Positions 1-64,000 of a DNA stretch of 64,000 nucleotides are shown one piece after another; the stretch's first letter is position 1; the number at the start of each line of letters is the position of its first letter. The DNA is taken from assembly GCA_963719245.1 (NCBI GenBank), contig CAVRBG010000006.1:78905-142904 (forward strand), given 5' to 3'. The notes beneath the pieces are model-generated. The model saw only the letters and a list, made by a program, of their open reading frames with translations, ran no database searches and had not been told where the DNA came from. The translations under genes and the position numbers were made by a program. The stretch comes from an uncultured Actinomycetes bacterium (lineage in GTDB: Bacteria; Actinomycetota; Acidimicrobiia; IMCC26256; DASPTH01).

Positions 1-387
1 GAGGGACCGCAGCGTGTCGGCCGCCGGCGCGATCCGCAGCTCGATCTTGTCGTCGAGCCCCGCGCTCGCCCACGCGCGCTTGCCGATGCTCGTCCACTCC
101 TCGCTCACGTCGCAGCAGAGGAGGTGGCCGTCGTCGGGCAGGCCGCGCGCGATCGAGAGGGCCGAGTACCCGGTGAACGTGCCCACCTCGACCGCCTGAC
201 GGGCTCCGAGGAGACGCGTGATCAGGGTCATGAACGTGCCCTGCTCGGGCGAGATCTGCATCATCGCCATCGGGAGCTCGGCGGTCTCGTCGATGAGCGC
301 CTGCTGGACCGCGTCGGGCCGCGCGCCGTGGGTGACGACGTACTCGTGGATCTCGGGGGTGAGGAAGAACGACTTGGGTCCGGCCAT
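1..387 (-). CDS. Class I SAM-dependent O-methyltransferase (cation-dependent, caffeoyl-CoA OMT/MdmC-like); the 3' end runs off the window
   Basis: It is open to the window edge, so it is absent from the ORF track. My reverse translation from the ATG at 385-387 reads MAGPKSFFLTPEIHEYVVTHGARPDAVQQALIDETAELPMAMMQISPEQGTFMTLITRLLGARQAVEVGTFTGYSALSIARGLPDDGHLLCCDVSEEW... This is a typical family-3 OMT N-terminus with the VEVGTFTGYS SAM motif. Confidence 0.8.
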   Translation of the reverse strand, partial: MAGPKSFFLTPEIHEYVVTHGARPDAVQQALIDETAELPMAMMQISPEQGTFMTLITRLLGARQAVEVGTFTGYSALSIARGLPDDGHLLCCDVSEEWTSIGKRAWASAGLDDKIELRIAPAADTLRSL

Positions 388-421
388 CACGAGGATCCAT
401 TCCGCTCCATGTCCATGCCGG

Positions 422-1861
422 TCACCCTACGGCGTCGACCGTGCTCCCGTTCCCGGCGTCGGAGCCCAGTCGGCCCGAGATCCGCTCGAACAGGGTGCCG
501 CCACCGGCGCGTACGGCGTCGCCCCATTCGAGCCACTCGCGACGTCGGCGCCACGTGACCTCGGCGAGGCGCGGGCGCAGCGAACCGCGCAGCGGCAGGT
601 AGCCGAGCTCCCAGGGCACGATGAGTCCCCAGAACGTGAGGTCGTCACCGGCCCCGCCCGCGCGCAGGTGCACGCGGATGCGCATCGAGCCGTGCACCAC
701 GTGCACCAACCGCTTGGCGATGGCGTCGGCGAGCACCGCTTCGTTGACGGTGACGATGCTGGCGGTGTCGGGCGGCGGCGACGACAGCCGGTACACCGCG
801 CGGCGTTTGAAGTCGAGCACCCAGAACGGCAACGGCGACGACGGGACCTCGAACACCACCGGGCGCCGCAGCACGAAGCTCCCGAGCACGCCGGGCGGGA
901 ATGCGTGCATGAAGCCGTCGAAGTAGTCGGCGAACGTCGCGTAGTCGAGCGTCACGCCGTCCTCGGCCGCGGTCTGGGCCTCGATCTTCGGCTTCACCTG
1001 CGCAGCGAGCGCGTCGAGGTGCTTGTCACGGTCCGTGTACCAGTCGACGCCCGCGAGCTCGAACCCGCCCTCCGAGCTCCAGCTGTCGCCCGGGTCCATC
1101 TGCACCGCCTCGGTGGTCGAGTGCGGCTGTTGCTTGTGGAACACGTCGACCACCTCGCTCGGCGGCACGAGGTGCTCGTTGGCCGCGCCGGAGTCGGGGT
1201 GCAGGAACGCCACCATGCTGCCGAACGGCACGCCGTAGCGCGGGCCGAGCTGCTCGACCACGTGCACCCAGTCGTCGAGGTACGTGTCGCGCGTGACCAG
1301 CTCGAGGTCGGCCGGATCGTCGGCGGTGTAGAGCACCGGGTAGGCCTGCGAGAACGAGTAGCTCTTGAACACGAACGTCGGGCGTCCGAACTCCTCCAGG
1401 ATCTTGCGGAGCGTGCGGCCGCGGATCTTGCCGTCGTTGATGTCGACCAGCACGTGCTCGCCGTCGGCGACGACGAAGACGGAATCATCGGGTCCGTTCT
1501 GGTACGACGCGACGCGCACGCCGGGCGCGAGCTGCACGACCTGCCCGTGCGGGAGCTCCATCACCTCACCGAAGCCGAGGTCGCGCACTTCCTCCGCCAG
1601 CGTCGGCACCCCGAACTTGGGCACGAGCACGTGGGCGTCGTGATCGATGCGTCGCATCGACGGGTAGTGGAAGTGATCGAAGTGGTGGTGCGTGAGGTAC
1701 ACGAAGTCGGGGGCCAGCACCTCGGGCGACGGTGCGGCTGCTGGCGGGTAGTGCCACCACGACCGCCAGTAGCACGACCCCAGCAGCCAGGGGTCGACCA
1801 GGATCGTCGGCCCGCTGGTCTCGATGCGCAGGCAACTGTGGCCGATGACGGTGAACCTCAT
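422..1861 (-). CDS. MBL-fold metallo-hydrolase with a long C-terminal extension
   Basis: ORF 422..1939(-). The start is moved to MRFTVIGHSCL, which gives an ATGA overlap with the upstream stop at 1858-1861. It carries the LTHHHFDHF metal-binding motif. The frame is intact. Confidence 0.75.
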   Translation of the reverse strand: MRFTVIGHSCLRIETSGPTILVDPWLLGSCYWRSWWHYPPAAAPSPEVLAPDFVYLTHHHFDHFHYPSMRRIDHDAHVLVPKFGVPTLAEEVRDLGFGEVMELPHGQVVQLAPGVRVASYQNGPDDSVFVVADGEHVLVDINDGKIRGRTLRKILEEFGRPTFVFKSYSFSQAYPVLYTADDPADLELVTRDTYLDDWVHVVEQLGPRYGVPFGSMVAFLHPDSGAANEHLVPPSEVVDVFHKQQPHSTTEAVQMDPGDSWSSEGGFELAGVDWYTDRDKHLDALAAQVKPKIEAQTAAEDGVTLDYATFADYFDGFMHAFPPGVLGSFVLRRPVVFEVPSSPLPFWVLDFKRRAVYRLSSPPPDTASIVTVNEAVLADAIAKRLVHVVHGSMRIRVHLRAGGAGDDLTFWGLIVPWELGYLPLRGSLRPRLAEVTWRRRREWLEWGDAVRAGGGTLFERISGRLGSDAGNGSTVDAVG

Positions 1862-3046
1862 CGCGCGGGCGCGCCTCCACGACGGGCGATCGCCGCCTGC
1901 GCCAACACCTCCAGCGTGCCGCGCGCGGTCGCCTCCCACGTGTAGCGCGCGGCATGCGCACGGGCCGCGGCGCTCATCGTCGCGCGGGCCGCGTCGTCGC
2001 CCAGGAGCCGGTCGAGACCGTCACGCAACGCGTCGCCGTCGTCGGCCAGGATGCCGGTGCTGCCGTCGACCACCGCGTCGGAATGGCCGGCCACCGCGCT
2101 CACGACCGCGGGCGTGCCGCAGGCGGCCGCCTCGGTGATGGTCATGCCCCAGCCTTCGCGCGCCGAGGCGCTGGCGAGGACCCAGGACCGCCGGTAGAGG
2201 TCGACCTTGTCGTCCTCGTCGATGCGGCCCGGGAGGGTGATCCACGTCTCGGCCCGGGCGGCGTGGATCTGCGCCTCGAGCTCCTCACGCTTGTAGCCCT
2301 CGCCGACGATGACCGCTTCGAGACCGGGGTGGCGCGGCTTGAGCGCGATGAGGGCATCGATCAGCACGTCGAACTGCTTCACCGGCACGAGCCGGCCCAC
2401 GGCAACGACCAGCGGCGTGGGCGACTTCTCACCGCCCGGCGTGTAGTGCGCGTCGATCCCGGGTGCGACCACACTGACGCGGTCGGCGCGGAACTTGAGG
2501 TCGTGCACGAGCTCGCGCTTGCTCGACTCCGAGAGTGTGACCATGGGCGTGCGGTGGTAGATCGGCGGCGCCAGCTTCGACTCCACGAAGTCGCCGAACG
2601 CGGCCAGCCGGGGCGGCAGCGTCATCTGCCACATCTCGGCGTGCACGTGGTGCAGCCAGGTGACGTGCGCCGTCGCGCGACCACAGCGGCGAGAAGAACG
2701 GCATCCCGTTCCAGATCTCGACGAGACCGTCGCGCCCGCCGTGCCACCCCATCATCTCGCTGAACGCGGCCCGCGGGAACACGAGGTAGCGGCCGGCCTT
2801 GCGGATGACCCGGTAGCCGTCGCGCCACGACACCTGCGGGTGGCCCGCGGCGTACGACGTGCGCATGGTGACCTCGATGCCGGCCTCGGCCCACAACGCG
2901 GCGATGGTCGAGGCGTGGAGCTCGGATCCGCCCGCCTCGGGATCGTCGAGGTCGCGCCACGCGAGCATGCTGACGCGGTGCAGGCCGGCCTCGGCGGCGA
3001 TGTCACCCAGCTTGGCGATCTCGACCGCGTGGTCTCCGCTCGTCAT
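1858..3046 (-). CDS. GT4-family (GT-B) glycosyltransferase; one frame change as assembled
   Basis: ORF 2429..3046(-) gives the N-half (..LVEIWNGMPFFSPLW). ORF 1858..2646(-) gives the C-half (HAEMWQMT..GEGYKREELE..REGWGMTITEAAACGTPAVVS..). The join needs a 1-nt change in a GCGC stretch near 2666-2674. Confidence 0.8.
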
Positions 3047-3113
3047 GACGGATGCATGCTATGGGGAGGCCGGTGCCGCACCTGGGAACGTCGCGCCCCT
3101 AATCTCTCCGCCG

Positions 3114-3899
3114 ATGGCCCGACTCACCGGCGAACGCCCCATGGTGGGCGCGACCCCCGATTCCCTGCTCGCGTTCCACGACGCGGGGTACCGCGAGATG
3201 AGCGAGCGGCTCGGCACGGGCACGGTGCTCGACGTCGGCTGCGGGGTCGGCACGCAGACGTCCCGGCTCGCAGGGATCGGCCGCCTCGTCGTCGGGGTCG
3301 ACTACGACCCCCAGACCGCGATCGACGCCGCGCACGAATGGGGGCCCAAGGGCCTGCGGTTCGCGGCGATGGACGGCGGCCGCATCGGGGCCCGATCGAA
3401 CTCGATCGACTGGGTCTGCTCGTCGCACATCATCGAGCACTTCGTCGCGCCCGAGCAGCACGTCGCCGAGCTGGCACGGGTCACCACCGTCGACGGCACC
3501 GCTCTCGTGATCACCCCGAACCGCCCCGCCGACTTCGAGAACCCGTTCCACGTGTCGCTGTTCGAGGGACCCGAGCTCGAGTCGCTCCTGTCGCTCTTCT
3601 TCCACGACGTGACCGTGCAGGGGCTCGAAGGCTCCCCCGAGCTGCACGCCGACTTCGGACAGCGCCGTGCCAGCGGGGAGAAGCTGCTCCGCCTCGATCC
3701 GCTCGATCTGCGGCACAAGATGCCGCGGAGCTGGTACGTGTGGGGGTACGAGCGGGTGCTCCCGGTCGTCTACCGGATGCTCGGCTCGTCCCGCACCGGC
3801 ATCGGCTCCGGTCTCGACGAGTCGCACTTCTTCCTCACCGACGAGATCGCCCCGACCACCCCGGGGCTGTTCGCGGTGGCGCGCCGCCCGCGCCACTGA
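3114..3899 (+). CDS. Class I SAM-dependent methyltransferase
   Basis: ORF 2859..3899(+), trimmed to MARLTGERP because upstream it overlaps the divergent GT4 gene. It has the VLDVGCGVGTQT motif I and a Methyltransf_11-like core (WVCSSHIIEHF). Confidence 0.75.
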   Translation: MARLTGERPMVGATPDSLLAFHDAGYREMSERLGTGTVLDVGCGVGTQTSRLAGIGRLVVGVDYDPQTAIDAAHEWGPKGLRFAAMDGGRIGARSNSIDWVCSSHIIEHFVAPEQHVAELARVTTVDGTALVITPNRPADFENPFHVSLFEGPELESLLSLFFHDVTVQGLEGSPELHADFGQRRASGEKLLRLDPLDLRHKMPRSWYVWGYERVLPVVYRMLGSSRTGIGSGLDESHFFLTDEIAPTTPGLFAVARRPRH

Positions 3900-3920
3900 C
3901 GACGCTCGCTCCGTCGCGCC

Positions 3921-5984
3921 TCAGCCGGCCGCGGCCTGGGCGATGAGCGCCCGGTTCTGCTGGACCGCCTTGCGCACTGCGGTGGCGATGCGCGGGGCCA
4001 GGAGGTCGGCACCCACCTCGGTGAAGTGCGCGCCGTCGGGCCGGATGGCCGGGTCGGACACGCCGTTGGGGCACAGGGTGGCGTCGAGGTCGAGCAACGT
4101 CACCCGGTTCGCGGCGGTCGCCTGTTCCCATGCCGCCGTGATCGCGCTCAGCCTCGCCGGATCGAGTCGCTCGGAGCGTTGCGGCTCACTGCCGTCGACG
4201 GAGTCGCTGCCGAAGCACGCCGGCTTGATGGCGACGACCGCCGCGCCCTTCGACGTCAGTTCGTTGAGCAACGTCGTGAGGTCCCGGACGTAGAGGCTCT
4301 GCCACGCGGGGTCGCCGGGATGGAGCACCTGGCCGTCGGGACCCAGGACGTCGAACACGTCCCACGCGCCGGCCATCACCACGACCGCGTCGGGGAGGAA
4401 GGTGTCGACGTCGGACTGCCACTGCTCCTGCCACAGGCCCGATCCACCGCACCGGTTGGTGGTGGTGTTGCCGTCGATGACGAACAACGGCGCGGTCACG
4501 ATGGAGCAGCCGAGGATCGCCCGGTTCCACACCGCCAACCCGGGCTGCGCCGACAACCCGTCGATGCCGCCGTCGGCGTGCACGCCCTGCGCCAGGGTGG
4601 CGCCCTGCGAGTCGCCGGCCATGAGCACCTTGAGCACGGGCGGCAGGGTGGTCGTGGTCGGGGCACCGGGAGTGGTGGTCGACGTGGAACCGGAGCCCTT
4701 GGCCGGCTTCCGCGCGGCGACGTCGTCGACCGAGGGCGGACCGCCCTTGTCGGCGACTTCGCCGAACTTGCCGCTCAGCGCGGGTTCCGCGGCCGTCGTC
4801 GCCGCGTAGACGCCGGTACCGAGCGCGATCACAACTCCGACGACCATGATCCGGGCGAGGCGCGGCGAGCGCAGCCGGACGCCCCGCCGGATGGGCTCGG
4901 CGACGAACGTGTGGGTGACCCAGGCCAGCAGCACCACCGTCGAGAGACGCACCGTGAGCAGCGCGAGGCCGTCGAGGCCGGTGCGATCGGCCGAGATGAC
5001 CAGGTACGTGGGCCAGTGCCAGAGGTACATCTCGTAACTGATCGCGCCGACCCAGATCAGCGGGGGCAACGACAGGGTCGCGCCGAGCAGACCGGTCGAC
5101 GGTTGCACGACCCGCCAGAGCACGACCGCCACTGCGATGCAGTACACGAACAGGCCGTAGCGTCCGTAGAAGAAGTCGTGGACCTCGGTGGTGTCGGACG
5201 CGAACCAGGGCGCGACGACGGCGACGAGGCACAACGGGGCCGCGAAGTCGAGCGCACCTCGGGCAACGCGCGAGCGCACCGGACCGTGCACCGCGACGAA
5301 CACTGAGAGCGCGGCGCCGATCAACATCGCCTGCGCCCGGGTGTCGGTGCCGTAGTCGACGCGCGACGGATCGGCACCCGGTTCGTAGAGCGCGACCATC
5401 TCGATCGCCGACGCGACCGCGCCGACGATCGCCACCGCGCCGACCGCGATCATCGCGCCACGCCGGCGCACGAACTTCCCGGCGAGCGCGAGCACCCCGA
5501 ACACGATCAGCGGCCAGATCAGGTAGAACTGCTCCTCCACCGCCAGCGACCACAGGTGGAGCACCGGCGACGGCGAGGTGAACGCGCCGAAGTAGGACTG
5601 GCCCGACCAGATGAAGTGCCAGTTGACGACGTAGCCGAGCGATCCGAGGACATCGCCGCGCACCTTGTCGAGACCGATCGCGGGGGCGATGAACGCGGCG
5701 TAGACGAGCACCGCGCCCAGCACGACGAACAACGCCGGGAGCAGTCGCCGGGCCCGTCGGGCCCAGAACCGGAGCAGGTCGATCCGGGACGAGTTGCCCC
5801 ATTCCCGGAGCAGCAGCCCCGTGATGAGGAAGCCGGACAGGACGAAGAACGTGTCGAGCGACAGCACGCCACCGGCGGTGAAGTACCCGGCGTGCACCGA
5901 GATCGCGAACCAGATCGAGAACCCGCGCCACCCATCCAGCGCAGGCCAGTGGGGCGCGGCGGTCTTGCGCTGAGGAGAGGTCAT
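3921..5984 (-). CDS. Acyltransferase family 3 membrane protein fused to a C-terminal SGNH/GDSL hydrolase domain (OafA/YrhL-like glycan O-acyltransferase)
   Basis: ORF 3921..6158(-), trimmed to MTSPQRKTAAP (start at 5984). N-terminal LDGWRGFSIWFAISVHAGY and FFVLSGFLITG, with about 10 TM segments. The C-terminal part has VLMAGDSQGATLAQG (GDS block) and MAGAWDVFD. The frame is intact. Confidence 0.85.
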   Translation of the reverse strand: MTSPQRKTAAPHWPALDGWRGFSIWFAISVHAGYFTAGGVLSLDTFFVLSGFLITGLLLREWGNSSRIDLLRFWARRARRLLPALFVVLGAVLVYAAFIAPAIGLDKVRGDVLGSLGYVVNWHFIWSGQSYFGAFTSPSPVLHLWSLAVEEQFYLIWPLIVFGVLALAGKFVRRRGAMIAVGAVAIVGAVASAIEMVALYEPGADPSRVDYGTDTRAQAMLIGAALSVFVAVHGPVRSRVARGALDFAAPLCLVAVVAPWFASDTTEVHDFFYGRYGLFVYCIAVAVVLWRVVQPSTGLLGATLSLPPLIWVGAISYEMYLWHWPTYLVISADRTGLDGLALLTVRLSTVVLLAWVTHTFVAEPIRRGVRLRSPRLARIMVVGVVIALGTGVYAATTAAEPALSGKFGEVADKGGPPSVDDVAARKPAKGSGSTSTTTPGAPTTTTLPPVLKVLMAGDSQGATLAQGVHADGGIDGLSAQPGLAVWNRAILGCSIVTAPLFVIDGNTTTNRCGGSGLWQEQWQSDVDTFLPDAVVVMAGAWDVFDVLGPDGQVLHPGDPAWQSLYVRDLTTLLNELTSKGAAVVAIKPACFGSDSVDGSEPQRSERLDPARLSAITAAWEQATAANRVTLLDLDATLCPNGVSDPAIRPDGAHFTEVGADLLAPRIATAVRKAVQQNRALIAQAAAG

Positions 5985-6161
5985 CACGAGTCTGTCCAGG
6001 AGGCGTGCAAGCCGTGTCGAACCCGTCGGGTGTGTGCGCCGCGAGGAATGCGCATCGTACCGCTCGTGTTCGTCACCGAGCTTCCACACGGACGATGATC
6101 CCTGCCGATCCGGCCTTCTGCGTCCCCGGATTTCGGGCGGGCGCTGGTAGGTTCGCACCCA

Positions 6162-7524
6162 ATGGGAGCCTCTCGACGCTTCCTCGCGCGGCTGGGCGTG
6201 ATCACCGCGGGGGCAGCCGTCTGGCGAGTTTGGTACGTCCTGGGGCCGGTGACGTCACGGATTCCCAAGCTCGGCATCGACGACGAGTTCTTCTACAGCG
6301 CGCAGGCCCGCCTCGTCGCTGACGGCAAGGGGTTCCTGAGCCCCTTCGGGTACTACGCCCCCGTCGAGACGCGCGGCGCACCGGATCTTCCCGACCGGGG
6401 CGCATCCGCCCGTCTACACCGTGTTCCTGAGCATCCCGGCCCGGTTCGGCCTCGACACGCCCACCCAGCAGCGGGTGATCACGGCGTTGCTCGGCTCCGC
6501 GACGGTCTTCCTCATCGGGATCCTGGCCCGGAACCTCCGCGGTCGCGACGGGGTCGGGCTCCTCGCCGCGCTGCTCGCCGCCGCCTATCCCCCGTTGTGG
6601 TCGAACGACTCGATGCTCGGGCTCGAGACGCCCTACGCGTTCCTCGTCGTCCTGTCGCTGCTCGCGGTCTACCGCTTGTGGCGGAAGCCCACCCCGGCGG
6701 CGGCGGCCCTGCTCGCGTTGTGGCTGTCGCTGGCGACGCTCACCCGCTCCGAAGGGGTGCTGCTGTTCCTGCTGATGGCGCTGCCCGACGCTCGCCCTCG
6801 TGCCGGGTCCGTCGCGGATGGCGCGCGCCAAGATGCTCGGCGTGATGGCGTTGGTGGGGCTCGTCGTCGTGGGCCCGTGGGTGGTGCGCAACCTCACGAC
6901 CTTCGAGAAGCCCACCACGCTCGGCACCGGATTCGGCTGGGTGCTGCTCTACGGCAGCTGCGACACCGCCTTCTACGGCGACAAGCTCGGGTACTGGGAC
7001 GACAGCTGCTCGCTGAAGGACTACCCGCCCGACCTCGAGGAGAGCCTGGTCGACGTGCGCGCGCACGATCGAAGGCCATCGACTACCTCGAAGACCACAA
7101 GGCGCGCATCCCCGTGGTCATGGCGGCGCGGGTAGGCCGCGTGTTCGACGTCTACCGTCCCTTCCAGAACGTCGAGTTCAACCAGACCAGCGAGCGGCGC
7201 GGCGACGTCACCTCGTGGGCGATCCTCATCGGATACTGGCTCCTGGCGCCGTTCGCGATCGTCGGCCTGGTGGTGCTGCGGAAGCGTCGCACCCCGATCT
7301 TCCCGTTCATCGCGATCGTGGCCGCCACCGTGATCACGGTGGCCATGAGCTTCGGCATCACGCGTTACCGCGCGCCCGTCGACGCGGTGATCCCCGTGCT
7401 CGCGGCGATCGGCCTCGCCGCGCTCTGGCGCCTCGCACGGCACGAAGACGACGGCGCGGTCGGTGACACGTCGGACGCACGCCCGCCGGCTGACGACGCC
7501 ACGTTGACGGAAGCACCCGTGTGA
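6162..7524 (+). pseudogene. GT-C fold glycosyltransferase, PMT_2/ArnT-like (paralog 1 of 4); about 3 frame changes
   Basis: Joined from ORFs 6162..6845, 6421..7524 and 6800..7135. Frame changes lie near 6375, 6785 and 7065. Motifs: GIDDEFFYSAQARLVADGKGF, HPPVYTVFLSIPARFGL, TLTRSEGVLL, VVRNLTTFEKPTTLGTGFG, and the C-terminal SFGITRYRAPVD shared with the other paralogs. Confidence 0.75.
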
Positions 7525-8907
7525 GCGTCGACCTCGCCACGCCGACGCCGGCGGAGCTGCCCGACGAGGGTCCGCCGGTCGACGACACCTGGCCCGACGA
7601 ACGCCGTACCCGCCGGTTCACGGTGGCGATGATCGTGATCGCGATCGCGGCCGCCGCGATCAGGTTCATGAACGTGCTCTGGTGGCGCCCGACCACGAGC
7701 CAGACGGGCTACCACGGATACAAGCTCGGCGGCGACGCCTTCTACTACCACTGGCAGGCGAACGCGCTCGCCAAGGGCTCGTGGTTCATCGATCCGTTCC
7801 TGTGGCACTTCCGCAACGGGGTCGAGCGCCCGAGCGCGACGCACCCACCGCTCTACGTCATCTACCTCTCGCTCTGGTCGCGTCTCGGGCTCGACTCGGT
7901 CACGTGGCACCGGTTCGCGTCCTGCTTCCTCGGCATCGCCGCGGTCGTGATCATCGGACTGGTCGGACGACGCATCGGGGGCACCACGGTGGGGATCGTG
8001 GCCGCCGCGATCGCCGCCGTGTACCCGCAGATCTGGATCAGTGACGGCATGCTGCTGTCGGAGTCGATGGCCATCATGATGACGGCGATCGCGCTCTACG
8101 CCGTGTACGGCTTCGCCCGCCGCCCGACCATGCGCACCGCGGTGTGGATGGGGCTCGCGTGCGGCATCACCGCGTTATGCCGCACCGAGCTCACGCTCCT
8201 CTTCCTGATCGTCGTGATCCCCCTCGCGCTGCTGGCGCGCGACCACAGCTGGCGCGAGCGGATCAAGATGGGTGTCGTCGCGTGTCTCATGGGCGTGGTC
8301 ACCGTCGGACCGTGGATCGTCTTCAACTACACGCGCTTCGAGGAGCCCACGACGATGACCAGCGCGACCGGGGCCGCGCTCGTCGGCCGCGAGTTGCGAC
8401 GGCACGTACTACGGCAACTACATCGGCTACTACGCGAACTGCTTCACCGGACCGTGGCCCTCCAACTCGCTCGACGAGTCGCAGCGTGACCTCGCGCCCC
8501 GCAAGTACGCCGTGCAGTACATCAAGGACCACTGGAAGCGCACCCCGCTCGTGGTCGCCGCGCGCGTCGGCCGCTTGTGGGGGCTGTTCAAGCCGGGCCA
8601 GACCACGTGGCTCGACTGGTGGCTCGAAGGCCGCGGCCGCGCCCCGTCGTGGATCGGGCTGTTCGCGTACTACCTGCTCGTGCCGTTCGCGATCGCCGGC
8701 CTGGTGCTCACCCATCGCCGGAAGATCACCGTGCTCCCCCTCCTCGCCATCGCCGCCATCGCCACCTTCGCGGCCGCGATCACGTTCGGCGTCACGCGGT
8801 ACCGGGCGCCCGCGGAAGTCTCGCTCGTGCTCGCCGCCGCGGTCGGGTTCACGGCCGCGTGGCAGTGGCTCCGGAGGCGCCGAGCCGCGGTGGAGGCGCC
8901 GACGTGA
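7521..8907 (+). CDS. GT-C fold glycosyltransferase, PMT_2/ArnT-like (paralog 2); one frame change
   Basis: ORFs 7521..8489 and 8512..8907 are joined near 8390 (..TSATGAALVG / SCDGTYYGNYIGYYANCF..). The GTG start overlaps the paralog-1 stop (GTGA). Motifs: GGDAFYYHWQANALAKG, THPPLYVIYLSLW, CRTELTLL, FNYTRFEEPTTMT, FGVTRYRAPAEV. Confidence 0.8.
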
Positions 8908-10246
8908 CCGACGTCGCCGTCGCGGGTCGCCGACGCTTCTTTCGGTGGCTCGCAGTGATCTGCGGAGGCGGACTGGCGATCCGGATCTGGTACGCGGCCG
9001 CGGTCGTGGATCCGCGCAACCCGAAGTCAGGCCTTTCGGACGAGGTCTTCTACCACCTGCAGGCGCGTCTCGTGGCCGACGGGCACGGGTTCCTCAATCC
9101 GTTCCTGCACTACGCGTCGGCGAGCTCCGGGCAACGGTTCGACGAACCGACCGCGCTCCATCCTCCGCTCTACACGATCTTCCTCGCCATTCCCGCGAAG
9201 CTCGGGCTCACGAGCATGCTCACCCAGCGGATCATCACGATCCTGCTGGGCATCGGGACCGTGTTCCTCCTCGGCGTGCTGGCGCGGCGCCTGGCCGGCG
9301 ATCGCGCCGGACTGCTCGCGGCCGGCCTCGCCGCGGTGTCGCCCGCGCTCTGGATGAACGACTCGGTGATCGGTCTCGAGACGCTCTACGGCTTCCTCGT
9401 GGCGATGTCGCTCCTCACCTTCTACAAGTTTTGGAACGACCGCCGCCTGCGCTGGGCCCTGCTGCTCGCGGTGTGGTTGGCGCTGGCGGCGTTGACCCGC
9501 TCCGAAGGCGTGATCCTGGTGGTGTTCATCGCCGTCCCGACCGTGCTGTTCCTGCCCGACATCGACTGGCGCCGGCGCGTCGGGATCCTGGTGGCCATGG
9601 CCGCGGTGGTGATGGTGGTGATGGCGCCGTGGGTGATCCGGAACCTCACCACGTTCGAGGAGCCGACCACGCTCGGCACCGGCTTCGGCGTGGTGCTCGC
9701 CTACAGCAACTGCGACGCGACGTACTCGGGCCCGCACCTCGGCTATTGGGACGACGGGTGCTCACTGCCGCGGCTACGTGCCCGGGTCCGACGAATCGGT
9801 GTTCGACGCCGGGCCCGCGAGAAGGGCGTCGACTACCTCGCGCGACCACGTCGAGCGTCTGCCGATCGTCGTCGCCGCCCGGATCGGCAGGGTCTGGGAG
9901 GTGTTCCGGCCGTTCCAGAACGTCGAACTGGACGTCTTCTTCGAACGGCGCGGCAAGTGGCCTCGTGGGCCGGGCTCATCTCCTACTGGCTGCTGTTGCC
10001 GTGTGCCATCGGTGGCCTCGTCGTCCTGCGACGCCGACGCGTCCCGATCTTCCCGATACTCGCCATCGCCGCGTCGGTCACGATGACGGTCGCCATGGCT
10101 TCGGCATCACCCGGTACCGGGTCGCCGGTCGACGTCGTGCTGCCGATGCTCGCCGCGGTCGCGATCGACGGCTGCTGCGCCATCGTCAACGAGTCGACAT
10201 TTGCGACGAGCGCGACGAGCACGACCTGCGCACCCTCGATGCGTGA
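8904..10246 (+). pseudogene. GT-C fold glycosyltransferase, PMT_2/ArnT-like (paralog 3); 5 or more frame changes in the C-terminal third
   Basis: The GTG start overlaps the paralog-2 stop (GTGA). The N-terminal two thirds are in the frame of ORF 8577..11249 (LSDEVFYHLQARLVADGHGF, LHPPLYTIFLAIPAKLGL, LTRSEGVIL, VIRNLTTFEEPTTLGTGFG). The C-terminal third is pieced together from ORFs 9778..10086 and 8144..10246 (FGITRYR). The end at 10246 is inferred. Confidence 0.65.
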
Positions 10247-10286
10247 GCGCGATTCTGCACGGAGGGGCCAGGTAGCCTCGGCAACC

Positions 10287-11233
10287 ATGGACGCGCCCGA
10301 TCCCCGACGCGCGCGCGACAACGCCCTCAACACCGAGCTCCTGCGGGCCGAGCTGCCCAGCGGCGCGCTACGTCGACGAGGCCTACCTCCGGTGGCTCTA
10401 CGACGAGAACCCGTACGGACCCGCCATCCAGCGCGGGGTCGACGACGACGGCGTGCGGGTCGCGCACTACGCGCTCATCCCCCAGCGGTACCGCGGTCGC
10501 GACGGCGTGGTCCCCGCGGCGTTCTCGCTGCACGCGGTCGACGCGCAGCGGCACCCAGCGCAAGGGCTACTTCCAGCAGCTCGGCGCCGAGATCTACGAC
10601 GAGGCGGCCGCCACCGGGCTGGCAGTTCTCGACCGGCGTGTGCAACGACAAGTCGATCGGCGCAGTCGTGAAGTACATGGGCTGGAAGACACCAGGTCCG
10701 CTGCCGGTCAAGCTGTGCGTGCCCGATGCACACCGGACGCGGCGTCACCAGCACGCCGGTCGACGCCGCGTTCCTGGCCGAGCCGCCGAGTTCGACGAGC
10801 TCACCGCCGGGACTCGACGACTTCGCCGTCGAGCAGTGGACCAACTCGTACACCACCGAGTACCTGCGGTGGCGGCTCGCCTGCCCGAGCGCGCAGTACG
10901 CGCTGCACTCGAACGACGACCTCGTCGCGATCACGACCACCGACACGCGCTTCGGTGTGCGCGCCGCGGTCGTGCTGAAGGTGTTCGGCCGACGCGGCGG
11001 CAGCACGCCGGTCACGGCCGACGCGATGGTCGGCGCCGCCTGCCGCTTCCACCGCGCGCCCGTACGCCGTCTACGCGGGCTTCAACCGGCGGGTGCGCGT
11101 CCGCGGGGTGCAACCGCCGCGCCGCCTCCAGCCGTCGCCGTTGCACCTCATCCTGCGTTCGCTCTCGCCCGCCGTCGACCAGGACACCTTCGGCGTCGAC
11201 ACCTTCGAGTTCCTCGACATGGACGCGTACTGA
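10287..11233 (+). pseudogene. GNAT/FemAB-like (Acetyltransf_6-type) acyltransferase; about 5 frame changes
   Basis: Pieced from three frames: MDAPDPRRARDNALNTELLRAELPSG / RYVDEAYLRWLYDENPYGPAIQRGVDDDGVRVAHYALIPQRYRG.. / QRKGYFQQLGAEIYDEAAATG / WQFSTGVCNDKSIGAVVKYMGWKTPGPLPVKL / ..EQWTNSYTTEYLRWRLACP.. / YAVYAGFNRR..FEFLDMDAY*. The stop is at 11231-11233. Confidence 0.6.
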
Positions 11234-12062
11234 TGGTCGGCCGGAATGACGCAGACAGGTCACCTTCACCCTCGATCTCGAGGACCACCGCCCGTCGGCC
11301 GACGCCGAGGAGCGCTACCCCGCGCTCACGCGGCAGGTGCTCGACTTCCTCGACGCCCGCGACACCCGCGGCACGTTCTTCGTCGTCGGCGAGACCGCCG
11401 ACGACCATCCCGACCTGATCGCCGAGATCGCCCGGCCGCGGCCACGAGATCGGCCTGCACGGTTGGCGTCACCAGCCCCTCACCGAGCTGTCGCCGGCGT
11501 CGTTCCCCGCCGACGTGATCCGGGGCAAGGCCCGGCTCGAGGAGCTCGCGGGCACGCCGGTGCGTCGGCTTCCGGGCCCCGACGTTCTCGCTCGTGCCCG
11601 AGTCCGCGGTGGGCGGTCGACGTGCTCCGCGACGCCGGCTTCACCTACTCGTCGAGCGTGCTCCCGGCGCGGAGCCCGCTGTTCGGCGACCCGACGCTGC
11701 CCACGACGCCGTTCCGCTGGCCCAACGGGCTCGTCGAGCTGCCGTGCCCGGTCGTGCGCGACCGGGGGGTCGGGCTCCCCTACCTCGGTGGCGTGTACCT
11801 GCGCGCGATCCCGGGGGCCGCGTCGGCCGCCGCCCGGCGCAGCGTCGGTCGCGACCAGCTGCTGTGGATCTACTGCCACCCGTACGACTTCGACCCCGGC
11901 GAGGAGTTCTGGGTCGTCCCCGACGCCGGTCGGATCGGCAGCCGGCTGCTCTGGTACAACCGCCGCCGCACGTTCGCCAAGATCGAGGCGATGCTGCGCG
12001 GCCGCGCCGGTCCTCCGCTCGCCGAACGTCTCCCCGAGGTCCCCGCCGCCACCCATGTCTGA
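11233..12062 (+). pseudogene. Polysaccharide deacetylase family protein with a DUF3473-like C-terminal region; about 4 frame changes
   Basis: The ATG overlaps the upstream stop (TGATG). Pieced sequence: MVGRNDADR / VTFTLDLEDHRPSADAEERYPALTRQVLDFLDARDTRGTFFVVGETADDHPDLIAEIAR / GHEIGLHGWRHQPLTEL..IRGKARLEELAGTPV / GFRAPTFSLVPESA / WAVDVLRDAGFTYSSSVLPARSPLFG..LWIYCHPYDFDP.. (ORF 11337..12062). Confidence 0.7.
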
Positions 12063-12792
12063 TTCCGACTTCACCCAGCTCGAGATGGTGCACCGGCTCC
12101 CGCCGGCGACCCTCGTCGACCGCTTCGACTACCTGCTGCGAGCTCGCGACGGCACGACGCGTCGTGCACGTCGGCTTCGTCGACGCCGGCTGCCAGATGC
12201 TCAACGAGCAGTCGGGCGCCTGGCTGCACGAGCACCTCGCCGCGCAGCGCCTCCGAGCTGGTCGGCCTCGACCTCGACACCGCCGGCGTCGACGACGCCC
12301 GGCGACGCGGGTACGAGGCCTACGCGTCGACTGTCGCGACGTCGACGCGGTGCGCGCGCTCGGGTCGCCGCCGGCCGACGTCGTCGTCGCCGGCGAGGTG
12401 ATCGAGCACCTCGACGATCCCGGCGGCGTTCCTCGACGGCGATGCACGCGCTCGTCGCGCCGGGCGGGCTGCTCGTCGTCACCACGCCGAACGCCAGCGG
12501 TCTCGTGAACGCGGCCGCGCTCTTCGGGCAACCTCGAGGTGAACCACCCCGACCACGTCGCGCTGTACACGTGCACGACCCTCGACACCATGCTCGTCCG
12601 CCACGACTGGCAACCGGTCGAGCACGCGGTCTACCTGCAGCAGGTGAAGAGCAGCGGCACCGACACGCGGAGCCGGGTGCTCGCCACCGGCGCCCGCGCC
12701 GTCCTCGGCGCTCGAACGCCTGCTGGCCCGGCTCGGCCGCCCGTACGCGGCCGACGGGCTGATCGTCACCGCGCGTGCCGACGTCAGCCTGA
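12055..12792 (+). pseudogene. Class I SAM-dependent methyltransferase; about 6 frame changes; 3' end uncertain
   Basis: The ATG at 12055 overlaps the deacetylase stop by 8 nt. Pieced sequence: MSDSDFTQLEMVHRLPPATLVDRFDYLL / ELATARRVVHVGFVDAGCQMLNEQSGAWLHEHLAAQ / ASELVGLDLDTAGVDDARRRGYEAYA / VDCRDVDAVRALGSPPADVVVAGEVIEHLDDPG / MHALVAPGGLLVVTTPNASG / NHPDHVALYTCTTLDTMLVRHDW.. The stop could not be fixed unambiguously. Confidence 0.55.
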
Positions 12793-13155
12793 ACTCGTCC
12801 CCGCCCGCGGTCCGAGGCGCTCCTCGAACTCCTCGCGCAGCAACGCGTGCTCCTCCGCGAGCGCGCGCGTGCGATCTTCCAGCCGCGAGAGCTCCCACGA
12901 GAAGTGCAGCACCAGCACCAGCAGGAAGCTCAACGCCAGCAGCATGAACGTGGCCGGCGGGTAGCCGATCCCGAAGAGGTCGGAGAGCCACTCGAGCAGG
13001 TCGGGGAAGACGGCGAGCACCGCGAGGCCGAGGCCGATCGAGAACCAGAGCACCGAGTACTTCGCCCGCAGCCGGCGGCTGCGCACCAGGTGGATGATGA
13101 ACGCGATCACCGCCGCCGCGAGCACGATGATCAGGATGTGGGCCTCGGTGCTCAT
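12784..13155 (-). CDS. DUF2304-family small membrane protein (usual partner of a GT2)
   Basis: This is the tail of ORF 12784..13851(-): MSTEAHILIIVLAAAVIAFIIHLVRSRRLRAKYSVLWFSIGLGLAVLAVFPDLLEWLSDLFGIGYPPATFMLLALSFLLVLVLHFSWELSRLEDRTRALAEEHALL.. It is 123 aa. The ATGA overlap is with the stop of the upstream GT2 frame. Confidence 0.7.
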   Translation of the reverse strand: MSTEAHILIIVLAAAVIAFIIHLVRSRRLRAKYSVLWFSIGLGLAVLAVFPDLLEWLSDLFGIGYPPATFMLLALSFLLVLVLHFSWELSRLEDRTRALAEEHALLREEFEERLGPRAGTSSG

Positions 13156-13918
13156 GTCGTCCTCGCTCGCTGTCGTCGCGGCTCGCCGTGCGCCGGGCGC
13201 GCTGGTTGCGGCTGGTCGTCGAGACCAGCAGCACCACCAGCAGGCGCACGTAGTAGTAGACGAGCTTGAAGTTGCGGGTGCTCGGGCGCGCCGCCGGTGC
13301 GGCCGCGCATGTTGGCCGGCACCTCCTCCACCCGGAACCCCGCGTTGCACGCCTGCACCAGCGCCTCGACCGAGTCCATGTACTCCACCGGGTAGTTCTG
13401 TCGGCGAAGTACTCGAGCATCGGGCGCGAGAACGCGCGGAACCCGGAGCTGGTGTCGGTGAAGCTGCTGGCGGACCAGCACCTTCACCAGCCACTGCAGC
13501 ACCTTCATCGCCCGGCGGCGGATGCCGCTCACCGAGTAGGTGACCGCGCCGCCCTCGGCGAAGCGGCTGCCGATGACCATGTCGGCGCCGCGGTCGAGGC
13601 CGTCGAGCAGCGCCTGCACCGCGAGGGGGTCGTGCTGGCCGTCGGCATCGAACTGCACCGCGCGCTGGTACCCGTGGCGCACCGCGTACGTGAAGCCCGG
13701 TGCGCAACGCGCCACCGATCCCGAGGTTGAACGGGAGCACCGCGACGTGGACGCCCGCGGCGTGCGCGAGCTCGGCGGTGCGGTCGGTGGAGCCGTCGGA
13801 CACGACGAGCACGTCGTAGTCGGGCGTCTGCTCGGCGAGCTCCTTGAGCACCGCGGGCAGCGACTCCTCCTCGTTGTACGCCGGGATGATGACGAGCGCG
13901 CGTGCGCACGCTGGTCAC
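13152..13918 (-). pseudogene. GT2-family glycosyltransferase (polyprenyl-phosphate sugar synthase / DPM1-GtrB-like); 5 or more frame changes
   Basis: Pieced from ORFs 13529..14230, 12784..13851, 13152..13715 and 12479..13420: ALVIIPAYNEEESLPAVLKELAEQTPDYDVLVVSDGSTDRTAELA..LPFNLGIGGALRTG / FTYAVRHGYQRAVQFDADGQHDP..MVIGSRF / FTDTSSGFRAFSRPMLEYFA / NYPVEYMDSVEALVQACNAGFRVEEVPANM / STRNFKLVYYYVRLLVVLLV. The GTG at 13916-13918 overlaps the upstream stop. Confidence 0.7.
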
Positions 13919-15197
13919 GATGACGCCTCGGCCGGCGCGCGCCGCCACAGCGACGAGAGCGGCTTGTCCTTCAAGCCGCAGGAACGGCTTCTCGACCAGG
14001 TAGTAGCTGAGGAACGCGAGCGCGATCGCACCGACGAAGGTGAGCGAGAACACCGCGGGGAGCGAGCCGTAGAACACGCTGCTCGTGCCCTCGGGCGCCA
14101 GCCACTCCTGCACGTTGGTCATCACCGCGAGGTGGAAGAGGTAGAAGCCGAGCGACACCGTGCCGAGCAGCACCAGCGGCTTGCTGGCCAGGAACCGCCG
14201 GCCCCAGCCCTGGGTCTGGTCACCGAACATCGCCGGCGACGAGCAGGAAGAACGCGAACACGCCGAACAGGAACCAGCGCACCCAGTACTCGGCGCCGTA
14301 GACGCCGGGCGTGTCGGGCGGCGAGAACGTGGCGAAGCTCAGACCGACGAGCCGCCGCGATCGCACCACGACACCGCGGGATGGTCACCGAGGAACCGCA
14401 GGAGCGACGGCAGCCGCATGCCGGCGTGGTGCGCGGCGCTCCACGTGGCGGTGGCCATGCCGATGGCGAAGAAGTCGACCCAGTTCGGCGCCCAGATCAC
14501 CGCCACCCGCTCCCAGGACGGCTCGGCCAGGAGGAAGTAGAGCCGGAAGAGCTGCCCGAACAGGTACAGCGCCAGCGCAGATCACCGAGCGCGTTGCGCA
14601 CCTGCACCTCCGGTGCCTTCTTCGCCGCCGAGCCGTACGAGCAGGATCGCGAGCACGGGCAGCATGAAGTAGAAGACGTACTCGGCGGTGAGGCTCCACG
14701 CCTGCGGGATCGCGTAGTTGCCCTCCTGTCCCGGGCCCGCCGCCGAGCGCGACGCTCTGGCTCGCGAACGGGAACAGCAGCGAGTAGTAGAGGAACGCGT
14801 CCTTGGCGCTCCCGAGGATCTGGCCGAGGAACACGACGCAGAACGTGAGCGCGAACCAGTAGCCGGGAAGCACCCGCAGCGAGCGACGCCGCAGGAAGGT
14901 GCCGGTGTTCACGGGCGGCCGGCCGCCGAGCTGGCGGGCGACGAACGGCCGGAACAGCAGGAACCCCGAGAGCACGAAGAAGATCGCCACGCCGACGTCC
15001 ATGCGCTCGAGCAGCGCCTGCACCCACTCGGGGAGGTGCTCCTGCACCCACGGACGCGTCGCGAACGCCGCGTGCACGAGCAGCACCATCGTCATGCCGA
15101 AGAACCGGAACGCGTCGAAGCACGGGAAGTGCAGGGTCGGACCGGCTTCGAACCCCGCGGCCCCGATCTCTTGTGACGCCCCTCCCGTCGGGCTCAC
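13915..15197 (-). pseudogene. Acyltransferase family 3 (membrane O-acyltransferase); 4 or more frame changes
   Basis: ORF 14385..15197(-) gives the N-terminus (FDAFRFFGMTMVLLVHAAF.., IFFVLSGFLLFRPF, LRRRSLRVLPGYWF). The middle reads NYAIPQAWSLTAEYVFYFMLPVLAILL in another frame. ORF 13529..14230(-) gives the C-terminus (LLGTVSLGFYLFHLAV..YYLVEKPFLRL). Confidence 0.7.
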
Positions 15198-15198
15198 G

Positions 15199-16672
15199 TC
15201 AGCTCGACGGCTCCGCGACTTCCTCGTGGTACTCCTCTTCGACGTTCACCGACCAGACGTCGTGATCGGCGCCGAAGATGTTCTCCACGCTGAGCATCGC
15301 GGTGTACATGGAGTGGTCCTGGTTGTTGTAGCGGTGCATCCCGTTGCGCCCGACCGGATGCACGTTGGGCGTGTGCTCCTCGAGCCATCCGCGCAACGTC
15401 TCGACGTGCTGCCTTGTACTCCCAGTCGTAGAACGGGTACGCCTTCGGGGTGCGCTCGACGTAGCCGGCCTCGACCTTCGTCGGATCGACCAGGCCCAGG
15501 TGCTGCAGCTCGCGCTTGGCCTGCTCGACGAGGTCGGCGTCGGACTTCGTCCACATCTCGTCGCCCTCCTGCACGAAGAACTCGAGCCCGAGACAGGTTC
15601 GGCCGTCCTTCACGAGGTACGGTGACCACGAAGCAAAGTTCTGGATGCGACCGACCTCGACGTCGGGGTCGTGGATGTAGATCCAGGTGTCCGGGAACCC
15701 GCATTCCTCGGGCACCACGACGGCGACGGTCATGAAGTCGCGGTACCGGAGCGACTCCGCTGCCTTGAGCACCTCGGAGGGCACCGGCGGATCCATCGCC
15801 TCGAGCAGCCCACTGATGGGCATGGACGAGATGACGTCGGTGCAGTCGTACCGGGTGGTCGAGCCGTCGTGGTGGCGGGCGACCACCGTGCGCGCCTTGC
15901 CGTCGGCGTGCTCGATGCGATCCACCAGTGCACCGAACTCGACGGTGGCGCCCTCGGCGGTGACGAGCTCGGTGCACCGCTCCCACATCTGTCCGGGGCC
16001 GTACTTCGGGTAGTTGAACTCCTCGATCAGGCTCGTGACCTGCTTCGACTTGTCACGGTTGCCGATCACCTTGGCGCGGATCGGCTCCCACACCGCGGCG
16101 AACAGCGACATGCCCTTGATGCGTTGCGCGCCCCAGTCGGAGGCGATCTCGGACGCGGGGACGCCCCACACCTTCTCGTTGTAGGTCTTGAAGAAGTGGT
16201 TGTAGAGCCGCCGGCCGTAGTTCGCGACGACGTATCCCTCGAGCGTGTCCTGGTTCGTGGGCGGTCGCACCTTGGCCCACAGGTAGGAGAACCCGCACAG
16301 CACTGCTTCGACCGGGCCGAGGTTCTTCAGCGCGTTCAACGGCTTGATCGGGTAGTCGTAGAGCTTGCCCCGGTAGTGGATGTGGCTCATCCGCGGGCGC
16401 CGGAGGAAGTCGTCGGGGCCGAGGATCTCGAACCACAGGTCGTTGACCGGCTTCACCTTGGTGAAGAACCGGTGCCCGCCGATGTCGAAGCGCCAGCCGT
16501 CGCGCACCGCGGTGCGGCTGATGCCGCCGACGACGGACTCGGCCTCGAGCACGGTCGACGCCACGCCCCGCTTGGTCAGCATGTAGGCCGCGGTGAGGCC
16601 GGCGGGGCCGGCCCCGATGATGACGACGTCGTGGTCGGCCGCCGAATCGGCGTGGGGGGTGGGATCACTCAC
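15199..16672 (-). CDS. FAD/NAD(P)-dependent oxidoreductase of the amine-oxidase / UDP-galactopyranose-mutase-like fold; one frame change near the C-terminus
   Basis: ORF 15194..16672(-): HDVVIIGAGPAGLTAAYMLTKRG..VLEAESVVGGISRT..WRFDIGGHRFFTK. It joins near 15412 to ORF 15199..15396(-) (..QHVETLRGWLEEHTPNVHPVGRNGMHRYNNQDHSMYTAMLSVENI..). Confidence 0.75.
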
Positions 16673-16789
16673 GGGGAGACACTCCGGACGGACGGGCGAA
16701 ATTCGCTGGCGCTTCCAGCTTCGCGCCCCGGCAGTCTACGGGGCGGCACCTGCGCGCCCGGGGTCCTGAACCTGCCGTTCCGGACCCGA

Positions 16790-17907
16790 TCAGGGCCCCG
16801 AGATGCCCAGGAACGCAAGGGCGGCGTAGCCCACCAGGCCCGCGGCGGCGAGCACGTAGGCCCCCCGCTCGACCTCCTCGCGGTCGGTGACCAGCGGCCA
16901 GCGCGAGGAGGAACGGGAACGTGCTCATGCAGTAGCGCTCGAAGGAGTCGAGGTTCTTCGCCGAGAGCCCGAGCACCAGGGTCGCGGCGGCGTAGAGCGA
17001 GTAGGACGCCGGGAGCCGGCGGATCAGCACGACGAGGAGCGCGGCGAAGACGACCGCCCAGACGATGTGCAGGCCCGATCCGAACCGGTCGCCGCCGAAG
17101 AGGTCGCCGACCGCGTCGACCGTCCGCGAGAAGGGGTCCTGGAACCCGCCCCGGAGCGTCGCCCGGTTCTGGAGCGAGACCGGTTTCCAGAAGTCGCCGA
17201 ACTCCACGCCGACCCAGGCCAGGTAGGCGGCCGCGCCGGCCACCGGGGCGACGACCACGCCGACCCCCGCCACCCGTGACCGTGCCGACGCGCCACGCCA
17301 GCCCGCGCGCCACCTCGACCGCGGCCGGGATCACCAGCAGCACGCCGACCGGCCGGCAGAGGCCGGCCAGGAAGCCCGCGACCACGGCCCAGCCGTAGCG
17401 GGAGGAGCGCAGACCGAGGAACACGACGACGCCGAGCATCATGGCGGTGGCTTCGGCGTACCCGAGCACCAGCACCGCGGCGGCGGGGAACAGCGCAGCG
17501 AACCACGCGGCGCGCGCCGCGCCGTGCCGGGGTCGCCGGTCTCCCGGAGCGCGAGCCGGTGCAACAACGCACCGAACACGAGCGCGGAGACGTTCGCGAC
17601 CACCAGCAGCGCGGCGGCAGTGTGGCCGAGGAACACCCATCCGAGACCGCGGCCCAGCATGGGCACGAGCGGGAAGAAGCGCAACGACGCGTCGCCGACC
17701 GCCGCGGTACCCGTGCTCGGCGATGTCGCGGATAGAACGCGGCGTCCCAGGCGAACAGGCCCTGACCGAGCGCGACCGGTCGCGGCGGCGCGCCGACCTT
17801 GTCGAAGATGTCGCGCGAGAACGCCGAGCGCGCCGACGACGAGGACACGCCCCAGCAGCCCACGGCACCACCGCGACCCGCAGGTCGCGTCGCACGAACG
17901 ACCTCAT
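16790..17907 (-). pseudogene. PIG-V/mannosyltransferase-2-like GT-C membrane glycosyltransferase; 7 or more frame changes
   Basis: Pieced from ORFs 16669..18051, 17024..17863, 17439..17684 and 16665..17273: MRSFVRRDLR.. / LFAWDAAFY+RDIAEHGY (the WDxxxY..IAxxGY signature) / FFPLVPMLGRGLGWVF.. / AWFAALFPAAAVLVLGYAEATAMML.. / YLAWVGVEFGDFWKPVSLQ..LSAKNLDSFERYCMSTFPFLLALA / ..VGYAALAFLGISGP*. The ends are inferred. Confidence 0.6.
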
Positions 17908-17933
17908 CCGGCTCCGGATCGGATCAGCTGGAG

Positions 17934-19949
17934 ACGTCGACCTGGAGGGTCGAGAGGTGGAGGACATCGCGCTGGACGATACGTTCTGGGGTCGGCCGTA
18001 CGACGGTCTTCCGCGGCGGGTCGAGCAGCTGCACGTCGCCGTCGTGCACACGGAACGGATACCGCTCCCGCACCTGGGGACCGGTGAGGGCCGCCGCCGC
18101 GGTCGCGCCCCGCCCGGCGGTCGACCGTGACCGCGCCCTGGCCCGAGACCGGGATGAGGTCGTTCGCCGCGGAGATCGACGAGTCCGTCGTGCCCGCCGG
18201 GACCAGCGTCCAGGTGGTCTCGTAGACGCCGTCGGCGGACGGTTCGAGCACGCGCTGCTCGACCCGGTCGCCGACCTTGAGCATCGCGACGACGCTCGGT
18301 GCGTCCGTCGGGTTGCGCACCTGTACCCGGAGCGTCACGGCGGGGCCACTGACGATCTTCACCGGGAGCAGGGACACGACGGGTGGCGACGCATCCGGAT
18401 GGTGGATGGCGTCGTCGAGCGCGGGGTTGCTGGTGCGCTGGATGTACGGGACGCGGTCGGGATAGTGGTCGATCAGACGGAACGACCCCGCGCCGCGGTC
18501 GACCGCGTAGAGCACGCGGCCGTCGAGATCGGGCGCGTTCTCCGAGAACGGATTCATGTGCAACAGGTACGGACCGGAGTCACGGATGATCACCAGCGAC
18601 TTCCCGCGCAGCGAGTCCGTCGAGTGCTGCCACGGTTCCTGTGCCGCGCTGATGCGGTGGTTCATCGCCGCTTTGTCGTAGAGGAACGGCGCGGTGGCGA
18701 CCGCCATCACGATCAGCAGCCCGATCAGCAGCGCCCGGCGACGCTGCCAGAGCGCGACGAGCGCGGTGGCGATGAAGATGCACAGCGGCACGAACAGCGG
18801 CACGAAGTACACCGGACCGGAGAGGTAGGCGAACCCACTGGCGAGCCGGTTGCCCCAGAACACGAAGTAGCCGGCCGGGAACACCAGCATCATCGCCAGC
18901 AGCAACCACGTGGTGCGGTCGCGGCGGCGGAGCCACAGACCCGAGATCGCAGCCAGGAGCCCGACGTAGCTGCCAACCAGGAATTGCGGGACGTAGAACG
19001 AGCTGACGCCGCTGCCCCGTACCGCCTGGTTGAACGTGTAGTTCATGCCGACGATCCGCGGCATCAGGCGCCGGTAGCCGAACCCGAACTTGTCGAGCGG
19101 CTCCTTCGCGGCGAAGGGGAACTGGGTGAACGAGCCGGTGACGATGTGGTTGTGGACGAGCGCGAGCAGCAGGAACGGCAGGAACCCCAGGAACACGAAG
19201 ACAACGGCCTTCGCCTGTCGACTCCACTCCCTCCAAGTGGTGAAGATCGCGTAGCCGCCCATCGCCGCGGCCCACAGCACCGCGTCGAACGGACGGGTCG
19301 CGAACACGACGCCGAGCAGCAACCCGGACGCGACCAGGAGCCACCACGAGGTCCGGCGCACACCGGCGAGCAGCGCTGCGCCGAACAGCAGGCCGGTACC
19401 GAGGGTGAAGAGGTAGCCGAGGTACACACCGGCCTGGGTGATCACCATGGGGCACGCCAGCATCAGGGCGGCGGTGATGAGCGAGAGGCGGTGGTCGCGG
19501 GTGATCTCGCGCGCGAACACGTAGCTGCCGAAGATCGCGAGGACCGTGCCCCACACGATCGATGCCGCCGGCGAACCGAAGAGCAGGTCGGCGATCAACA
19601 TCAGACCGGGCCAGCCGAGCGTGTACTGCGAGAAGAACTCGCCGTGCGAGACCCCGGTCAGCCACGGCTGGAAGAATTGCGGGAGCCCGCCGGTCGTCGT
19701 CAGCAGGTCGCCGACACGTAAGCCACCCACTTGCCAGAGGTACGTGGACTCGTCGCGGTTCCACGACAGCGCCGGGTACACGACGTGGCGGACCACCACC
19801 GAGAGGACCGCGGTGCCGACGAGCAGAGCCAGGAGCAACCAGTAGCGGGTGATCCACCCGACGACGCGAGAGCGCTCCCGGGGGACGGGATCCGGGTTCT
19901 CGACCGGCGCGATCGCATCCGCGTCGAGATCGGTGTCCGTTCGCCCCAC
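17934..19949 (-). CDS. Large polytopic membrane protein, GT-C-like (ArnT/PMT_2-like core) with a C-terminal extracytoplasmic domain; one frame change near the 3' end
   Basis: ORF 17904..21011(-), of which only the part from about VGRTDTDLD.. is credible. A GTG at 19949 is the preferred start; an ATG at 20024 is the alternative. It has about 12 TM segments, a first-loop YPALSWNRDESTYLWQ motif, and GWPGLML and FATRPFD motifs. After about 18110 the convincing reading is LTGPQVRERYPFRVHDGDVQLLDPPRKTVVRPTPERIVQRDVLHLSTLQVDVSS*, with the stop at 17934. Confidence 0.6.
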
Positions 19950-20033
19950 CGCTTCGAGTCTACCGATGGCCTCTCCCGGACCCGGGTCACATGCGGCGGG
20001 CTCCGACCCCCCGCGGCGTAGCATCCGTCGCTC

Positions 20034-23000
20034 ATGAAGGTGGCGGACGCTCCGACGACGCGCACCGTCGGCGAGCGTCACCGGATCCTCGAGCTCGTCG
20101 GCTTCGCGCTGCTCGCCTACGTGCCGTTCCTGCTCTCGTCGCCCGGTCGCGTCGCCGCGGACACGAAGCAGTACCTCTACCTCGACCCCGACCGCCTGCT
20201 GTCCCGCGCGCCGTACCTGTGGGACTCGCACATCGGGTTCGGCACGGTCTCGCACCAGATCATCGGCTACCTGTTCCCGATGGGCCCGTTCTTCTGGCTC
20301 ACCGACCACGTCGGCGTACCCGACTGGATCGCACAACGGCTGTGGCTCGGATCGATCTCGCTGGCGGCCGCGCTCGGTGCACGGTGGCTCTTCCGGATGT
20401 TGGGCGTCCGGCGGGCGGGCGCCATCGCCGGCGCGCTCGTCTACATGCTCACGCCGTACCAGCTCGCGTTCACGGCGCGGATCTCGGTGCTCCTCCTCGC
20501 GTGGGCCGGGCTCCCGTGGCTGGTGGGCCTGGCAATGCGGGCCGTGCGCCACGCCGGCTGGCGCGACCCCGCCCTCTTCGCCCTGGTCGTCCTGACCATC
20601 GGGAGCGTCAACGCGAGCTCGCTCGTGTTCGTGATCATCGGACCCGCGCTCTGGCTGCTGGTGGACGCGTGCCGGGGCCGCGCCGCGTTCGCCGCCGTGC
20701 TCCGCGCCGGCGCGCGGATCACCGTCCTGTGCGTCGGGGTGTCGTTCTGGTGGATCGTCGGGCTCCGGATCCAGGGCTCGGAAGGGCTGCCGATCCTGCA
20801 GCTCACCGAGTCCGTGCGCACGGTGGCGGCCGAGTCCACCCCCACCGACGTCCTCCGCGGGATCGGCAACTGGTTCTTCTACGGCAAGGATCGGCTCGGC
20901 TTCTCGATCGACCAGGCGTCGTCCTACGCCGACGACGTGTTCGTCCAGATCGCGAGCTTCGCGGTGCCGGTGGTGGCGTTGGCCCTGGCCGCGGTCAGCC
21001 GCTGGCGACACCGGGCCTACTTCCTGCTGCTCGTCGTCGTCGGCGCGGTCGTGTCGATCGGTGCCTGGCCCTACGACGACCCCAGCCCGTACGGCGCGCT
21101 GTTCAAGTGGTTCGCCGGCGACACCGCCGCCGGTCTCGCACTGCGCAACACGCCGCGCGCGGTACCGCTGCTCGTGCTCGGACTCGCCGGTCTCGTGGCC
21201 GCCGGCGTGTCCGCGCTCGCGCCCCGCCTCGGCTCGGTCTGGCCGGCCGTGGTGATCGGCGTGCTCGTGTGCGCGGCGCTGGTCCCGGTGTGGACGAACG
21301 GCTACCTCTCACGCCACCTCGACCGCGCCGAGGACGTGCCCGCCTACTGGAAAGACGCCATCGCCGCGCTCCAACGCGAGGGGAACTCGACGCGGGTGCT
21401 CGAGATCCCCGGGAGCGACTTCTCCGCGTACCGGTGGGGCGACACCATCGAGCCCATCACCCCCGGCTTGATGGACCGGCCCTACGTGGCGAGGGAGACG
21501 CTCCCGTCGGGGACCGCGGCCTCGGTCAACTTCCTGGTCGCGCTCGACCATCGCCTGCAGGACGGCACCCTCGAACCCGACGCGCTCGCCGCGTACGCAC
21601 GGCTCGGCAACATCGGGGCGATCGCGCTCCGTTCCGACCTCGAGTACGAACGGTTCGACACGCCCCGTCCCCGCCTGCTCTGGGAGCTGCTGACCGACCC
21701 CGTTCCCGGCGGGCTGGACGACCCCCGCGCCTTCGGGCCGGACACGCGCAACCGCGCGTCGTCGTCGGTGCCCGCAATCGATTCGACGGAGTTGGCGATC
21801 CCCCCGTCGGCTTCCGATCCCCCGCCGGTGGCGCTGTTCGACGTGCAGGACGCGGTGCCCATCGTCCACAGCGCCCCCACCGAGCAACCGGTCGTGCTGG
21901 CGGGCGACGGGGAGGGCATCGTCGACGCGGCCGCAGCCGGGCTCCTCGACGGTCGCTCGCTCGTCCTGGAGTCGGGCTCGCTCACGGCGACGGAGATCCG
22001 ACGGCAGCTGCGCGAAGGCGCGGATCTCGTGCTCACCGACTCGAACCGTCGACGCAACCAGCAGTTCTTCGCCGGCGTGCGCGACAACAACGGGTACACC
22101 GAACGCGCCGGGCAGGACTCGTCGACCGACGAGTTCCGGCTCGATCCCTTCCCGCAGTCGACCGACGCGTCGCGCACGGTCGTGGAGCAGCACGGCGGGA
22201 CGGTCGACGCGACCGGGTACGTCACCCCCAGCGACCGCCCCATGAAGGCGGTCGACGGCGATCCGCAGACCGCGTGGCTCGTCGACGGGGACGTCGTGGG
22301 CCAGCACCTCGTGATCACCGCCGACCACGAGCAGACCATCGACCACGTCACGCTCGCGCAACGTCCGTTCGGCCCCGGCGACCGTTCGATCGCGCAGGTG
22401 AAGCTGACGTTCGACCAGGGCGATCCCGTCACCGTCGTCCTCGACCCCTCGTCGGGCGCTCCCGCCGGCCAGACCATCCCGTTCGCCCCGCGCAACGCCA
22501 AACGCGTCGACATCGAGATCGAGAGCGTGAACACGCCCACGGCCGACAGCCGCAACGGTGTCGGGTTCACCGAGGTGGGGTTCGGGGACACGCGGGTGAG
22601 CGAGACCGTCCGACTCCCCGTCGACGTCGCCCGTGAGGTGGGCGACGCCGCGAACGGCCACCGCCTCGACGTCGTCCTGTCACGGCTGCGGAACGACCCG
22701 GCGCGCCGACTCGACGAGGAGTCGAACCTCGACCGCCGGTTCGTGCTCCCCGATGACCGCGCGTTTCTCCTCTCGGGGACCGCACGCGTCGACCCGAACG
22801 CCACCGACGCCGTGCTCGACGACGCGCTCGGCACGACCGCTCCGGGAACCTCGTACACGTCGTCGTCGCACCTCTTCGGTGACGCCGATGCACGCGCGTC
22901 GCGCGCCTTCGACGACGATCCCACGACCGCATGGACACCGGTGCTCGGCAGCCAATACGGCGCGTGGATGAACGTCTCCCTGCCCGCACCCCGGACCGTC

Positions 23001-24237
23001 GACCGCATGCGCTTCTCGTTCGTGGCCGACCGGAAGCATTCCGTGCCCACGACGTTGACGCTCTACGCCGACGGGCAGCCCGCGCGCACCCTGCCCCTCC
23101 CGAACGTCTCGATCGGGAAGCAGGACGGCACGCTGCGGACAGTGGACCTGGTTTTCGATCCCGTCACCGCCAAGGAGTTCAAGATCCAGATCGACGGGCT
23201 CCGGCAGCGTGTCGCCGAAACCGGTCCCGAGTCGCCTCCGGTGCTCCTGCCCCTGTCGATCGCCGAGGTCGGGATGGCCGAGCTCCCGGTGCCGGCGGAT
23301 CCGGCGACGATCGACACCGGGTGCCGCAGCGATCTCGTGAGCGTCGACGGGCAACCGTTCCCCGTCGAGATCCACGGGGCGAGCCGCGCCGCCCGCACCG
23401 GCCTCGACGTCACCGCCTGCACGCCGTCGTTGGCGATGACCGCGGGTTCGCACACCGTCCAGACGGTCCCCGGCGTGGTGCACGGGCTCGGCATCGACCG
23501 GGTCGTGCTCTCGTCCGACGATGACGGCCGGCCGGCGCCGGTCACGCCCGCCGGCGCGCCCGTGAGCACGTCGGGCGCGCGCGTGCAGATCACCGACTCG
23601 ACGCCCGACTCGTTCCACCTGAAGGTCCGCACCGACGGCGAGCCGTTCTGGCTCGTCCTCGGTCAGAGCCACAGCGACGGCTGGGAAGCCACCGTCGACG
23701 GGCACTCACTCGGCACGCCGCAACTGGTGAACGGCTTCGCCAACGGATGGACGGTGCGTCCGGGCGGTGCGGGAACCCTCGACGTCGTGCTGCGCTGGAC
23801 ACCGCAACGCACTGTGTGGTTCGGCCTCGCCATCTCCGCAGTGGCGGTGCTCGGGTGCTTGGCGTTCGTGGTCGTTCGCCGACGGCGGCCGCTGGTCGCG
23901 CGCGGCCCCGAGCTGTTCGACGAGCCGCTTGAGGGTTCGCCGTTCGCGTTCGCCGCGGCAGCGCCGACCACCGGGGCACTGGTCGGCGCTGCGATCACGA
24001 CCGCGGTCGTCACGGCGCTCGTCTCGCGCTGGTGGATCGGCATCCTCGTCGGTGTCGCGCTGGTCGTCGCGGCACGGGTGCACGCGCGGCCGACTCCTGG
24101 TCGCCGGGGGCGCGCCGGTTGCGCTGGCACTGGGAGCGTTGTTCGGCCTGCCCAAGCTCGGATGGATCGCGCTGGGCCTGCTGATCGCGGACCTGGTCGC
24201 CGGCTGGTGGTGGGCACGCGGGCCTTCGCCGGACTGA
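20034..24237 (+). CDS. AftD-like (DUF3367 / alpha-(1->3)-arabinofuranosyltransferase family) giant GT-C glycosyltransferase, paralog 1; one frame change in the C-terminal TM region
   Basis: ORF 20034..24287 (1417 aa). N-terminal PGRVAADTKQYLYLDPDRLL and GYLFPMGPFFW, with a multi-TM GT-C core. There are two discoidin/F5-8-type-C-like motifs (MKAVDGDPQTAW, SRAFDDDPTTAW) and a C-terminal FWLVLGQSHSDGWEATVDG..LRWTPQRTVW followed by TM helices. After about 24090 the TM-like reading (LLVAGGAPVALALGALFGLPKLGWIALGLLIADLVAGWWWARGPSPD*) lies in the frame of ORF 23767..24237. Confidence 0.85.
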
Positions 24238-24293
24238 GCTCGCCCGCGCGCCCGGCCGCGATCGCGCCAGTGAGCGTTCAAGGCTAATCCGAC

Positions 24294-24322
24294 GGATGTC
24301 GACCCAAGTATGGATGTCGACC
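24294..24322 (+). repeat. Perfect 11-bp direct repeat GGATGTCGACC x2 (period 18 bp) spanning two in-frame ATGs of the GH43 gene
   Basis: Read directly: the copies are at 24294-24304 and 24312-24322. Each contains ATG plus the GTCGAC palindrome. Confidence 0.6.
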
Positions 24323-25981
24323 GAGGGCAAGGCTTCGAGGGGTGCGACGCTGAGACGTGAACGGGCGTTGATCTGCTCCTCGAAGTCACCTCGGACCCGT
24401 CGATACCGCCGCCGCGCACTGGTCGTGCTCGTCGCGCTCTCCGCCGTCGCCCTCGCCGGTTGCTTCGGACAAGGCATCCGGCGGGTCGGCAACCCGCTCA
24501 CGGCGGAGCAGATGCCGCCCGGACTGTGGCGGTCACTGGGTGGGAACGACTGCACGTGGAGTCGGATCCGCAGCGGCACGCCGAACAACGCAGGTTCGAG
24601 CACGCACACCAGCGGTCCGCACTACGCGCAGATCGAAGCGTCCGACATCGGATTCGCGATCGGCAAGTGCCTTCCGTTCTGGCAGCACCCGGGCCCCTTC
24701 GCCGCGCCACTGGTCCAGCCCGGCAAGCCGTTCGGGGACGGCGACTACCTCATCGGCTACGAGGTTGCCCCCGGGACCTACGTCGCCAGCCCTCCCGGCG
24801 GGCAGACGTGCCGGTGGGCGGTGGTCAAGGGCTTCCACGGTCTCGACGCTTCCGGACGCGACCCGGACTTCGTGCGCGGTGCGTCGACCACCGCAGCTGC
24901 GCCGGTCGCGGTGATCGAGCCGGGCAATTTCGGCTTCACGTCGCAAGGGTGCGGTCAGTGGCAGTCGACCGGGCCGCTCCCCCCGGCTCCCGGCGGCGCC
25001 GCGGCCGCGGGGCTCGAGATCGACGGTGTCGTCGAGGACTTCCCCGACCCGTCGGTGCTGCGGGTCGACGATCCCGGCGCCTGCGGCGGATCCGCCCCGT
25101 GCTACTACGCGTACTCGACCGAGTCCGGCTTCCTGGGGCTGGTCACGGTACCGGTCGCGCGCTCCACCGACCTTCAGACCTGGGAATGGGCGGGGACCGA
25201 CTTCACCGGACGTGCGGGCGTCCCCGACGGCATTTCCGACCATGACGCCATGCCCGTACGGGCGCCGTGGACGCAGTTCGGCGCGCACTGGGCGCCCGAT
25301 GTCCTCGTCCGGCCGTCGAACCCGCCCGACCAGCGCTACGTCATGTACTACACGGCCAAGTCCCTCGACGCCTCCCCCTATGGAGGCAAGCAGTGCGTGG
25401 GCATCGCCACCGCCGCGTCGCCGGACGGTCCGTTCGTCGACCACGCGACCGCGCCGGTCCTGTGCAACACCACCGCGAACGGCACGATCGACCCGAGTCC
25501 GTTCGTCGCCTCCGACGGCAGCGTCTACTTGTCGTACGCCGACGACACGGGGATCCGCAGCCAGCGATTGTCGGCGTCCGGTCTCTCCCTCGCGGGCGAC
25601 GAACAGGTGATCATGACCTTCGACAGCGGGTACTCGTGGGAGCTGCCGCGGATCGAGGGACCGACCATGCTCAGCACGCCTGCGACGGGCATCGTCCTGC
25701 TCTACTCCGCCGGCACCTTCTCGCATCCGGACTACTCCGTGGGCGCGGCGCGTTGCGACACGCCCCTCGGTCCCTGCCACCGCATCTATTCGACTCCGCT
25801 GCTCGCCACGCGCGGCGCCATGTTCGGAAGCGGCGGCCAGACGCCCTTCCAGCTCGCGGACGGATCGTGGCAGCTCGCGTTCCAGGCCTGGGAGGGTGTC
25901 GTCGGCTATGAGTCGGGCGGTGTGCGGAGTCTCCACCTCCTTCCGCTGACCTTCCCCGCCGGCACGCCCGCCGTCGGCTGA
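24296..25981 (+). CDS. Lipoprotein with a C-terminal glycoside hydrolase family 43 domain (arabinofuranosidase/arabinanase/xylosidase-type five-bladed propeller)
   Basis: ORF 24296..25981. Signal peptide and lipobox: RRRALVVLVALSAVALAGCFG. All four GH43 blocks are present: FPDPSVLRVDD..YYAYST, HWAPDVL..YVMYYTA, TIDPSPFVASDGSVYLSY, IEGPTML..LLYSAG. The N-terminal ~230 aa are Cys/Trp-containing and of unknown family. The frame is intact. Confidence 0.8.
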   Translation: MSTQVWMSTEGKASRGATLRRERALICSSKSPRTRRYRRRALVVLVALSAVALAGCFGQGIRRVGNPLTAEQMPPGLWRSLGGNDCTWSRIRSGTPNNAGSSTHTSGPHYAQIEASDIGFAIGKCLPFWQHPGPFAAPLVQPGKPFGDGDYLIGYEVAPGTYVASPPGGQTCRWAVVKGFHGLDASGRDPDFVRGASTTAAAPVAVIEPGNFGFTSQGCGQWQSTGPLPPAPGGAAAAGLEIDGVVEDFPDPSVLRVDDPGACGGSAPCYYAYSTESGFLGLVTVPVARSTDLQTWEWAGTDFTGRAGVPDGISDHDAMPVRAPWTQFGAHWAPDVLVRPSNPPDQRYVMYYTAKSLDASPYGGKQCVGIATAASPDGPFVDHATAPVLCNTTANGTIDPSPFVASDGSVYLSYADDTGIRSQRLSASGLSLAGDEQVIMTFDSGYSWELPRIEGPTMLSTPATGIVLLYSAGTFSHPDYSVGAARCDTPLGPCHRIYSTPLLATRGAMFGSGGQTPFQLADGSWQLAFQAWEGVVGYESGGVRSLHLLPLTFPAGTPAVG

Positions 25982-26030
25982 ACGGCCTCGGTACCGTCCA
26001 CCTGTCGCGCGCCTGTGCCAGCATGCGGCG

Positions 26031-27106
26031 GTGAGCGAACCGCTCGTCGACGTCGACGCCTACGAGCAGGCCGCGCAGGCCACCGCCGAGCCCTACGCCT
26101 GGGAGTACCTCGCCCGGGGCAGCGGGGCGAACACCACGGTGCGGGAGAACGTGGCCGCGTGGCAACGGTGGGCACTGCTCCCCCCACGTGCTGCGCGACG
26201 TGTCGACCATGGACGTCTCGACCACCGTGCTCGGCACCACCATCCCCGCACCGATCGTCGTCGCGCCGACCGCGATGCACCGCTTCTTCAACGACGACGG
26301 CGAGCTCGCGACCGCGCGCGCAGCGGAGGTGGCGGGCACCGTGTTCGTCGTGTCGATGGCGGCCACCACGTCGGTGGAGGAGGTCGCGGCCGCCGCGCCC
26401 GAAGGCGCGCGTTGGGCGCAGATGTACATGCTCCGCGACCGTGGCCGCACCCGGGCTCTGGCGGAACGCGCCCGGGCCGCCGGGTACGGCGCGATCGTGG
26501 CGTCGGTCGACGGGGCCGCGGTCGGGCGTGGCATCGCCAGCGCGTCGGCCGGCCGGCTCACGCCCCCGGACTGGGTGCGGTACCCGAACCTGGCAACCGG
26601 CGACGACGCCGACAGCTCCGACATCATGCGGATGGTCTCCGACTTCGATCCGTCGGTCACCTTCGACGACCTCGCCCGGTTCGGCGAGTGGAGCGGCCTC
26701 CCGTTCGTGGTGAAGGGGCTGTTCCGCGGCGACGACGCGGCGCAGCGCGGTCGACGCCGGCGCAGCCGGGATCGCGGTGTCGAACCACGGCGGGCGCGTG
26801 CTCGACGGCATCGCCGCCACCGCCGACGTGCTCCCGCAGATCGTCGACGCGGTCGCCGGGCGCGCCGAGGTGTACGTCGACGGCGGGATCCGGCGCGGCA
26901 CCGACGTGGTGAAGGCCCTGGCCCTCGGGGCGCGCGCGGTGATGGTGGGGCGACCGGTGCTGTGGGGCCTCGCGGTCGACGGTGCCGACGGCGCGGCGGA
27001 GGTGCTCGCTCTGCTGGCCCAGGAGTTCGAGGCGGCGATGGCCTTCTGCGGTGCGCGCACGGTCGACGAATTGACCCGCGATCTCGTGACCCGTGTGGGA
27101 GGGTGA
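26031..27106 (+). pseudogene. FMN-dependent alpha-hydroxy-acid dehydrogenase/oxidase (LldD/glycolate oxidase family); 2 frame changes
   Basis: ORFs 26031..26912 (..YAWEYLARGSGANTTVRENVAAWQRWALLP), 26188..27915 (VLRDVSTMDVSTTVLGTTIPAPIVVAPTAMH..WAQMYML..PFVVKGL) and 26777..27106 (AVSNHGGRVLDG..VYVDGGIRRGTDVVKALALGA..GRPVLWGLA). The joins are at a C6 run (26180-26185) and near 26745. Confidence 0.8.
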
Positions 27107-27111
27107 CGACG

Positions 27112-27915
27112 ATGGACCTCGGACTCGACGGGAAGGTGGCGCTGATCACCGGCTCGTACCGCGGCACCGGCGCGGGCATGGCGCGGGTGCTCGCCGCCGA
27201 AGGCGCAACCGTCCTCGTCCACGGCCTCGAGCCCGGTCAGGCCGACGCGACTCTCGGCACGATCGCCGACGCGGGCGGTCGCGGCCACACGGTGACGGGT
27301 GACATCCGCACCGACGCCGGCACCGACGACCTCGTGCGCGCCGTCCGCGCCGTCGTCGACCGGGTCGACATCGTGGTGAACAACTACGGCATCGCCGAAG
27401 GCAGTGACTGGGACACGTCCGACACCGCGAGCTGGCACGGCAGCTACGACACCAACGTCGTGACCGCGGTCCGGGTGACCCAGGCGTTCCTGCCCGACAT
27501 GCAAGCGGCGGGCTGGGGCCGCATCGTGCTGGTGTCGACCGTCGGCGCCACCCGTCCGGGCGACACCATCCCCGAGTACTACACCGCCAAGGGTGCGCTG
27601 CCGTCGATGGCCGTCGGTCTCGCCAAGCACCTGGCCGGGACCGGCATCACGGTCAACTGCGTGAGCCCGGGCATCATCGCCACGCCAGAGATCGTCGAGT
27701 CCTTCACCGAGCGCGCCCGCCGCGCCGGCCGACCGACCGATTGGGCGAGCGTCGAGCAGCTCATCCTCGAGGGCCGGATGGCGAACCCGTCGGGCCGCGT
27801 CGCGACCCCGGAGGACGTCGGTCGCTTCATCGCCTTCGTGGTCGGCGAGCCGGGCTGGCACCTGAACGGCGCGCACCTCCGCTTCGACGGTGGCGCCGCC
27901 GATGCCGTGACCTGA
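27112..27915 (+). CDS. SDR-family oxidoreductase
   Basis: In the frame of ORF 26188..27915: MDLGLDGKVALITGSYRGTGAGMARVLAAEGATVLV.., NNYG, and YYTAKGAL (YxxxK). The frame is intact. Confidence 0.8.
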   Translation: MDLGLDGKVALITGSYRGTGAGMARVLAAEGATVLVHGLEPGQADATLGTIADAGGRGHTVTGDIRTDAGTDDLVRAVRAVVDRVDIVVNNYGIAEGSDWDTSDTASWHGSYDTNVVTAVRVTQAFLPDMQAAGWGRIVLVSTVGATRPGDTIPEYYTAKGALPSMAVGLAKHLAGTGITVNCVSPGIIATPEIVESFTERARRAGRPTDWASVEQLILEGRMANPSGRVATPEDVGRFIAFVVGEPGWHLNGAHLRFDGGAADAVT

Positions 27916-27920
27916 GCGCA

Positions 27921-29033
27921 TCACGCGGCCCTCGGCGGTGGCAGCCCCAACTGCAACGCGTCCTCGGCGGGCAGATCGTCCACCCGTCGTAGCCGGAGCC
28001 CGTCGGGTTGGTTGGGGTTGCCGACGAGCGCCCAGCGTCCGGCCGGCACCAGCAGCGCGTGGTGGGTGCGACACACCGCGGCGAGGTTGGCGATGTCGTC
28101 GGTACCACCCCAGGACCGTGGTTGGAGGTGGTGCACGTCGAGACCGTGGCGCAGCTCACAGCCCGGCATCCGACAATGCGCGTCGCGCAACAGCACCGCC
28201 CGGGTGATCTTCGCCGACAGTGCCGTGGTCTGGCGTCCGACCGCGATCCGCACGCCGCGGTCGTCGACGAGCACCGGCTCGACCCGCGCGTTCGCCCGGA
28301 GTGACTCGACCACTGCGTCGGACAGCGGGATCCCGGCGATCTCCGCCGGCCCCGCCAGGGGCACCTCGACCACCAACAACGGCTTCGCCGCCGCCGTCGG
28401 TGCCTCCACCGCATCGAACAGCTCGCCCAGCTCGTCGAGCGCATCCGCGTTGCGATGCTCCCGCGAGTCCCACGACCGGCCCTGCACCGGCTTCCTCCGG
28501 TCGGCCATCCGAGTGATCGTGGCCTCGAACCGGGCGCCCATCAGATCGGGCAACTGGCCCCGCAGATGCAACATGTCGCCCCGCCACCACATCCGCAAGC
28601 CCCGAGCCTCCCGACGCGCCCGCGCGTCCTCCACCGACGGCGTCGCCTTCGTCCGCGCCAGGCGAGCCAGATCCGCCGGCGCCACGTTCGGTGCCCGCAC
28701 GGCCCACTCCGCATCCGACTCCTCGTCGGCCAGCTCCACGACCGACCCCAACTGCTCCGAGCTCAGCCTTCCCGCGTACGCCGCCGCCGTGACCGCGGGC
28801 AGCGACTCGAGCCGACGCGCCGTCTCGACCGTCTCGCGCACGGTGCGCGTCGACACCCCGTCGCACCCGGCGAGCGAATCGTCGATCCGACCGCGCTCGT
28901 CGAGCACCGCCACCACCGCGAGCTCTTTCGTCCGCAGTCGACGCTGCTCACGCACCAGCTCCTGGCGCTCCGCAACCAACCGCTCCGTCGGCCACGTCCG
29001 CAACTCGTCGAGGTGATCGGCAACGTCGAACAT
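27921..29033 (-). CDS. HNH endonuclease with an N-terminal DUF222 domain (13E12-repeat-type actinobacterial selfish-gene family)
   Basis: ORF 27921..29033(-), intact. The C-terminal part reads LLRDAHCRMPGCELRHGLDVHHLQPRSWGGTDDIANLAAVCRTHHALL (HNH motif). Confidence 0.8.
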   Translation of the reverse strand: MFDVADHLDELRTWPTERLVAERQELVREQRRLRTKELAVVAVLDERGRIDDSLAGCDGVSTRTVRETVETARRLESLPAVTAAAYAGRLSSEQLGSVVELADEESDAEWAVRAPNVAPADLARLARTKATPSVEDARARREARGLRMWWRGDMLHLRGQLPDLMGARFEATITRMADRRKPVQGRSWDSREHRNADALDELGELFDAVEAPTAAAKPLLVVEVPLAGPAEIAGIPLSDAVVESLRANARVEPVLVDDRGVRIAVGRQTTALSAKITRAVLLRDAHCRMPGCELRHGLDVHHLQPRSWGGTDDIANLAAVCRTHHALLVPAGRWALVGNPNQPDGLRLRRVDDLPAEDALQLGLPPPRAA

Positions 29034-29062
29034 GCACCGATCAAACCATGCGGGTATGACAG

Positions 29063-29723
29063 TTAACGCCCGGATTCAGCGGATATCGCCAGGAAATCCC
29101 GGCAGGCGTCGAGTCCCTCGATCTCGATGTCGTCGCGGCGGCGTTCGAGCCACCGGTCCCGGGTCAGGATCCACTTCCGCATCTGTACCGGGCTGCCCTC
29201 GCGGCCGACCGTCGCCGATCCGTTGGGCTCGTACCCGTTCGCGCGGCTGACCGTCTCCGACGACGGGTTGTCTGCGAACGAACCGCTGTGGGCCTCGACG
29301 GCTCCGAGGCCGTCGAAGGCGAAGTGGAGCACCGCGGCCCGCATCTCCTTGCCCAGGCCCTGCCCCTGCGCGCGGCGACCGAGCCAGGAGCCCGTCGTCA
29401 CCGAGCGCGTCACGGGGAACTGCTGCGCCTCCACCTCCTGGATGCCGACGGGCCGTCCGCTCCGGCACACCACGAGCGGCAACCCCCAGCGCTCGGTGGT
29501 GAGCTCGGCGCGCCCGCGACCAGAGGAACTGCAGGACGCCGCGTTCGAGTGCCGGCGACTCTGCTCTCGTCCACGGCTCGGAGAACGGCATGGTGTCGGG
29601 ATCGTGGATCCCCTCGGCCGCCAACGCCGCGATCGCCACGACATCGTCGTCGTCCGGGTAGCGCAGCTCGACGCGCGGCGTGCGCACGCGCAGCTCGAAC
29701 AGCGGCCAGTACGGGTTCGACAT
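29063..29723 (-). CDS. GNAT-family N-acetyltransferase (RimJ/RimL-like); one frame change
   Basis: ORF 29076..29777(-) from MSNPYWPLFELRVRTPRVELRYPDDDDV.. joins near 29510 to ORF 29063..29812(-) (..WGLPLVVCRSGRPVGIQEVEAQQFPVTRSVTTGSWLGRRAQGQGLGKEMRAAVLHFAFDGLGAVEAHSGSFADNPSSETVSRANGY..). Confidence 0.75.
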
Positions 29724-30067
29724 CGGTCCATGGTGGCATCCGCCCGACGAGCCCTGCGGCGCCATTTCGATGAGCACGACGGGGCGCGCTTCGAGTTGTG
29801 ACCTTCCGCCACGCTGTCGCCAGACGCCGCAGCGCTGGACGGTTCAGCGGCCGTAGTGGCAGCTATCGCAACTCTCTCCGCCCTGACTTCCCGGCAGCAT
29901 CACCGATCCTCTCGGAGGGCTTCCGCCGCCTCGCTTCGCTGCACCCATTCGGCGTGCAGGCCCCGCCGTGCCCAGCTGAGCATCACACGGTCGTCAAGAA
30001 ACGCGGAACGAGACATCGAATGGCATTGGGCGCAGCATCCGACCGAGCCGTAGCGATTTTCGAGTCG

Positions 30068-30784
30068 ATGGAGCACCGACGTGGATACCGTCTCCACATG
30101 CCGTTCTTCGATCCACTTCCGCCGGAGCCGCCACTGCCATCGTTGCCCCAACCCAGAGGTTGGCGGCCCCCGGCGTGGGACCGCCCGTCGGAAGCCCTCC
30201 TGGGCGCGGTCGTCCCGACCGCGATCGTGCTCGCCAAGAACGACGAGCTCGCGCTGCTGCTCGATGACCTCCGCGCGTATCCGAACGGCTTCTCGTTCGT
30301 CCTGGCGATCCAGCGCAATCCAATGGCTCCCCGCGTCATGGACGGCCCCATGCCGATGGGCATGGGGCACCCGATGCACCGGCGCGGTCCACGCCTCGGG
30401 CTCGAGTTCCCCGATGGCACCCGCGTCCACGATCCGTGGCATCGGCCCGGTGGGCCGCTCGGTTTCCTGCCCGGTCGCGGCGTCACGCAGACCGCGATGC
30501 TCTCTACGGGCCGCGGGGCACCGGGCCCCGCGAACCCGTTCGGCGTGCCCACCGACGAGCTCGGCATCCCCACCGTGCCCGTCCTCCTGCCGAGGGGTGG
30601 CGGTGGCGGCGGCGAACGGTTCACGATCGGGTACTGGTGCTTCCCGCTTCCCCCCGCCGGCACGGTCGACGTCTACGTGGAGTGGGCGGATCAGGACATC
30701 GCGGAGACATCAGCGCCGCTCGACGCCACGCTCATCCGCGACGCCAGTGAACGCGTCGTGACGCTGTGGGAATCCGACACGTAG
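30068..30784 (+). CDS. Hypothetical protein (Pro/Gly/Met-rich centre; no family recognised)
   Basis: ORF 29798..30784(+), trimmed to MEHRRGYRLHMPFFDPLPPEPP. The upstream 270 nt have lower G+C and non-protein-like codon usage. An alternative start is at 30098. The frame is intact. Confidence 0.5.
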   Translation: MEHRRGYRLHMPFFDPLPPEPPLPSLPQPRGWRPPAWDRPSEALLGAVVPTAIVLAKNDELALLLDDLRAYPNGFSFVLAIQRNPMAPRVMDGPMPMGMGHPMHRRGPRLGLEFPDGTRVHDPWHRPGGPLGFLPGRGVTQTAMLSTGRGAPGPANPFGVPTDELGIPTVPVLLPRGGGGGGERFTIGYWCFPLPPAGTVDVYVEWADQDIAETSAPLDATLIRDASERVVTLWESDT

Positions 30785-30912
30785 TTCGTCAGCGCGCCGG
30801 CTCTCCGAGGAGCTGGTCGATGCGCGCGTTCAACGCGGCCTGATCGGTCACGTGGACGCCCAACGCCATCGCGACAGCTTCCTCCAATTCGTCCGTTCGC
30901 GTGGCTCGCCCG

Positions 30913-31423
30913 CTATGGCCGTGTCGCCGCAACCCGTTCGACGACCGCCGGACGGGGCTCGTCGACCTCGAGGTTCTCGTAGGCCACCACGTGGAGGCCG
31001 TGGGCGCGGCTCAGGTCGAGGAGCTCGCCCGGTTGCAGCAGGAAGTCGGGGTTGCTCGGGTGGCCGAGGCGCTCGTTGCCGGCAGCGAAGGTCTCGTAGA
31101 GCAACCAACCACCCGGCGCGACGGCCCGCGCGATGTCGTCGAGGATCGGTCGCCACAGGTAGTTGGTCACGACCACCGCGTCGAACGCGCGGCCGGCGAC
31201 GGGGAACGGTGCCCCCGTCTCGAGGTCGTGCTCGATCAGCTCGACCAGTGGAGTCGCGGCGCAGGTCGTCGACCCCACCGAGGTCGCGGTCGATCGCCAC
31301 CACCTGGCAGCCCCGGTCGCGGAACCAGCGCGGATGGCGACCACGGCCACACGCGACGTCGAGCACGGTGCCGCCGGCCGGGATCGACTCGCCGAACCGG
31401 GCGATCCACGCCGAGGGGCTCAC
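30913..31423 (-). CDS. Class I SAM-dependent methyltransferase (small); one frame change
   Basis: The GTG at 31421-31423 overlaps the AftD-like-2 stop (GTGA). VSPSAWIARFGESIPAGGTVLDVACGRGRHPRWFRDRGCQVVAIDRDLGGVDDL (frame of ORF 30848..31699) joins near 31260 to AATPLVELIEHDLE..FDAVVVTNYLWRP..VAPGGWLLYETF.. (ORF 30913..31350). Confidence 0.7.
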
Positions 31424-34400
31424 GACAGGCTCGGCGGAGTCGGTTCGGTACCGCCGCGCACCCGCTCGACCACGAGGTCGGCGAGCAGGAGGATCACAGC
31501 CAGCCACACGACGTTGTTGATGCCGTAGAACTGGCCGGGCCAGTCGAGGTCGGCCGGGTAGTCGTGGCGGTACTGCTGCACCACGACGTAGAGCGCACAG
31601 GCGGCGAGCGCCACCGGCGCGCCGAGGGTGATGAGGAAGCGCAGCCGTGGGAGGCAGGCCACCAGCGCGACCAGCGCGCCCGCGACGAGACCGACCCACC
31701 AGCTCGCAAGGACGGCGCCGATCACCCCGACCCCGAGCGCGGCGAGCACCACGACCGCAATCCGCGGGCGCGCTCCCGGCGCGACCAGGGGGCTCTCGAT
31801 CTCGGCCGCCTGGTCGTCGAGGGGCACGACGTCGTCGCTGCGGTCACTCCCGCGCTTCCGCCGGAACGAGAGGAACAGGCACAGCAGCAGTGCCACCACC
31901 GAGATCCCGAGCGCGATCCACACCGTCCGTTGCGGCGTCCACCGCAGCGTCACCGAGAAGCTGCCCGACGGCGGCTCGACCAGCCAACCGTTGGCGTAGC
32001 CGTCGACCAGGGTCGACCCGCCCACGTCCTTCCCGTCGACGGTGGCTTCCCAGCCCGCATTGTCACTCTGCCCCAGCACCAGCCAGAAGGGCGTGCCCCG
32101 CTGCGCTCCGCGCACTGACAGCTCGAGCTTCGAGCTCCCCTTGCTCGTGACGCGGACCCGCGGCGTGGCGGCATCTGGCGCGGGCGGCTGCGTCACCGAC
32201 GGCGGCAACTTCCCCCGCTCGCCGAGCCTCATCGGCGCGCCACCGGCGTTCGAGCCGAGCACGAGACCGTCGACGTCGACGCCGGTCTCGGTCCCCGCCT
32301 GTGCGCGCAGCACGTGGTTCCCACGGTCGATGCCCGCGATGTCGTCGCCCGCCACCGAGCACAGCTGCGCGTCCAGCGCACCACCCGCAGCGGCGGTCGC
32401 CGTCGAACCGCTGAGCGAGAGACCGACGTCCTGGCCGTCGACGCTGAGGATGCCGATCCGGCACACGGAGGGCAGCGCCGCCGGCATCGGCGCCCGTTGC
32501 ACGCCGGGCAGGCCCACCTCGGCCAGTGCGACCGGCATCGCAGTCGACACCCGCTCGTGGTAGTCGATGGTGTCGATCGGACGCGTCCCGGTGACGGTGA
32601 TCCGCACCTCGGACCCGGTGAGCGGGGCGAACTGCACCGGCGCCGCGACCGGACCGCTGCCGACCGCAGTGTCGGTGATCGCGGGAAGGTCGACCGTGCG
32701 CGACTCCCCGCCGGCGTCGATCCGCACCTGCGTCGGCACCGAGTGCTTCCCGTCGGCCACCACCTGCAGGTCGAGGTGGTCGAAGGTGACGGGCGCGGGC
32801 GTCACGACGTCGACCCACTGCCCCACCGGCGCGCCGAACGCGGTGGTCCACGCGGTCGACGGGTCACCGTCGAACGCCGACGACCCCGCGCCTGGATGTC
32901 GGCCGGGAGGTGCTGTGACGACGTGACCGTGATGCCACCTGACACCACACCGGGGATGCCGAGCACACGGTCGATCACGTCGTCGGGCGCGGCGGCCGCG
33001 AGCCGGGCGGTGCCGCGGATCGCGAACAACCGGTCGTCGGGCACCCGGAACCGTCGCACCAGCGCGAGCTCGTCCTCGGAGAAGTGCGGCGGGACCTCGA
33101 CCGTGCGCAGCCGCGTCATCTGGTAGACGAGCGGACGGTCGGCGGCCTGCGCGCCGGCGGCGTCGACCAGGTCGGTCGGCATGCGCACGATCTCGTCGGC
33201 GTGCACGTTCTCCGCTCCCGGGGCATCGTCCTTCAGCCGGATCTCGGCGAACCCGACGCTGTTCGAGTACGGCTGCGACGACTCGTCGCCCACGTTGGTG
33301 TCGGTGATCGTGATGTCGACCTGGTGGAACTTCCGGGACGGAAAGGTGACGGTCTGGCCGTCGGCCGTACGCGACGCGTCGGTGAGATCGACGGAGATCG
33401 GCGCCCCCCCGTCGAACGAGAGCTCCACCTGGGTGAGATAGCGCTGCGTCGGGCCGACGAGCGGCTGGACGAGGTTCACCTGGCCGGTCGTGATCGGCTG
33501 GTCGAGGTCGAGCCGGAGCTTCTCACCGATGACCTTGGCGTGTGCCCCCACCTCCCACTGCGTGCTCGTGTCGCCGTCGAAGGCGCGCGACCCCCGGTAC
33601 TCCGGTTCGTAGAACCCGGGATCGCCGTACCTGCTCGTGCTCACCGCGACGCCCGGCGTCTCCACGACGGTCTGCGTGTCGGTCCCCGCGTCCGGGAACA
33701 CGTCGAGGCGGTTGTCGTTGTCGTCCGTGGTCAGCGCGGTCTGGTCGACGCGCTCGGTCTCCCCCGCGGTGTCACGCACGGCCGTCCACCGCCGCGCCCG
33801 CTTGCGGTTCGAGTCGGTGACGATCAGCACCGAGTTCGGCTGCGCGATCTCCGACTGCAGCTTCGCCGGGTCGTCGGCGAACGTCGCCGCGTAGAGCACC
33901 ACCCCGCTGCCATCGAGTGCGCCGATGGTCGCGAGGTCGACCAGACCTTCACCGTCGCCCGACACGACCAGGGGCGCCGACGCGTCGGCGCTGCGCACGA
34001 TCGGCGGCGCATTGTCGACCGTGAAGATGCTGACCGGCGGTGGCTCGGCGGCGTCGGCGGGCAGACCGAGTTCGAGCTCGTCGTCCTGCGCGACGCGCAG
34101 CGGCTCCACCTGGTGGTCGCCGAACTTCTCGGGTCCGGTGAGACCGGACGGGACCGGATCGGTCAGCAGCCGCCACAGGGGCGCCGCCCGCGCCAGGTCG
34201 TAGCGGTCGGTCTGCAGGTCGGCGCGGTACAGGATCGCACCCGCACTGATCAGCCGGGCGAGCGGTGCCAGCGCGGCGGCGTCGAGCGTTCCCTCCTGCA
34301 TGCGGTGGTCGAGCGCGTTGAGCAGGTCGGCCGACGCCGCCGAGCCCCACGGCACCAGCTCCCGGGCCACGTAGGGCCGGTCGGTGAGACCGGGCGTGAT

Positions 34401-35871
34401 CGGGTCCACGGTCTGACCCCACCGGTACGCGGCGAAGTCGGAGCCGGGGATCTCGAGCACCCGCGTGTCGTGCGAACCGGCATCGAGCGCGGCGATGGCG
34501 TCGGTCCAGTACTGCGGGATCGTCTCGTCGCGGGTGAGGTCGTCGGTGTAGAAATTGCCGGTCCAGAGCGCGGGCAGGTTCACCACCGCCAGCACGATCA
34601 GCAGGCCGGCGAGCACGAGCGTCCGCAGCGACACGCCGCGCACCTGGCGCCCCCTCCCCGCCCAGGCGACCCCCAGCGCGTTCACCCCGACCCCGAGCAG
34701 CACCGCCAGGCCCAGCGCCACCAGCGGCACCGCCCGGCTCGTGCTGCGCAACGCGAGTCCGAAGCTCGACGACTCCGCGAACGACTTGAACAGGCCCCCC
34801 AGGAGCGACGGATCGTCGTACGGGTTGGCGCCGACCGCGACGACGACCCCGACCACCGTCAGCACCACGAAGTACCGCGCGGTGACGCCACTTCACGCAC
34901 ATCGCCGCGAGCAGCGCCAGCACCGGGATGGCGAAGCTGACCACCAGCAACCCGAGGTTCTGCGTGTAGGGCACGCTGCCCTCGGTCCAGTGGCCGACGC
35001 GGTCGATGCCGTAGAAGAACCAGTACCCGAGCCCGCGCAGCACCTCGCTCGGCATCGACGAGATCGACACGACTTGCAGCGTCTCGGTGAACTTCAGGAT
35101 GTTGAGCCCGTAGCCGCCCTGCGCCCACAGGCCCGCGATCCACCACAACGACGTGACCACCGTGAGCAGTCCGATCCGCGCGGTCACGCCGAGCGCGCGT
35201 CGCCAGCTCACCTCGCCGGCCAGCACCGCGTAGACGATCCACAGCACCGGCGCGATGCCCGCGAACACGAGCGCGGTCGCGTTCACACCCCCGACGATCT
35301 GCACGACGATGGCGAAGATCGCCGCGTACTTCCACGTGCCGCGCTTGTCGCCCGCCCGTAACGCCCGGATCGTGAGTGCCAACATCCACGGCAGGCCGGC
35401 CCACGGCAGCAGGATGACGGAGATGCGCGACGAGAAGTCGAGTGTGTACGGCGTGAGCATGAACACGACCGTCGCCACCGCGATACCGGGACCGCGCACG
35501 TGCAGCGTGCGTAACAGGAACAGCACTCCGAGCGCGGCCCCGAACAGGATCGAGCCGAGCCAGAGCCGCTGCGACACCCACGCGGGTAGGCCGAGCAGGT
35601 GCAGGGCCCAGTAGTACGGCCCCATGGGGAAGAGGTACCCGATGTTCTGGTGGGTGACCGTGCCCATCCCGATGTTCGGGTCCCACATCGACACCGCGCG
35701 CTCGAGCAGGCGACCCGGGTCGAGGTAGAGGTAGCTCTTGGTGTCGGCGACGACCCGCCCCGGCTTCGTGAGCAGCACCGGCACGTAGGCCAGGAGCGCC
35801 AGCACCCCGTAGCCGAGGATCCGCAACCGGCGCTCGCGCACGTGGGTGGCGACCGGTTCGGTCGTCGTCAT
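31420..35871 (-). pseudogene. AftD-like (DUF3367 family) giant GT-C glycosyltransferase, paralog 2; 2 frame changes
   Basis: Three ORFs make up the gene. ORF 33949..35871 is the N-terminus (PGRVVADTKSYLYLDPGRLL, GYLFPMGPYYW). ORF 32802..34868 is the middle (ANPYDDPSLLGGLFKSF.., SRAFDGDTSTQW). ORF 31420..32826 is the C-terminus (GQWVDVV.., FWLVLGQSDNAGWEATVDG, LRWTPQRTVW plus TM helices). The joins are near 34878 and 32888 (a C4 run). It is colinear with paralog 1, at an identity I estimate by eye as roughly 55-60% in the aligned stretches. Confidence 0.8.
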
Positions 35872-35883
35872 GATCCGGCGATG

Positions 35884-37167
35884 CTAGGCCGAGGCCTCGA
35901 CCGCGACCGGGCGCGTGTCGGGTTCGGCCGGTCGACGGAACCAGTGGTCGACCGCGACCGCTGCGAGCACGACCAGGCTCACCTCGGCCGGCGTGCGGAA
36001 GCGCGTGATCCCGTAGATCGCGGCCGCGGTGACGGTCACGATCACGAACTGCGCCACCAACGGCGTGATCTCCACGCGACGGCGCCGCAGCTGCACGCCA
36101 CCGACGACCGCGCACGGCACCAGGATCCAGAACGCGAAGAACCCCGCCCACGACACCTCGACGTCGCGGCCCTCGTTCACGTTGTAGTTGGCCATCAACC
36201 CCGGTGCGTACAGGCTCCACACGCGCGCCACCCGCACGCCGACGACCACCGGGAGACGGCCGAGGTGGTCGCGGATGAAACGCAGTCCGTCCTCCCGCAG
36301 TGCGTTCGACACCACCGACCGATCGCCCTTCGGTACCGGGAAGCCCGCGCAGTCGAGCGCCCAGAGCCCGGTGCCCTCGCCGTAGTAGGTGCGGTGGAGG
36401 TTGGCGCCGCAGATGGTGAGGCCGTCGTTGGTGGAGAACAGGACCGGCTCGTCGAACCGCGTGAGGTTCGCGACCAGCCACGGACTCACGACCGCGAACG
36501 CGGCCACGCACGCCAACAGGAAGAGGCCGACCTGACGCTTGAACGGGAACTGCTTCAGGAACAGCGTGACCGGCAACACCATCAGCGGGAGGAGCAGGCC
36601 GAGCTCCGCCCGGGCGAGCATGGCGAGCCCGCACGCGGCGCCGACCCACACGGCCGTGCTCCAGCGCGGGCGCGGATGAACCGGTACGCGAGCAGGATCG
36701 CGAGCGCCACCGCGAGCGTGGCCAGCGTCTCCGACATCACCAGCCCGTCGTTGATCCAGAGGTTCGGGTACAGCGCGGCAATCCCCGCAGCGATGAGACC
36801 GGCCCGGTTCCCGGCCACCGCGCGCCCGATCAACCCGATCAGCAGCACCACGCCGGCGCCGAACACGGTCATGGTGAGGCGTTGCGCGAGGAGGTGGCTG
36901 CCGCCCTCGTCGAACCGCTCCATGACCCACGACGTCGGGGTGAGCACCGAGCGCGGTGAGCGGCGGATGCTCGGCCTGCTGCGAGCCGTCACGGAAGTCG
37001 GTGAAGCCGTGGCCGCGGGCGATCGTGTTGGCCTGCGCGTTGTAGTAGATCTGGTCACCGAGCACCGGTTCGGTGCGCTTGGCCACCATCACGTAGCCGA
37101 CGCGCAAGGCCAACGCGCCCAGGACGATGACGAGGAGCACGCGCCAGAACGTGCGGTTGTCGGTCAT
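35884..37167 (-). pseudogene. GT-C fold glycosyltransferase, PMT_2/ArnT-like (paralog 4); 2 frame-restoring frame changes
   Basis: ORF 35884..37167(-) carries both the N-terminus (LGDQIYYNAQANTIARGHGF, EHPPLTAL) and the C-terminus (MLARAELGLLL, VANLTRFDEPVLFST, IYGITRFRTPAEV). The middle ~300 nt reads correctly only in ORF 36582..37058(-) (LIGLIGRAVAGNRAGLIAAGIAALYPNLWINDGLVMSETLATL). Confidence 0.75.
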
Positions 37168-37170
37168 CCG

Positions 37171-38199
37171 CTAGATCAGTCCGCGTCCAACTGCGTCGAC
37201 GACCCAGGGCACGACCTCGTCGAGCATCTCGTCGAGGCTGGTGGTGGCCTCGAAGCCGAGCACCGTCCGCGCCTTCTCGGTGGCGGGCACGCGCTTCTGC
37301 ACGTCGTGCTCGAACGGGTCGTCCGAGACGGTGCGGAAGGGCACATCGCCGCGGAGGCGCCGCCAGAGGTTCTCGGCCAGCTCCAGCACCGTCGTCGACT
37401 CCGCGGTGGAGAGGTTGAAGTCGTCGTTCAACGCGGCCGGATGCTCCATCGCGGTCACGATGCCCCGGGCGAGGTCGCCGGCGTAGGTGTAGTGCCGCAC
37501 CTGGCCGCCGTCGCCGAGGATGTGGAGCGGGTCCTGGCCCTTCACGATCTTCTGCACCAGGTCGGGGACCACGTGGCTCATCGCGAGCTTGACGTTCCCG
37601 CTGGCGACCTCGACGTCGCTGAGGGCGCGCATCTCACCGGTGCCCACGCAGTTGAACGGCCGCACGATCGTGTAGGGCAGACCGTGTTGCTGCAACGCAG
37701 CGCGCGCGTAGTACTCGACCGCGAGCTTCTGGAACCCGTACGAGGAGAGCGGCGGCGGGATCTCGAGCTCCTGGCCCTCGTACGACGGCCACGACGGCGT
37801 GCTCTCGTAGACCATCGACGAGCTGAGGTACGTGACCTTCTGGAGCGTCGCTTCCGAGTGCGCGGCGATGGCGGCGTCACAGGACGCGGCCATGATCCGT
37901 TCGTTGGTCGCCAGCAGGTCGTAGGCGAAGGTGTGGAAGTAGGAGATCCCACCGATCATCGCCGCGCCCGCGATCATGTGGTCGCAGTCGCCGAGGAGCT
38001 CGCCGAGCAACGCCGCGTCGCGCGCGTCGCCCTCCATCAACGTGTAGCCCGGGTCGTCGTCGTACGACTTGCGCACCGGGCCGTACTTCGAGTGGTTGTC
38101 GACGCCGACCACCTCGTAGTCGCGCCGCAGCAGCTCCTCCACGACGTAGCCGCCGATGAACCCGGCCGATCCGGTGACGAGCACCCGGCCCGTGCTCAC
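37171..38199 (-). CDS. NAD-dependent epimerase/dehydratase family protein (extended SDR acting on nucleotide sugars)
   Basis: This is the tail of ORF 37171..39507(-), starting at GTG 38199 (GTGA overlap with the GT2 stop): VSTGRVLVTGSAGFIGGYVVEELLRRDYEVVGVDN.., and YGFQKLAVE (YxxxK). It is 342 aa and intact. Confidence 0.85.
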   Translation of the reverse strand: MSTGRVLVTGSAGFIGGYVVEELLRRDYEVVGVDNHSKYGPVRKSYDDDPGYTLMEGDARDAALLGELLGDCDHMIAGAAMIGGISYFHTFAYDLLATNERIMAASCDAAIAAHSEATLQKVTYLSSSMVYESTPSWPSYEGQELEIPPPLSSYGFQKLAVEYYARAALQQHGLPYTIVRPFNCVGTGEMRALSDVEVASGNVKLAMSHVVPDLVQKIVKGQDPLHILGDGGQVRHYTYAGDLARGIVTAMEHPAALNDDFNLSTAESTTVLELAENLWRRLRGDVPFRTVSDDPFEHDVQKRVPATEKARTVLGFEATTSLDEMLDEVVPWVVDAVGRGLI

Positions 38200-38943
38200 G
38201 CCTTCCCGCTCTCGACGCGGGCCCGGAGCTGGTCGAGCGTGAGCTTGGGCCCGAAGGCGAAGCGGTACCAGCCGAGGTAGCGCGGCAGCCACGACACGAC
38301 CTTGAAATTCGACGTGCCCTGCGCGCGCTCGAGCCAGATGGTCGGGATCTCGGCGGTGCGCAGCCGCAGTCGACGGGCCTTGGCCACGAGCTCGATGCCG
38401 ATCTCGAAGCCGGTGTCGGAGTCGATGCCGACGTCGCGGACGAAGTCGGTGGAGTAGGCCTTGAACGAGTTGGTCGCGTCGCGGGTGCCGACGCGGCGCG
38501 AGCCAGTAGAGCGACAGCCCCGCCAGACGCGACAGCGCGCTCTTCAGCGCCGGGCCGCCGATCTGCTGGCCACCGCTCATGTAGCGCGACGCGGCCGCGA
38601 TCACGACGCCGCGGTCGACGAGCTTGCACAGCTGGTCGATCTGCTCGGGGTCGTCGCTGCCGTCGGCCATGGTGACGACGGCCACCGGGGCGCGCGACTG
38701 CTCGATCCCCCACCGGATGGCGCGGGCCGGCCCCTTCCCGTGGCCGTTGAGCACCGGCAGCACCCGAGGGTCCTTCTCCGCGTACTGCTCGAGGAAGGGC
38801 AGGGTCGAGTCGCCGGGATCGTCGTAGACCGCGAGCAGCTCACACGGTTGCTCGACGCCGGCGAGGATGCGGTCGAGGCAGGGCACGATCTCTCCGCCCT
38901 CCTCGTACACCGGGATCACGATCGAGAGCGCGGGCGCGGTCAC
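38196..38943 (-). CDS. GT2-family polyprenyl-phosphate glycosyltransferase (DPM1/Ppm1/ArnC/GtrB-like); one frame change
   Basis: The GTG at 38943 overlaps the dehydrogenase stop (GTGA). VTAPALSIVIPVYEEGGEIVPCLDRIL..LAVYDDPGDSTLPFL..MADGSDDPEQI..AASRYMSGGQQIGGP..LSLYWLA joins near 38497 to RVGTRDATNSFKAYSTDFVRDVGIDSDTGFEIGIELVAKARRLRLRTAEIPTIWLERAQGTSNFK.. (ORF 38196..38387). Confidence 0.8.
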
Positions 38944-40130
38944 ACGCGCACCCCGTCGTCGCGCAGGTTCCAGATGTCGACGACCGGCACGTCGAGCGCG
39001 AGGTCGGCGTACACCCGGTGCGGCGCGCCGATCACCACCAGATCGGCCCGGGCCACGACCTCGTCGAGCGGCGTGAGGTCGGGGTCGACGGTGACGTAAG
39101 GGTCGGTGCAGAGCACCTCGCTCCCCTTGAACTTGAGGATGCGCTTGAGCTTGTAGCTCAGGCTGGAGCGGATGTCGTCGGATTCGCCCTTGAACGACAT
39201 CCCGAGGATGCCCACCGTCGACGCGGGGAGGTCGAAGCGGCGCTCCATGCTGGCGACGACATAGAGCGGCAAGCCCTCGTTGATGGTGACGCTCGCCTGG
39301 CCCAGGTTGAAGTTGTTGTTGTTGAACGCGGCGAGCTGCATCGTGTCCTTGAAGAGGCACGGACCGGCGGCGAATCCGGCCCCGGGGAGGTCGGCGGCAC
39401 GCGGGTAGTTGTGGCGCACCGCCTGGCGCACGCGCTCGTAGTCGATGCCGAAGTCGTTCGCCATCATGAACAGCTGATTGGCCGCGGCGAACTTGATGTA
39501 GCGCCACGCGTTGGTGAACAGCTTGGCCAGCTCCGCTTCCTCGGGCGAGAGGTACACCACCTCTTCGGTGAGGTTGCGGAAGAGCTTGGTGGCGCGCTCC
39601 TGGGAGCGATCGGTGCGCCCGGCCACGATCTGGGGCAGCTCGGCCAGCTCCTGGAGCGCCTTCCCCTCGGCGATGCGCTCGGGGCAGAAGGCCACGTCGA
39701 CGTCGAGGCCGAGCCGCGCGACCAGTCGCTCGACGACGGCGGTCACGCCCGGGTACACCGTGCTGCGCAGCACGAGCAGCTGCCCGTCGGACAGGGAATC
39801 GGCGATCTCCTCGATCGCGGTGTGCACCGCTCCGAGGTCCGGGTTGAGGTGCTCGTCGATCGGGGTGCCGATCACCACCACGACGTTCTCGGCGCGCCGG
39901 ACCGCCTCCCGGTCGAGCGTGGCCTCCAGCCGGCCGGCGGCGAGCGCGGCGCGCAACGCCTCGGGGGTGCCGGGCTCGACGAACGGCATCTCGCCCGCGT
40001 TCACCGCGTCAACGGCGTCAGGCCGCACGTCGTAGAGCGCGACCTGAAGGCCGCGGGTGGCGAACGCGAGCCCGAGCGGCAGGCCGACGCGGCCACATCC
40101 GCCCACGATCGTGACGTCGTACGACTGCAT
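38940..40130 (-). CDS. Nucleotide-sugar 6-dehydrogenase (UDP-glucose/GDP-mannose dehydrogenase family)
   Basis: This is the tail of ORF 38940..41396(-), from MQSYDVTIVGGCGRVGLPLGLAFATRG. It also has CPERIAEGKAL, a catalytic-Cys region (FAAGPCLFKD) and a C-terminal GMSFKGESDDIRSS. It is 396 aa and intact. Confidence 0.85.
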   Translation of the reverse strand: MQSYDVTIVGGCGRVGLPLGLAFATRGLQVALYDVRPDAVDAVNAGEMPFVEPGTPEALRAALAAGRLEATLDREAVRRAENVVVVIGTPIDEHLNPDLGAVHTAIEEIADSLSDGQLLVLRSTVYPGVTAVVERLVARLGLDVDVAFCPERIAEGKALQELAELPQIVAGRTDRSQERATKLFRNLTEEVVYLSPEEAELAKLFTNAWRYIKFAAANQLFMMANDFGIDYERVRQAVRHNYPRAADLPGAGFAAGPCLFKDTMQLAAFNNNNFNLGQASVTINEGLPLYVVASMERRFDLPASTVGILGMSFKGESDDIRSSLSYKLKRILKFKGSEVLCTDPYVTVDPDLTPLDEVVARADLVVIGAPHRVYADLALDVPVVDIWNLRDDGVRV

Positions 40131-40158
40131 CACCGGTTCACGCGCCTGGTCTCGGGAA

Positions 40159-40182
40159 CCGCCCGATGGTAGCCACGGGCGG
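40159..40182 (-). other. GC-rich intercistronic stem-loop directly after the DUF2142 stop codon
   Basis: CCGCCCG (40159-40165) pairs with CGGGCGG (40176-40182) around a 10-nt loop. No U-tract follows on the minus-strand transcript. Confidence 0.3.
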
Positions 40183-40183
40183 C

Positions 40184-41650
40184 TCAGTACATCCGGAACG
40201 TGACCGACACCAGGAACACGAGGAGCACCGGCACCAGCAGCACGGCCAGGGGGAACCGGGCGGTCGCGGCGCGGGTCCAGCCCCAGCGGGGCGCGCCGAT
40301 CGCCACCGGGATGAGCGCCGAGAGCGGCACCAGGTACCGCGGTTGCACGCCGCCCACCTCGTCGAGCCCGGGCGCGGTCCAGTAGATGTAGTTCGCCGCG
40401 ATCACCCCGACGAGCCCGACGAGCAGCACCAGTACCACCAGCACGCGCTGCAGCCAGTGCAGGTTGGCCTCGGGCTCGCGCCGGTCGCGCTGGATGGAGA
40501 CGACGGCGTAGATCGCCACGATCGCCATGGCCAGCGCCCACGGCCAGTGCGTCGCACTGGGCCCGACGTCGACGAGGGTCTTCAGCCAGTCGGGCGTCTG
40601 GTTCACCAACGTGCGCACGGTGTCGGCGGCGAAGTCCCAAGGCGCGTGGAGCAGCCGGTCCTTCTGGTAGTGGTCGTCGACCTTGATGCCGAAGTACCCG
40701 GCGTCGGTCTTCCAGAGGTTGCCGACGGCCTGGTTCCACGCCACCGACACGATCACGCCGAACACCGGCGCCAACGCGATCGGCCACAGCTCGCGCCGCT
40801 CGTAGCGACGACGCAGGCCGAGGAGCGGCAGCAGGTAACAGAACGCGATCACCACGTACACCGGCTTGCAGAGCCCGAGCACGGCGCTGAGCACGAACGC
40901 CTCGATGATCAGCGAGCGCGCAGTGGTGCCTTCGGGTGGGTCGAGGGCGCGCAGCGCCGAGGAGAGCACGAGCAAGGACACGGCGGTGGTGAACGCGTCG
41001 TGCGACACCGACGACGCCGACTGGAACACCGCCACCGGTACCAGGCCGATCGCGCACAGCGCCCACTTGGAGCGGGGCGCCCGCTTGATCGCCGCCCACA
41101 CGAGGGCGATGTAGGCGATGAGCACCGCGAAGCGCTCGACCACCAGCATGCCCTCGGCGTCCATGCCGAGCTGGCGGGTCACGAACGCGGCCGCGGCCTG
41201 CGGCGCGTAGGGCACCGGCGACCCGAAGGTCGAGAAGGTGACGAACCCCTCCGAGGCATCGCCGGGACAGCGCGGAATCGTCGCCGCGGTCACCTCGATG
41301 CTGCGGTCGGGCCGGACGCCCTGGAGGCTGAGCGTGTGCAGGAAGTACTCGGCACTGGCTCGGCGCATCTGCAGGATCACGTCGAGGGGGAGGCACGCGC
41401 CGCTGAAGTCGGTGCCCGGCTTCTTCTCGGGCACGAACTGACCGGTGGAGATCTGGTACGCGCGCGAGAAGTGGGCGGTCTCGTCGATGCCGCCGAAGTG
41501 CGGGACCACGCAGGCGAGGTACACGCCGGCCGCGATGGCGAGCACGAGGAAGGTGCGCGCGGGATCGCGGAACACGCCGAGCGCTCCCCCGCCGCTCCGC
41601 CGCCGCTCGGCGCGGGACTCCGGCGCCGCCGCGTCTTCGGCAACCGTCAT
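40184..41650 (-). CDS. DUF2142-family polytopic membrane protein (predicted GT-C-like glycosyltransferase)
   Basis: ORF 40184..41806(-), trimmed to MTVAEDAAAPE (start 41650). It has the signature HFGGIDETAHFSRAYQISTGQF after the first TM segment, and about 10 further TM segments. The frame is intact. Confidence 0.75.
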   Translation of the reverse strand: MTVAEDAAAPESRAERRRSGGGALGVFRDPARTFLVLAIAAGVYLACVVPHFGGIDETAHFSRAYQISTGQFVPEKKPGTDFSGACLPLDVILQMRRASAEYFLHTLSLQGVRPDRSIEVTAATIPRCPGDASEGFVTFSTFGSPVPYAPQAAAAFVTRQLGMDAEGMLVVERFAVLIAYIALVWAAIKRAPRSKWALCAIGLVPVAVFQSASSVSHDAFTTAVSLLVLSSALRALDPPEGTTARSLIIEAFVLSAVLGLCKPVYVVIAFCYLLPLLGLRRRYERRELWPIALAPVFGVIVSVAWNQAVGNLWKTDAGYFGIKVDDHYQKDRLLHAPWDFAADTVRTLVNQTPDWLKTLVDVGPSATHWPWALAMAIVAIYAVVSIQRDRREPEANLHWLQRVLVVLVLLVGLVGVIAANYIYWTAPGLDEVGGVQPRYLVPLSALIPVAIGAPRWGWTRAATARFPLAVLLVPVLLVFLVSVTFRMY

Positions 41651-41660
41651 CGAGCTTCGA

Positions 41661-42122
41661 CTACTCGATGGTGTCGACGATGAGCACGCTGCACGGCGCG
41701 TGGTGCGACACCGTGTTGGGAACGCTGCCGAGGAAGCGTCGGCCGCCCTGCATGCCGCGGTTGCCGACGACGATGAGGTCGGCCTCCAGCTGCGACGCCA
41801 TGTCACAGAGGACCTCGGCCGGGCTGCCGAAGCGGGCGTGGGTCTCGATCCGGGTGTCGCCGGCCCGACCGGCGGTCTCGGCGGCGCGTCCGAGCGTCTG
41901 CTCCAGCTCCTGCCTGATCTCGTCCTCCCAGTTGAGCTCCGCCGCGACCGGTGCCGCGGCCGCCATCTCCCCTGCCGCCAGGGCCGTGGGCGAGAGCGGC
42001 TTCTGGACGGTCACGATGTGGAGGACCGCCTCGGGCTGGGTCGCCGCGAGCTCGGCGGCGGCGAGCACCGCCTTGGACGCGCCGACCGACCCGTCGGTGC
42101 CGACCACGATCGCCCTGAACAT
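41661..42122 (-). CDS. Universal stress protein (UspA family)
   Basis: ORF 41661..42122(-): MFRAIVVGTDGS..ADLIVVGNRGMQGGRRFLGSVPNTVSHHAPCSVLIV. The frame is intact. Confidence 0.85.
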   Translation of the reverse strand: MFRAIVVGTDGSVGASKAVLAAAELAATQPEAVLHIVTVQKPLSPTALAAGEMAAAAPVAAELNWEDEIRQELEQTLGRAAETAGRAGDTRIETHARFGSPAEVLCDMASQLEADLIVVGNRGMQGGRRFLGSVPNTVSHHAPCSVLIVDTIE

Positions 42123-42161
42123 TCGCCGCCTCCGCCAGACCGGGGATCCGTCTCGGAGAAG

Positions 42162-43127
42162 CTACCCCCGCGCGGTACGCGACCGGAGGAGCGCCCGGAT
42201 CTCCGCCTCGTGGTACACGACGGCCTCGGGCAGGGTGACGGTGCCGAGGTCCTGGAGACCGAAGTCGAGCCCGAGAGCCGGCGCAATGACGTGCGCGAGC
42301 CCCGACCACGTCACGTAGAGCACGACGGAGCGATCGCCCCGTCGACGGAAGGTGGCGCGGGTCGGAGCGTCCGCGCCGCCCGGCCCGGCCGACACCGCGG
42401 TGGTGCCGTCACCGAACGCCCAGGCGTACGCGACCGGGTGGGCCGTGACGTCGACCAGGTACCCGTCGAGCTCGACGCCGGCGCGGGCGTCAGCGAGCGG
42501 CGCCGACCAGAACCGGCTCTCGAGGTTCACGATGCCCGGCCACTCGCGAGTCCCCGGGGGTGACGCGTGCACGGTGGCGCGTGGCAACGGCGTCTGCTCC
42601 CAGATCTCGGCCGCGGTCGGCGGCTCGGACGGGAGCGGTGTACCGGGGAGAGCGCAGCGGGGCACCAGCAGCACGCCCGGTCCACCGTCGCGCGGGGTCG
42701 CGGTGTCCACGACGAAGACGCCCGCATCCGTCGCTCCCGCCGGCAACGGCGCCGGACCGTCGAGCCGGAACGCGCCGGGCGGTGCGCCCTGCAGCGCACC
42801 GACCTGGAGTGGCGCGAACGGGAAGATGGCGATGCCCGGGAGCGGCGTCACGGTCGGCACGAGGGCCGGAGGTATCGGGCCGCCGAACACCACACATCGG
42901 CCACCGGTTGCGGTGCGCTCCCACTTGTAGGTGGACACGGACGCCGGCTGAGCACTCGGCAGACCTCCGCCGGGAAATGTGCCGGCTCCCAGATCTTGCG
43001 CGGTCGCGCGGACGTGGTCGGGGCCGAGTGCACCGTCGAGACTCGTCTGCGCGACCGCGCCGGTCCCGGTCGCCATCGTGAGCGCCAGGCCCACCGAGCA
43101 GGCGAGCGCACGGGTCCGCCACCTCAT
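42162..43127 (-). CDS. Secreted Pro-rich protein with a C-terminal PKD-like segment; last gene of the Tad operon
   Basis: ORF 42162..43670(-), trimmed to MRWRTRALACSVGLALTMATGTGAVAQT (signal peptide). Its ATG overlaps the tadG-like stop (ATGA, 43124-43127). The C-terminal part reads VAYAWAFGDGTTAVSAG..FRRRGDRSVVLYVTWSG, which resembles the PKD WxFGDG..Y.V.L motif. Confidence 0.6.
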   Translation of the reverse strand: MRWRTRALACSVGLALTMATGTGAVAQTSLDGALGPDHVRATAQDLGAGTFPGGGLPSAQPASVSTYKWERTATGGRCVVFGGPIPPALVPTVTPLPGIAIFPFAPLQVGALQGAPPGAFRLDGPAPLPAGATDAGVFVVDTATPRDGGPGVLLVPRCALPGTPLPSEPPTAAEIWEQTPLPRATVHASPPGTREWPGIVNLESRFWSAPLADARAGVELDGYLVDVTAHPVAYAWAFGDGTTAVSAGPGGADAPTRATFRRRGDRSVVLYVTWSGLAHVIAPALGLDFGLQDLGTVTLPEAVVYHEAEIRALLRSRTARG

Positions 43128-43543
43128 CCGGATCGCCTCGGAGTCGCCGTCGCCGTGACCTCGACGTCGAACTCGTCGTGCGGCGCGAGGACACCGAGCA
43201 GCGTGTATCCGACGCGGCCGTGGACCACGACGGTCACGGCCTCGGTGTCGGCGCGGACGCTGACCGAGCGAAGGGCTGCGCGGTCGAGCTGTTGAGCGAT
43301 GTGATCGCGGGCGCGAGATTCGGCCACCACGGGATCGAGGAGGATCGCACCGGACGAGCGGTAGTGGGCCTCGTCGATGGCGGAGGCGCCGGCCAAAGCG
43401 GCCGCGTCGGCCGTCGCGGCGAGCGCCCTTCGCTCCGAGAACGCGCGCCAGAGGTCGAGGCTGATCCCGCCGAGCGCGAACAGCACGAGACAGATGCCGA
43501 GCAACCAGAGCGTGGTCGTGCCGGAGGCACCGCGGTGTCTCAT
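43124..43543 (-). CDS. TadG-like / Tad_N pseudopilin-type pilus assembly protein
   Basis: This is the tail of ORF 43124..44185(-): MRHRGASGTTTLWLLGICLVLFALGGISLDLWRAFSERRALAATADAAALAGASAID.. It is 139 aa and has an ATGA overlap upstream. Confidence 0.7.
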   Translation of the reverse strand: MRHRGASGTTTLWLLGICLVLFALGGISLDLWRAFSERRALAATADAAALAGASAIDEAHYRSSGAILLDPVVAESRARDHIAQQLDRAALRSVSVRADTEAVTVVVHGRVGYTLLGVLAPHDEFDVEVTATATPRRSG

Positions 43544-43959
43544 GACGGCGACGCGTAGCGATCGACCGGCTCGCGGTGGCGAGCGGTCCACGACCATGCG
43601 TCGACCGCGCCGAGCCCGGGCAGGTGCACCGCGGGCATGCGCACGGTGACGCGCGCCTCGACGTCGGCACCCGGCGTCAGCTCGCGTCCCGACGTGCACG
43701 AGAGCGTCACCGAGAGGTCGGCGGGCGGCACGCCGAGGTTGCCGGCCATCGATGCCGTGATCGTCCGCGCCGCAGCGAGGTCGCACACGCCGTCGCGCGC
43801 AGCCCGGCGGGCGACCTCGCGGCTGATGACCCGAGCGGTCACCTGGCGCTCCGACCAACCGGGCAGGGTCAGCACGAGCAGCGCCACCGGGAGGACCAGC
43901 AGGCCGAGCCCGACCACGAGCTCCGTCGCCACGAACCCCGACTCCGAACGGCGCGTCAC
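43540..43959 (-). CDS. TadE-like pilus assembly protein (second copy)
   Basis: In ORF 43540..44079(-), the GTG at 43959 (GTGA overlap) gives VTRRSESGFVATELVVGLGLLVLPVALLVLTLPGWSERQVTARVISREVARRAA.. Confidence 0.7.
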   Translation of the reverse strand: MTRRSESGFVATELVVGLGLLVLPVALLVLTLPGWSERQVTARVISREVARRAARDGVCDLAAARTITASMAGNLGVPPADLSVTLSCTSGRELTPGADVEARVTVRMPAVHLPGLGAVDAWSWTARHREPVDRYASPS

Positions 43960-44336
43960 GACGACCGTTCCTCCACGACCGACCCGGACACGGAGAACGA
44001 CCAGGACGGCACCCCGGGGATCCAGCTCGGCAGCGCGACCTGCGCCTCCGCGCGCATCGACCCGCCGACCTCGCGACACGTGACGTGCACCGAGCGACCC
44101 GCGGAGCCGGACAGCAGGTTGGCGAGCACACCTTGGGCGCGGCGTTCGCAGTCTTCCGGCGACGTGTCGAGCGCGGCGCCGGCACGCGCGCCTTCGTCGA
44201 CCGCGGCGCGTACGACGCCGCGCGCGTAGAGGTCGACGATGAAGTTGGCCATGGCGACGAACACGAACAACGACAGCGCCGTCGCCACCACGTACTGGAT
44301 GGTCGTGATGCCGACCTCGCCGACCCGCTCGTTCAG
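43956..44336 (-). CDS. TadE-like pilus assembly protein (first copy); the only in-frame start candidate is a CTG overlapping the flp stop
   Basis: In ORF 43956..44603(-), the credible part is LNERVGEVGITTIQYVVATALSLFVFVAMANFIVDLYARGVVRAAVDEGARAGA.. The sequence upstream of this lies inside flp in another frame. A CTGA overlap sits at 44333-44336. Confidence 0.6.
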   Translation of the reverse strand: MNERVGEVGITTIQYVVATALSLFVFVAMANFIVDLYARGVVRAAVDEGARAGAALDTSPEDCERRAQGVLANLLSGSAGRSVHVTCREVGGSMRAEAQVALPSWIPGVPSWSFSVSGSVVEERSS

Positions 44337-44530
44337 ACCCGGAGCTGGCCGCGGATCCAGTTCACGACGTCGAGGCCCAGCGTCTGCATGACCGCCCAGA
44401 TCGCGACGAGGGCCGCGATCCCGAGTGCGGCGTTGCCGAGCAGCTCGGCCGTGGTCATCCCCGACTCCCGGGAGGAGCGCTCCCGGCACCAACGGACGAC
44501 CTGCTGCCAACGGATCACGATCAGGTACAT
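44333..44530 (-). CDS. flp: Flp-family (type IVb, DUF4244-like) prepilin
   Basis: ORF 44333..44530(-): leader MYLIVIRWQQVVRWCRERSSRESG, then MTTAELLGNAALGIAALVAIWAVMQTLGLDVVNWIRGQL. This gives a G/xTAE-type processing site followed by a hydrophobic helix. A GAGGAG sequence lies 6 nt upstream of the ATG. Confidence 0.65.
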   Translation of the reverse strand: MYLIVIRWQQVVRWCRERSSRESGMTTAELLGNAALGIAALVAIWAVMQTLGLDVVNWIRGQLRV

Positions 44531-44564
44531 GCGGGCTCCTCGCCATCATGGTCGGGCCGGTGCC

Positions 44565-44586
44565 CGGACCGCGTTCTCGGACCGCG
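44565..44586. repeat. 9-bp direct repeat CGGACCGCG x2 (period 13) in the tadC-flp intergenic gap
   Basis: Read directly: the copies are at 44565-44573 and 44578-44586. This 69-bp gap is the only non-overlapping junction in the Tad operon. Confidence 0.4.
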
Positions 44587-44599
44587 TCGTCCACCCGCC

Positions 44600-45538
44600 T
44601 CACCTGCTCCCGAACACGATCGACGGCAGGGGCGCGGCGATGAACAGCAGCATCACCGGCGCGAGCACCGCGATGGTGGGCACGAGCATGGCGGCACGAC
44701 GCTTCGTCGCGGTCTTGCGGATCTCTTCGCGGCGCGCGTCGCGAAGGTCTTCGCTCAGCGCACGCAAGCCGTCGGCGAGGTCGACGCCCCGTTCCGCGCC
44801 GGCGGCGAACAACTTGTAGGTGCGGGCAGCGGCGGGTTCGGGCGTGAGCTCGGCGGCGCGACGGAAGGCTTCAGGTTCGGACACACCACTGCGCATCGCG
44901 TCGAGCACGCTCGCCAGCTCCTCGACGACTGCACCCACGCCACGGTCGACGACTCGCTGCGTGGCCTGGACCGGTCCGGCTCCCGTGCGCACGTGCATCG
45001 CGAGCATCTGGTTCACGGTGTACAGCTCGAGCCGGATCTGCTCGCGCCGACGGTCGACGCTGCGTTCCAAGCGACCGCGGAGGCGCGAAGCGCCGAACAC
45101 CGCGCCACACACGGTGAGCCCGACCGCTGCGAGCGCCGAGCCCACGACCAACGATCCGAGCACGGCGCCGACCGCCGCGAATCCGAGGACCCGCAGCGCG
45201 ACGCGGGTGCGGTACTCCTCCGGCGTGACGCCGGCATACCCGGCCTGCCGGAGGTGGAGGGAGAGCGTGTCGTCGTCGCGTCGTTCGAGCATCCGACCGA
45301 GGCGAGCCACCACCGCCCGACCCGGTGGGCCGAAGAGGTGCGCCACGATCGACGCCGGGTCCCCGTCGGGCTCCGGCGCCGTGAGGTCGATCCCACGCCC
45401 GAGTCGCGCGCGGGCCGTGACCGTGTAGGGGCGGACCCGCGGACCCAACGGTCGGGTCGGAGGGACGACGATCCCGGCCGCGCCCGCGGCGGCGACCCCG
45501 GCCGCGAGGCATCCCACCGCCAGTGCGGGATCGGTCAT
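44600..45538 (-). CDS. tadC: TadC (type II secretion system F-family inner-membrane platform protein)
   Basis: This is the tail of ORF 44600..46471(-), from MTDPALAVGCLAAG (ATGA overlap with the tadB stop). It is 312 aa, with T2SS-F-like helices and a C-terminal MLVPTIAVLAPVMLLFIAAPLPSIVF. Confidence 0.75.
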   Translation of the reverse strand: MTDPALAVGCLAAGVAAAGAAGIVVPPTRPLGPRVRPYTVTARARLGRGIDLTAPEPDGDPASIVAHLFGPPGRAVVARLGRMLERRDDDTLSLHLRQAGYAGVTPEEYRTRVALRVLGFAAVGAVLGSLVVGSALAAVGLTVCGAVFGASRLRGRLERSVDRRREQIRLELYTVNQMLAMHVRTGAGPVQATQRVVDRGVGAVVEELASVLDAMRSGVSEPEAFRRAAELTPEPAAARTYKLFAAGAERGVDLADGLRALSEDLRDARREEIRKTATKRRAAMLVPTIAVLAPVMLLFIAAPLPSIVFGSR

Positions 45539-46425
45539 GCCGCACCACCGGCGGGTCGGGCGACCCCGAACACGCGCTGTTCGTCGAGCGCGCGCCCGAG
45601 GCGACTGATCCACCATGACCCGACCGCGCTCAACGCCGCGCCGACCACCACGACCATCAGTCCCGCCGTCGTCTGGTAGAACGCGCGGAAGGCACCCGGG
45701 CGGATCGTCAGCGCGACCAGCACCAGCCACGGCATCACCATCACCGCGCGGGCGTTGATCCGCATCTCGAGACCTTCCGAGTCGATCTCGTCGAGCACCT
45801 TCACGTCCTTCGTCGTGGCGACGACGAGGTCGTCGAGGATCTGGCGGACGATCGGCCCGCCTCGTTCCTGCGCGAGGACGAGCACCTCGATCACGCGGTC
45901 GCTGGTGGGATCGGCCAGCTCGCTCTTCACGACTTCGAGCGCGGGAACCGTCCCGAGCATCCGGGCCTGCAGCGGGAACCGGGCGAACGCCTCGCGGAGG
46001 GCTTCGGGCCCGGTCTCGGCCAGCGCCATGAGCGCGTGCGTGAGCGAACGACCAGCCGCGATCGACGCCGCGAGGTCGCGCAATCCGTCCGGCCACGCAG
46101 CCTGGAGCCGACGCAGACGCTCGACCCGCCGGCGTCCGAAGTAGGCCCGCGGGATCGTGGCGGCTGCCGCCGCGGGGACGATTGCGACCAACGCGGTCCC
46201 GGTGAGGGCGTAGGTGGCGACGAACACCGCCGCCCCGACCGTCAGCGAACCACCGACGAACTGCCGCGGTGTCAGCCGGGCCCCGGACTGAACGAGCCAG
46301 AGCTGTGCCGATCCGCCCCGTCGCCGCGGGACGCGCCAGCTGCGGAAGGTCAACGGCTGTCCGACGACGAAGCCGGCGACGAGCGCACAGAACGCGCCGA
46401 TCACGAGGGATGCGGCGATCGTCAC
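45535..46425 (-). CDS. tadB: TadB (type II secretion system F-family platform protein)
   Basis: ORF 45535..46425(-), 296 aa and intact: ..LPDGLRDLAASIAAGRSLTHALMALAETGPEALREAF..RINARAVMVMPWLVLVAL.. It overlaps the tadA stop by 4 nt. Confidence 0.75.
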   Translation of the reverse strand: MTIAASLVIGAFCALVAGFVVGQPLTFRSWRVPRRRGGSAQLWLVQSGARLTPRQFVGGSLTVGAAVFVATYALTGTALVAIVPAAAAATIPRAYFGRRRVERLRRLQAAWPDGLRDLAASIAAGRSLTHALMALAETGPEALREAFARFPLQARMLGTVPALEVVKSELADPTSDRVIEVLVLAQERGGPIVRQILDDLVVATTKDVKVLDEIDSEGLEMRINARAVMVMPWLVLVALTIRPGAFRAFYQTTAGLMVVVVGAALSAVGSWWISRLGRALDEQRVFGVARPAGGAA

Positions 46426-47696
46426 GCAACCACCTCCGCACCGACCAGCACGTCGTGGAGCGATCCGTCACCCGGCACGCGGTCGAGCCGCGTCGCGAGC
46501 GACACCGGCAGGGCGCCTGTCCAGCGCAACGGCCCGCCGATCGACGTCCGCACGAAGAGCGGCTCGACGGTGAAGTCGTCGCGCAGCGCGGGGACGACGG
46601 CGGCGATCTCCATCACCCGACGACGGATCGCGTCGCTCTCGCTGCTCACCGCATCGTCGCGATCGAGATGGATCACGACGTCGAGCGATTCCGAGAAGAC
46701 CTTGCGGACGATCCGCTCGGTCACGTTCTCGCCCGCCATCAACGCGGCGTTCACCAGCGCGTCCAACCCCTCGGCGGCGCTGTTGGCGTGGACGGTGCAC
46801 AGGAACCCGCAGCCCGCGTTGACCGCCCGGCTGAGCTCGAACGCCTCAGCGCCGCGCACCTCACCGACGACGATCCGGTCCGGCCGCATCGCCAGGACGA
46901 ACTTCACCAGGTCGCGCAGACTGATCTCTCCAGTGCCGTCGAGGGCCGGCGGCCGCACCTCGTAATAGGACCCGTGGGTGATCGGCACCGCCAGCTCCCG
47001 GATCTCCTCACACGCGCGCACGCAGTGTCCCGGAGGCGCGGCGGCGAGCAGGGCGGCGACCAGGGTCGTCTTCCCCGCGCCGGGCTCGCCCGACACCGCC
47101 ACCCGGCTGCGGAGCTGCATGAGCAGCCGGAGGAACGCCGCCGCCTCCGGCGTCAGCGAGTCGCGATCGACCAGGTCGTCGAGGGTCACGTTGCGCACGA
47201 CGTAGCGCCGCAACGTTGCCGACAGCTGGTCGCCCACCGGCGGGATGGCGGCCGTCAGCCGCGCCGTCCCACCGAGCACGCGGGCCTGCACCATCGGATG
47301 CTTCGTGTTGAGCTGTCGTTCGGTCACCGCCAGCAGGCGTTCGACGATCTGCCGGTTCTCCTCTTCGCTCGTCGGAACCGCGAGCCCGCGCAACCTCCCG
47401 GAGCCGTCGAGGTACGACACCCGCGCACCCTCGATGAAGATCTCCTCGACGTCGCGACGGGCCAGCAGCTCGGTCAGCGCGCCGAGGTCGGTGATCGAGC
47501 GCAACACGCGGTCGGACATCTCACCGGGGTCGACGAGCGGGATCTCCTCGCCGAGCCGTGCGATCCGTTGGTAGCCCTCGACCGCGCGGTCGACCTCGAC
47601 CCGGATCTCGTCCAGGTCAGCCTCGGTGCGGAGCCGGCGTCGTTCGATGCGCGCGTGGACGTCCCGCCGGATCACGTCGTACGCGTCGGTGATCAT
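46422..47696 (-). CDS. tadA: TadA/CpaF secretion ATPase
   Basis: ORF 46422..47801(-), trimmed to MITDAYDVIRR (ATGA overlap with the tadZ stop). It has a Walker A (VSGEPGAGKTTLVAALL), RPDRIVVGEVRGAEAFE, and GFLCTVHANSA. The frame is intact. Confidence 0.9.
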   Translation of the reverse strand: MITDAYDVIRRDVHARIERRRLRTEADLDEIRVEVDRAVEGYQRIARLGEEIPLVDPGEMSDRVLRSITDLGALTELLARRDVEEIFIEGARVSYLDGSGRLRGLAVPTSEEENRQIVERLLAVTERQLNTKHPMVQARVLGGTARLTAAIPPVGDQLSATLRRYVVRNVTLDDLVDRDSLTPEAAAFLRLLMQLRSRVAVSGEPGAGKTTLVAALLAAAPPGHCVRACEEIRELAVPITHGSYYEVRPPALDGTGEISLRDLVKFVLAMRPDRIVVGEVRGAEAFELSRAVNAGCGFLCTVHANSAAEGLDALVNAALMAGENVTERIVRKVFSESLDVVIHLDRDDAVSSESDAIRRRVMEIAAVVPALRDDFTVEPLFVRTSIGGPLRWTGALPVSLATRLDRVPGDGSLHDVLVGAEVVA

Positions 47697-48850
47697 TGCG
47701 ACCTCCGGCGCCGAGCGCGCGTTGACTCCGGCGCAAGCGCATCGCACAGCTGCTCGACAGCACGGTGGAACGGACCCCGTACGGCGACCTCGCCGTCCCA
47801 CGCTGCGGTCTCGAGATTCCGGTCGACGGGGAGCCAGGTGATCGATGTGGGCACGATGGTCCGGGCGATCTCGGCCTGGATCTCGGCGCGTCGGTAGCGG
47901 GCCGCCGGCGCGCGGTTCACCGCCAGGTGCAGCGGCGTCGCCGCGAGCCGCCGGTTCACGGTCGCGAGGCAGTCGAGCGCCCGCACCACACCGACGGGAT
48001 GGGCCGCCATCACCGCCACCAACGCGGTGCAGTCGGCGAGCACCGCGGTGCCCACCTTCGAGTCCCAGTCGGCGTCGACCACCACGTACTCGCGGCCGGC
48101 GCGCAGTCGGCCCACCACGTCGAGCACCTCGTGCGGGGTGACCTGCGCCGCGGCCACCGGGCTCGGGAACCCGGCGACCACGCCGGCAGACCGCGCCGGC
48201 AAGGCCGCGACCACCGAGTCATCGAGCGCGCCCAGGCCATGGGCACACGCCTCGACCGCGCTCCGCAGGTTGGGCTCGAGCCCCAGACCGAGCCTGCCCG
48301 CGAGCGCCGGCGCCGATTCGTGCGCGTCGACCAGCACGACCTGGGCACGCCGATGCCCGAGCGCGGCCGCGATGCCGACCGCGATCTCCGTGATCCCCCC
48401 GCCGCGGGGCCCCGTGACCCCGACGAGCGCGCCGAGCCGATTGGCAGGATCCTCGGGGTGCGTCCCAGTGGGAGCGTCGTCGACCGCGGACCGCGCCCGA
48501 TCGTCGACGGTGCGGAGCGCGACGACGAACTCGCCCATCGACGCGTCGGAGGCGATCGTCGCGTCGACGCCGAGCGTGACCAGGTGATCCTTGCCCGCCG
48601 GCTCGTCGGGGTCGAACACCCCGAGGACCTGCCGACCGCACTCGTGCACGGAACGGACGAATCCCAGGGTGAGAGCGGGCCAGCGATCGCTCACCACCAG
48701 GATGTCGAACTCCTCGTCGAGTGCGACCGCGGGATCGACGACGATCTGGCGGACCCGTGCGCCACCGTGGTGAGCGAGGTGTCGATGCAGCTCCTCGACC
48801 CACTGCTCGGGTGAGAACACCAGCGCGACCGTCGGTTCCATGGCCGTCAT
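47693..48850 (-). CDS. tadZ: TadZ/CpaE-like (ParA/MinD-fold, degenerate Walker A) pilus localisation protein
   Basis: ORF 47693..48850(-), 385 aa and intact. It has a receiver-like N-domain, then VGVTGPRGGGITEIAVGIAAAL..VVLVDAHE.. Confidence 0.7.
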   Translation of the reverse strand: MTAMEPTVALVFSPEQWVEELHRHLAHHGGARVRQIVVDPAVALDEEFDILVVSDRWPALTLGFVRSVHECGRQVLGVFDPDEPAGKDHLVTLGVDATIASDASMGEFVVALRTVDDRARSAVDDAPTGTHPEDPANRLGALVGVTGPRGGGITEIAVGIAAALGHRRAQVVLVDAHESAPALAGRLGLGLEPNLRSAVEACAHGLGALDDSVVAALPARSAGVVAGFPSPVAAAQVTPHEVLDVVGRLRAGREYVVVDADWDSKVGTAVLADCTALVAVMAAHPVGVVRALDCLATVNRRLAATPLHLAVNRAPAARYRRAEIQAEIARTIVPTSITWLPVDRNLETAAWDGEVAVRGPFHRAVEQLCDALAPESTRARRRRSQ

Positions 48851-49592
48851 CGAGCCGTCGGATCGGCGGTGGCCCCGACGTCGACCCGGTCGAGTGCCTG
48901 CGGAGCCGTTCCCGCACTCGACCGGGCGCCGGTCGTGAGGGCAAGCGACACCTCACCGTCGGCGATGGCAGCCGCGACCAACTGCGACTGCCGCGCCGAC
49001 ACGGCGATCGTCACCGTGAACGGATTCACGCTCTCACCGATGCCACCGCGACCCCGCGCGTCGACGGCGACCACCTCGGCGTCGGCGACCACGATCGAGA
49101 CCGCGCGCTCGCCGGCGAACAACACGTCGACACGATCGCCGGGGGCGAGGTGCCCGCCGACCGCGCGCGCCGGGTCGAGGGGAATGCTCATGGCCCGCAG
49201 CCCGTGACGGGCGGCACGGGGGCGCAGGCTCCGGCGGGTGAGGAGCTCGCCGGGCTCGAACGTGGCCGCGGCGACGCGCCCGTCGATCTCCGCCACGTCC
49301 CCCGCGGCACGAACATGGCGAGGAGGTCGGTGCGCATCGTCACCGGCTCGGTCCGGAAGTCGCTGGGACGGACGACTTCGCCGGCCCGGATCTCACGGTC
49401 CACGACCAGGAGCCGCGCCTCGCCTTCGGGTTGGCGTAGCGCGGCGAACGCCAGCACGAGGCCGACCACGCCGGCGACCACCATCACCACGTGCCCGCGC
49501 GACCAGCGTCCGAGGATCCGGGGGCGTGGAGACGGAACCCGGATCGAGGCCGTTGCGCTGCGGTGATCGTCGGCGCTGACCGCGGTGACCAT
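48847..49592 (-). CDS. cpaB: CpaB/RcpC-like Flp pilus assembly protein (SAF domain); one frame change at a C5 run
   Basis: ORF 49188..49724(-) from MVTAVSADD..HVVMVVAGVVGLVLAFAAL..LVVDREIRAGEVVRPSDF joins at 49299-49303 to ORF 48847..49296(-) (..GLRAMSIPLDPARAVGGHLAPGDRVDVLFAG..). Confidence 0.75.
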
Positions 49593-49610
49593 GTGCACTC
49601 TCCGACGTGA

Positions 49611-49686
49611 CTGTGTCCGTTGTGTCCAGATTCGGACGACTCTGTGCAGTATGCACGTTCCGGACACATCGGTCAACCCGGACACA
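49611..49686. promoter_or_regulatory. Operator-like repeat array in the cpaB / HTH divergent intergenic region
   Basis: Read directly. TGTGTCC is present twice (49612-49618 and 49622-49628). Its reverse complement CCGGACACA is present twice (49660-49668 and 49678-49686). These flank an imperfect palindrome, GTGCAGTATGCAC (49644-49656). Confidence 0.45.
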
Positions 49687-49775
49687 GGGCTTCGGCGACA
49701 GGCCGTACGGGGCGGCCACGACAAGGTGCGAAGAACAGGATGTGACTGACTCAGATCGGGCTACGCTCCGCGGCG

Positions 49776-50048
49776 ATGGCGGAGGATCCCGAGATCCACG
49801 AGGCGACGAACGCCGACGGCTTCCCGCCGGTGCTCACCACCGCGATGGCGGCGGAGCTGCTGCAGGTGCACGTCGAGTACCTACGCCGGATGGTGCGGGA
49901 AGGCCGGATCCCGTGCCACCGCTTCCCGGGTGGGCGCGAGATGCGCTTCCTGCGCGACGAGCTCCTCGAGTGGCTCGCCGCGCTCCCGGGCGACGATCAG
50001 TCGGCGTCGACCGGGCGCACCCACCAGACCGACCCGATCGGCACGTAG
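49776..50048 (+). CDS. Helix-turn-helix DNA-binding protein (excisionase/MerR-like HTH_17 type)
   Basis: ORF 49776..50048(+): ..PPVLTTAMAAELLQVHVEYLRRMVREGRIPCHRFPGGREMRFLRDELLEWL.. It is divergent from the Tad operon. Confidence 0.75.
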   Translation: MAEDPEIHEATNADGFPPVLTTAMAAELLQVHVEYLRRMVREGRIPCHRFPGGREMRFLRDELLEWLAALPGDDQSASTGRTHQTDPIGT

Positions 50049-50520
50049 GAACGCCGGCCGTCGCCGTCGACCACACTCACCTGGTCGAGGCCGACCACCA
50101 ACTCACCCTCGAGCGGCTCGTGATCCGCGTGCAGCCCGAGTCGGACCTGGGTGTGTTCGAGCTGGCGGAGTCGCGCCACGAAACTGGTGACGGTCGTGTC
50201 GCCTCGGTGCCCGCCGCGCCGGGCGGAGGCGACAACCCGCACCACGACGGGTGCAGTGGCCTCGATGCGTACGTCGACGGAGCCCCCGGTGGTCGAGATC
50301 CGCACGACGTCGACGCCGACCGAGGCAACCGTGCCGGTGCAGCGGTCGGATCCGAGATCGCACGCGACGGTGTCGCCCCGGTGCATGCAGTCGCGCAGCA
50401 CGCCGACGAACGAGCGGTCGTGCTCCCATCGCTCGTGCGCCGCCCGCGACCACTCCGCTTCCTCGGCCCGCCAGGCCGCGGCGCGGCCCCGGGGGTCACG
50501 CGGTCGTCAGCGTCGGCCAT
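49997..50520 (-). CDS. Hypothetical protein; one frame change near the N-terminus
   Basis: ORF 49997..50401(-). It extends upstream as ..AAAWRAEEAEWSRAAHERWEHDRSFVGVL.., and a frame change near 50485 leads to the ATG at 50518-50520 (MADADDRVTPG). No family was recognised. Confidence 0.4.
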
Positions 50521-50552
50521 GACGCGGTATTTGAGCAGATTGTGCGAGCGAA

Positions 50553-50574
50553 TGCAGGTGAACCCGGACCTGCA
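50553..50574. promoter_or_regulatory. Palindrome TGCAGGT-N8-ACCTGCA in the divergent intergenic region upstream of the copper-protein gene
   Basis: Read directly: the 7-bp arms are at 50553-50559 and 50568-50574. The spacer GAACCCGG, run together with the first bases of the right arm, forms CCCGGAC. Confidence 0.3.
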
Positions 50575-50599
50575 GGGGGTCGTTACTAGCGTTGTGTGG

Positions 50600-52133
50600 A
50601 TGCGCTCCCCCGCCGTCCGGCGTGTCCGGATCGCCGTCGTCGTCGCGGCCGTGCTGGGTGGCGGGCTCCTGGTCGCAGCCGCGGGCGGCAGCGCGCGGGC
50701 GCAGGTGAGCATCACCTCCGACACCGCACCGCCGTCGACCGCCAAGCCGACGACCGACAAGTCGGGGGTGCAACACCTCAAGTTCGAGTACGGACCCCTC
50801 GAGATCCGCCCGGGGCAGAACGTCATCGACACCAACAAGTACCTGATCCCCCAACCGAAGCAAGACGGTTGGATCGTCGGGTTCAAGCCCAACCTCCGGT
50901 TGCCGAACGGCAAGGTGCCGCCCGTCGACGTGATCCACCTGCACCACGGCGTGTGGGCGAACGCGTTGGCCCGCGACGCGACGTATCCGCTGTTCCCCGA
51001 GCGCTTCATCGCCGCCGGCGAGGAGAAGACCGCGCTCGAGCTGCCGCCCGGCTACGGCTACCGGTACCGCCCGACCGACGCCTGGTACCTCAACTACATG
51101 ATCCACGACCTCACGCCGAAGCCGTTCAAGGTGTTCCTCACCTACGACGTCGACTTCGTACCGGCGACGTCGCCGCTCGCGGACGGCATGAAGGACGTGC
51201 ACCCGATCTGGCTCGACGTGCAGAACGGCAAGGTGTACCCGGTGTTCGACGTGCTCAAGGGCAGCGGCACCGACGGGAAGTTCACCTACCCGGACGACGA
51301 CCCCGAGCGCGCCTCGCACCAACACCTACAAACTGCCGACCGACGGCGTGCTGGTGAAGACGTTCGGCCATCTGCATCCCGGCGGACTCCACGACACGTT
51401 CTCGGTGACGCGTGACGGGCAGAAGAAGGACGTGTTCACGTCGAAGGCGAAGTACTACGAACCCGCGGGCGCAGTGTCGTGGGACGTGTCGATGACGGCG
51501 ACGCCCGATGACTGGGAGGTGGCGGTGAAGGCGGGCGACGAGCTGAGCCTCTCGACCACCTACGACACGTCACGCGCGTCCTGGTACGAGTCGATGGGCC
51601 TCGCGGTGGTCTGGATGTACGACGGGCCGGGCGGCACCGACCCGTTCAGCGGCACCATCAACCAGAAGGGTGTGCTCACCCACGGGCACCTGCCGGAGAA
51701 CGACAACCACGGCGGGGCCGCCACCGCACTGCCCGATCCCCGGAAGACGGCGGCTGGACCCTTGACCACGGGCATCCCGATCGGGAGCTTCGAGTACGGC
51801 GCCGGTGACCTCACGGCGAAGGGCACCGTGCCGACCGTGACCGCCGGGCAGTCGATCACCTTCGACAACCTCGACGCCGCCGAACAGAGCGTGTGGCACT
51901 CGATCACTGCGTGCAAGGCGCCGTGCACGCGGTCGACCGGCGTCGCGTATCCCATCGCCGACGCGGCCGTGCAGTTCGATTCCGGACAGCTCGGCGACGC
52001 CGGTGCACCGACGGCCGGGCGCGACACCTGGAGCACGCCGAACGATCTCAACCCCGGCACGTACACCTACTTCTGTCGCGTTCACCCGTTCATGCGCGGT
52101 GCGTTCCGGGTGGTACCACCAGGGTCCGGGTAG
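50600..52133 (+). CDS. Secreted copper protein: N-terminal PHM/DBH-like (copper type II monooxygenase-like) region fused to a C-terminal cupredoxin domain; one frame change
   Basis: The tail of ORF 49607..51415 starts at MRSPAVRRVRIAVVVAAVLGGGLLVAAAGGSARAQ (signal peptide). It carries VDVIHLHHGVW and joins near 51310 to ORF 51348..52133 (TFGHLHPGG.., KAGDELSLSTTYD, SWYESMG). The C-terminal type-1 copper ligand pattern is WHSITACKAPC..GTYTYFCRVHPFMRGAFRV. Confidence 0.6.
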
Positions 52134-53974
52134 TCCGCACCGAGGTAGCTGGTGATGACGAGCGGATTGGCGCGCACCTCGGCCGGCGTGCCGTCGGCGA
52201 TCACGACGCCCGCCTCGAGGCAGTAGACGCGGTCGCTCACCATCATCACCAGCGGGATGTCGTGCTCGATGAGCAGCACCGCGGCCCCCAGCGCGCGCTG
52301 GATCTCCCGGATCCGCGGCGCGAACGCCTCGGTCTCGCGCTGCGACAGGCCGGCCGTCGGCTCGTCGAGCAGCAACACGCGGGCACCGAGCGCGACCTGC
52401 CCGGCCAGCTCCACCATGCGGCGGGTGCCGGTCGACAGCGACGCCACCGGCTGGTCGGCGGTGGCGTCGAGCCCGAGACCATCGAGGATCTCGTCGGCTT
52501 CGGCGCGCTTCACACGTTCGGCGCGCGGCGAGGGCGGCAGGTGCAGCATCGACGGCAGCAGACGCGAACGGGCGCGACCTTCGAGCGCGACCATCACCGT
52601 CTCGCGCACGGTCAGGTCGTCGTACAGGCGCGCGGCCTGGAAACTGCGGCCCAGTCCGTCGCGGTGCCGCCGGTACGCGGGCAGGCGGGTGACGTCGCGA
52701 CCGAGCACCTCGACGCGCCCGTCGCACGGGACGAACCCACCGATCGCGTTCATCAGAGTGCTCTTGCCCGCCCCGTTGGTGCCGATGAGCCCGACCAGCT
52801 CGTGGGCGCCGACCCGCACGTCGACGCGATCAACCGCGACCCGCCCCCCGAACTGCACCGTGATCCCCGTCGCGACCAGCCAGTCCCCCGCAACCGGCGA
52901 ACCGGCGTCACCAGCATGGGGTATGACCCCGTCTGCCGACGCCGGTTCGGGGGTGGGGTGATCGACATGACCTGCACCCAGGCGTAGCAGCCGGTCTTCG
53001 AGGGTGCGGAGGAGGCCGGCGAAGCCACCGGGGGCGAACAGCAGGATCGCGAGGACGCCGACGCCGGACACGAGCACGGGCACGATCGGCTCGTTGGGCC
53101 AGATCGCGGGGATGCCGACGACCCAGAGCGCGCCGAGCACCGGGCCGACGAGCGCCCCGAGCCCGCCGATCACCACGATCGCCACCACCCGCACCGACTC
53201 CTCCGGCGCGAACGTGACGCCGGGCGTGTTGCTGGGCAGCAACGTCACGAGCAGGCACCCGGCGAGCGCGGCCATCCCGCCCGACACCGCGAACGCGAGC
53301 AGCTTCATGCGCGTGGTCGAGACGGTCATCGCCGCGGCCGACGCCGGGTTGTCACGCGCCGCGATCACCGAGCGGGCGATGCCGGTGCGCCGCAACTGGG
53401 CGACGATCGCGACGCACACGACGAGGAACGCCAGGCAGAGGTAGTAGTAGGAGCGGCGCGACGAGAAGTCGACGATCCCCGCGTCGGGCTTGTCGAGCGT
53501 CGGCAGCAACCCGCTGGTGTCGACGAACTCCCCCTGACCCACCAACCACACCGACACGAACACCGCGAACGCGAGCGTGGTGACCGCGAGGTACAGCCCG
53601 GGGATGCGCAACGCGGGCAGGCCGATGAGCACCGCCACCGCCGCGCCCACCAGCACCCCGAGGAGCACGGCAAGACCCCACGGCACGCTGTCGACCAGCT
53701 TCACCGTGGTGAGCCCACCCACCGCGGCGAAGCCGAACTGGCCGAGCGAGAGCTGCCCCGCCCACCCGGTGAGGATGGTGAGCGAGCACCCGGCGATGGC
53801 GAACACCAGCACGCGGGTCCAGAGGAACGACTCCGACGCGCGCGAGAAGAAGATCGGTACCAGCACCAGGATCGCGAACAGGGCGAACACGCCGATACGT
53901 CCCAGGTGCCGCACCCACCAGCGCGCGCGCCGTCCTCGTGCACCCGGGTCGGGGCCACCGTCGCGACCTTCCAC
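52082..53974 (-). CDS. Branched-chain amino-acid-type ABC transporter: LivM-like permease fused in frame to a LivG-like ATPase
   Basis: ORF 52082..54961(-), credible from the GTG at 53974 (VEGRDGGPDPGARGRRARWWVRHLGRIGVFALF..). The permease part has LTILTGWAGQLSLGQFGF. The ATPase part has LIGTNGAGKSTLMNAI, LSTGTRRMVELAG and LLLDEPTAGL. Confidence 0.75.
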   Translation of the reverse strand: MEGRDGGPDPGARGRRARWWVRHLGRIGVFALFAILVLVPIFFSRASESFLWTRVLVFAIAGCSLTILTGWAGQLSLGQFGFAAVGGLTTVKLVDSVPWGLAVLLGVLVGAAVAVLIGLPALRIPGLYLAVTTLAFAVFVSVWLVGQGEFVDTSGLLPTLDKPDAGIVDFSSRRSYYYLCLAFLVVCVAIVAQLRRTGIARSVIAARDNPASAAAMTVSTTRMKLLAFAVSGGMAALAGCLLVTLLPSNTPGVTFAPEESVRVVAIVVIGGLGALVGPVLGALWVVGIPAIWPNEPIVPVLVSGVGVLAILLFAPGGFAGLLRTLEDRLLRLGAGHVDHPTPEPASADGVIPHAGDAGSPVAGDWLVATGITVQFGGRVAVDRVDVRVGAHELVGLIGTNGAGKSTLMNAIGGFVPCDGRVEVLGRDVTRLPAYRRHRDGLGRSFQAARLYDDLTVRETVMVALEGRARSRLLPSMLHLPPSPRAERVKRAEADEILDGLGLDATADQPVASLSTGTRRMVELAGQVALGARVLLLDEPTAGLSQRETEAFAPRIREIQRALGAAVLLIEHDIPLVMMVSDRVYCLEAGVVIADGTPAEVRANPLVITSYLGADYPDPGGTTRNAPRMNG

Positions 53975-54906
53975 CCCCCGTCGTCGGTCGTACGCGACAG
54001 TCGCGAGAACACGAGCACGATCGCCAACGTGGCCACGAACAGCCACAGCTCGGTGACGCCGAGGTCGCCGGGGTCGACGTTCTGCTGCAGGATCACCTCG
54101 ACGATGCCGACGCCGATGCCCGCGAGCAGGGTCACCGGGAGGCTGCGCATCCGGGCGACGAGCGCGACCACGAGCGCGCGCAGGAGCAGCTGGTAGCTGA
54201 GCGCACCGCCCGCGGCCGCGGCGCCGGCGATGCTGACCCCGCGCACCGGCGCCAACGCGATCGCGGCGACGGCGGCGAACGCGGCCGAGATCGCCCACAC
54301 CACCGACGACGTGCGGAACACCGGGATCCCGACCAGGCGCGCCTTGTCGGGGTTCGCCGCCGCCGCGCGCACCATCAGCCCGGTGCGCGTGCGGGTGAGG
54401 AACACCGCCAGCGCCAACACCAGCACCGGGATCACGATGAGCACGCTGGTCTCGCGGCCCTGGAGCAACAGGTCGGGGCTCACCGTCCACGTCCAGTCGA
54501 TCAACGGCACGAAGAAGCCGCCCTCGGTGACGTCGGGCAGCAGCAGCGCGACGAGCAGCAGCACCTGCGCGATGCCGATCGTCGCGACCAGGAGCACGAG
54601 GCGGGGCGCGTCGGCCAATCGGCGGATGACTGCCCAGTCGACCAGCGCCCCGGTCGCCGCCGCGGCGACGGTCGCGAGCACGAACGCGACCCAGTACGGC
54701 GCGTGCCAGCCGCCGATCCCACCGCCGAGCAGCACGGCCATGAACGCGACCGCGGTGGTGCCGAAGGCGGCGACGGCGAAGTTGATGATGCCGCTGGCGC
54801 GGTAGACGAGCACGATGCCGGCGCCGAGCGCGGCGTACGCCAGCCCCTGCACGATGCCGCTCAGGATCATCTGCTGGCTGATGTCCCAGCCGTGCAGGGT
54901 GATCAC
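53975..54906 (-). CDS. livH: LivH-like ABC permease; it lacks its own stop as assembled (frame change or fusion at the C6 run 53974-53979)
   Basis: ORF 53701..54906(-) is credible from MITLHGWDISQQMILSGIVQGLAYAALGAGIVLVYRASGIINFA.. to ..LVFSRLSRTTDDGG. Beyond that point the frame becomes Cys/Ser/Arg-rich. Confidence 0.7.
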
Positions 54907-55635
54907 GGCTGGCCACCGAGGTAGATCGCGCGCGCGAACTCGTCACGCGCGGTGAGCTCACCGATCGGGCCGTCGAAGCGGACCGCGCCCTTCTCCACGA
55001 ACACCACCCGCTCGGCGAGCATGGCGGCGACGGTGAGCGACTGGTCCACGACCACCATCGCCTGCCCGGCCTCGCGCAGCTCGCGCAGCTGAGCGATCAG
55101 CCGCTGCACCACGAGGGGCGCCAGCCCCAGCGACAGCTCGTCGACCAGCAGCAGGCGCGGCTCGAACAGCAACGCGCAGCCGAGTGCCACCATCTGCTGC
55201 TCACCGCCCGAGAGCGACGCCGCGTCCTGACGGCGGCGGGCGGCCAGGGCGGGGAACACGTCGTAGACCCGGGCGATGCGGTCGGCCGCGTCGCGCCGGA
55301 GCACCGGGTGTGCGACCAGCGCGGCGCGGAGGTTCTCCTCGACGGTGAGCCCCGGGAACACGTCGGCCGCCCGCACCTGCACGATCCCCCGCCGCGCCCG
55401 GTCCTCCGCGCGTACGCCGGCGAGGTCGTCGCCCTCGAGCCGGATCGTGCCGCGCGGGCGCGAGCAACCCGCTGATGGTCCGCAACAGCGTGGTCTTGCC
55501 GGCGCCGTTGGTGCCGAGCATCGCGACCGCTTCGCCCCGGCCGACCGTCAGCTCGAGTCCGAACAGCACCTGCACCCGTCCGTACCAGACGTCGAGGTCG
55601 TGCACCTCGAGCAACGGGCTTGCCGACTCTGTCAC
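54903..55635 (-). CDS. livF: LivF-like ABC transporter ATPase; one frame change
   Basis: ORF 55201..55635(-) (LLEVHDLDVWYGRVQVLFGLELTVGRGEAVAMLGTNGAGKTTLLRTISGLL) joins near 55452 to ORF 54903..55382(-) (..LSGGEQQMVALGCAL..LLLVDELSLGLAP..). Confidence 0.8.
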
Positions 55636-55674
55636 GACGCTCCCCCGATCGACCTCCGACGTGGCGACGGGCGA

Positions 55675-56412
55675 TCAGGCCTTCGGCAACTCCGGCAGCC
55701 GCAACGGCTCGATCACCTCGGGATCCGACGGCGGCCGGTGGAGGACCACCTCACCGCTGCGGTCGGAGTCCATCAGCGAGACCACCGTCGCCGCCATGAC
55801 CTCGGGCTCGAACGCCACGATGCCGCGTTCGCCGAACCATGCGTGCGGGTCCTCACCCATGAGGGGCGTCGCCACCGCGCCCGGGCACAGTGCGTTGATC
55901 CGGATGCCGCGCCGGTCGAGCTCGCGGTGGATGCTCCGCACCAATCCGATCAGCGAGAACTTGGTGAGCGAGTAGAGCGGGTTCGCCGGCAGCGGGACGA
56001 TGCCCGCCATCGACGACGTGACCACCACCGCGCCCTTCGCCTGCTCGAGGAGCGGGATCGCACGTTGCAGACCGAAGAACACGCCGTCGACGTTGACCCC
56101 GAGGTACTGGCGGTAGCGGTCGACCGAGATCGAGGTGATGTCCTCGAGCGCGGTGTCGTAGATGCCCGCGTTCAGGTGGAGGAGGTCGAGACCATCGAAA
56201 CCGGAGATCAACTCGGCCCACGCGTCGGGATCGGAGACGTCGAGGTGCGCGTAGGTGCCTCCCGCGTCCTCGGCGGCGCGGGCGCCGAGCTCGTCCTGCA
56301 CGTCGCACAGCGTCACGCCCGCGCCGGCGTCGGCGAGCGCCTTGGCCGTCGCCCGCCCGATGCCCGACGCCGCCCCGGTGACGATCGCGGTCTTGCCGTT
56401 GAAGTCGGTCAC
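55675..56412 (-). CDS. SDR-family oxidoreductase
   Basis: ORF 55675..56412(-), intact: KTAIVTGAASGIGRATAKALADAGA.., NAG, and YSLTKFSL (YxxxK). Confidence 0.85.
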   Translation of the reverse strand: MTDFNGKTAIVTGAASGIGRATAKALADAGAGVTLCDVQDELGARAAEDAGGTYAHLDVSDPDAWAELISGFDGLDLLHLNAGIYDTALEDITSISVDRYRQYLGVNVDGVFFGLQRAIPLLEQAKGAVVVTSSMAGIVPLPANPLYSLTKFSLIGLVRSIHRELDRRGIRINALCPGAVATPLMGEDPHAWFGERGIVAFEPEVMAATVVSLMDSDRSGEVVLHRPPSDPEVIEPLRLPELPKA

Positions 56413-56496
56413 GGCGCGGACACTACCGGGCTCCGTCCGGCCCCGGGTTCGGGCACAGGTTGCCTCGCGGCCACCACCTCGGTGACGATGTCACCC

Positions 56497-57378
56497 ATGG
56501 AACTCGGTGGGATCGGCATCTGGAGTGGTGAGCTGCGGTACGGCGAGGAGGGCGAGCGACGTGACGCCGCCGCCGAGCTGGAGGCGCTGGGATACACCGC
56601 GTTGTGGATCCCCGACGTGGGCGGCGACGTGTTCGGCGCGCTCCGCGACCTCCTCGACGCCACCAGCACCGTCGTCGCCGCCACCGGGATCCTGAACCTC
56701 TGGATGCACGGCGCCGCCGAGGTCGGCGAGGGGTTCACCGCGCTCGAGGCCGACCATCCGGGCCGCACGCTGCTCGGCATCGGCGTGAGCCACTCGCTCC
56801 TCATCGACCAGTCCCACCCCGGCGCCTACACCAAGCCGCTGAGCGTCACCCGCAATTACCTCGACGAGCTCGACGCGGCGCCGCCGAACGTGCCCGTCGA
56901 CCGGCGGGTGCTCGCGGCGCTCGGCCCGAAGATGCTCGAGCTGTCACGCGACCGCGCCGCCGGCGCCCACCCGTACCTGGTCACGCCCGAGCACACGCAC
57001 ACCGCCCGCGACACCCTCGGCGAGGGCCCGATGCTCCTGCCCGAGCAGCACGTCGTGCTCGAGACCGACCCGGACCGCGCCCGTGCCATCGCCCGCGAAG
57101 GCCTCAGCGTGTACCTGCAGCTCCCGAACTACGTGAACAACTGGCTGCGCCTCGGTTTCACCGACGACGACGTCGCCGACGGCGGCAGCGACCGCCTCGT
57201 CGACCACGTGGTGGTGTGGGGCGACGAGGCCACCATCGTCGCCCGCGTGCAGGCCCATTTCGATGCCGGTGCCGACCACGTGTGCGTCCAGGCGTACACC
57301 GGAACCGAGAACACCGACTTCCCCCGGGCAGAATGGCGGGCACTCGCACCGGCCCTGGTGGGACTCACACGAAGGTGA
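56497..57378 (+). CDS. LLM-class F420-dependent oxidoreductase (luciferase-like)
   Basis: This is the tail of ORF 55276..57378(+), from MELGGIGIWSGELRYG..ELEALGYTALWIPDVGG..LLGIGVSH..AHPYLVTPEHT.. An alternative start is at 56488 (MSPMELGG). Confidence 0.7.
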   Translation: MELGGIGIWSGELRYGEEGERRDAAAELEALGYTALWIPDVGGDVFGALRDLLDATSTVVAATGILNLWMHGAAEVGEGFTALEADHPGRTLLGIGVSHSLLIDQSHPGAYTKPLSVTRNYLDELDAAPPNVPVDRRVLAALGPKMLELSRDRAAGAHPYLVTPEHTHTARDTLGEGPMLLPEQHVVLETDPDRARAIAREGLSVYLQLPNYVNNWLRLGFTDDDVADGGSDRLVDHVVVWGDEATIVARVQAHFDAGADHVCVQAYTGTENTDFPRAEWRALAPALVGLTRR

Positions 57379-57380
57379 CC

Positions 57381-57722
57381 ATGGACATCGAACAGTTCTA
57401 CGACGCAGATCCCCGCCGGCGCGAGTCGGAGGAGATCGAGTTCGGGCGCGAGTGGTCCGATGCCAATGGCCTCCGCACCGAGCTGTCGTGGGTGGCCGCC
57501 ACCGGTGAGCTCTACGCCATGGCCGAGCCCTCGGAGCCGGTGTTCATGGACCCGGTCGGCGACACCCGCGTCCCCGACCTGCCCACCGAGCTGGTCACCG
57601 TCGACATCCTCGGCGTGATCCCCGACCGTGCCCGGGTCGACCAGCTGCTCGCCGGCTGGGAGGGCGAGATGGAGAAGCCCAACAGCATCCAGTGGGTGCG
57701 CGACCGGATCAGCGCGAGCTGA
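57381..57722 (+). CDS. Hypothetical protein (113 aa)
   Basis: This is the tail of ORF 56604..57722(+), from MDIEQFYDADPRRRESEEIEFGREWSD.. Composition is protein-like. No family was recognised. Confidence 0.45.
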   Translation: MDIEQFYDADPRRRESEEIEFGREWSDANGLRTELSWVAATGELYAMAEPSEPVFMDPVGDTRVPDLPTELVTVDILGVIPDRARVDQLLAGWEGEMEKPNSIQWVRDRISAS

Positions 57723-59034
57723 TCGCCGTCTCGTACCCGGCGGCGGCGCGCTCGACGGCCACCGCTCGTTCCGCCGCCAGCGCGAAGCCCTCGTCGACCA
57801 GCGCGTCGTACGCCGACGCGTAGCGGTTCCGGTAGTCGTCGACGGTGCCGTAGCGCGCCACGAGCTCGTCGGCGGGGAACGGCTGCCAACCCCCGAAATT
57901 GCCGCAGACGTCGTCGATCGACGCGGTACCGCACGGCGCGAGTGCCGCCGGTTCGGCGCGCCCGAGCGGCACCTCGACCTCGGGCAGCCGCACCCCGCCG
58001 ACGGGTTGCGCGTCGTCGTCGACGAGCGGCACGCGCAACCCGACCCCGGGCAACGCGTTGAAGTGCTCGCTCGCGGGTGGTGCCGGCCCGAGCGCGAAGA
58101 ACACCGACGGCGGGAGTGCGGGCACGCCGTCGGGCAGCGTGGTCGCGCCGACCTCGCGGAACAGCCCGAGGAGCGTGGCCCGGATCGCGGGCGCCGCGCC
58201 GATGGGGTTCATGGGGACCTCGTGCCCGCCGTTGCACCCGAGCAGCCCGAACACCGCGTCGGGCGGCACGAGGGTCCCGGGCGCGTGCGGGCTCGGGAAG
58301 TCGTAGTGGCGCGCCCGGGACGGCACCGGAGCATCGCCGGACCGGCTGGCCCGCAGGCGGTAGTAGTCCGTGTAGCTGGAGATCTCGACCAGGAACGGGT
58401 CGCTGCCCGGCCGCGTGAGCAGGTCGGCGGCCGGGACCGGCACGCCGAAGGGCCGGGCGTAGGGCGACTGCGGCTCGCCGTCGTCGCCCCACCGGTTGAT
58501 CGCGAGCCAGTTCCCGCCGGAGAGGTAGGCGAACGCACCGTCGAAGACCCCGCGCCCCGACTCCGGGTCGACGTTGAACCCCTCGGCCACGAACGTGTTC
58601 ACGCACCATGACGACTGGCTCGCACCCGCGAGCACGCACACCCGGAACCGGTCCCGCAACCACCGGCCGAAGTCGCGCAGGATCACCAGGCCGACGCCCT
58701 GCGCGTGCCCGGGCACCCCTTCGGCGTGGCCGACCTGCCACTGGATCCGCGCGTAGCCGACCCGTCCGGCCGCGATCTCGGGGCCGGCCATGTCGTGGGT
58801 CGACCGGCCGCCGCGGTTCGCGGTGTCGACCAGGACGGCGTCGTGGCGGCCGCCGTCGGCGGGGCCGATCACCTCGAACTCGGAGCGCCACCGGTGGTCG
58901 GCGTCGAGCCCGACGACGCCGGCGGGCGACGCGACTCCCGACGCGGTGCCCCAGACGCGCTCCCAACCGTCGGATCCCGCCGGCTCGCGGCCGTCGATGA
59001 CGACGTCGAGTCCGGGGGCTCCCGTCATGCGCAC
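57709..59034 (-). CDS. Alpha/beta-hydrolase-domain-like protein (uncharacterised family)
   Basis: ORF 57709..59034(-), intact. It has a candidate nucleophile elbow (VLAGASQSSWCV) and a C-terminal CGNFGGWQPFPADELVARYGTVDDYRNRY.. segment. The family assignment is tentative. Confidence 0.5.
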   Translation of the reverse strand: MRMTGAPGLDVVIDGREPAGSDGWERVWGTASGVASPAGVVGLDADHRWRSEFEVIGPADGGRHDAVLVDTANRGGRSTHDMAGPEIAAGRVGYARIQWQVGHAEGVPGHAQGVGLVILRDFGRWLRDRFRVCVLAGASQSSWCVNTFVAEGFNVDPESGRGVFDGAFAYLSGGNWLAINRWGDDGEPQSPYARPFGVPVPAADLLTRPGSDPFLVEISSYTDYYRLRASRSGDAPVPSRARHYDFPSPHAPGTLVPPDAVFGLLGCNGGHEVPMNPIGAAPAIRATLLGLFREVGATTLPDGVPALPPSVFFALGPAPPASEHFNALPGVGLRVPLVDDDAQPVGGVRLPEVEVPLGRAEPAALAPCGTASIDDVCGNFGGWQPFPADELVARYGTVDDYRNRYASAYDALVDEGFALAAERAVAVERAAAGYETAISSR

Positions 59035-59086
59035 CTCCTCCGTTAGGGTTCGCGGTCCGCACCCTCACTGGAGGATTCACGTCCGC

Positions 59087-61423
59087 ATGAGCGACACCAT
59101 CGCACACGCGTCCGCCGGCCGGTACGTCGGTCAGGCGGTGCTCCGCAAGGAAGACCCCCGGCTCCTCACGGGACGCGGCCGCTACAACGACGACATCGCC
59201 CTTCCCGGCATGCTGCACGCCCACTTCGTGCGCAGCGACGTCGCCCGGGCGAAGTTCCGGGTCGACGTGTCGGCGGCGCGCGACGCCGAGGGCGTCGTCG
59301 CGGTGTTCACCGCCGCCGAGCTCAACGACAAGGTCGCGAACACGATGTACCCGTCGATGTTCGTCGGCGCCGAGGAGTTCATGTCGCCGATGTACCCGCT
59401 CGCGGTCGACGACGTGCGCTTCGTGGGTGATCCGATCGCGCTGGTCATCGCCCGCAGCCGGTATCTCGCCGAGGACGCGGCGGAGCTGATCGAGATCGAC
59501 TACGACGACATCGCCGACCCGATCATGGACTACGACGCTGCCCTGGCCGGCGACGGCAACGACGTCCACCCGAACCGTCCCGGCAACGTCGTGATGCAGA
59601 TGGCGGTGCCGATGTCCGACGACGGTCGCGCCGCGATCGAGTCGGCCGCGCACGTCGTGTCGCAGAGCTTCGTGCAGCATCGCTACTCGATGATCCCGAT
59701 GGAGTGCCGCGGCATCGTGGCGCACTGGGAGCCGTTCGACCAGCGGTTCGACATCTGGATGTCGAGCCAGAACCCGCACGAGGCCCGCCTGGCGTTCTCG
59801 CGCGCCACCGGCGTGCCCGAGAACCAGATCCGGGTGCAGATCGGCGACGTCGGCGGCGGGTTCGGCCTCAAGTCGTTCGTCGGGCGCGAGGAGATCGTGA
59901 TCACGATCGCCGCGCACGAGCTGGGTGCGGCGATCAAGTGGAGCGAGGACCGGCGCGAGAACCTCATCGCGTCCGCCCACGCGCGCCAGGAGAAGTGCGA
60001 CACCACTCTCGCGGTCGACGCCGACGGTGTGATCGTCGCCGCCGAGGTCAAGCACTTCGACGACGCCGGCGCCTACCCCATGCCCGGCGGCTCGGCGGGC
60101 CCGCTCGTCGGGATGTTGTTCACCGGCGCGTACCGCGTGCCGCACCTCGGGTGGGAGAGCACCGCGATCTACACCAACACCTGCGGCTCGGCGTCGTACC
60201 GCGGCCCGTGGATGATGGAGACCACGGCGCGCGAGCAGATGCTCGAGTACACGGCGCGCCAGATCGGCCTCGATCCGCTCGAGTTCCGTCGCCGCAACAT
60301 CCTCCACCGCTCCGACCTGCCCTACGCGTCGCCGGGCGGCATGGTCATCGAGAACGTCACCCCCGAGGAGACGCTCGAGCAGGCGGCCGCCGAGCTCGAC
60401 TACGACACGTTCCGCGCCGAGCAGGCCCGCGCCACCGCCGAGGGCCGGTACCTGGGGATCGGGTTCGCCGTCTACGTGGAACCGCAACCCGGCGTCGCCG
60501 CGTACGCGAACGAGCCCGCCCACGTGCGCATGCACCCCGACGGGCGGGTCGACGTGTTCATCGGCTCCGGCGCGCACGGGCAGGGCCTCGAGACGACGAC
60601 CGCGCAGCTCGTGGCCGAGAACCTCGGGATCGACTTCGACGACGTCACCGTGCGCCAGGGCGACACCGACAGCACGCCGTTCGGCCCCGGGACGGGCGGG
60701 AGCCGCAGCGGGCCGATGATCGGCCAGGCGGTCACCGAGGCGTCGCTCCTGCTGCGGGAGAAGGTCGTCGCCATCGCCGCGCACCTGCTCGAAGCGTCAC
60801 CCGACGACCTCGAGGTCGCCGAGGGCGTCGTGTCGGTCAAGGGCACGCCCACGAAGTCGGTGCCGGTGCAGCAGGTGGCGAACACCGCGTACCAGCAGTC
60901 GGCGACGCTGCCCCCCGAGCTCGACTCGCTGCTCGACGTGGTCCACCGCTCCATGGCGCCCGCGACCATGTGGTCGAACGCGACCCACGCCGCCACGGTC
61001 GAGGTCGACCCCGCGACCGGCAAGGTCGAGATCCTCCGGTACGTGGTGTCGGAGGACTGCGGGCGGATGATCAACCCCAACATCGTCGAGGGCCAGGTGC
61101 ACGGTGGTGTCGCCCAGGGCATCGGCGGCGTGCTGTACGAGCACAACGTCTACGACGCCGACGGCAACCCGCTGGCGTCGACGTTCATGGACTACCTGGT
61201 CCCGACGGCCCACGAGATCCCCGAGATCGAGACCTTCCACATCGAGTCCCCGGCGTCGACCGTCGGCGGCTACAAGGGGGTCGGCGAGGGCGGGGCGATC
61301 GGCGCCCCGGCGGCGGTGTTCAACGCGGTCGCCGACGCCATGGCTCAGCACGGCATCACCGTGCTCGACCAGCCGCTGGGCCCCGATGAGATCATGCAGA
61401 AGATCCGGGAGGCCGCGAAATGA
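59087..61423 (+). CDS. Xanthine dehydrogenase/aldehyde oxidase/CoxL-family molybdopterin-binding large subunit
   Basis: This is the tail of ORF 58790..61423(+), from MSDTIAHASAGRYVGQAVLRKEDPRLLTGRGRYNDDI (typical N-terminus). It also has ..GGGFGLK.. and ..YKGVGEGGAIGAPAAVFNAVADA.. It is 778 aa and intact. Confidence 0.85.
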   Translation: MSDTIAHASAGRYVGQAVLRKEDPRLLTGRGRYNDDIALPGMLHAHFVRSDVARAKFRVDVSAARDAEGVVAVFTAAELNDKVANTMYPSMFVGAEEFMSPMYPLAVDDVRFVGDPIALVIARSRYLAEDAAELIEIDYDDIADPIMDYDAALAGDGNDVHPNRPGNVVMQMAVPMSDDGRAAIESAAHVVSQSFVQHRYSMIPMECRGIVAHWEPFDQRFDIWMSSQNPHEARLAFSRATGVPENQIRVQIGDVGGGFGLKSFVGREEIVITIAAHELGAAIKWSEDRRENLIASAHARQEKCDTTLAVDADGVIVAAEVKHFDDAGAYPMPGGSAGPLVGMLFTGAYRVPHLGWESTAIYTNTCGSASYRGPWMMETTAREQMLEYTARQIGLDPLEFRRRNILHRSDLPYASPGGMVIENVTPEETLEQAAAELDYDTFRAEQARATAEGRYLGIGFAVYVEPQPGVAAYANEPAHVRMHPDGRVDVFIGSGAHGQGLETTTAQLVAENLGIDFDDVTVRQGDTDSTPFGPGTGGSRSGPMIGQAVTEASLLLREKVVAIAAHLLEASPDDLEVAEGVVSVKGTPTKSVPVQQVANTAYQQSATLPPELDSLLDVVHRSMAPATMWSNATHAATVEVDPATGKVEILRYVVSEDCGRMINPNIVEGQVHGGVAQGIGGVLYEHNVYDADGNPLASTFMDYLVPTAHEIPEIETFHIESPASTVGGYKGVGEGGAIGAPAAVFNAVADAMAQHGITVLDQPLGPDEIMQKIREAAK

Positions 61424-62634
61424 CCGCAACCGAGCTCTACTACGACCCCTACGACTACGCGATCGACGCGGACCCGTATCCGATCTGGCGGCGCCTCCGC
61501 GACGAGGCTCCCCTGTACTGGAACGAGCAGCACGGCTTCTACGCGCTCAGCCGCTACGACGACGTGCTCAACGGCCTGCTCGACACCGACACGTTCGTGT
61601 CGAGCCACGGCATCCTGCTCGAGATGATCACCGACGAGCCCTACGAGATCCCGATGATGATCATGATGGACGCGCCCGAGCACACGAAGCTGCGCAAGCT
61701 CGTGAGCCGCGCGTTCACGCCCCGGCGCATCGCCGATCTCGAGCGCAGGATCGCGAAGCTCTCCAACGACCTCCTCGACACGGTCGACGGCCAGGACGAG
61801 TTCGACTACATCGACACGTTCGCCGGGCTGCTCCCGCCCACGGTCATCCTCGCCCTCGTGGGCTATCCCGAGGGCCACGCGGCACAGTTCCGCGCCAAGG
61901 CCGACGAGAGCCTGCACATCGAAGACGGTGGCGTGACGCGGGGCCACCTCAATCGCAAACTGGTCTCGGAGAGCGGCGAGATCGACAACGAGGCGTTCGC
62001 CATCCTCCCGGAGCTGATGGAGCGGCGCCGCGCCGACCCCCAGGACGACCTGATCAGCGGACTGGTGCACGCGGAGATCGACGACGACGGCGTGTCCCGC
62101 AGGCTCACGTTGGAGGAGATCGTCGCGTTCGTGCAGCTGATCTCGTCGGCCGGCACCGAGACCGTCGCCCGACTGCTCGGCTTCGCGGCCGTGACGCTGG
62201 CCCAGCATCCCGACCAGCGCCAGGCGCTGGTCGACGACCCGTCGCTGGTCCCGAACGCGGTCGAGGAGCTGCTGCGGTACGAAGCACCGTCACCCACGCA
62301 GTCCCGGTGGGTCGCCCGCGACGTCGAGCTGCACGGGACCGTGGTGAAGCGCGGCTCGAAGATCTCCCTGCTCAACGGCTCCGGCGACCGCGACGAGCGC
62401 CACTTTCCCGACCCGGACACCTTCGACATCCATCGGGTGATCGATCGTCACCTGGCGTTGGGCTACGGCACCCACTTCTGCGTCGGCGCCGCGCTCGCCC
62501 GCCTCGAAGGCACGGTCGCGCTGCGCGAGACGCTGCGGCGGTTCCCGACGTGGGAGATCGACGAGAGCCGGCTCGAGCGCGTGCACACCAGCACCGTGCG
62601 CGGCTACGCATCGGTGCCCATGAGGGTCCGCTGA
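61420..62634 (+). CDS. Cytochrome P450
   Basis: ORF 61420..62634(+), intact, with an ATGA overlap on the upstream stop. I-helix SSAGTETV, EELLRY (ExxR), and heme loop LGYGTHFCVGAALAR. Confidence 0.9.
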   Translation: MTATELYYDPYDYAIDADPYPIWRRLRDEAPLYWNEQHGFYALSRYDDVLNGLLDTDTFVSSHGILLEMITDEPYEIPMMIMMDAPEHTKLRKLVSRAFTPRRIADLERRIAKLSNDLLDTVDGQDEFDYIDTFAGLLPPTVILALVGYPEGHAAQFRAKADESLHIEDGGVTRGHLNRKLVSESGEIDNEAFAILPELMERRRADPQDDLISGLVHAEIDDDGVSRRLTLEEIVAFVQLISSAGTETVARLLGFAAVTLAQHPDQRQALVDDPSLVPNAVEELLRYEAPSPTQSRWVARDVELHGTVVKRGSKISLLNGSGDRDERHFPDPDTFDIHRVIDRHLALGYGTHFCVGAALARLEGTVALRETLRRFPTWEIDESRLERVHTSTVRGYASVPMRVR

Positions 62635-62635
62635 G

Positions 62636-63869
62636 TTGGGCGCACTGTCCCATCTCCGCATCTGCGACCTGAGCGGACAACTGGCGGGAGCGGGGGCCAC
62701 CCGGTTCCTCGGCGCGTTCGGCGCCCAGGTCATCCGCATCGAGGACCCGGTGCGGCAGGGCTCGTGGGACATCGTCCGCGGCGCACCGCCGTTCGTCGAC
62801 GAGCGCCGCGGCATCGAGATGGGTGGCGGCTTCAACAACCACAACGTCGAGAAGCTCGGGATCACGCTCAACCTGCGCACCGAACGGGGCAAGCAGCTGC
62901 TGCGGGAGATCGTCGCCGTCTCCGACGTGGTCACGGAGAACTTCGCGGCCGGCGTGCTGGCGCGCATGGGCTTCCCGTACGAGGAGCTGCAGGCGATCAA
63001 GCCCGACATCATCTACGTGTCGAACTCCGGCTTCGGCGCGTGGGGGCCGAACTCCGAGTTCAAGACCTGGGGCCCGATCGTGCAGGCGGTGTCCGGACTC
63101 ACCTTCAGCTCGGGGCTCGCGGGAGAACCACCAGCCGGCTGGGGCTTCTCCTACATGGACCACATGGGCGCGAACGCGATGGCCGTCGCCATCCTGGCCG
63201 GACTGATCCATCGCAACCGCACCGGCGAGGGCCAGTGGATCGACATGGCGTGCACCGAGGCCGGTGCCATGTTCGTCGGACCCGACCTGCTCGACTACAC
63301 CGTGAACGGTCGTCCGCTGCGTCGCGACGGCCAGCCCGACTCCAACCGCAGCCACGCCCCCGCGCGCGCACCGCACGGGATCTACCCGGCCGGGGGTGAC
63401 GACAACTGGGTGGCCATCGCGTGCCGCGACGACGCCGACTGGGCCAACCTCGCCGCGGTGATCGACGAGCCGTGGGCCACCGACGCCCGCAACGACACGC
63501 TCGCCGAGCGCCTCGCTGTGCAGGACGCCCTCGACCAGCGGCTCGCGGCGTGGACGGTCGACGCGGGACCGGTTCGCGATCGCGCAGGCGGTACGCGCCG
63601 CCGGGGTGCCGGCGTCGGTCGTGGCGCGACCGGAGGACCGGATCGACCACGACCCGGGCACGAGCGAATGGGGTCTGTGGCCGACCGTCCACCACCGCGA
63701 GATGGGCGACGTCCGCGTCGACGGCATCCCCGTGCACCTCTCGGAGACCGACTGGTCGATCGAGCGCAGTGGACCGTGCCTGGGTGAGCACAACCACCAG
63801 GTGTTCTCGGAGCTCCTCGGTCTCGACGACAACGAGATCGACCAGCTGGCCAAGGACGGCGTCACGTGA
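62636..63869 (+). CDS. Family III CoA-transferase (CaiB/BaiF/MCR-like); one frame change
   Basis: ORF 62636..63787 (LRICDLSGQLAGAGATRFLGAFGAQVIRIEDP..VVTENFAAGVLARMG..) joins near 63562 to ORF 63606..63869 (..RDRFAIAQAVRAAGVPASVVARPEDRIDHDP..GPCLGEHN..). Confidence 0.8.
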
Positions 63870-64000
63870 CCGGCCCGCTGCACGGGCTGCGGGTGGTCGA
63901 GCTGGCGTCGGAGCACGCCGCGTTCGCGGGCAAGATGCTCGGCGACCTGGGCGCCGACGTGATCGTGATCGAGCCGCCGGGTGGCCATGCGAGCCGGGGC
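63866..64000 (+). CDS. Second family III CoA-transferase, N-terminal fragment (runs off the window)
   Basis: The GTG at 63866 overlaps the upstream stop (GTGA). My translation is MTGPLHGLRVVELASEHAAFAGKMLGDLGADVIVIEPPGGHASRG, the typical N-terminus of the family. Confidence 0.7.
   Translation, partial: MTGPLHGLRVVELASEHAAFAGKMLGDLGADVIVIEPPGGHASRG

Follow-up and report, generated by a model that had tools for sequence, protein, structure and literature searches.

The Rgt system of Rhizobium and Aquifex is fed by a UDP-glucose dehydrogenase and a UDP-glucuronate 4-epimerase, and its transferases RgtA-D/F are GT-C enzymes. This system decorates the lipid A and core of LPS in Gram-negatives. 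In it, rgtE encodes the bactoprenyl-phosphate GalA transferase, and rgtD and rgtF encode GT-C enzymes (PMC7663294). The Arn pathway (Ugd, ArnA, ArnB, ArnC, ArnD, ArnT, ArnE/F) likewise brings a polyprenyl-phosphate GT2 and a GT-C enzyme together with a dehydrogenase and an SDR, and it further includes an aminotransferase and a formyltransferase. In the mycobacterial and corynebacterial GalN pathway (PpgS Rv3631, Rv3632 and Rv3779; PMC9671496) a GT2 places a sugar, provided as a nucleotide sugar by an epimerase, on polyprenyl phosphate, from which a GT-C enzyme passes it to arabinogalactan; PpgS acts together with Rv3632, a small protein of DUF2304 type, and a deacetylation step is required. 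Three-component systems (GtrA/GtrB/GtrV, the lactococcal and streptococcal pairs of a GT2 with a polytopic GT, and the pentofuranose systems of PMC11127046) consist of a lipid-monophosphate sugar synthase, a polytopic GT-C enzyme and a flippase, with auxiliary epimerases and interchangeable partners, and the presence or absence of accessory genes alters the decoration.

We have analyzed a 64,000-nucleotide stretch of DNA (the window) from an uncultured soil actinobacterium. It contains consecutive genes for a nucleotide-sugar dehydrogenase (DH), a GT2, an extended SDR and a PMT_2-family GT-C glycosyltransferase, which appear to belong to a long operon on the minus strand, within a cell-envelope glycan locus of Acidimicrobiia type. 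The first three form a conserved cassette, an uncharacterized member of the already known lipid-linked donor logic. It resembles Rgt in the proposed chemistry: a dehydrogenase and a 4-epimerase would yield a UDP-uronic acid, which the GT2 would attach to polyprenyl phosphate and a GT-C enzyme would transfer outside the membrane. The rgt genes, however, do not form a DH-GT2-SDR cassette. The top solved relatives of the GT2 include ArnC, and the fold matches of the GT-C include ArnT, although oligosaccharyltransferases score better than ArnT. Unlike the Arn pathway, the scanned parts of the window contain neither an aminotransferase nor a formyltransferase domain, in agreement with a first-pass annotation of this DNA; the SDR lacks the T-S-E triad of ArnA, and the deacetylase-family gene of the window is part of a different set of genes. 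A dehydrogenase is absent from the GalN pathway and present in the cassette, and the GalN-like features of the window sit with a second GT2 and the deacetylase rather than in the four-gene stretch. The label "PpgS-Rv3779-like", originally attached to the four genes, is a better fit for that other set. In contrast to the three-component systems, the synthase travels with its own DH and SDR as a fixed cassette, and no flippase gene was recognized, a point against the pathway favored below. The closest solved relative of the GT2 is the Pyrococcus furiosus DPMS (5mlz), and the protein is short, like the DPM1/Ppm1 catalytic domains. However, an invariant M-A-D-G-S-D-D replaces the metal-binding D-x-D motif (D-A-D in DPMS), which likewise counts against the favored pathway, and the genomic coupling of the GT2 to a dehydrogenase makes a uronic acid more likely than mannose.

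Organization of the locus

The features discussed here are listed in Table 1. The four genes occupy 35884-40130. The DH stop and the GTG start of the GT2 (38943) share a GTGA, as do the GT2 stop (TGA, 38196-38198) and the GTG start of the SDR (38199). A 3-nt gap separates the SDR from the GT-C (ATG at 37167, stop at 35884-35886), and a 12-nt gap separates the latter from an AftD-like gene (ATG at 35871). These positions, strands and junctions are as the first-pass annotation gave them, and its family calls for all four genes are corroborated by Pfam, by PDB profile matches and by the GT-C fold. Its gene intervals hold for the DH and the SDR, which are intact; it missed that those of the GT2 and the GT-C are frame-disrupted. 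Elsewhere, a GH43 gene lies at about 24.4-26 kb, and the window holds roughly nine GT-C-like proteins.

Table 1. Positions of the four-gene stretch and of neighboring genes in the window
Feature	Length and state	Position	Strand	Support
Nucleotide-sugar 6-dehydrogenase (DH)	396 aa (397 codons), intact	38940..40130	-	Pfam UDPG_MGDP_dh N, central, C
GT2, polyprenyl-phosphate glycosyltransferase type (DPM1/DPMS-like)	~248 aa, frameshifted	38196..38943	-	Pfam Glycos_transf_2
Extended SDR (NAD-dependent epimerase/dehydratase family)	342 aa, intact	37171..38199	-	Pfam Epimerase 4.9e-42
PMT_2-family GT-C glycosyltransferase	~427 aa, two compensating indels	35884..37167	-	Pfam PMT_2 2e-11 on corrected protein
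DUF2142 polytopic membrane protein	488 aa, intact	40184..41650	-	Pfam DUF2142 3.5e-41
AftD-like GT-C (paralogue 2)	frameshifted	31456..35871	-	Pfam GT-C_AftD on orthologues
Second GT2 then DUF2304, PpgS/Rv3632-like pair	frameshifted	12805..13914	-	Pfam Glycos_transf_2 5e-24, DUF2304 3e-26
Polysaccharide deacetylase with DUF3473		11234..12136	+	Pfam Polysacc_deac_1 1.5e-16, DUF3473 4.8e-19

The GT2 interval is 748 nt long, which is no whole number of codons: the frame changes at about 38495/38496 through a 1-nt insertion (an extra C relative to L003), and the frame-corrected protein retains all invariant family positions across the junction. In the GT-C gene an extra G at 36947/36948 and a base missing at about 36665-36669 compensate each other, so that ~94 codons are read out of frame; the high G+C content alone keeps the ORF open. 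Over its full length the corrected GT-C is 90-91% identical to more than 100 intact orthologues (427-440 aa), and the GDQIYY motif near its N-terminus is conserved. The AftD-like gene is frameshifted at about 34876-34888 and about 32885; the L001 AftD (1483 aa) maps on it in three frames by tblastn, in agreement with the frame path. A methyltransferase gene is frameshifted at about 31250.

Conservation of the cassette

Of 80 loci from Actinomycetota, Dormibacterota and Chloroflexota, about 77 keep the order DH-GT2-SDR. Spacing was scored in 77 loci, and 70-73 of these, from several phyla, have the genes both in this order and tightly spaced. Micromonospora, Dactylosporangium, Catenulispora and Phytohabitans are among the cultured carriers. 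Relatives of the SDR are encoded at 590 or more places in species-representative genomes. With polytopic taken as at least 6 TM and a length of at least 350 aa, 35 of 126 flanks have a polytopic protein as direct neighbor of the cassette, versus 5.3% of genes further away, and most of these partner membrane proteins match no Pfam family. The PMT_2 GT-C adjoins the cassette in one Acidimicrobiia subclade only. There the cassette, if present, lies directly 5' of the PMT_2 gene (the window, L001/L090, L003, L087, L097, L100, L101 and L166), and GT-C orthologues of 79-89% identity occur without it (L084, L086, L088, L092, L093, L096, L148 and L167), so the GT-C is not dependent on the cassette. 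About 75 other genomes have the cassette and lack the window's GT-C family. The four genes had been taken for one module; since GT-C orthologues are found with and without the cassette, the conserved unit is DH-GT2-SDR only.

Predicted functions of the four proteins

The DH scores 281 bits against TIGR03026 (cutoff 190) and far below every NCBIfam equivalog cutoff. Its best PDB matches are the P. horikoshii UDP-ManNAcA dehydrogenase 4r16 (4e-50), Cap5O (3e-43) and the UDP-Glc dehydrogenase 3vtf (3e-41), and the catalytic Cys lies within GPCLFKD. By sequence the enzyme is nearer to UDP-ManNAc-type dehydrogenases than to Ugd, though far under all equivalog cutoffs. A firm grouping of the DH with UDP-ManNAc dehydrogenases and of the SDR with simple 4-epimerases would have spoken against the earlier proposal; that grouping is not firm.

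The profile of the GT2 family matches DPMS 5mlz at 1.5e-23 (profile residues 2-222), GtrB at 3e-11 and ArnC at 2e-10, the only solved relatives matched over the full catalytic domain, as expected of the polyprenyl-phosphate type proposed for this protein. Processive and other GT2s in the PDB match the N-terminal ~100 residues only; a grouping with processive synthases, the contrary case, is not firm. No transmembrane segment was evident in the GT2 on inspection by eye, which counts against the pathway favored below.

Orthologues of the SDR are 72-98% identical and share the invariants S-S-S-M-V-Y-E and Y-x3-K. The protein reaches no NCBIfam equivalog cutoff. Its family profile ranks 8vr2 first in the PDB, followed by PelX, WbgU and UDP-GlcA 4-epimerase, and then UXS. 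The assignment of the PMT_2 protein as a GT-C enzyme was confirmed by the AF2 model of its orthologue P0124 (pLDDT 89.4), whose top 29 Foldseek matches in the PDB are all GT-C enzymes.

Proposed pathway and alternatives

On balance we consider it probable that the cassette makes a uronic acid and loads it on polyprenyl phosphate, that the GT-C transfers it to an envelope glycan, and that the frame breaks are assembly indels. The general logic of the first-pass annotation, in which a nucleotide sugar is tailored, loaded, flipped and transferred, fits the family evidence; substrate, product, flipping and donor-acceptor pairing are what we infer for the cassette, and its substrate calls all rest on 25-35% identity to solved enzymes. 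The DH would oxidize C6 of a UDP-hexose or UDP-HexNAc to give a uronic acid. The SDR, with catalytic Ser, Tyr and Lys and no acidic residue for decarboxylation or dehydration, would most likely epimerize it, C4 being the usual position. The small DPM1-like GT2 may then move the sugar onto polyprenyl monophosphate at the cytoplasmic face, and after flipping a polytopic GT-C would transfer it to the envelope glycan. In the window's lineage this is probably the PMT_2 protein, and a plausible acceptor is the polymer that the neighboring AftD-like enzymes build.

True pseudogenization of the GT2, the GT-C and much of the glycan locus at 6-35 kb, with loss of the pathway in this organism, seems very doubtful. 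Six indels fall in 31-39 kb and about 30 frame switches that involve no stop codon in 6-20 kb, with none in the adjacent 39-49 kb, which would suit such decay, but the damage consists of indels only: in-frame stops number 0 in 7157 aligned residues. Identity to relatives is 85-91% on either side of each frameshift, shifted segments resembling the relatives as closely as intact genes do, and split AftD genes recur in sister long-read assemblies of the same naming style. Indels without nonsense codons in an indel-ridden, long-read-style assembly make sequencing errors the most likely cause. It is also improbable, if slightly less so, that the SDR is a UDP-glucuronate decarboxylase of UXS/ArnA-C type and the product a polyprenyl-phosphate pentose (xylose or arabinose), an option left open in the first-pass annotation. 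The best solved match, 8vr2, carries S-T-S-E, the T-S-E motif of decarboxylase/dehydratase-type enzymes, which counts against a uronic acid, and UXS scores only modestly under the epimerases. The GH43 gene and the occurrence of the cassette in Micromonosporaceae, a family with xylose and arabinose as characteristic wall sugars, would also suit a pentose. However, the SDR family has an invariant S-S-M where UXS, ArnA and 4,6-dehydratases have T-S-E or T-D-E, and the Glu at this Met position is catalytic in UXS, ArnA, RmlB and GMD. This substitution favors a lipid-linked uronic acid over a pentose, as do NCBIfam scores of 50 bits for the UXS-type model versus 88 for GalE. Action of the SDR after the GT2, on the lipid-linked sugar, would follow the gene order and has precedents: in Citrobacter youngae O2 an SDR epimerase is proposed to turn the ribofuranose side chain into xylofuranose, and a GalE-like SDR sets the identity of a lipid-linked donor used by a promiscuous GT-C (PMC11127046). 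We regard such late action as quite unlikely here, as the SDR has a full C-terminal substrate domain and can be aligned along its entire length with nucleotide-sugar enzymes.

A more serious but still rather unlikely alternative concerns the GT-C, which may instead partner the PpgS-like GT2, DUF2304 and deacetylase (11-14 kb) in a GalN-type pathway like that of Rv3631/Rv3632/Rv3779. The cassette would then have been inserted at a variable site between Usp and the GT-C, its product being used by the DUF2142 protein or another of the GT-C-like proteins of the window. Close relatives show the orders Usp-GTC, Usp-DUF2142-GTC, Usp-DUF2142-cassette-GTC and Usp-cassette-GTC; the GT-C of L085, L092, L097 and L101 is followed, directly or closely, by FADox-AcT3-GT2-DUF2304-deacetylase, and its homologues of 40-50% identity mostly adjoin the GT2-DUF2304-deacetylase set. 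The genomes with the cassette and without this GT-C family point the same way, and in the rgp loci of streptococci DUF2142 and GT2 genes occur as pairs (PMC9746298). The subclade's cassette is nevertheless always directly 5' of the GT-C, with a gap of 3-4 nt in the window, L001 and L166, and L166 carries it without DUF2142. Since GT-C enzymes can accept more than one lipid-linked donor (PMC11127046), both pairings may hold.

Neighboring genes

The DUF2142 gene ends 53 nt upstream of the DH start and immediately precedes the cassette in L001, L003, L087, L097 and L101 as well. The AF2 model of its product (pLDDT 82.6) has weak Foldseek matches, the higher-probability ones among them being GT-C enzymes, and the protein is a candidate alternative user of the lipid-linked donor. 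The PpgS-like GT2+DUF2304/deacetylase set occupies 11-17 kb of the window. A deacetylase gene had been noted at 11233-12062; it is present, with the limits given in Table 1, and belongs with this set rather than with the four-gene stretch. Homologues of the GT-C adjoin GT2+DUF2304 in L085, L092, L097, L101, L102, L118, L139, L141, L146, L149 and L152, and the deacetylase is co-located with GT2+DUF2304 in L085 and in many metagenome loci.

Gene order and the conserved unit

The window has a G+C content of about 71%. The four genes flagged in the first-pass annotation, for a nucleotide-sugar 6-dehydrogenase (DH), a GT2 glycosyltransferase, an NAD-dependent epimerase/dehydratase family protein (SDR) and a PMT_2 GT-C protein, lie on the minus strand where they had been placed, and the junctions between them are as claimed. 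The DH stop overlaps the GT2 start, and the GT2 stop the SDR start (38199), in the sequence GTGA; a 3-nt gap separates the SDR stop (37171-37173) from the GT-C ATG at 37167, and a 12-nt gap separates the GT-C stop (35884-35886) from the ATG of an AftD-like gene. The placement was largely right, but three single-base frame disruptions within these coordinates had been overlooked.

Positions of the features discussed in the text
Feature	Position	Strand	Remark
DH	40130-38940	-	intact 397-codon frame
GT2	38196-38943	-	frame switch
SDR	37171-38199	-	
PMT_2 GT-C	35884-37167	-	frame left and regained
GT2-epimerase run-on ORF	37171-38943	-	artefactual
DUF2142 gene	40184-41650	-	
AftD-like paralogue 2	31456-35871	-	
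HNH endonuclease-domain gene	27938-29075	-	
AftD-like paralogue 1	20022-26000 (with the GH43 gene)	+	
GT2+DUF2304	12805-13914	-	
Deacetylase	11234-12136	+	
Three PMT_2 GT-C paralogues	6234-10200	+	all frame-disrupted
Leftward locus extension	1-5927		

The conserved unit is smaller than the four-gene module first proposed. A scan with the SDR alignment, using one genome per species, found at least 590 places with an SDR relative, and the 80 best loci were examined. These are from Acidimicrobiia, Streptosporangiales/Trebonia, Micromonosporaceae (Micromonospora, Dactylosporangium, Phytohabitans), Catenulispora, Nocardioides, Dormibacterota and Chloroflexia, and their SDRs are 72-80% identical to that of the window. 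About 77 of the 80 have DH, GT2 and SDR in the same order; among the 77 loci scored for spacing, the junction from DH to GT2 is short in 70 and that from GT2 to SDR in 73. None of the 80 loci outside the window's subclade has a window-type PMT_2 GT-C, AftD or DUF2142 gene beside these three. The unit is a three-gene donor cassette, DH-GT2-SDR, which the GT-C gene adjoins only in the window's subclade.

Direct neighbours of the cassette are polytopic (at least 6 TM segments and at least 350 aa) at 35 of 126 flanks, compared with 5.3% of genes more than 5 kb away. They belong to several families, and a Pfam scan of eight representatives gave no hits. In a three-component glycosylation system, the half that makes the donor would be expected to look like this, with three genes kept together while the polytopic partner varies (PMC11127046). 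We tentatively suggest, as a possibility that is rather doubtful in its entirety, that DH-GT2-SDR is a self-contained, horizontally mobile cassette for a polyprenyl-phosphate-linked uronic or N-acetylhexosaminuronic acid, a donor undescribed in Gram-positive/Terrabacteria; that this donor feeds several undescribed families of polytopic glycosyltransferases, represented by the Pfam-less neighbours in Actinomycetota, Dormibacterota and Chloroflexota; and that presence or absence of the cassette toggles an acidic decoration of the envelope glycan between close strains. The literature yielded nothing specific on AftD in Acidimicrobiia, on PDB 8VR2 or on polyprenyl-phosphate uronic acids in Actinobacteria.

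The flanks of L004-L083, loci in other genomes, contain at least six families of Pfam-less polytopic proteins of 400-650 aa directly beside the cassette in other phyla. Many of these proteins, judged by eye, have an Asp/Glu-rich motif soon after the first hydrophobic segment, a position that is as in GT-C enzymes.

To our knowledge, the envelope chemistry of Acidimicrobiia and of many soil actinomycetes is almost unknown. The cassette, with an SDR conserved to this degree across phyla and unannotated polytopic proteins beside it, is a concrete handle on that chemistry: it suggests that a lipid-linked sugar donor is conserved, and it offers candidates for new GT-C families. Cultured strains of Micromonospora, Dactylosporangium, Phytohabitans and Catenulispora, which are open to genetics and wall chemistry, carry the cassette as well; its breadth, conservation and unannotated membrane partners deserve experimental follow-up in these carriers.

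Predicted functions of the cassette proteins

None of the three cassette proteins reaches an equivalog cutoff, and we know of no characterised member of the cassette. DH and SDR were placed by ranked HMM and PDB scores together with motif inspection, in place of phylogeny. All three UDPG_MGDP_dh domains are found in DH, and the one model whose cutoff it passes is the generic subfamily model TIGR03026 (281 against 190). Among the equivalog models the UDP-ManNAc type scores best, yet far under its cutoffs (205/750 and 161/459), followed by AglM (148/670), TuaD (128/700), Ugd (80/757) and TviB (77/592), all likewise below cutoff. The closest solved structures are the P. horikoshii UDP-ManNAcA dehydrogenase and Cap5O, and then UDP-glucose dehydrogenase and CalS8.

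The GT2 protein (about 248 aa; PF00535) had been called a polyprenyl-phosphate-type enzyme, and the profile comparisons bear this out. Its family profile matches DPMS with an E-value of 1.5e-23 (profile positions 2-222), GtrB with 3e-11 and ArnC with 2e-10, in each case across the full catalytic domain, whereas other GT2 proteins, such as chondroitin and heparosan synthases, match only the first ~70-120 positions, the N-terminal Rossmann part. Over the entire length of its GT-A GT2 domain the closest characterised enzymes are polyprenyl-phosphate transferases, and by sequence the protein fits that group. At the position of the D-A-D motif it has an unusual M-A-D-G-S-D-D, invariant in 18 family members, in which only the second Asp of D-A-D is retained and two more Asp follow.

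The SDR is an extended SDR that scores 88.5 against TIGR01179 (GalE; cutoff 262) and 38-50 bits against the ArnA models (cutoffs 294-777). The catalytic residues S127, Y154 and K158 are present and invariant. Its profile ranks the uncharacterised structure 8vr2 first in the PDB, followed by the UDP-HexNAc 4-epimerases PelX and WbgU, a UDP-GlcA 4-epimerase and UXS. The ArnA-type decarboxylase triad T-S-E was looked for in the SDR and is absent; S-S-M stands in its place, invariant in 12 orthologues, with Met where UXS, ArnA and the 4,6-dehydratases have Glu. Given the mechanisms of those enzymes, this replacement speaks for an epimerase-type reaction rather than decarboxylation or dehydration. 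Judged by its motif the SDR is epimerase-like, and it is no GalE orthologue; the pentose product that the first-pass annotation had allowed for, by SDR decarboxylation, is unlikely.

The best-supported reading is a four-step pathway for a lipid-linked uronic acid, which keeps the general logic of tailoring, loading, flipping and transfer proposed before. DH would form a UDP-uronic acid, the SDR would epimerise it, and the GT2 protein would place the epimerised sugar on polyprenyl phosphate; after flipping, a GT-C enzyme would add the sugar to an envelope glycan, in a locus that has many such enzymes. Functionally, such a pathway comes closest to the Rgt system of rhizobia, where RgtE makes bactoprenyl-phosphate GalA and GT-C enzymes consume it (PMC7663294). 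The Arn pathway has enzyme classes in common with it, but the decarboxylase triad, aminotransferase and formyltransferase of that pathway are missing here. In agreement with the earlier claim, a Pfam scan of stitched proteins from 1-42 kb and 50-59 kb (52-55.7 kb excepted) detects neither an ArnB aminotransferase nor a formyltransferase domain; by homology, 42-49.5 kb is a Tad pilus locus. The analogy to PpgS/Rv3779 does not carry over to these four genes: there is no DUF2304 or deacetylase gene within 35884-40130, and the analogy fits another gene set, at 11.2-13.9 kb, in which both accompany a different GT2.

The GT-C protein and its possible donors

The PMT_2 protein has no sequence-level match in the PDB. 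An AF2 model of an orthologue (pLDDT 89.4, pTM 0.89) was compared by Foldseek, and the top 29 PDB hits are all GT-C enzymes, in the order oligosaccharyltransferases, ArnT, PMTs, ALGs, Emb and Aft. The match to ArnT (E 9e-5, TM 0.41) is surpassed by those to AglB, STT3 and PglB (E ~1e-6, TM 0.53). On this predicted model the GT-C fold is confirmed. G37 and D38 are invariant in a GDQIYY motif after TM1, in a loop that we infer to be extracytoplasmic.

Close orthologues of the GT-C gene occur in four locus states: Usp-GTC, Usp-DUF2142-GTC, Usp-DUF2142-DH-GT2-SDR-GTC (the window) and Usp-DH-GT2-SDR-GTC. Whenever the cassette is present in the window's subclade it is directly 5' of the GT-C gene, with a gap of 3-4 nt in the window and in the related loci L001 and L166 and of 73 nt in L003; the GT-C gene is also retained without it. 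On the 3' side, relatives have either an AftD-like gene or a set of genes for an FAD-oxidoreductase, an AT3 acyltransferase, GT2+DUF2304, a methyltransferase and a deacetylase. More distant GT-C homologues (40-50% identity) are mostly beside this latter set, which the window contains at 11-17 kb. The mycobacterial GalN pathway relies on PpgS together with Rv3632; its lipid-linked sugar undergoes deacetylation and is transferred by Rv3779 (PMC9671496). Since the GT-C homologues mostly adjoin a set that is a closer GalN analogue than the cassette, the PMT_2 GT-C may use the GT2+DUF2304 donor, the cassette donor, or both. There is precedent for a promiscuous GT-C enzyme with the decoration set by an accessory SDR gene (PMC11127046).

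A second candidate user of the cassette donor is DUF2142, directly upstream of the cassette; in the rgp loci of streptococci, DUF2142 and GT2 genes are found as pairs (PMC9746298). Locus L166 has the cassette without DUF2142. In Foldseek no structure matched a DUF2142 model at E <= 0.001, and hhalign of the DUF2142 against the PMT_2 alignment was uninformative, the alignments being shallow.

Comparison of L084, L086, L088, L096, L148, L166 and L167 with window positions 35884-42122 marks the Usp-to-PMT_2 interval as a variable spot, in which DUF2142 and the cassette are independently present or absent while the GT-C proteins are 79-89% identical. That close relatives differ in having or lacking the cassette suggests surface variation at the strain level, of a kind that matters in phage/host recognition.

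Frame breaks

The interval assigned to GT2 is 748 nt, no multiple of three, and three-frame translation places a frame switch near 38495/38496. By the same method the GT-C gene departs from its frame near 36947 and regains it near 36667, so that the middle ~94 codons of the 427-codon ORF of the first-pass annotation are out-of-frame sequence; this ORF is open throughout only because stop codons are rare at the G+C content of the window. When the intact L001 and L003 proteins were mapped onto the window, these shifts were confirmed and three further ones came to light, two of them within the AftD-like gene (near 34880 and 32885) and the third in the methyltransferase gene that comes next (near 31250). 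Once its frame is corrected, the GT-C protein can be aligned over its full length with more than 100 intact orthologues, at 90-91% identity; the GT2 protein, corrected likewise, retains on both sides of the junction all positions that are invariant in its family. A Viterbi path on codon-position G+C recovers the homology-defined shifts and finds ~30 further switches without a stop codon at 6-20 kb and none at 39-49 kb; several were confirmed with L085 proteins.

The breaks could reflect decay of the genes into pseudogenes or errors of assembly. The damage here consists of indels alone: 7157 aligned residues contain no in-frame stop, and the shifted segments match relatives at as high an identity as the intact genes do. 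A DUF2142 protein of 100% identity is present on an 842,933-bp NCBI/ENA contig, and sister assemblies with 'contig_N' names also have their AftD genes in pieces. On these grounds the breaks are very probably long-read assembly indels, and pseudogenes are improbable. Programmed frameshifting was rejected in view of the uninterrupted genes of relatives at the same positions.

There are ~36 stop-free frame switches and no nonsense codons in the glycan locus (6-35 kb; window 6200-35900), and none in the adjoining 10 kb (39000-49300), which holds DH, DUF2142, Usp and Tad pilus genes. Although so unevenly spread, the indels are probably long-read assembly error; their clustering might stem from strain heterogeneity or local coverage. 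The frameshift in GT2 lets its N-terminal 148 codons run on in frame, without a stop, into the SDR, producing an artefactual 590-codon 'GT2-epimerase fusion' that automatic annotation could report. The window illustrates how indel errors of high-GC long-read assemblies can be concealed inside ORFs that are still open.

The surrounding glycan locus

The glycan locus encodes two AftD-like proteins, four PMT_2 proteins, DUF2142, two unannotated polytopic proteins, acyltransferases, methyltransferases and a GH43. The set at 11234-19913 comprises a deacetylase+DUF3473, a methyltransferase, a PpgS/Rv3632-like GT2+DUF2304, an AT3 acyltransferase, an amine-oxidase-like FAD protein and two polytopic proteins, one with DUF7846. 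Its likeness to the mycobacterial GalN pathway is fuller than that of the flagged module, and a set of this type is directly 3' of the PMT_2 GT-C gene in L085, L092 and many metagenome loci. The deacetylation step of the mycobacterial pathway is still described as 'unidentified' (PMC9671496), and the deacetylase of this set could be its counterpart.

To the left of this set, three PMT_2 GT-C paralogues that share 33-42% identity with the flagged GT-C stand in tandem, and beyond them the locus extends to a GT4 glycosyltransferase, a metallo-beta-lactamase-fold protein, an O-methyltransferase, a second methyltransferase and an AT3-SGNH O-acyltransferase. AftD-like paralogue 1 has GT-C_AftD, F5/8-type C and CBM_AftD domains and by frame analysis is unbroken over 4158 nt (19915-24072). 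A GH43 glycoside hydrolase gene follows on its 3' side, and L003 and L167 likewise have a GH43 with the locus. A gene for an HNH endonuclease-domain protein, adjoining a GNAT acetyltransferase gene, lies between the two halves of the locus that each contain AftD and could mark a point of rearrangement or insertion.
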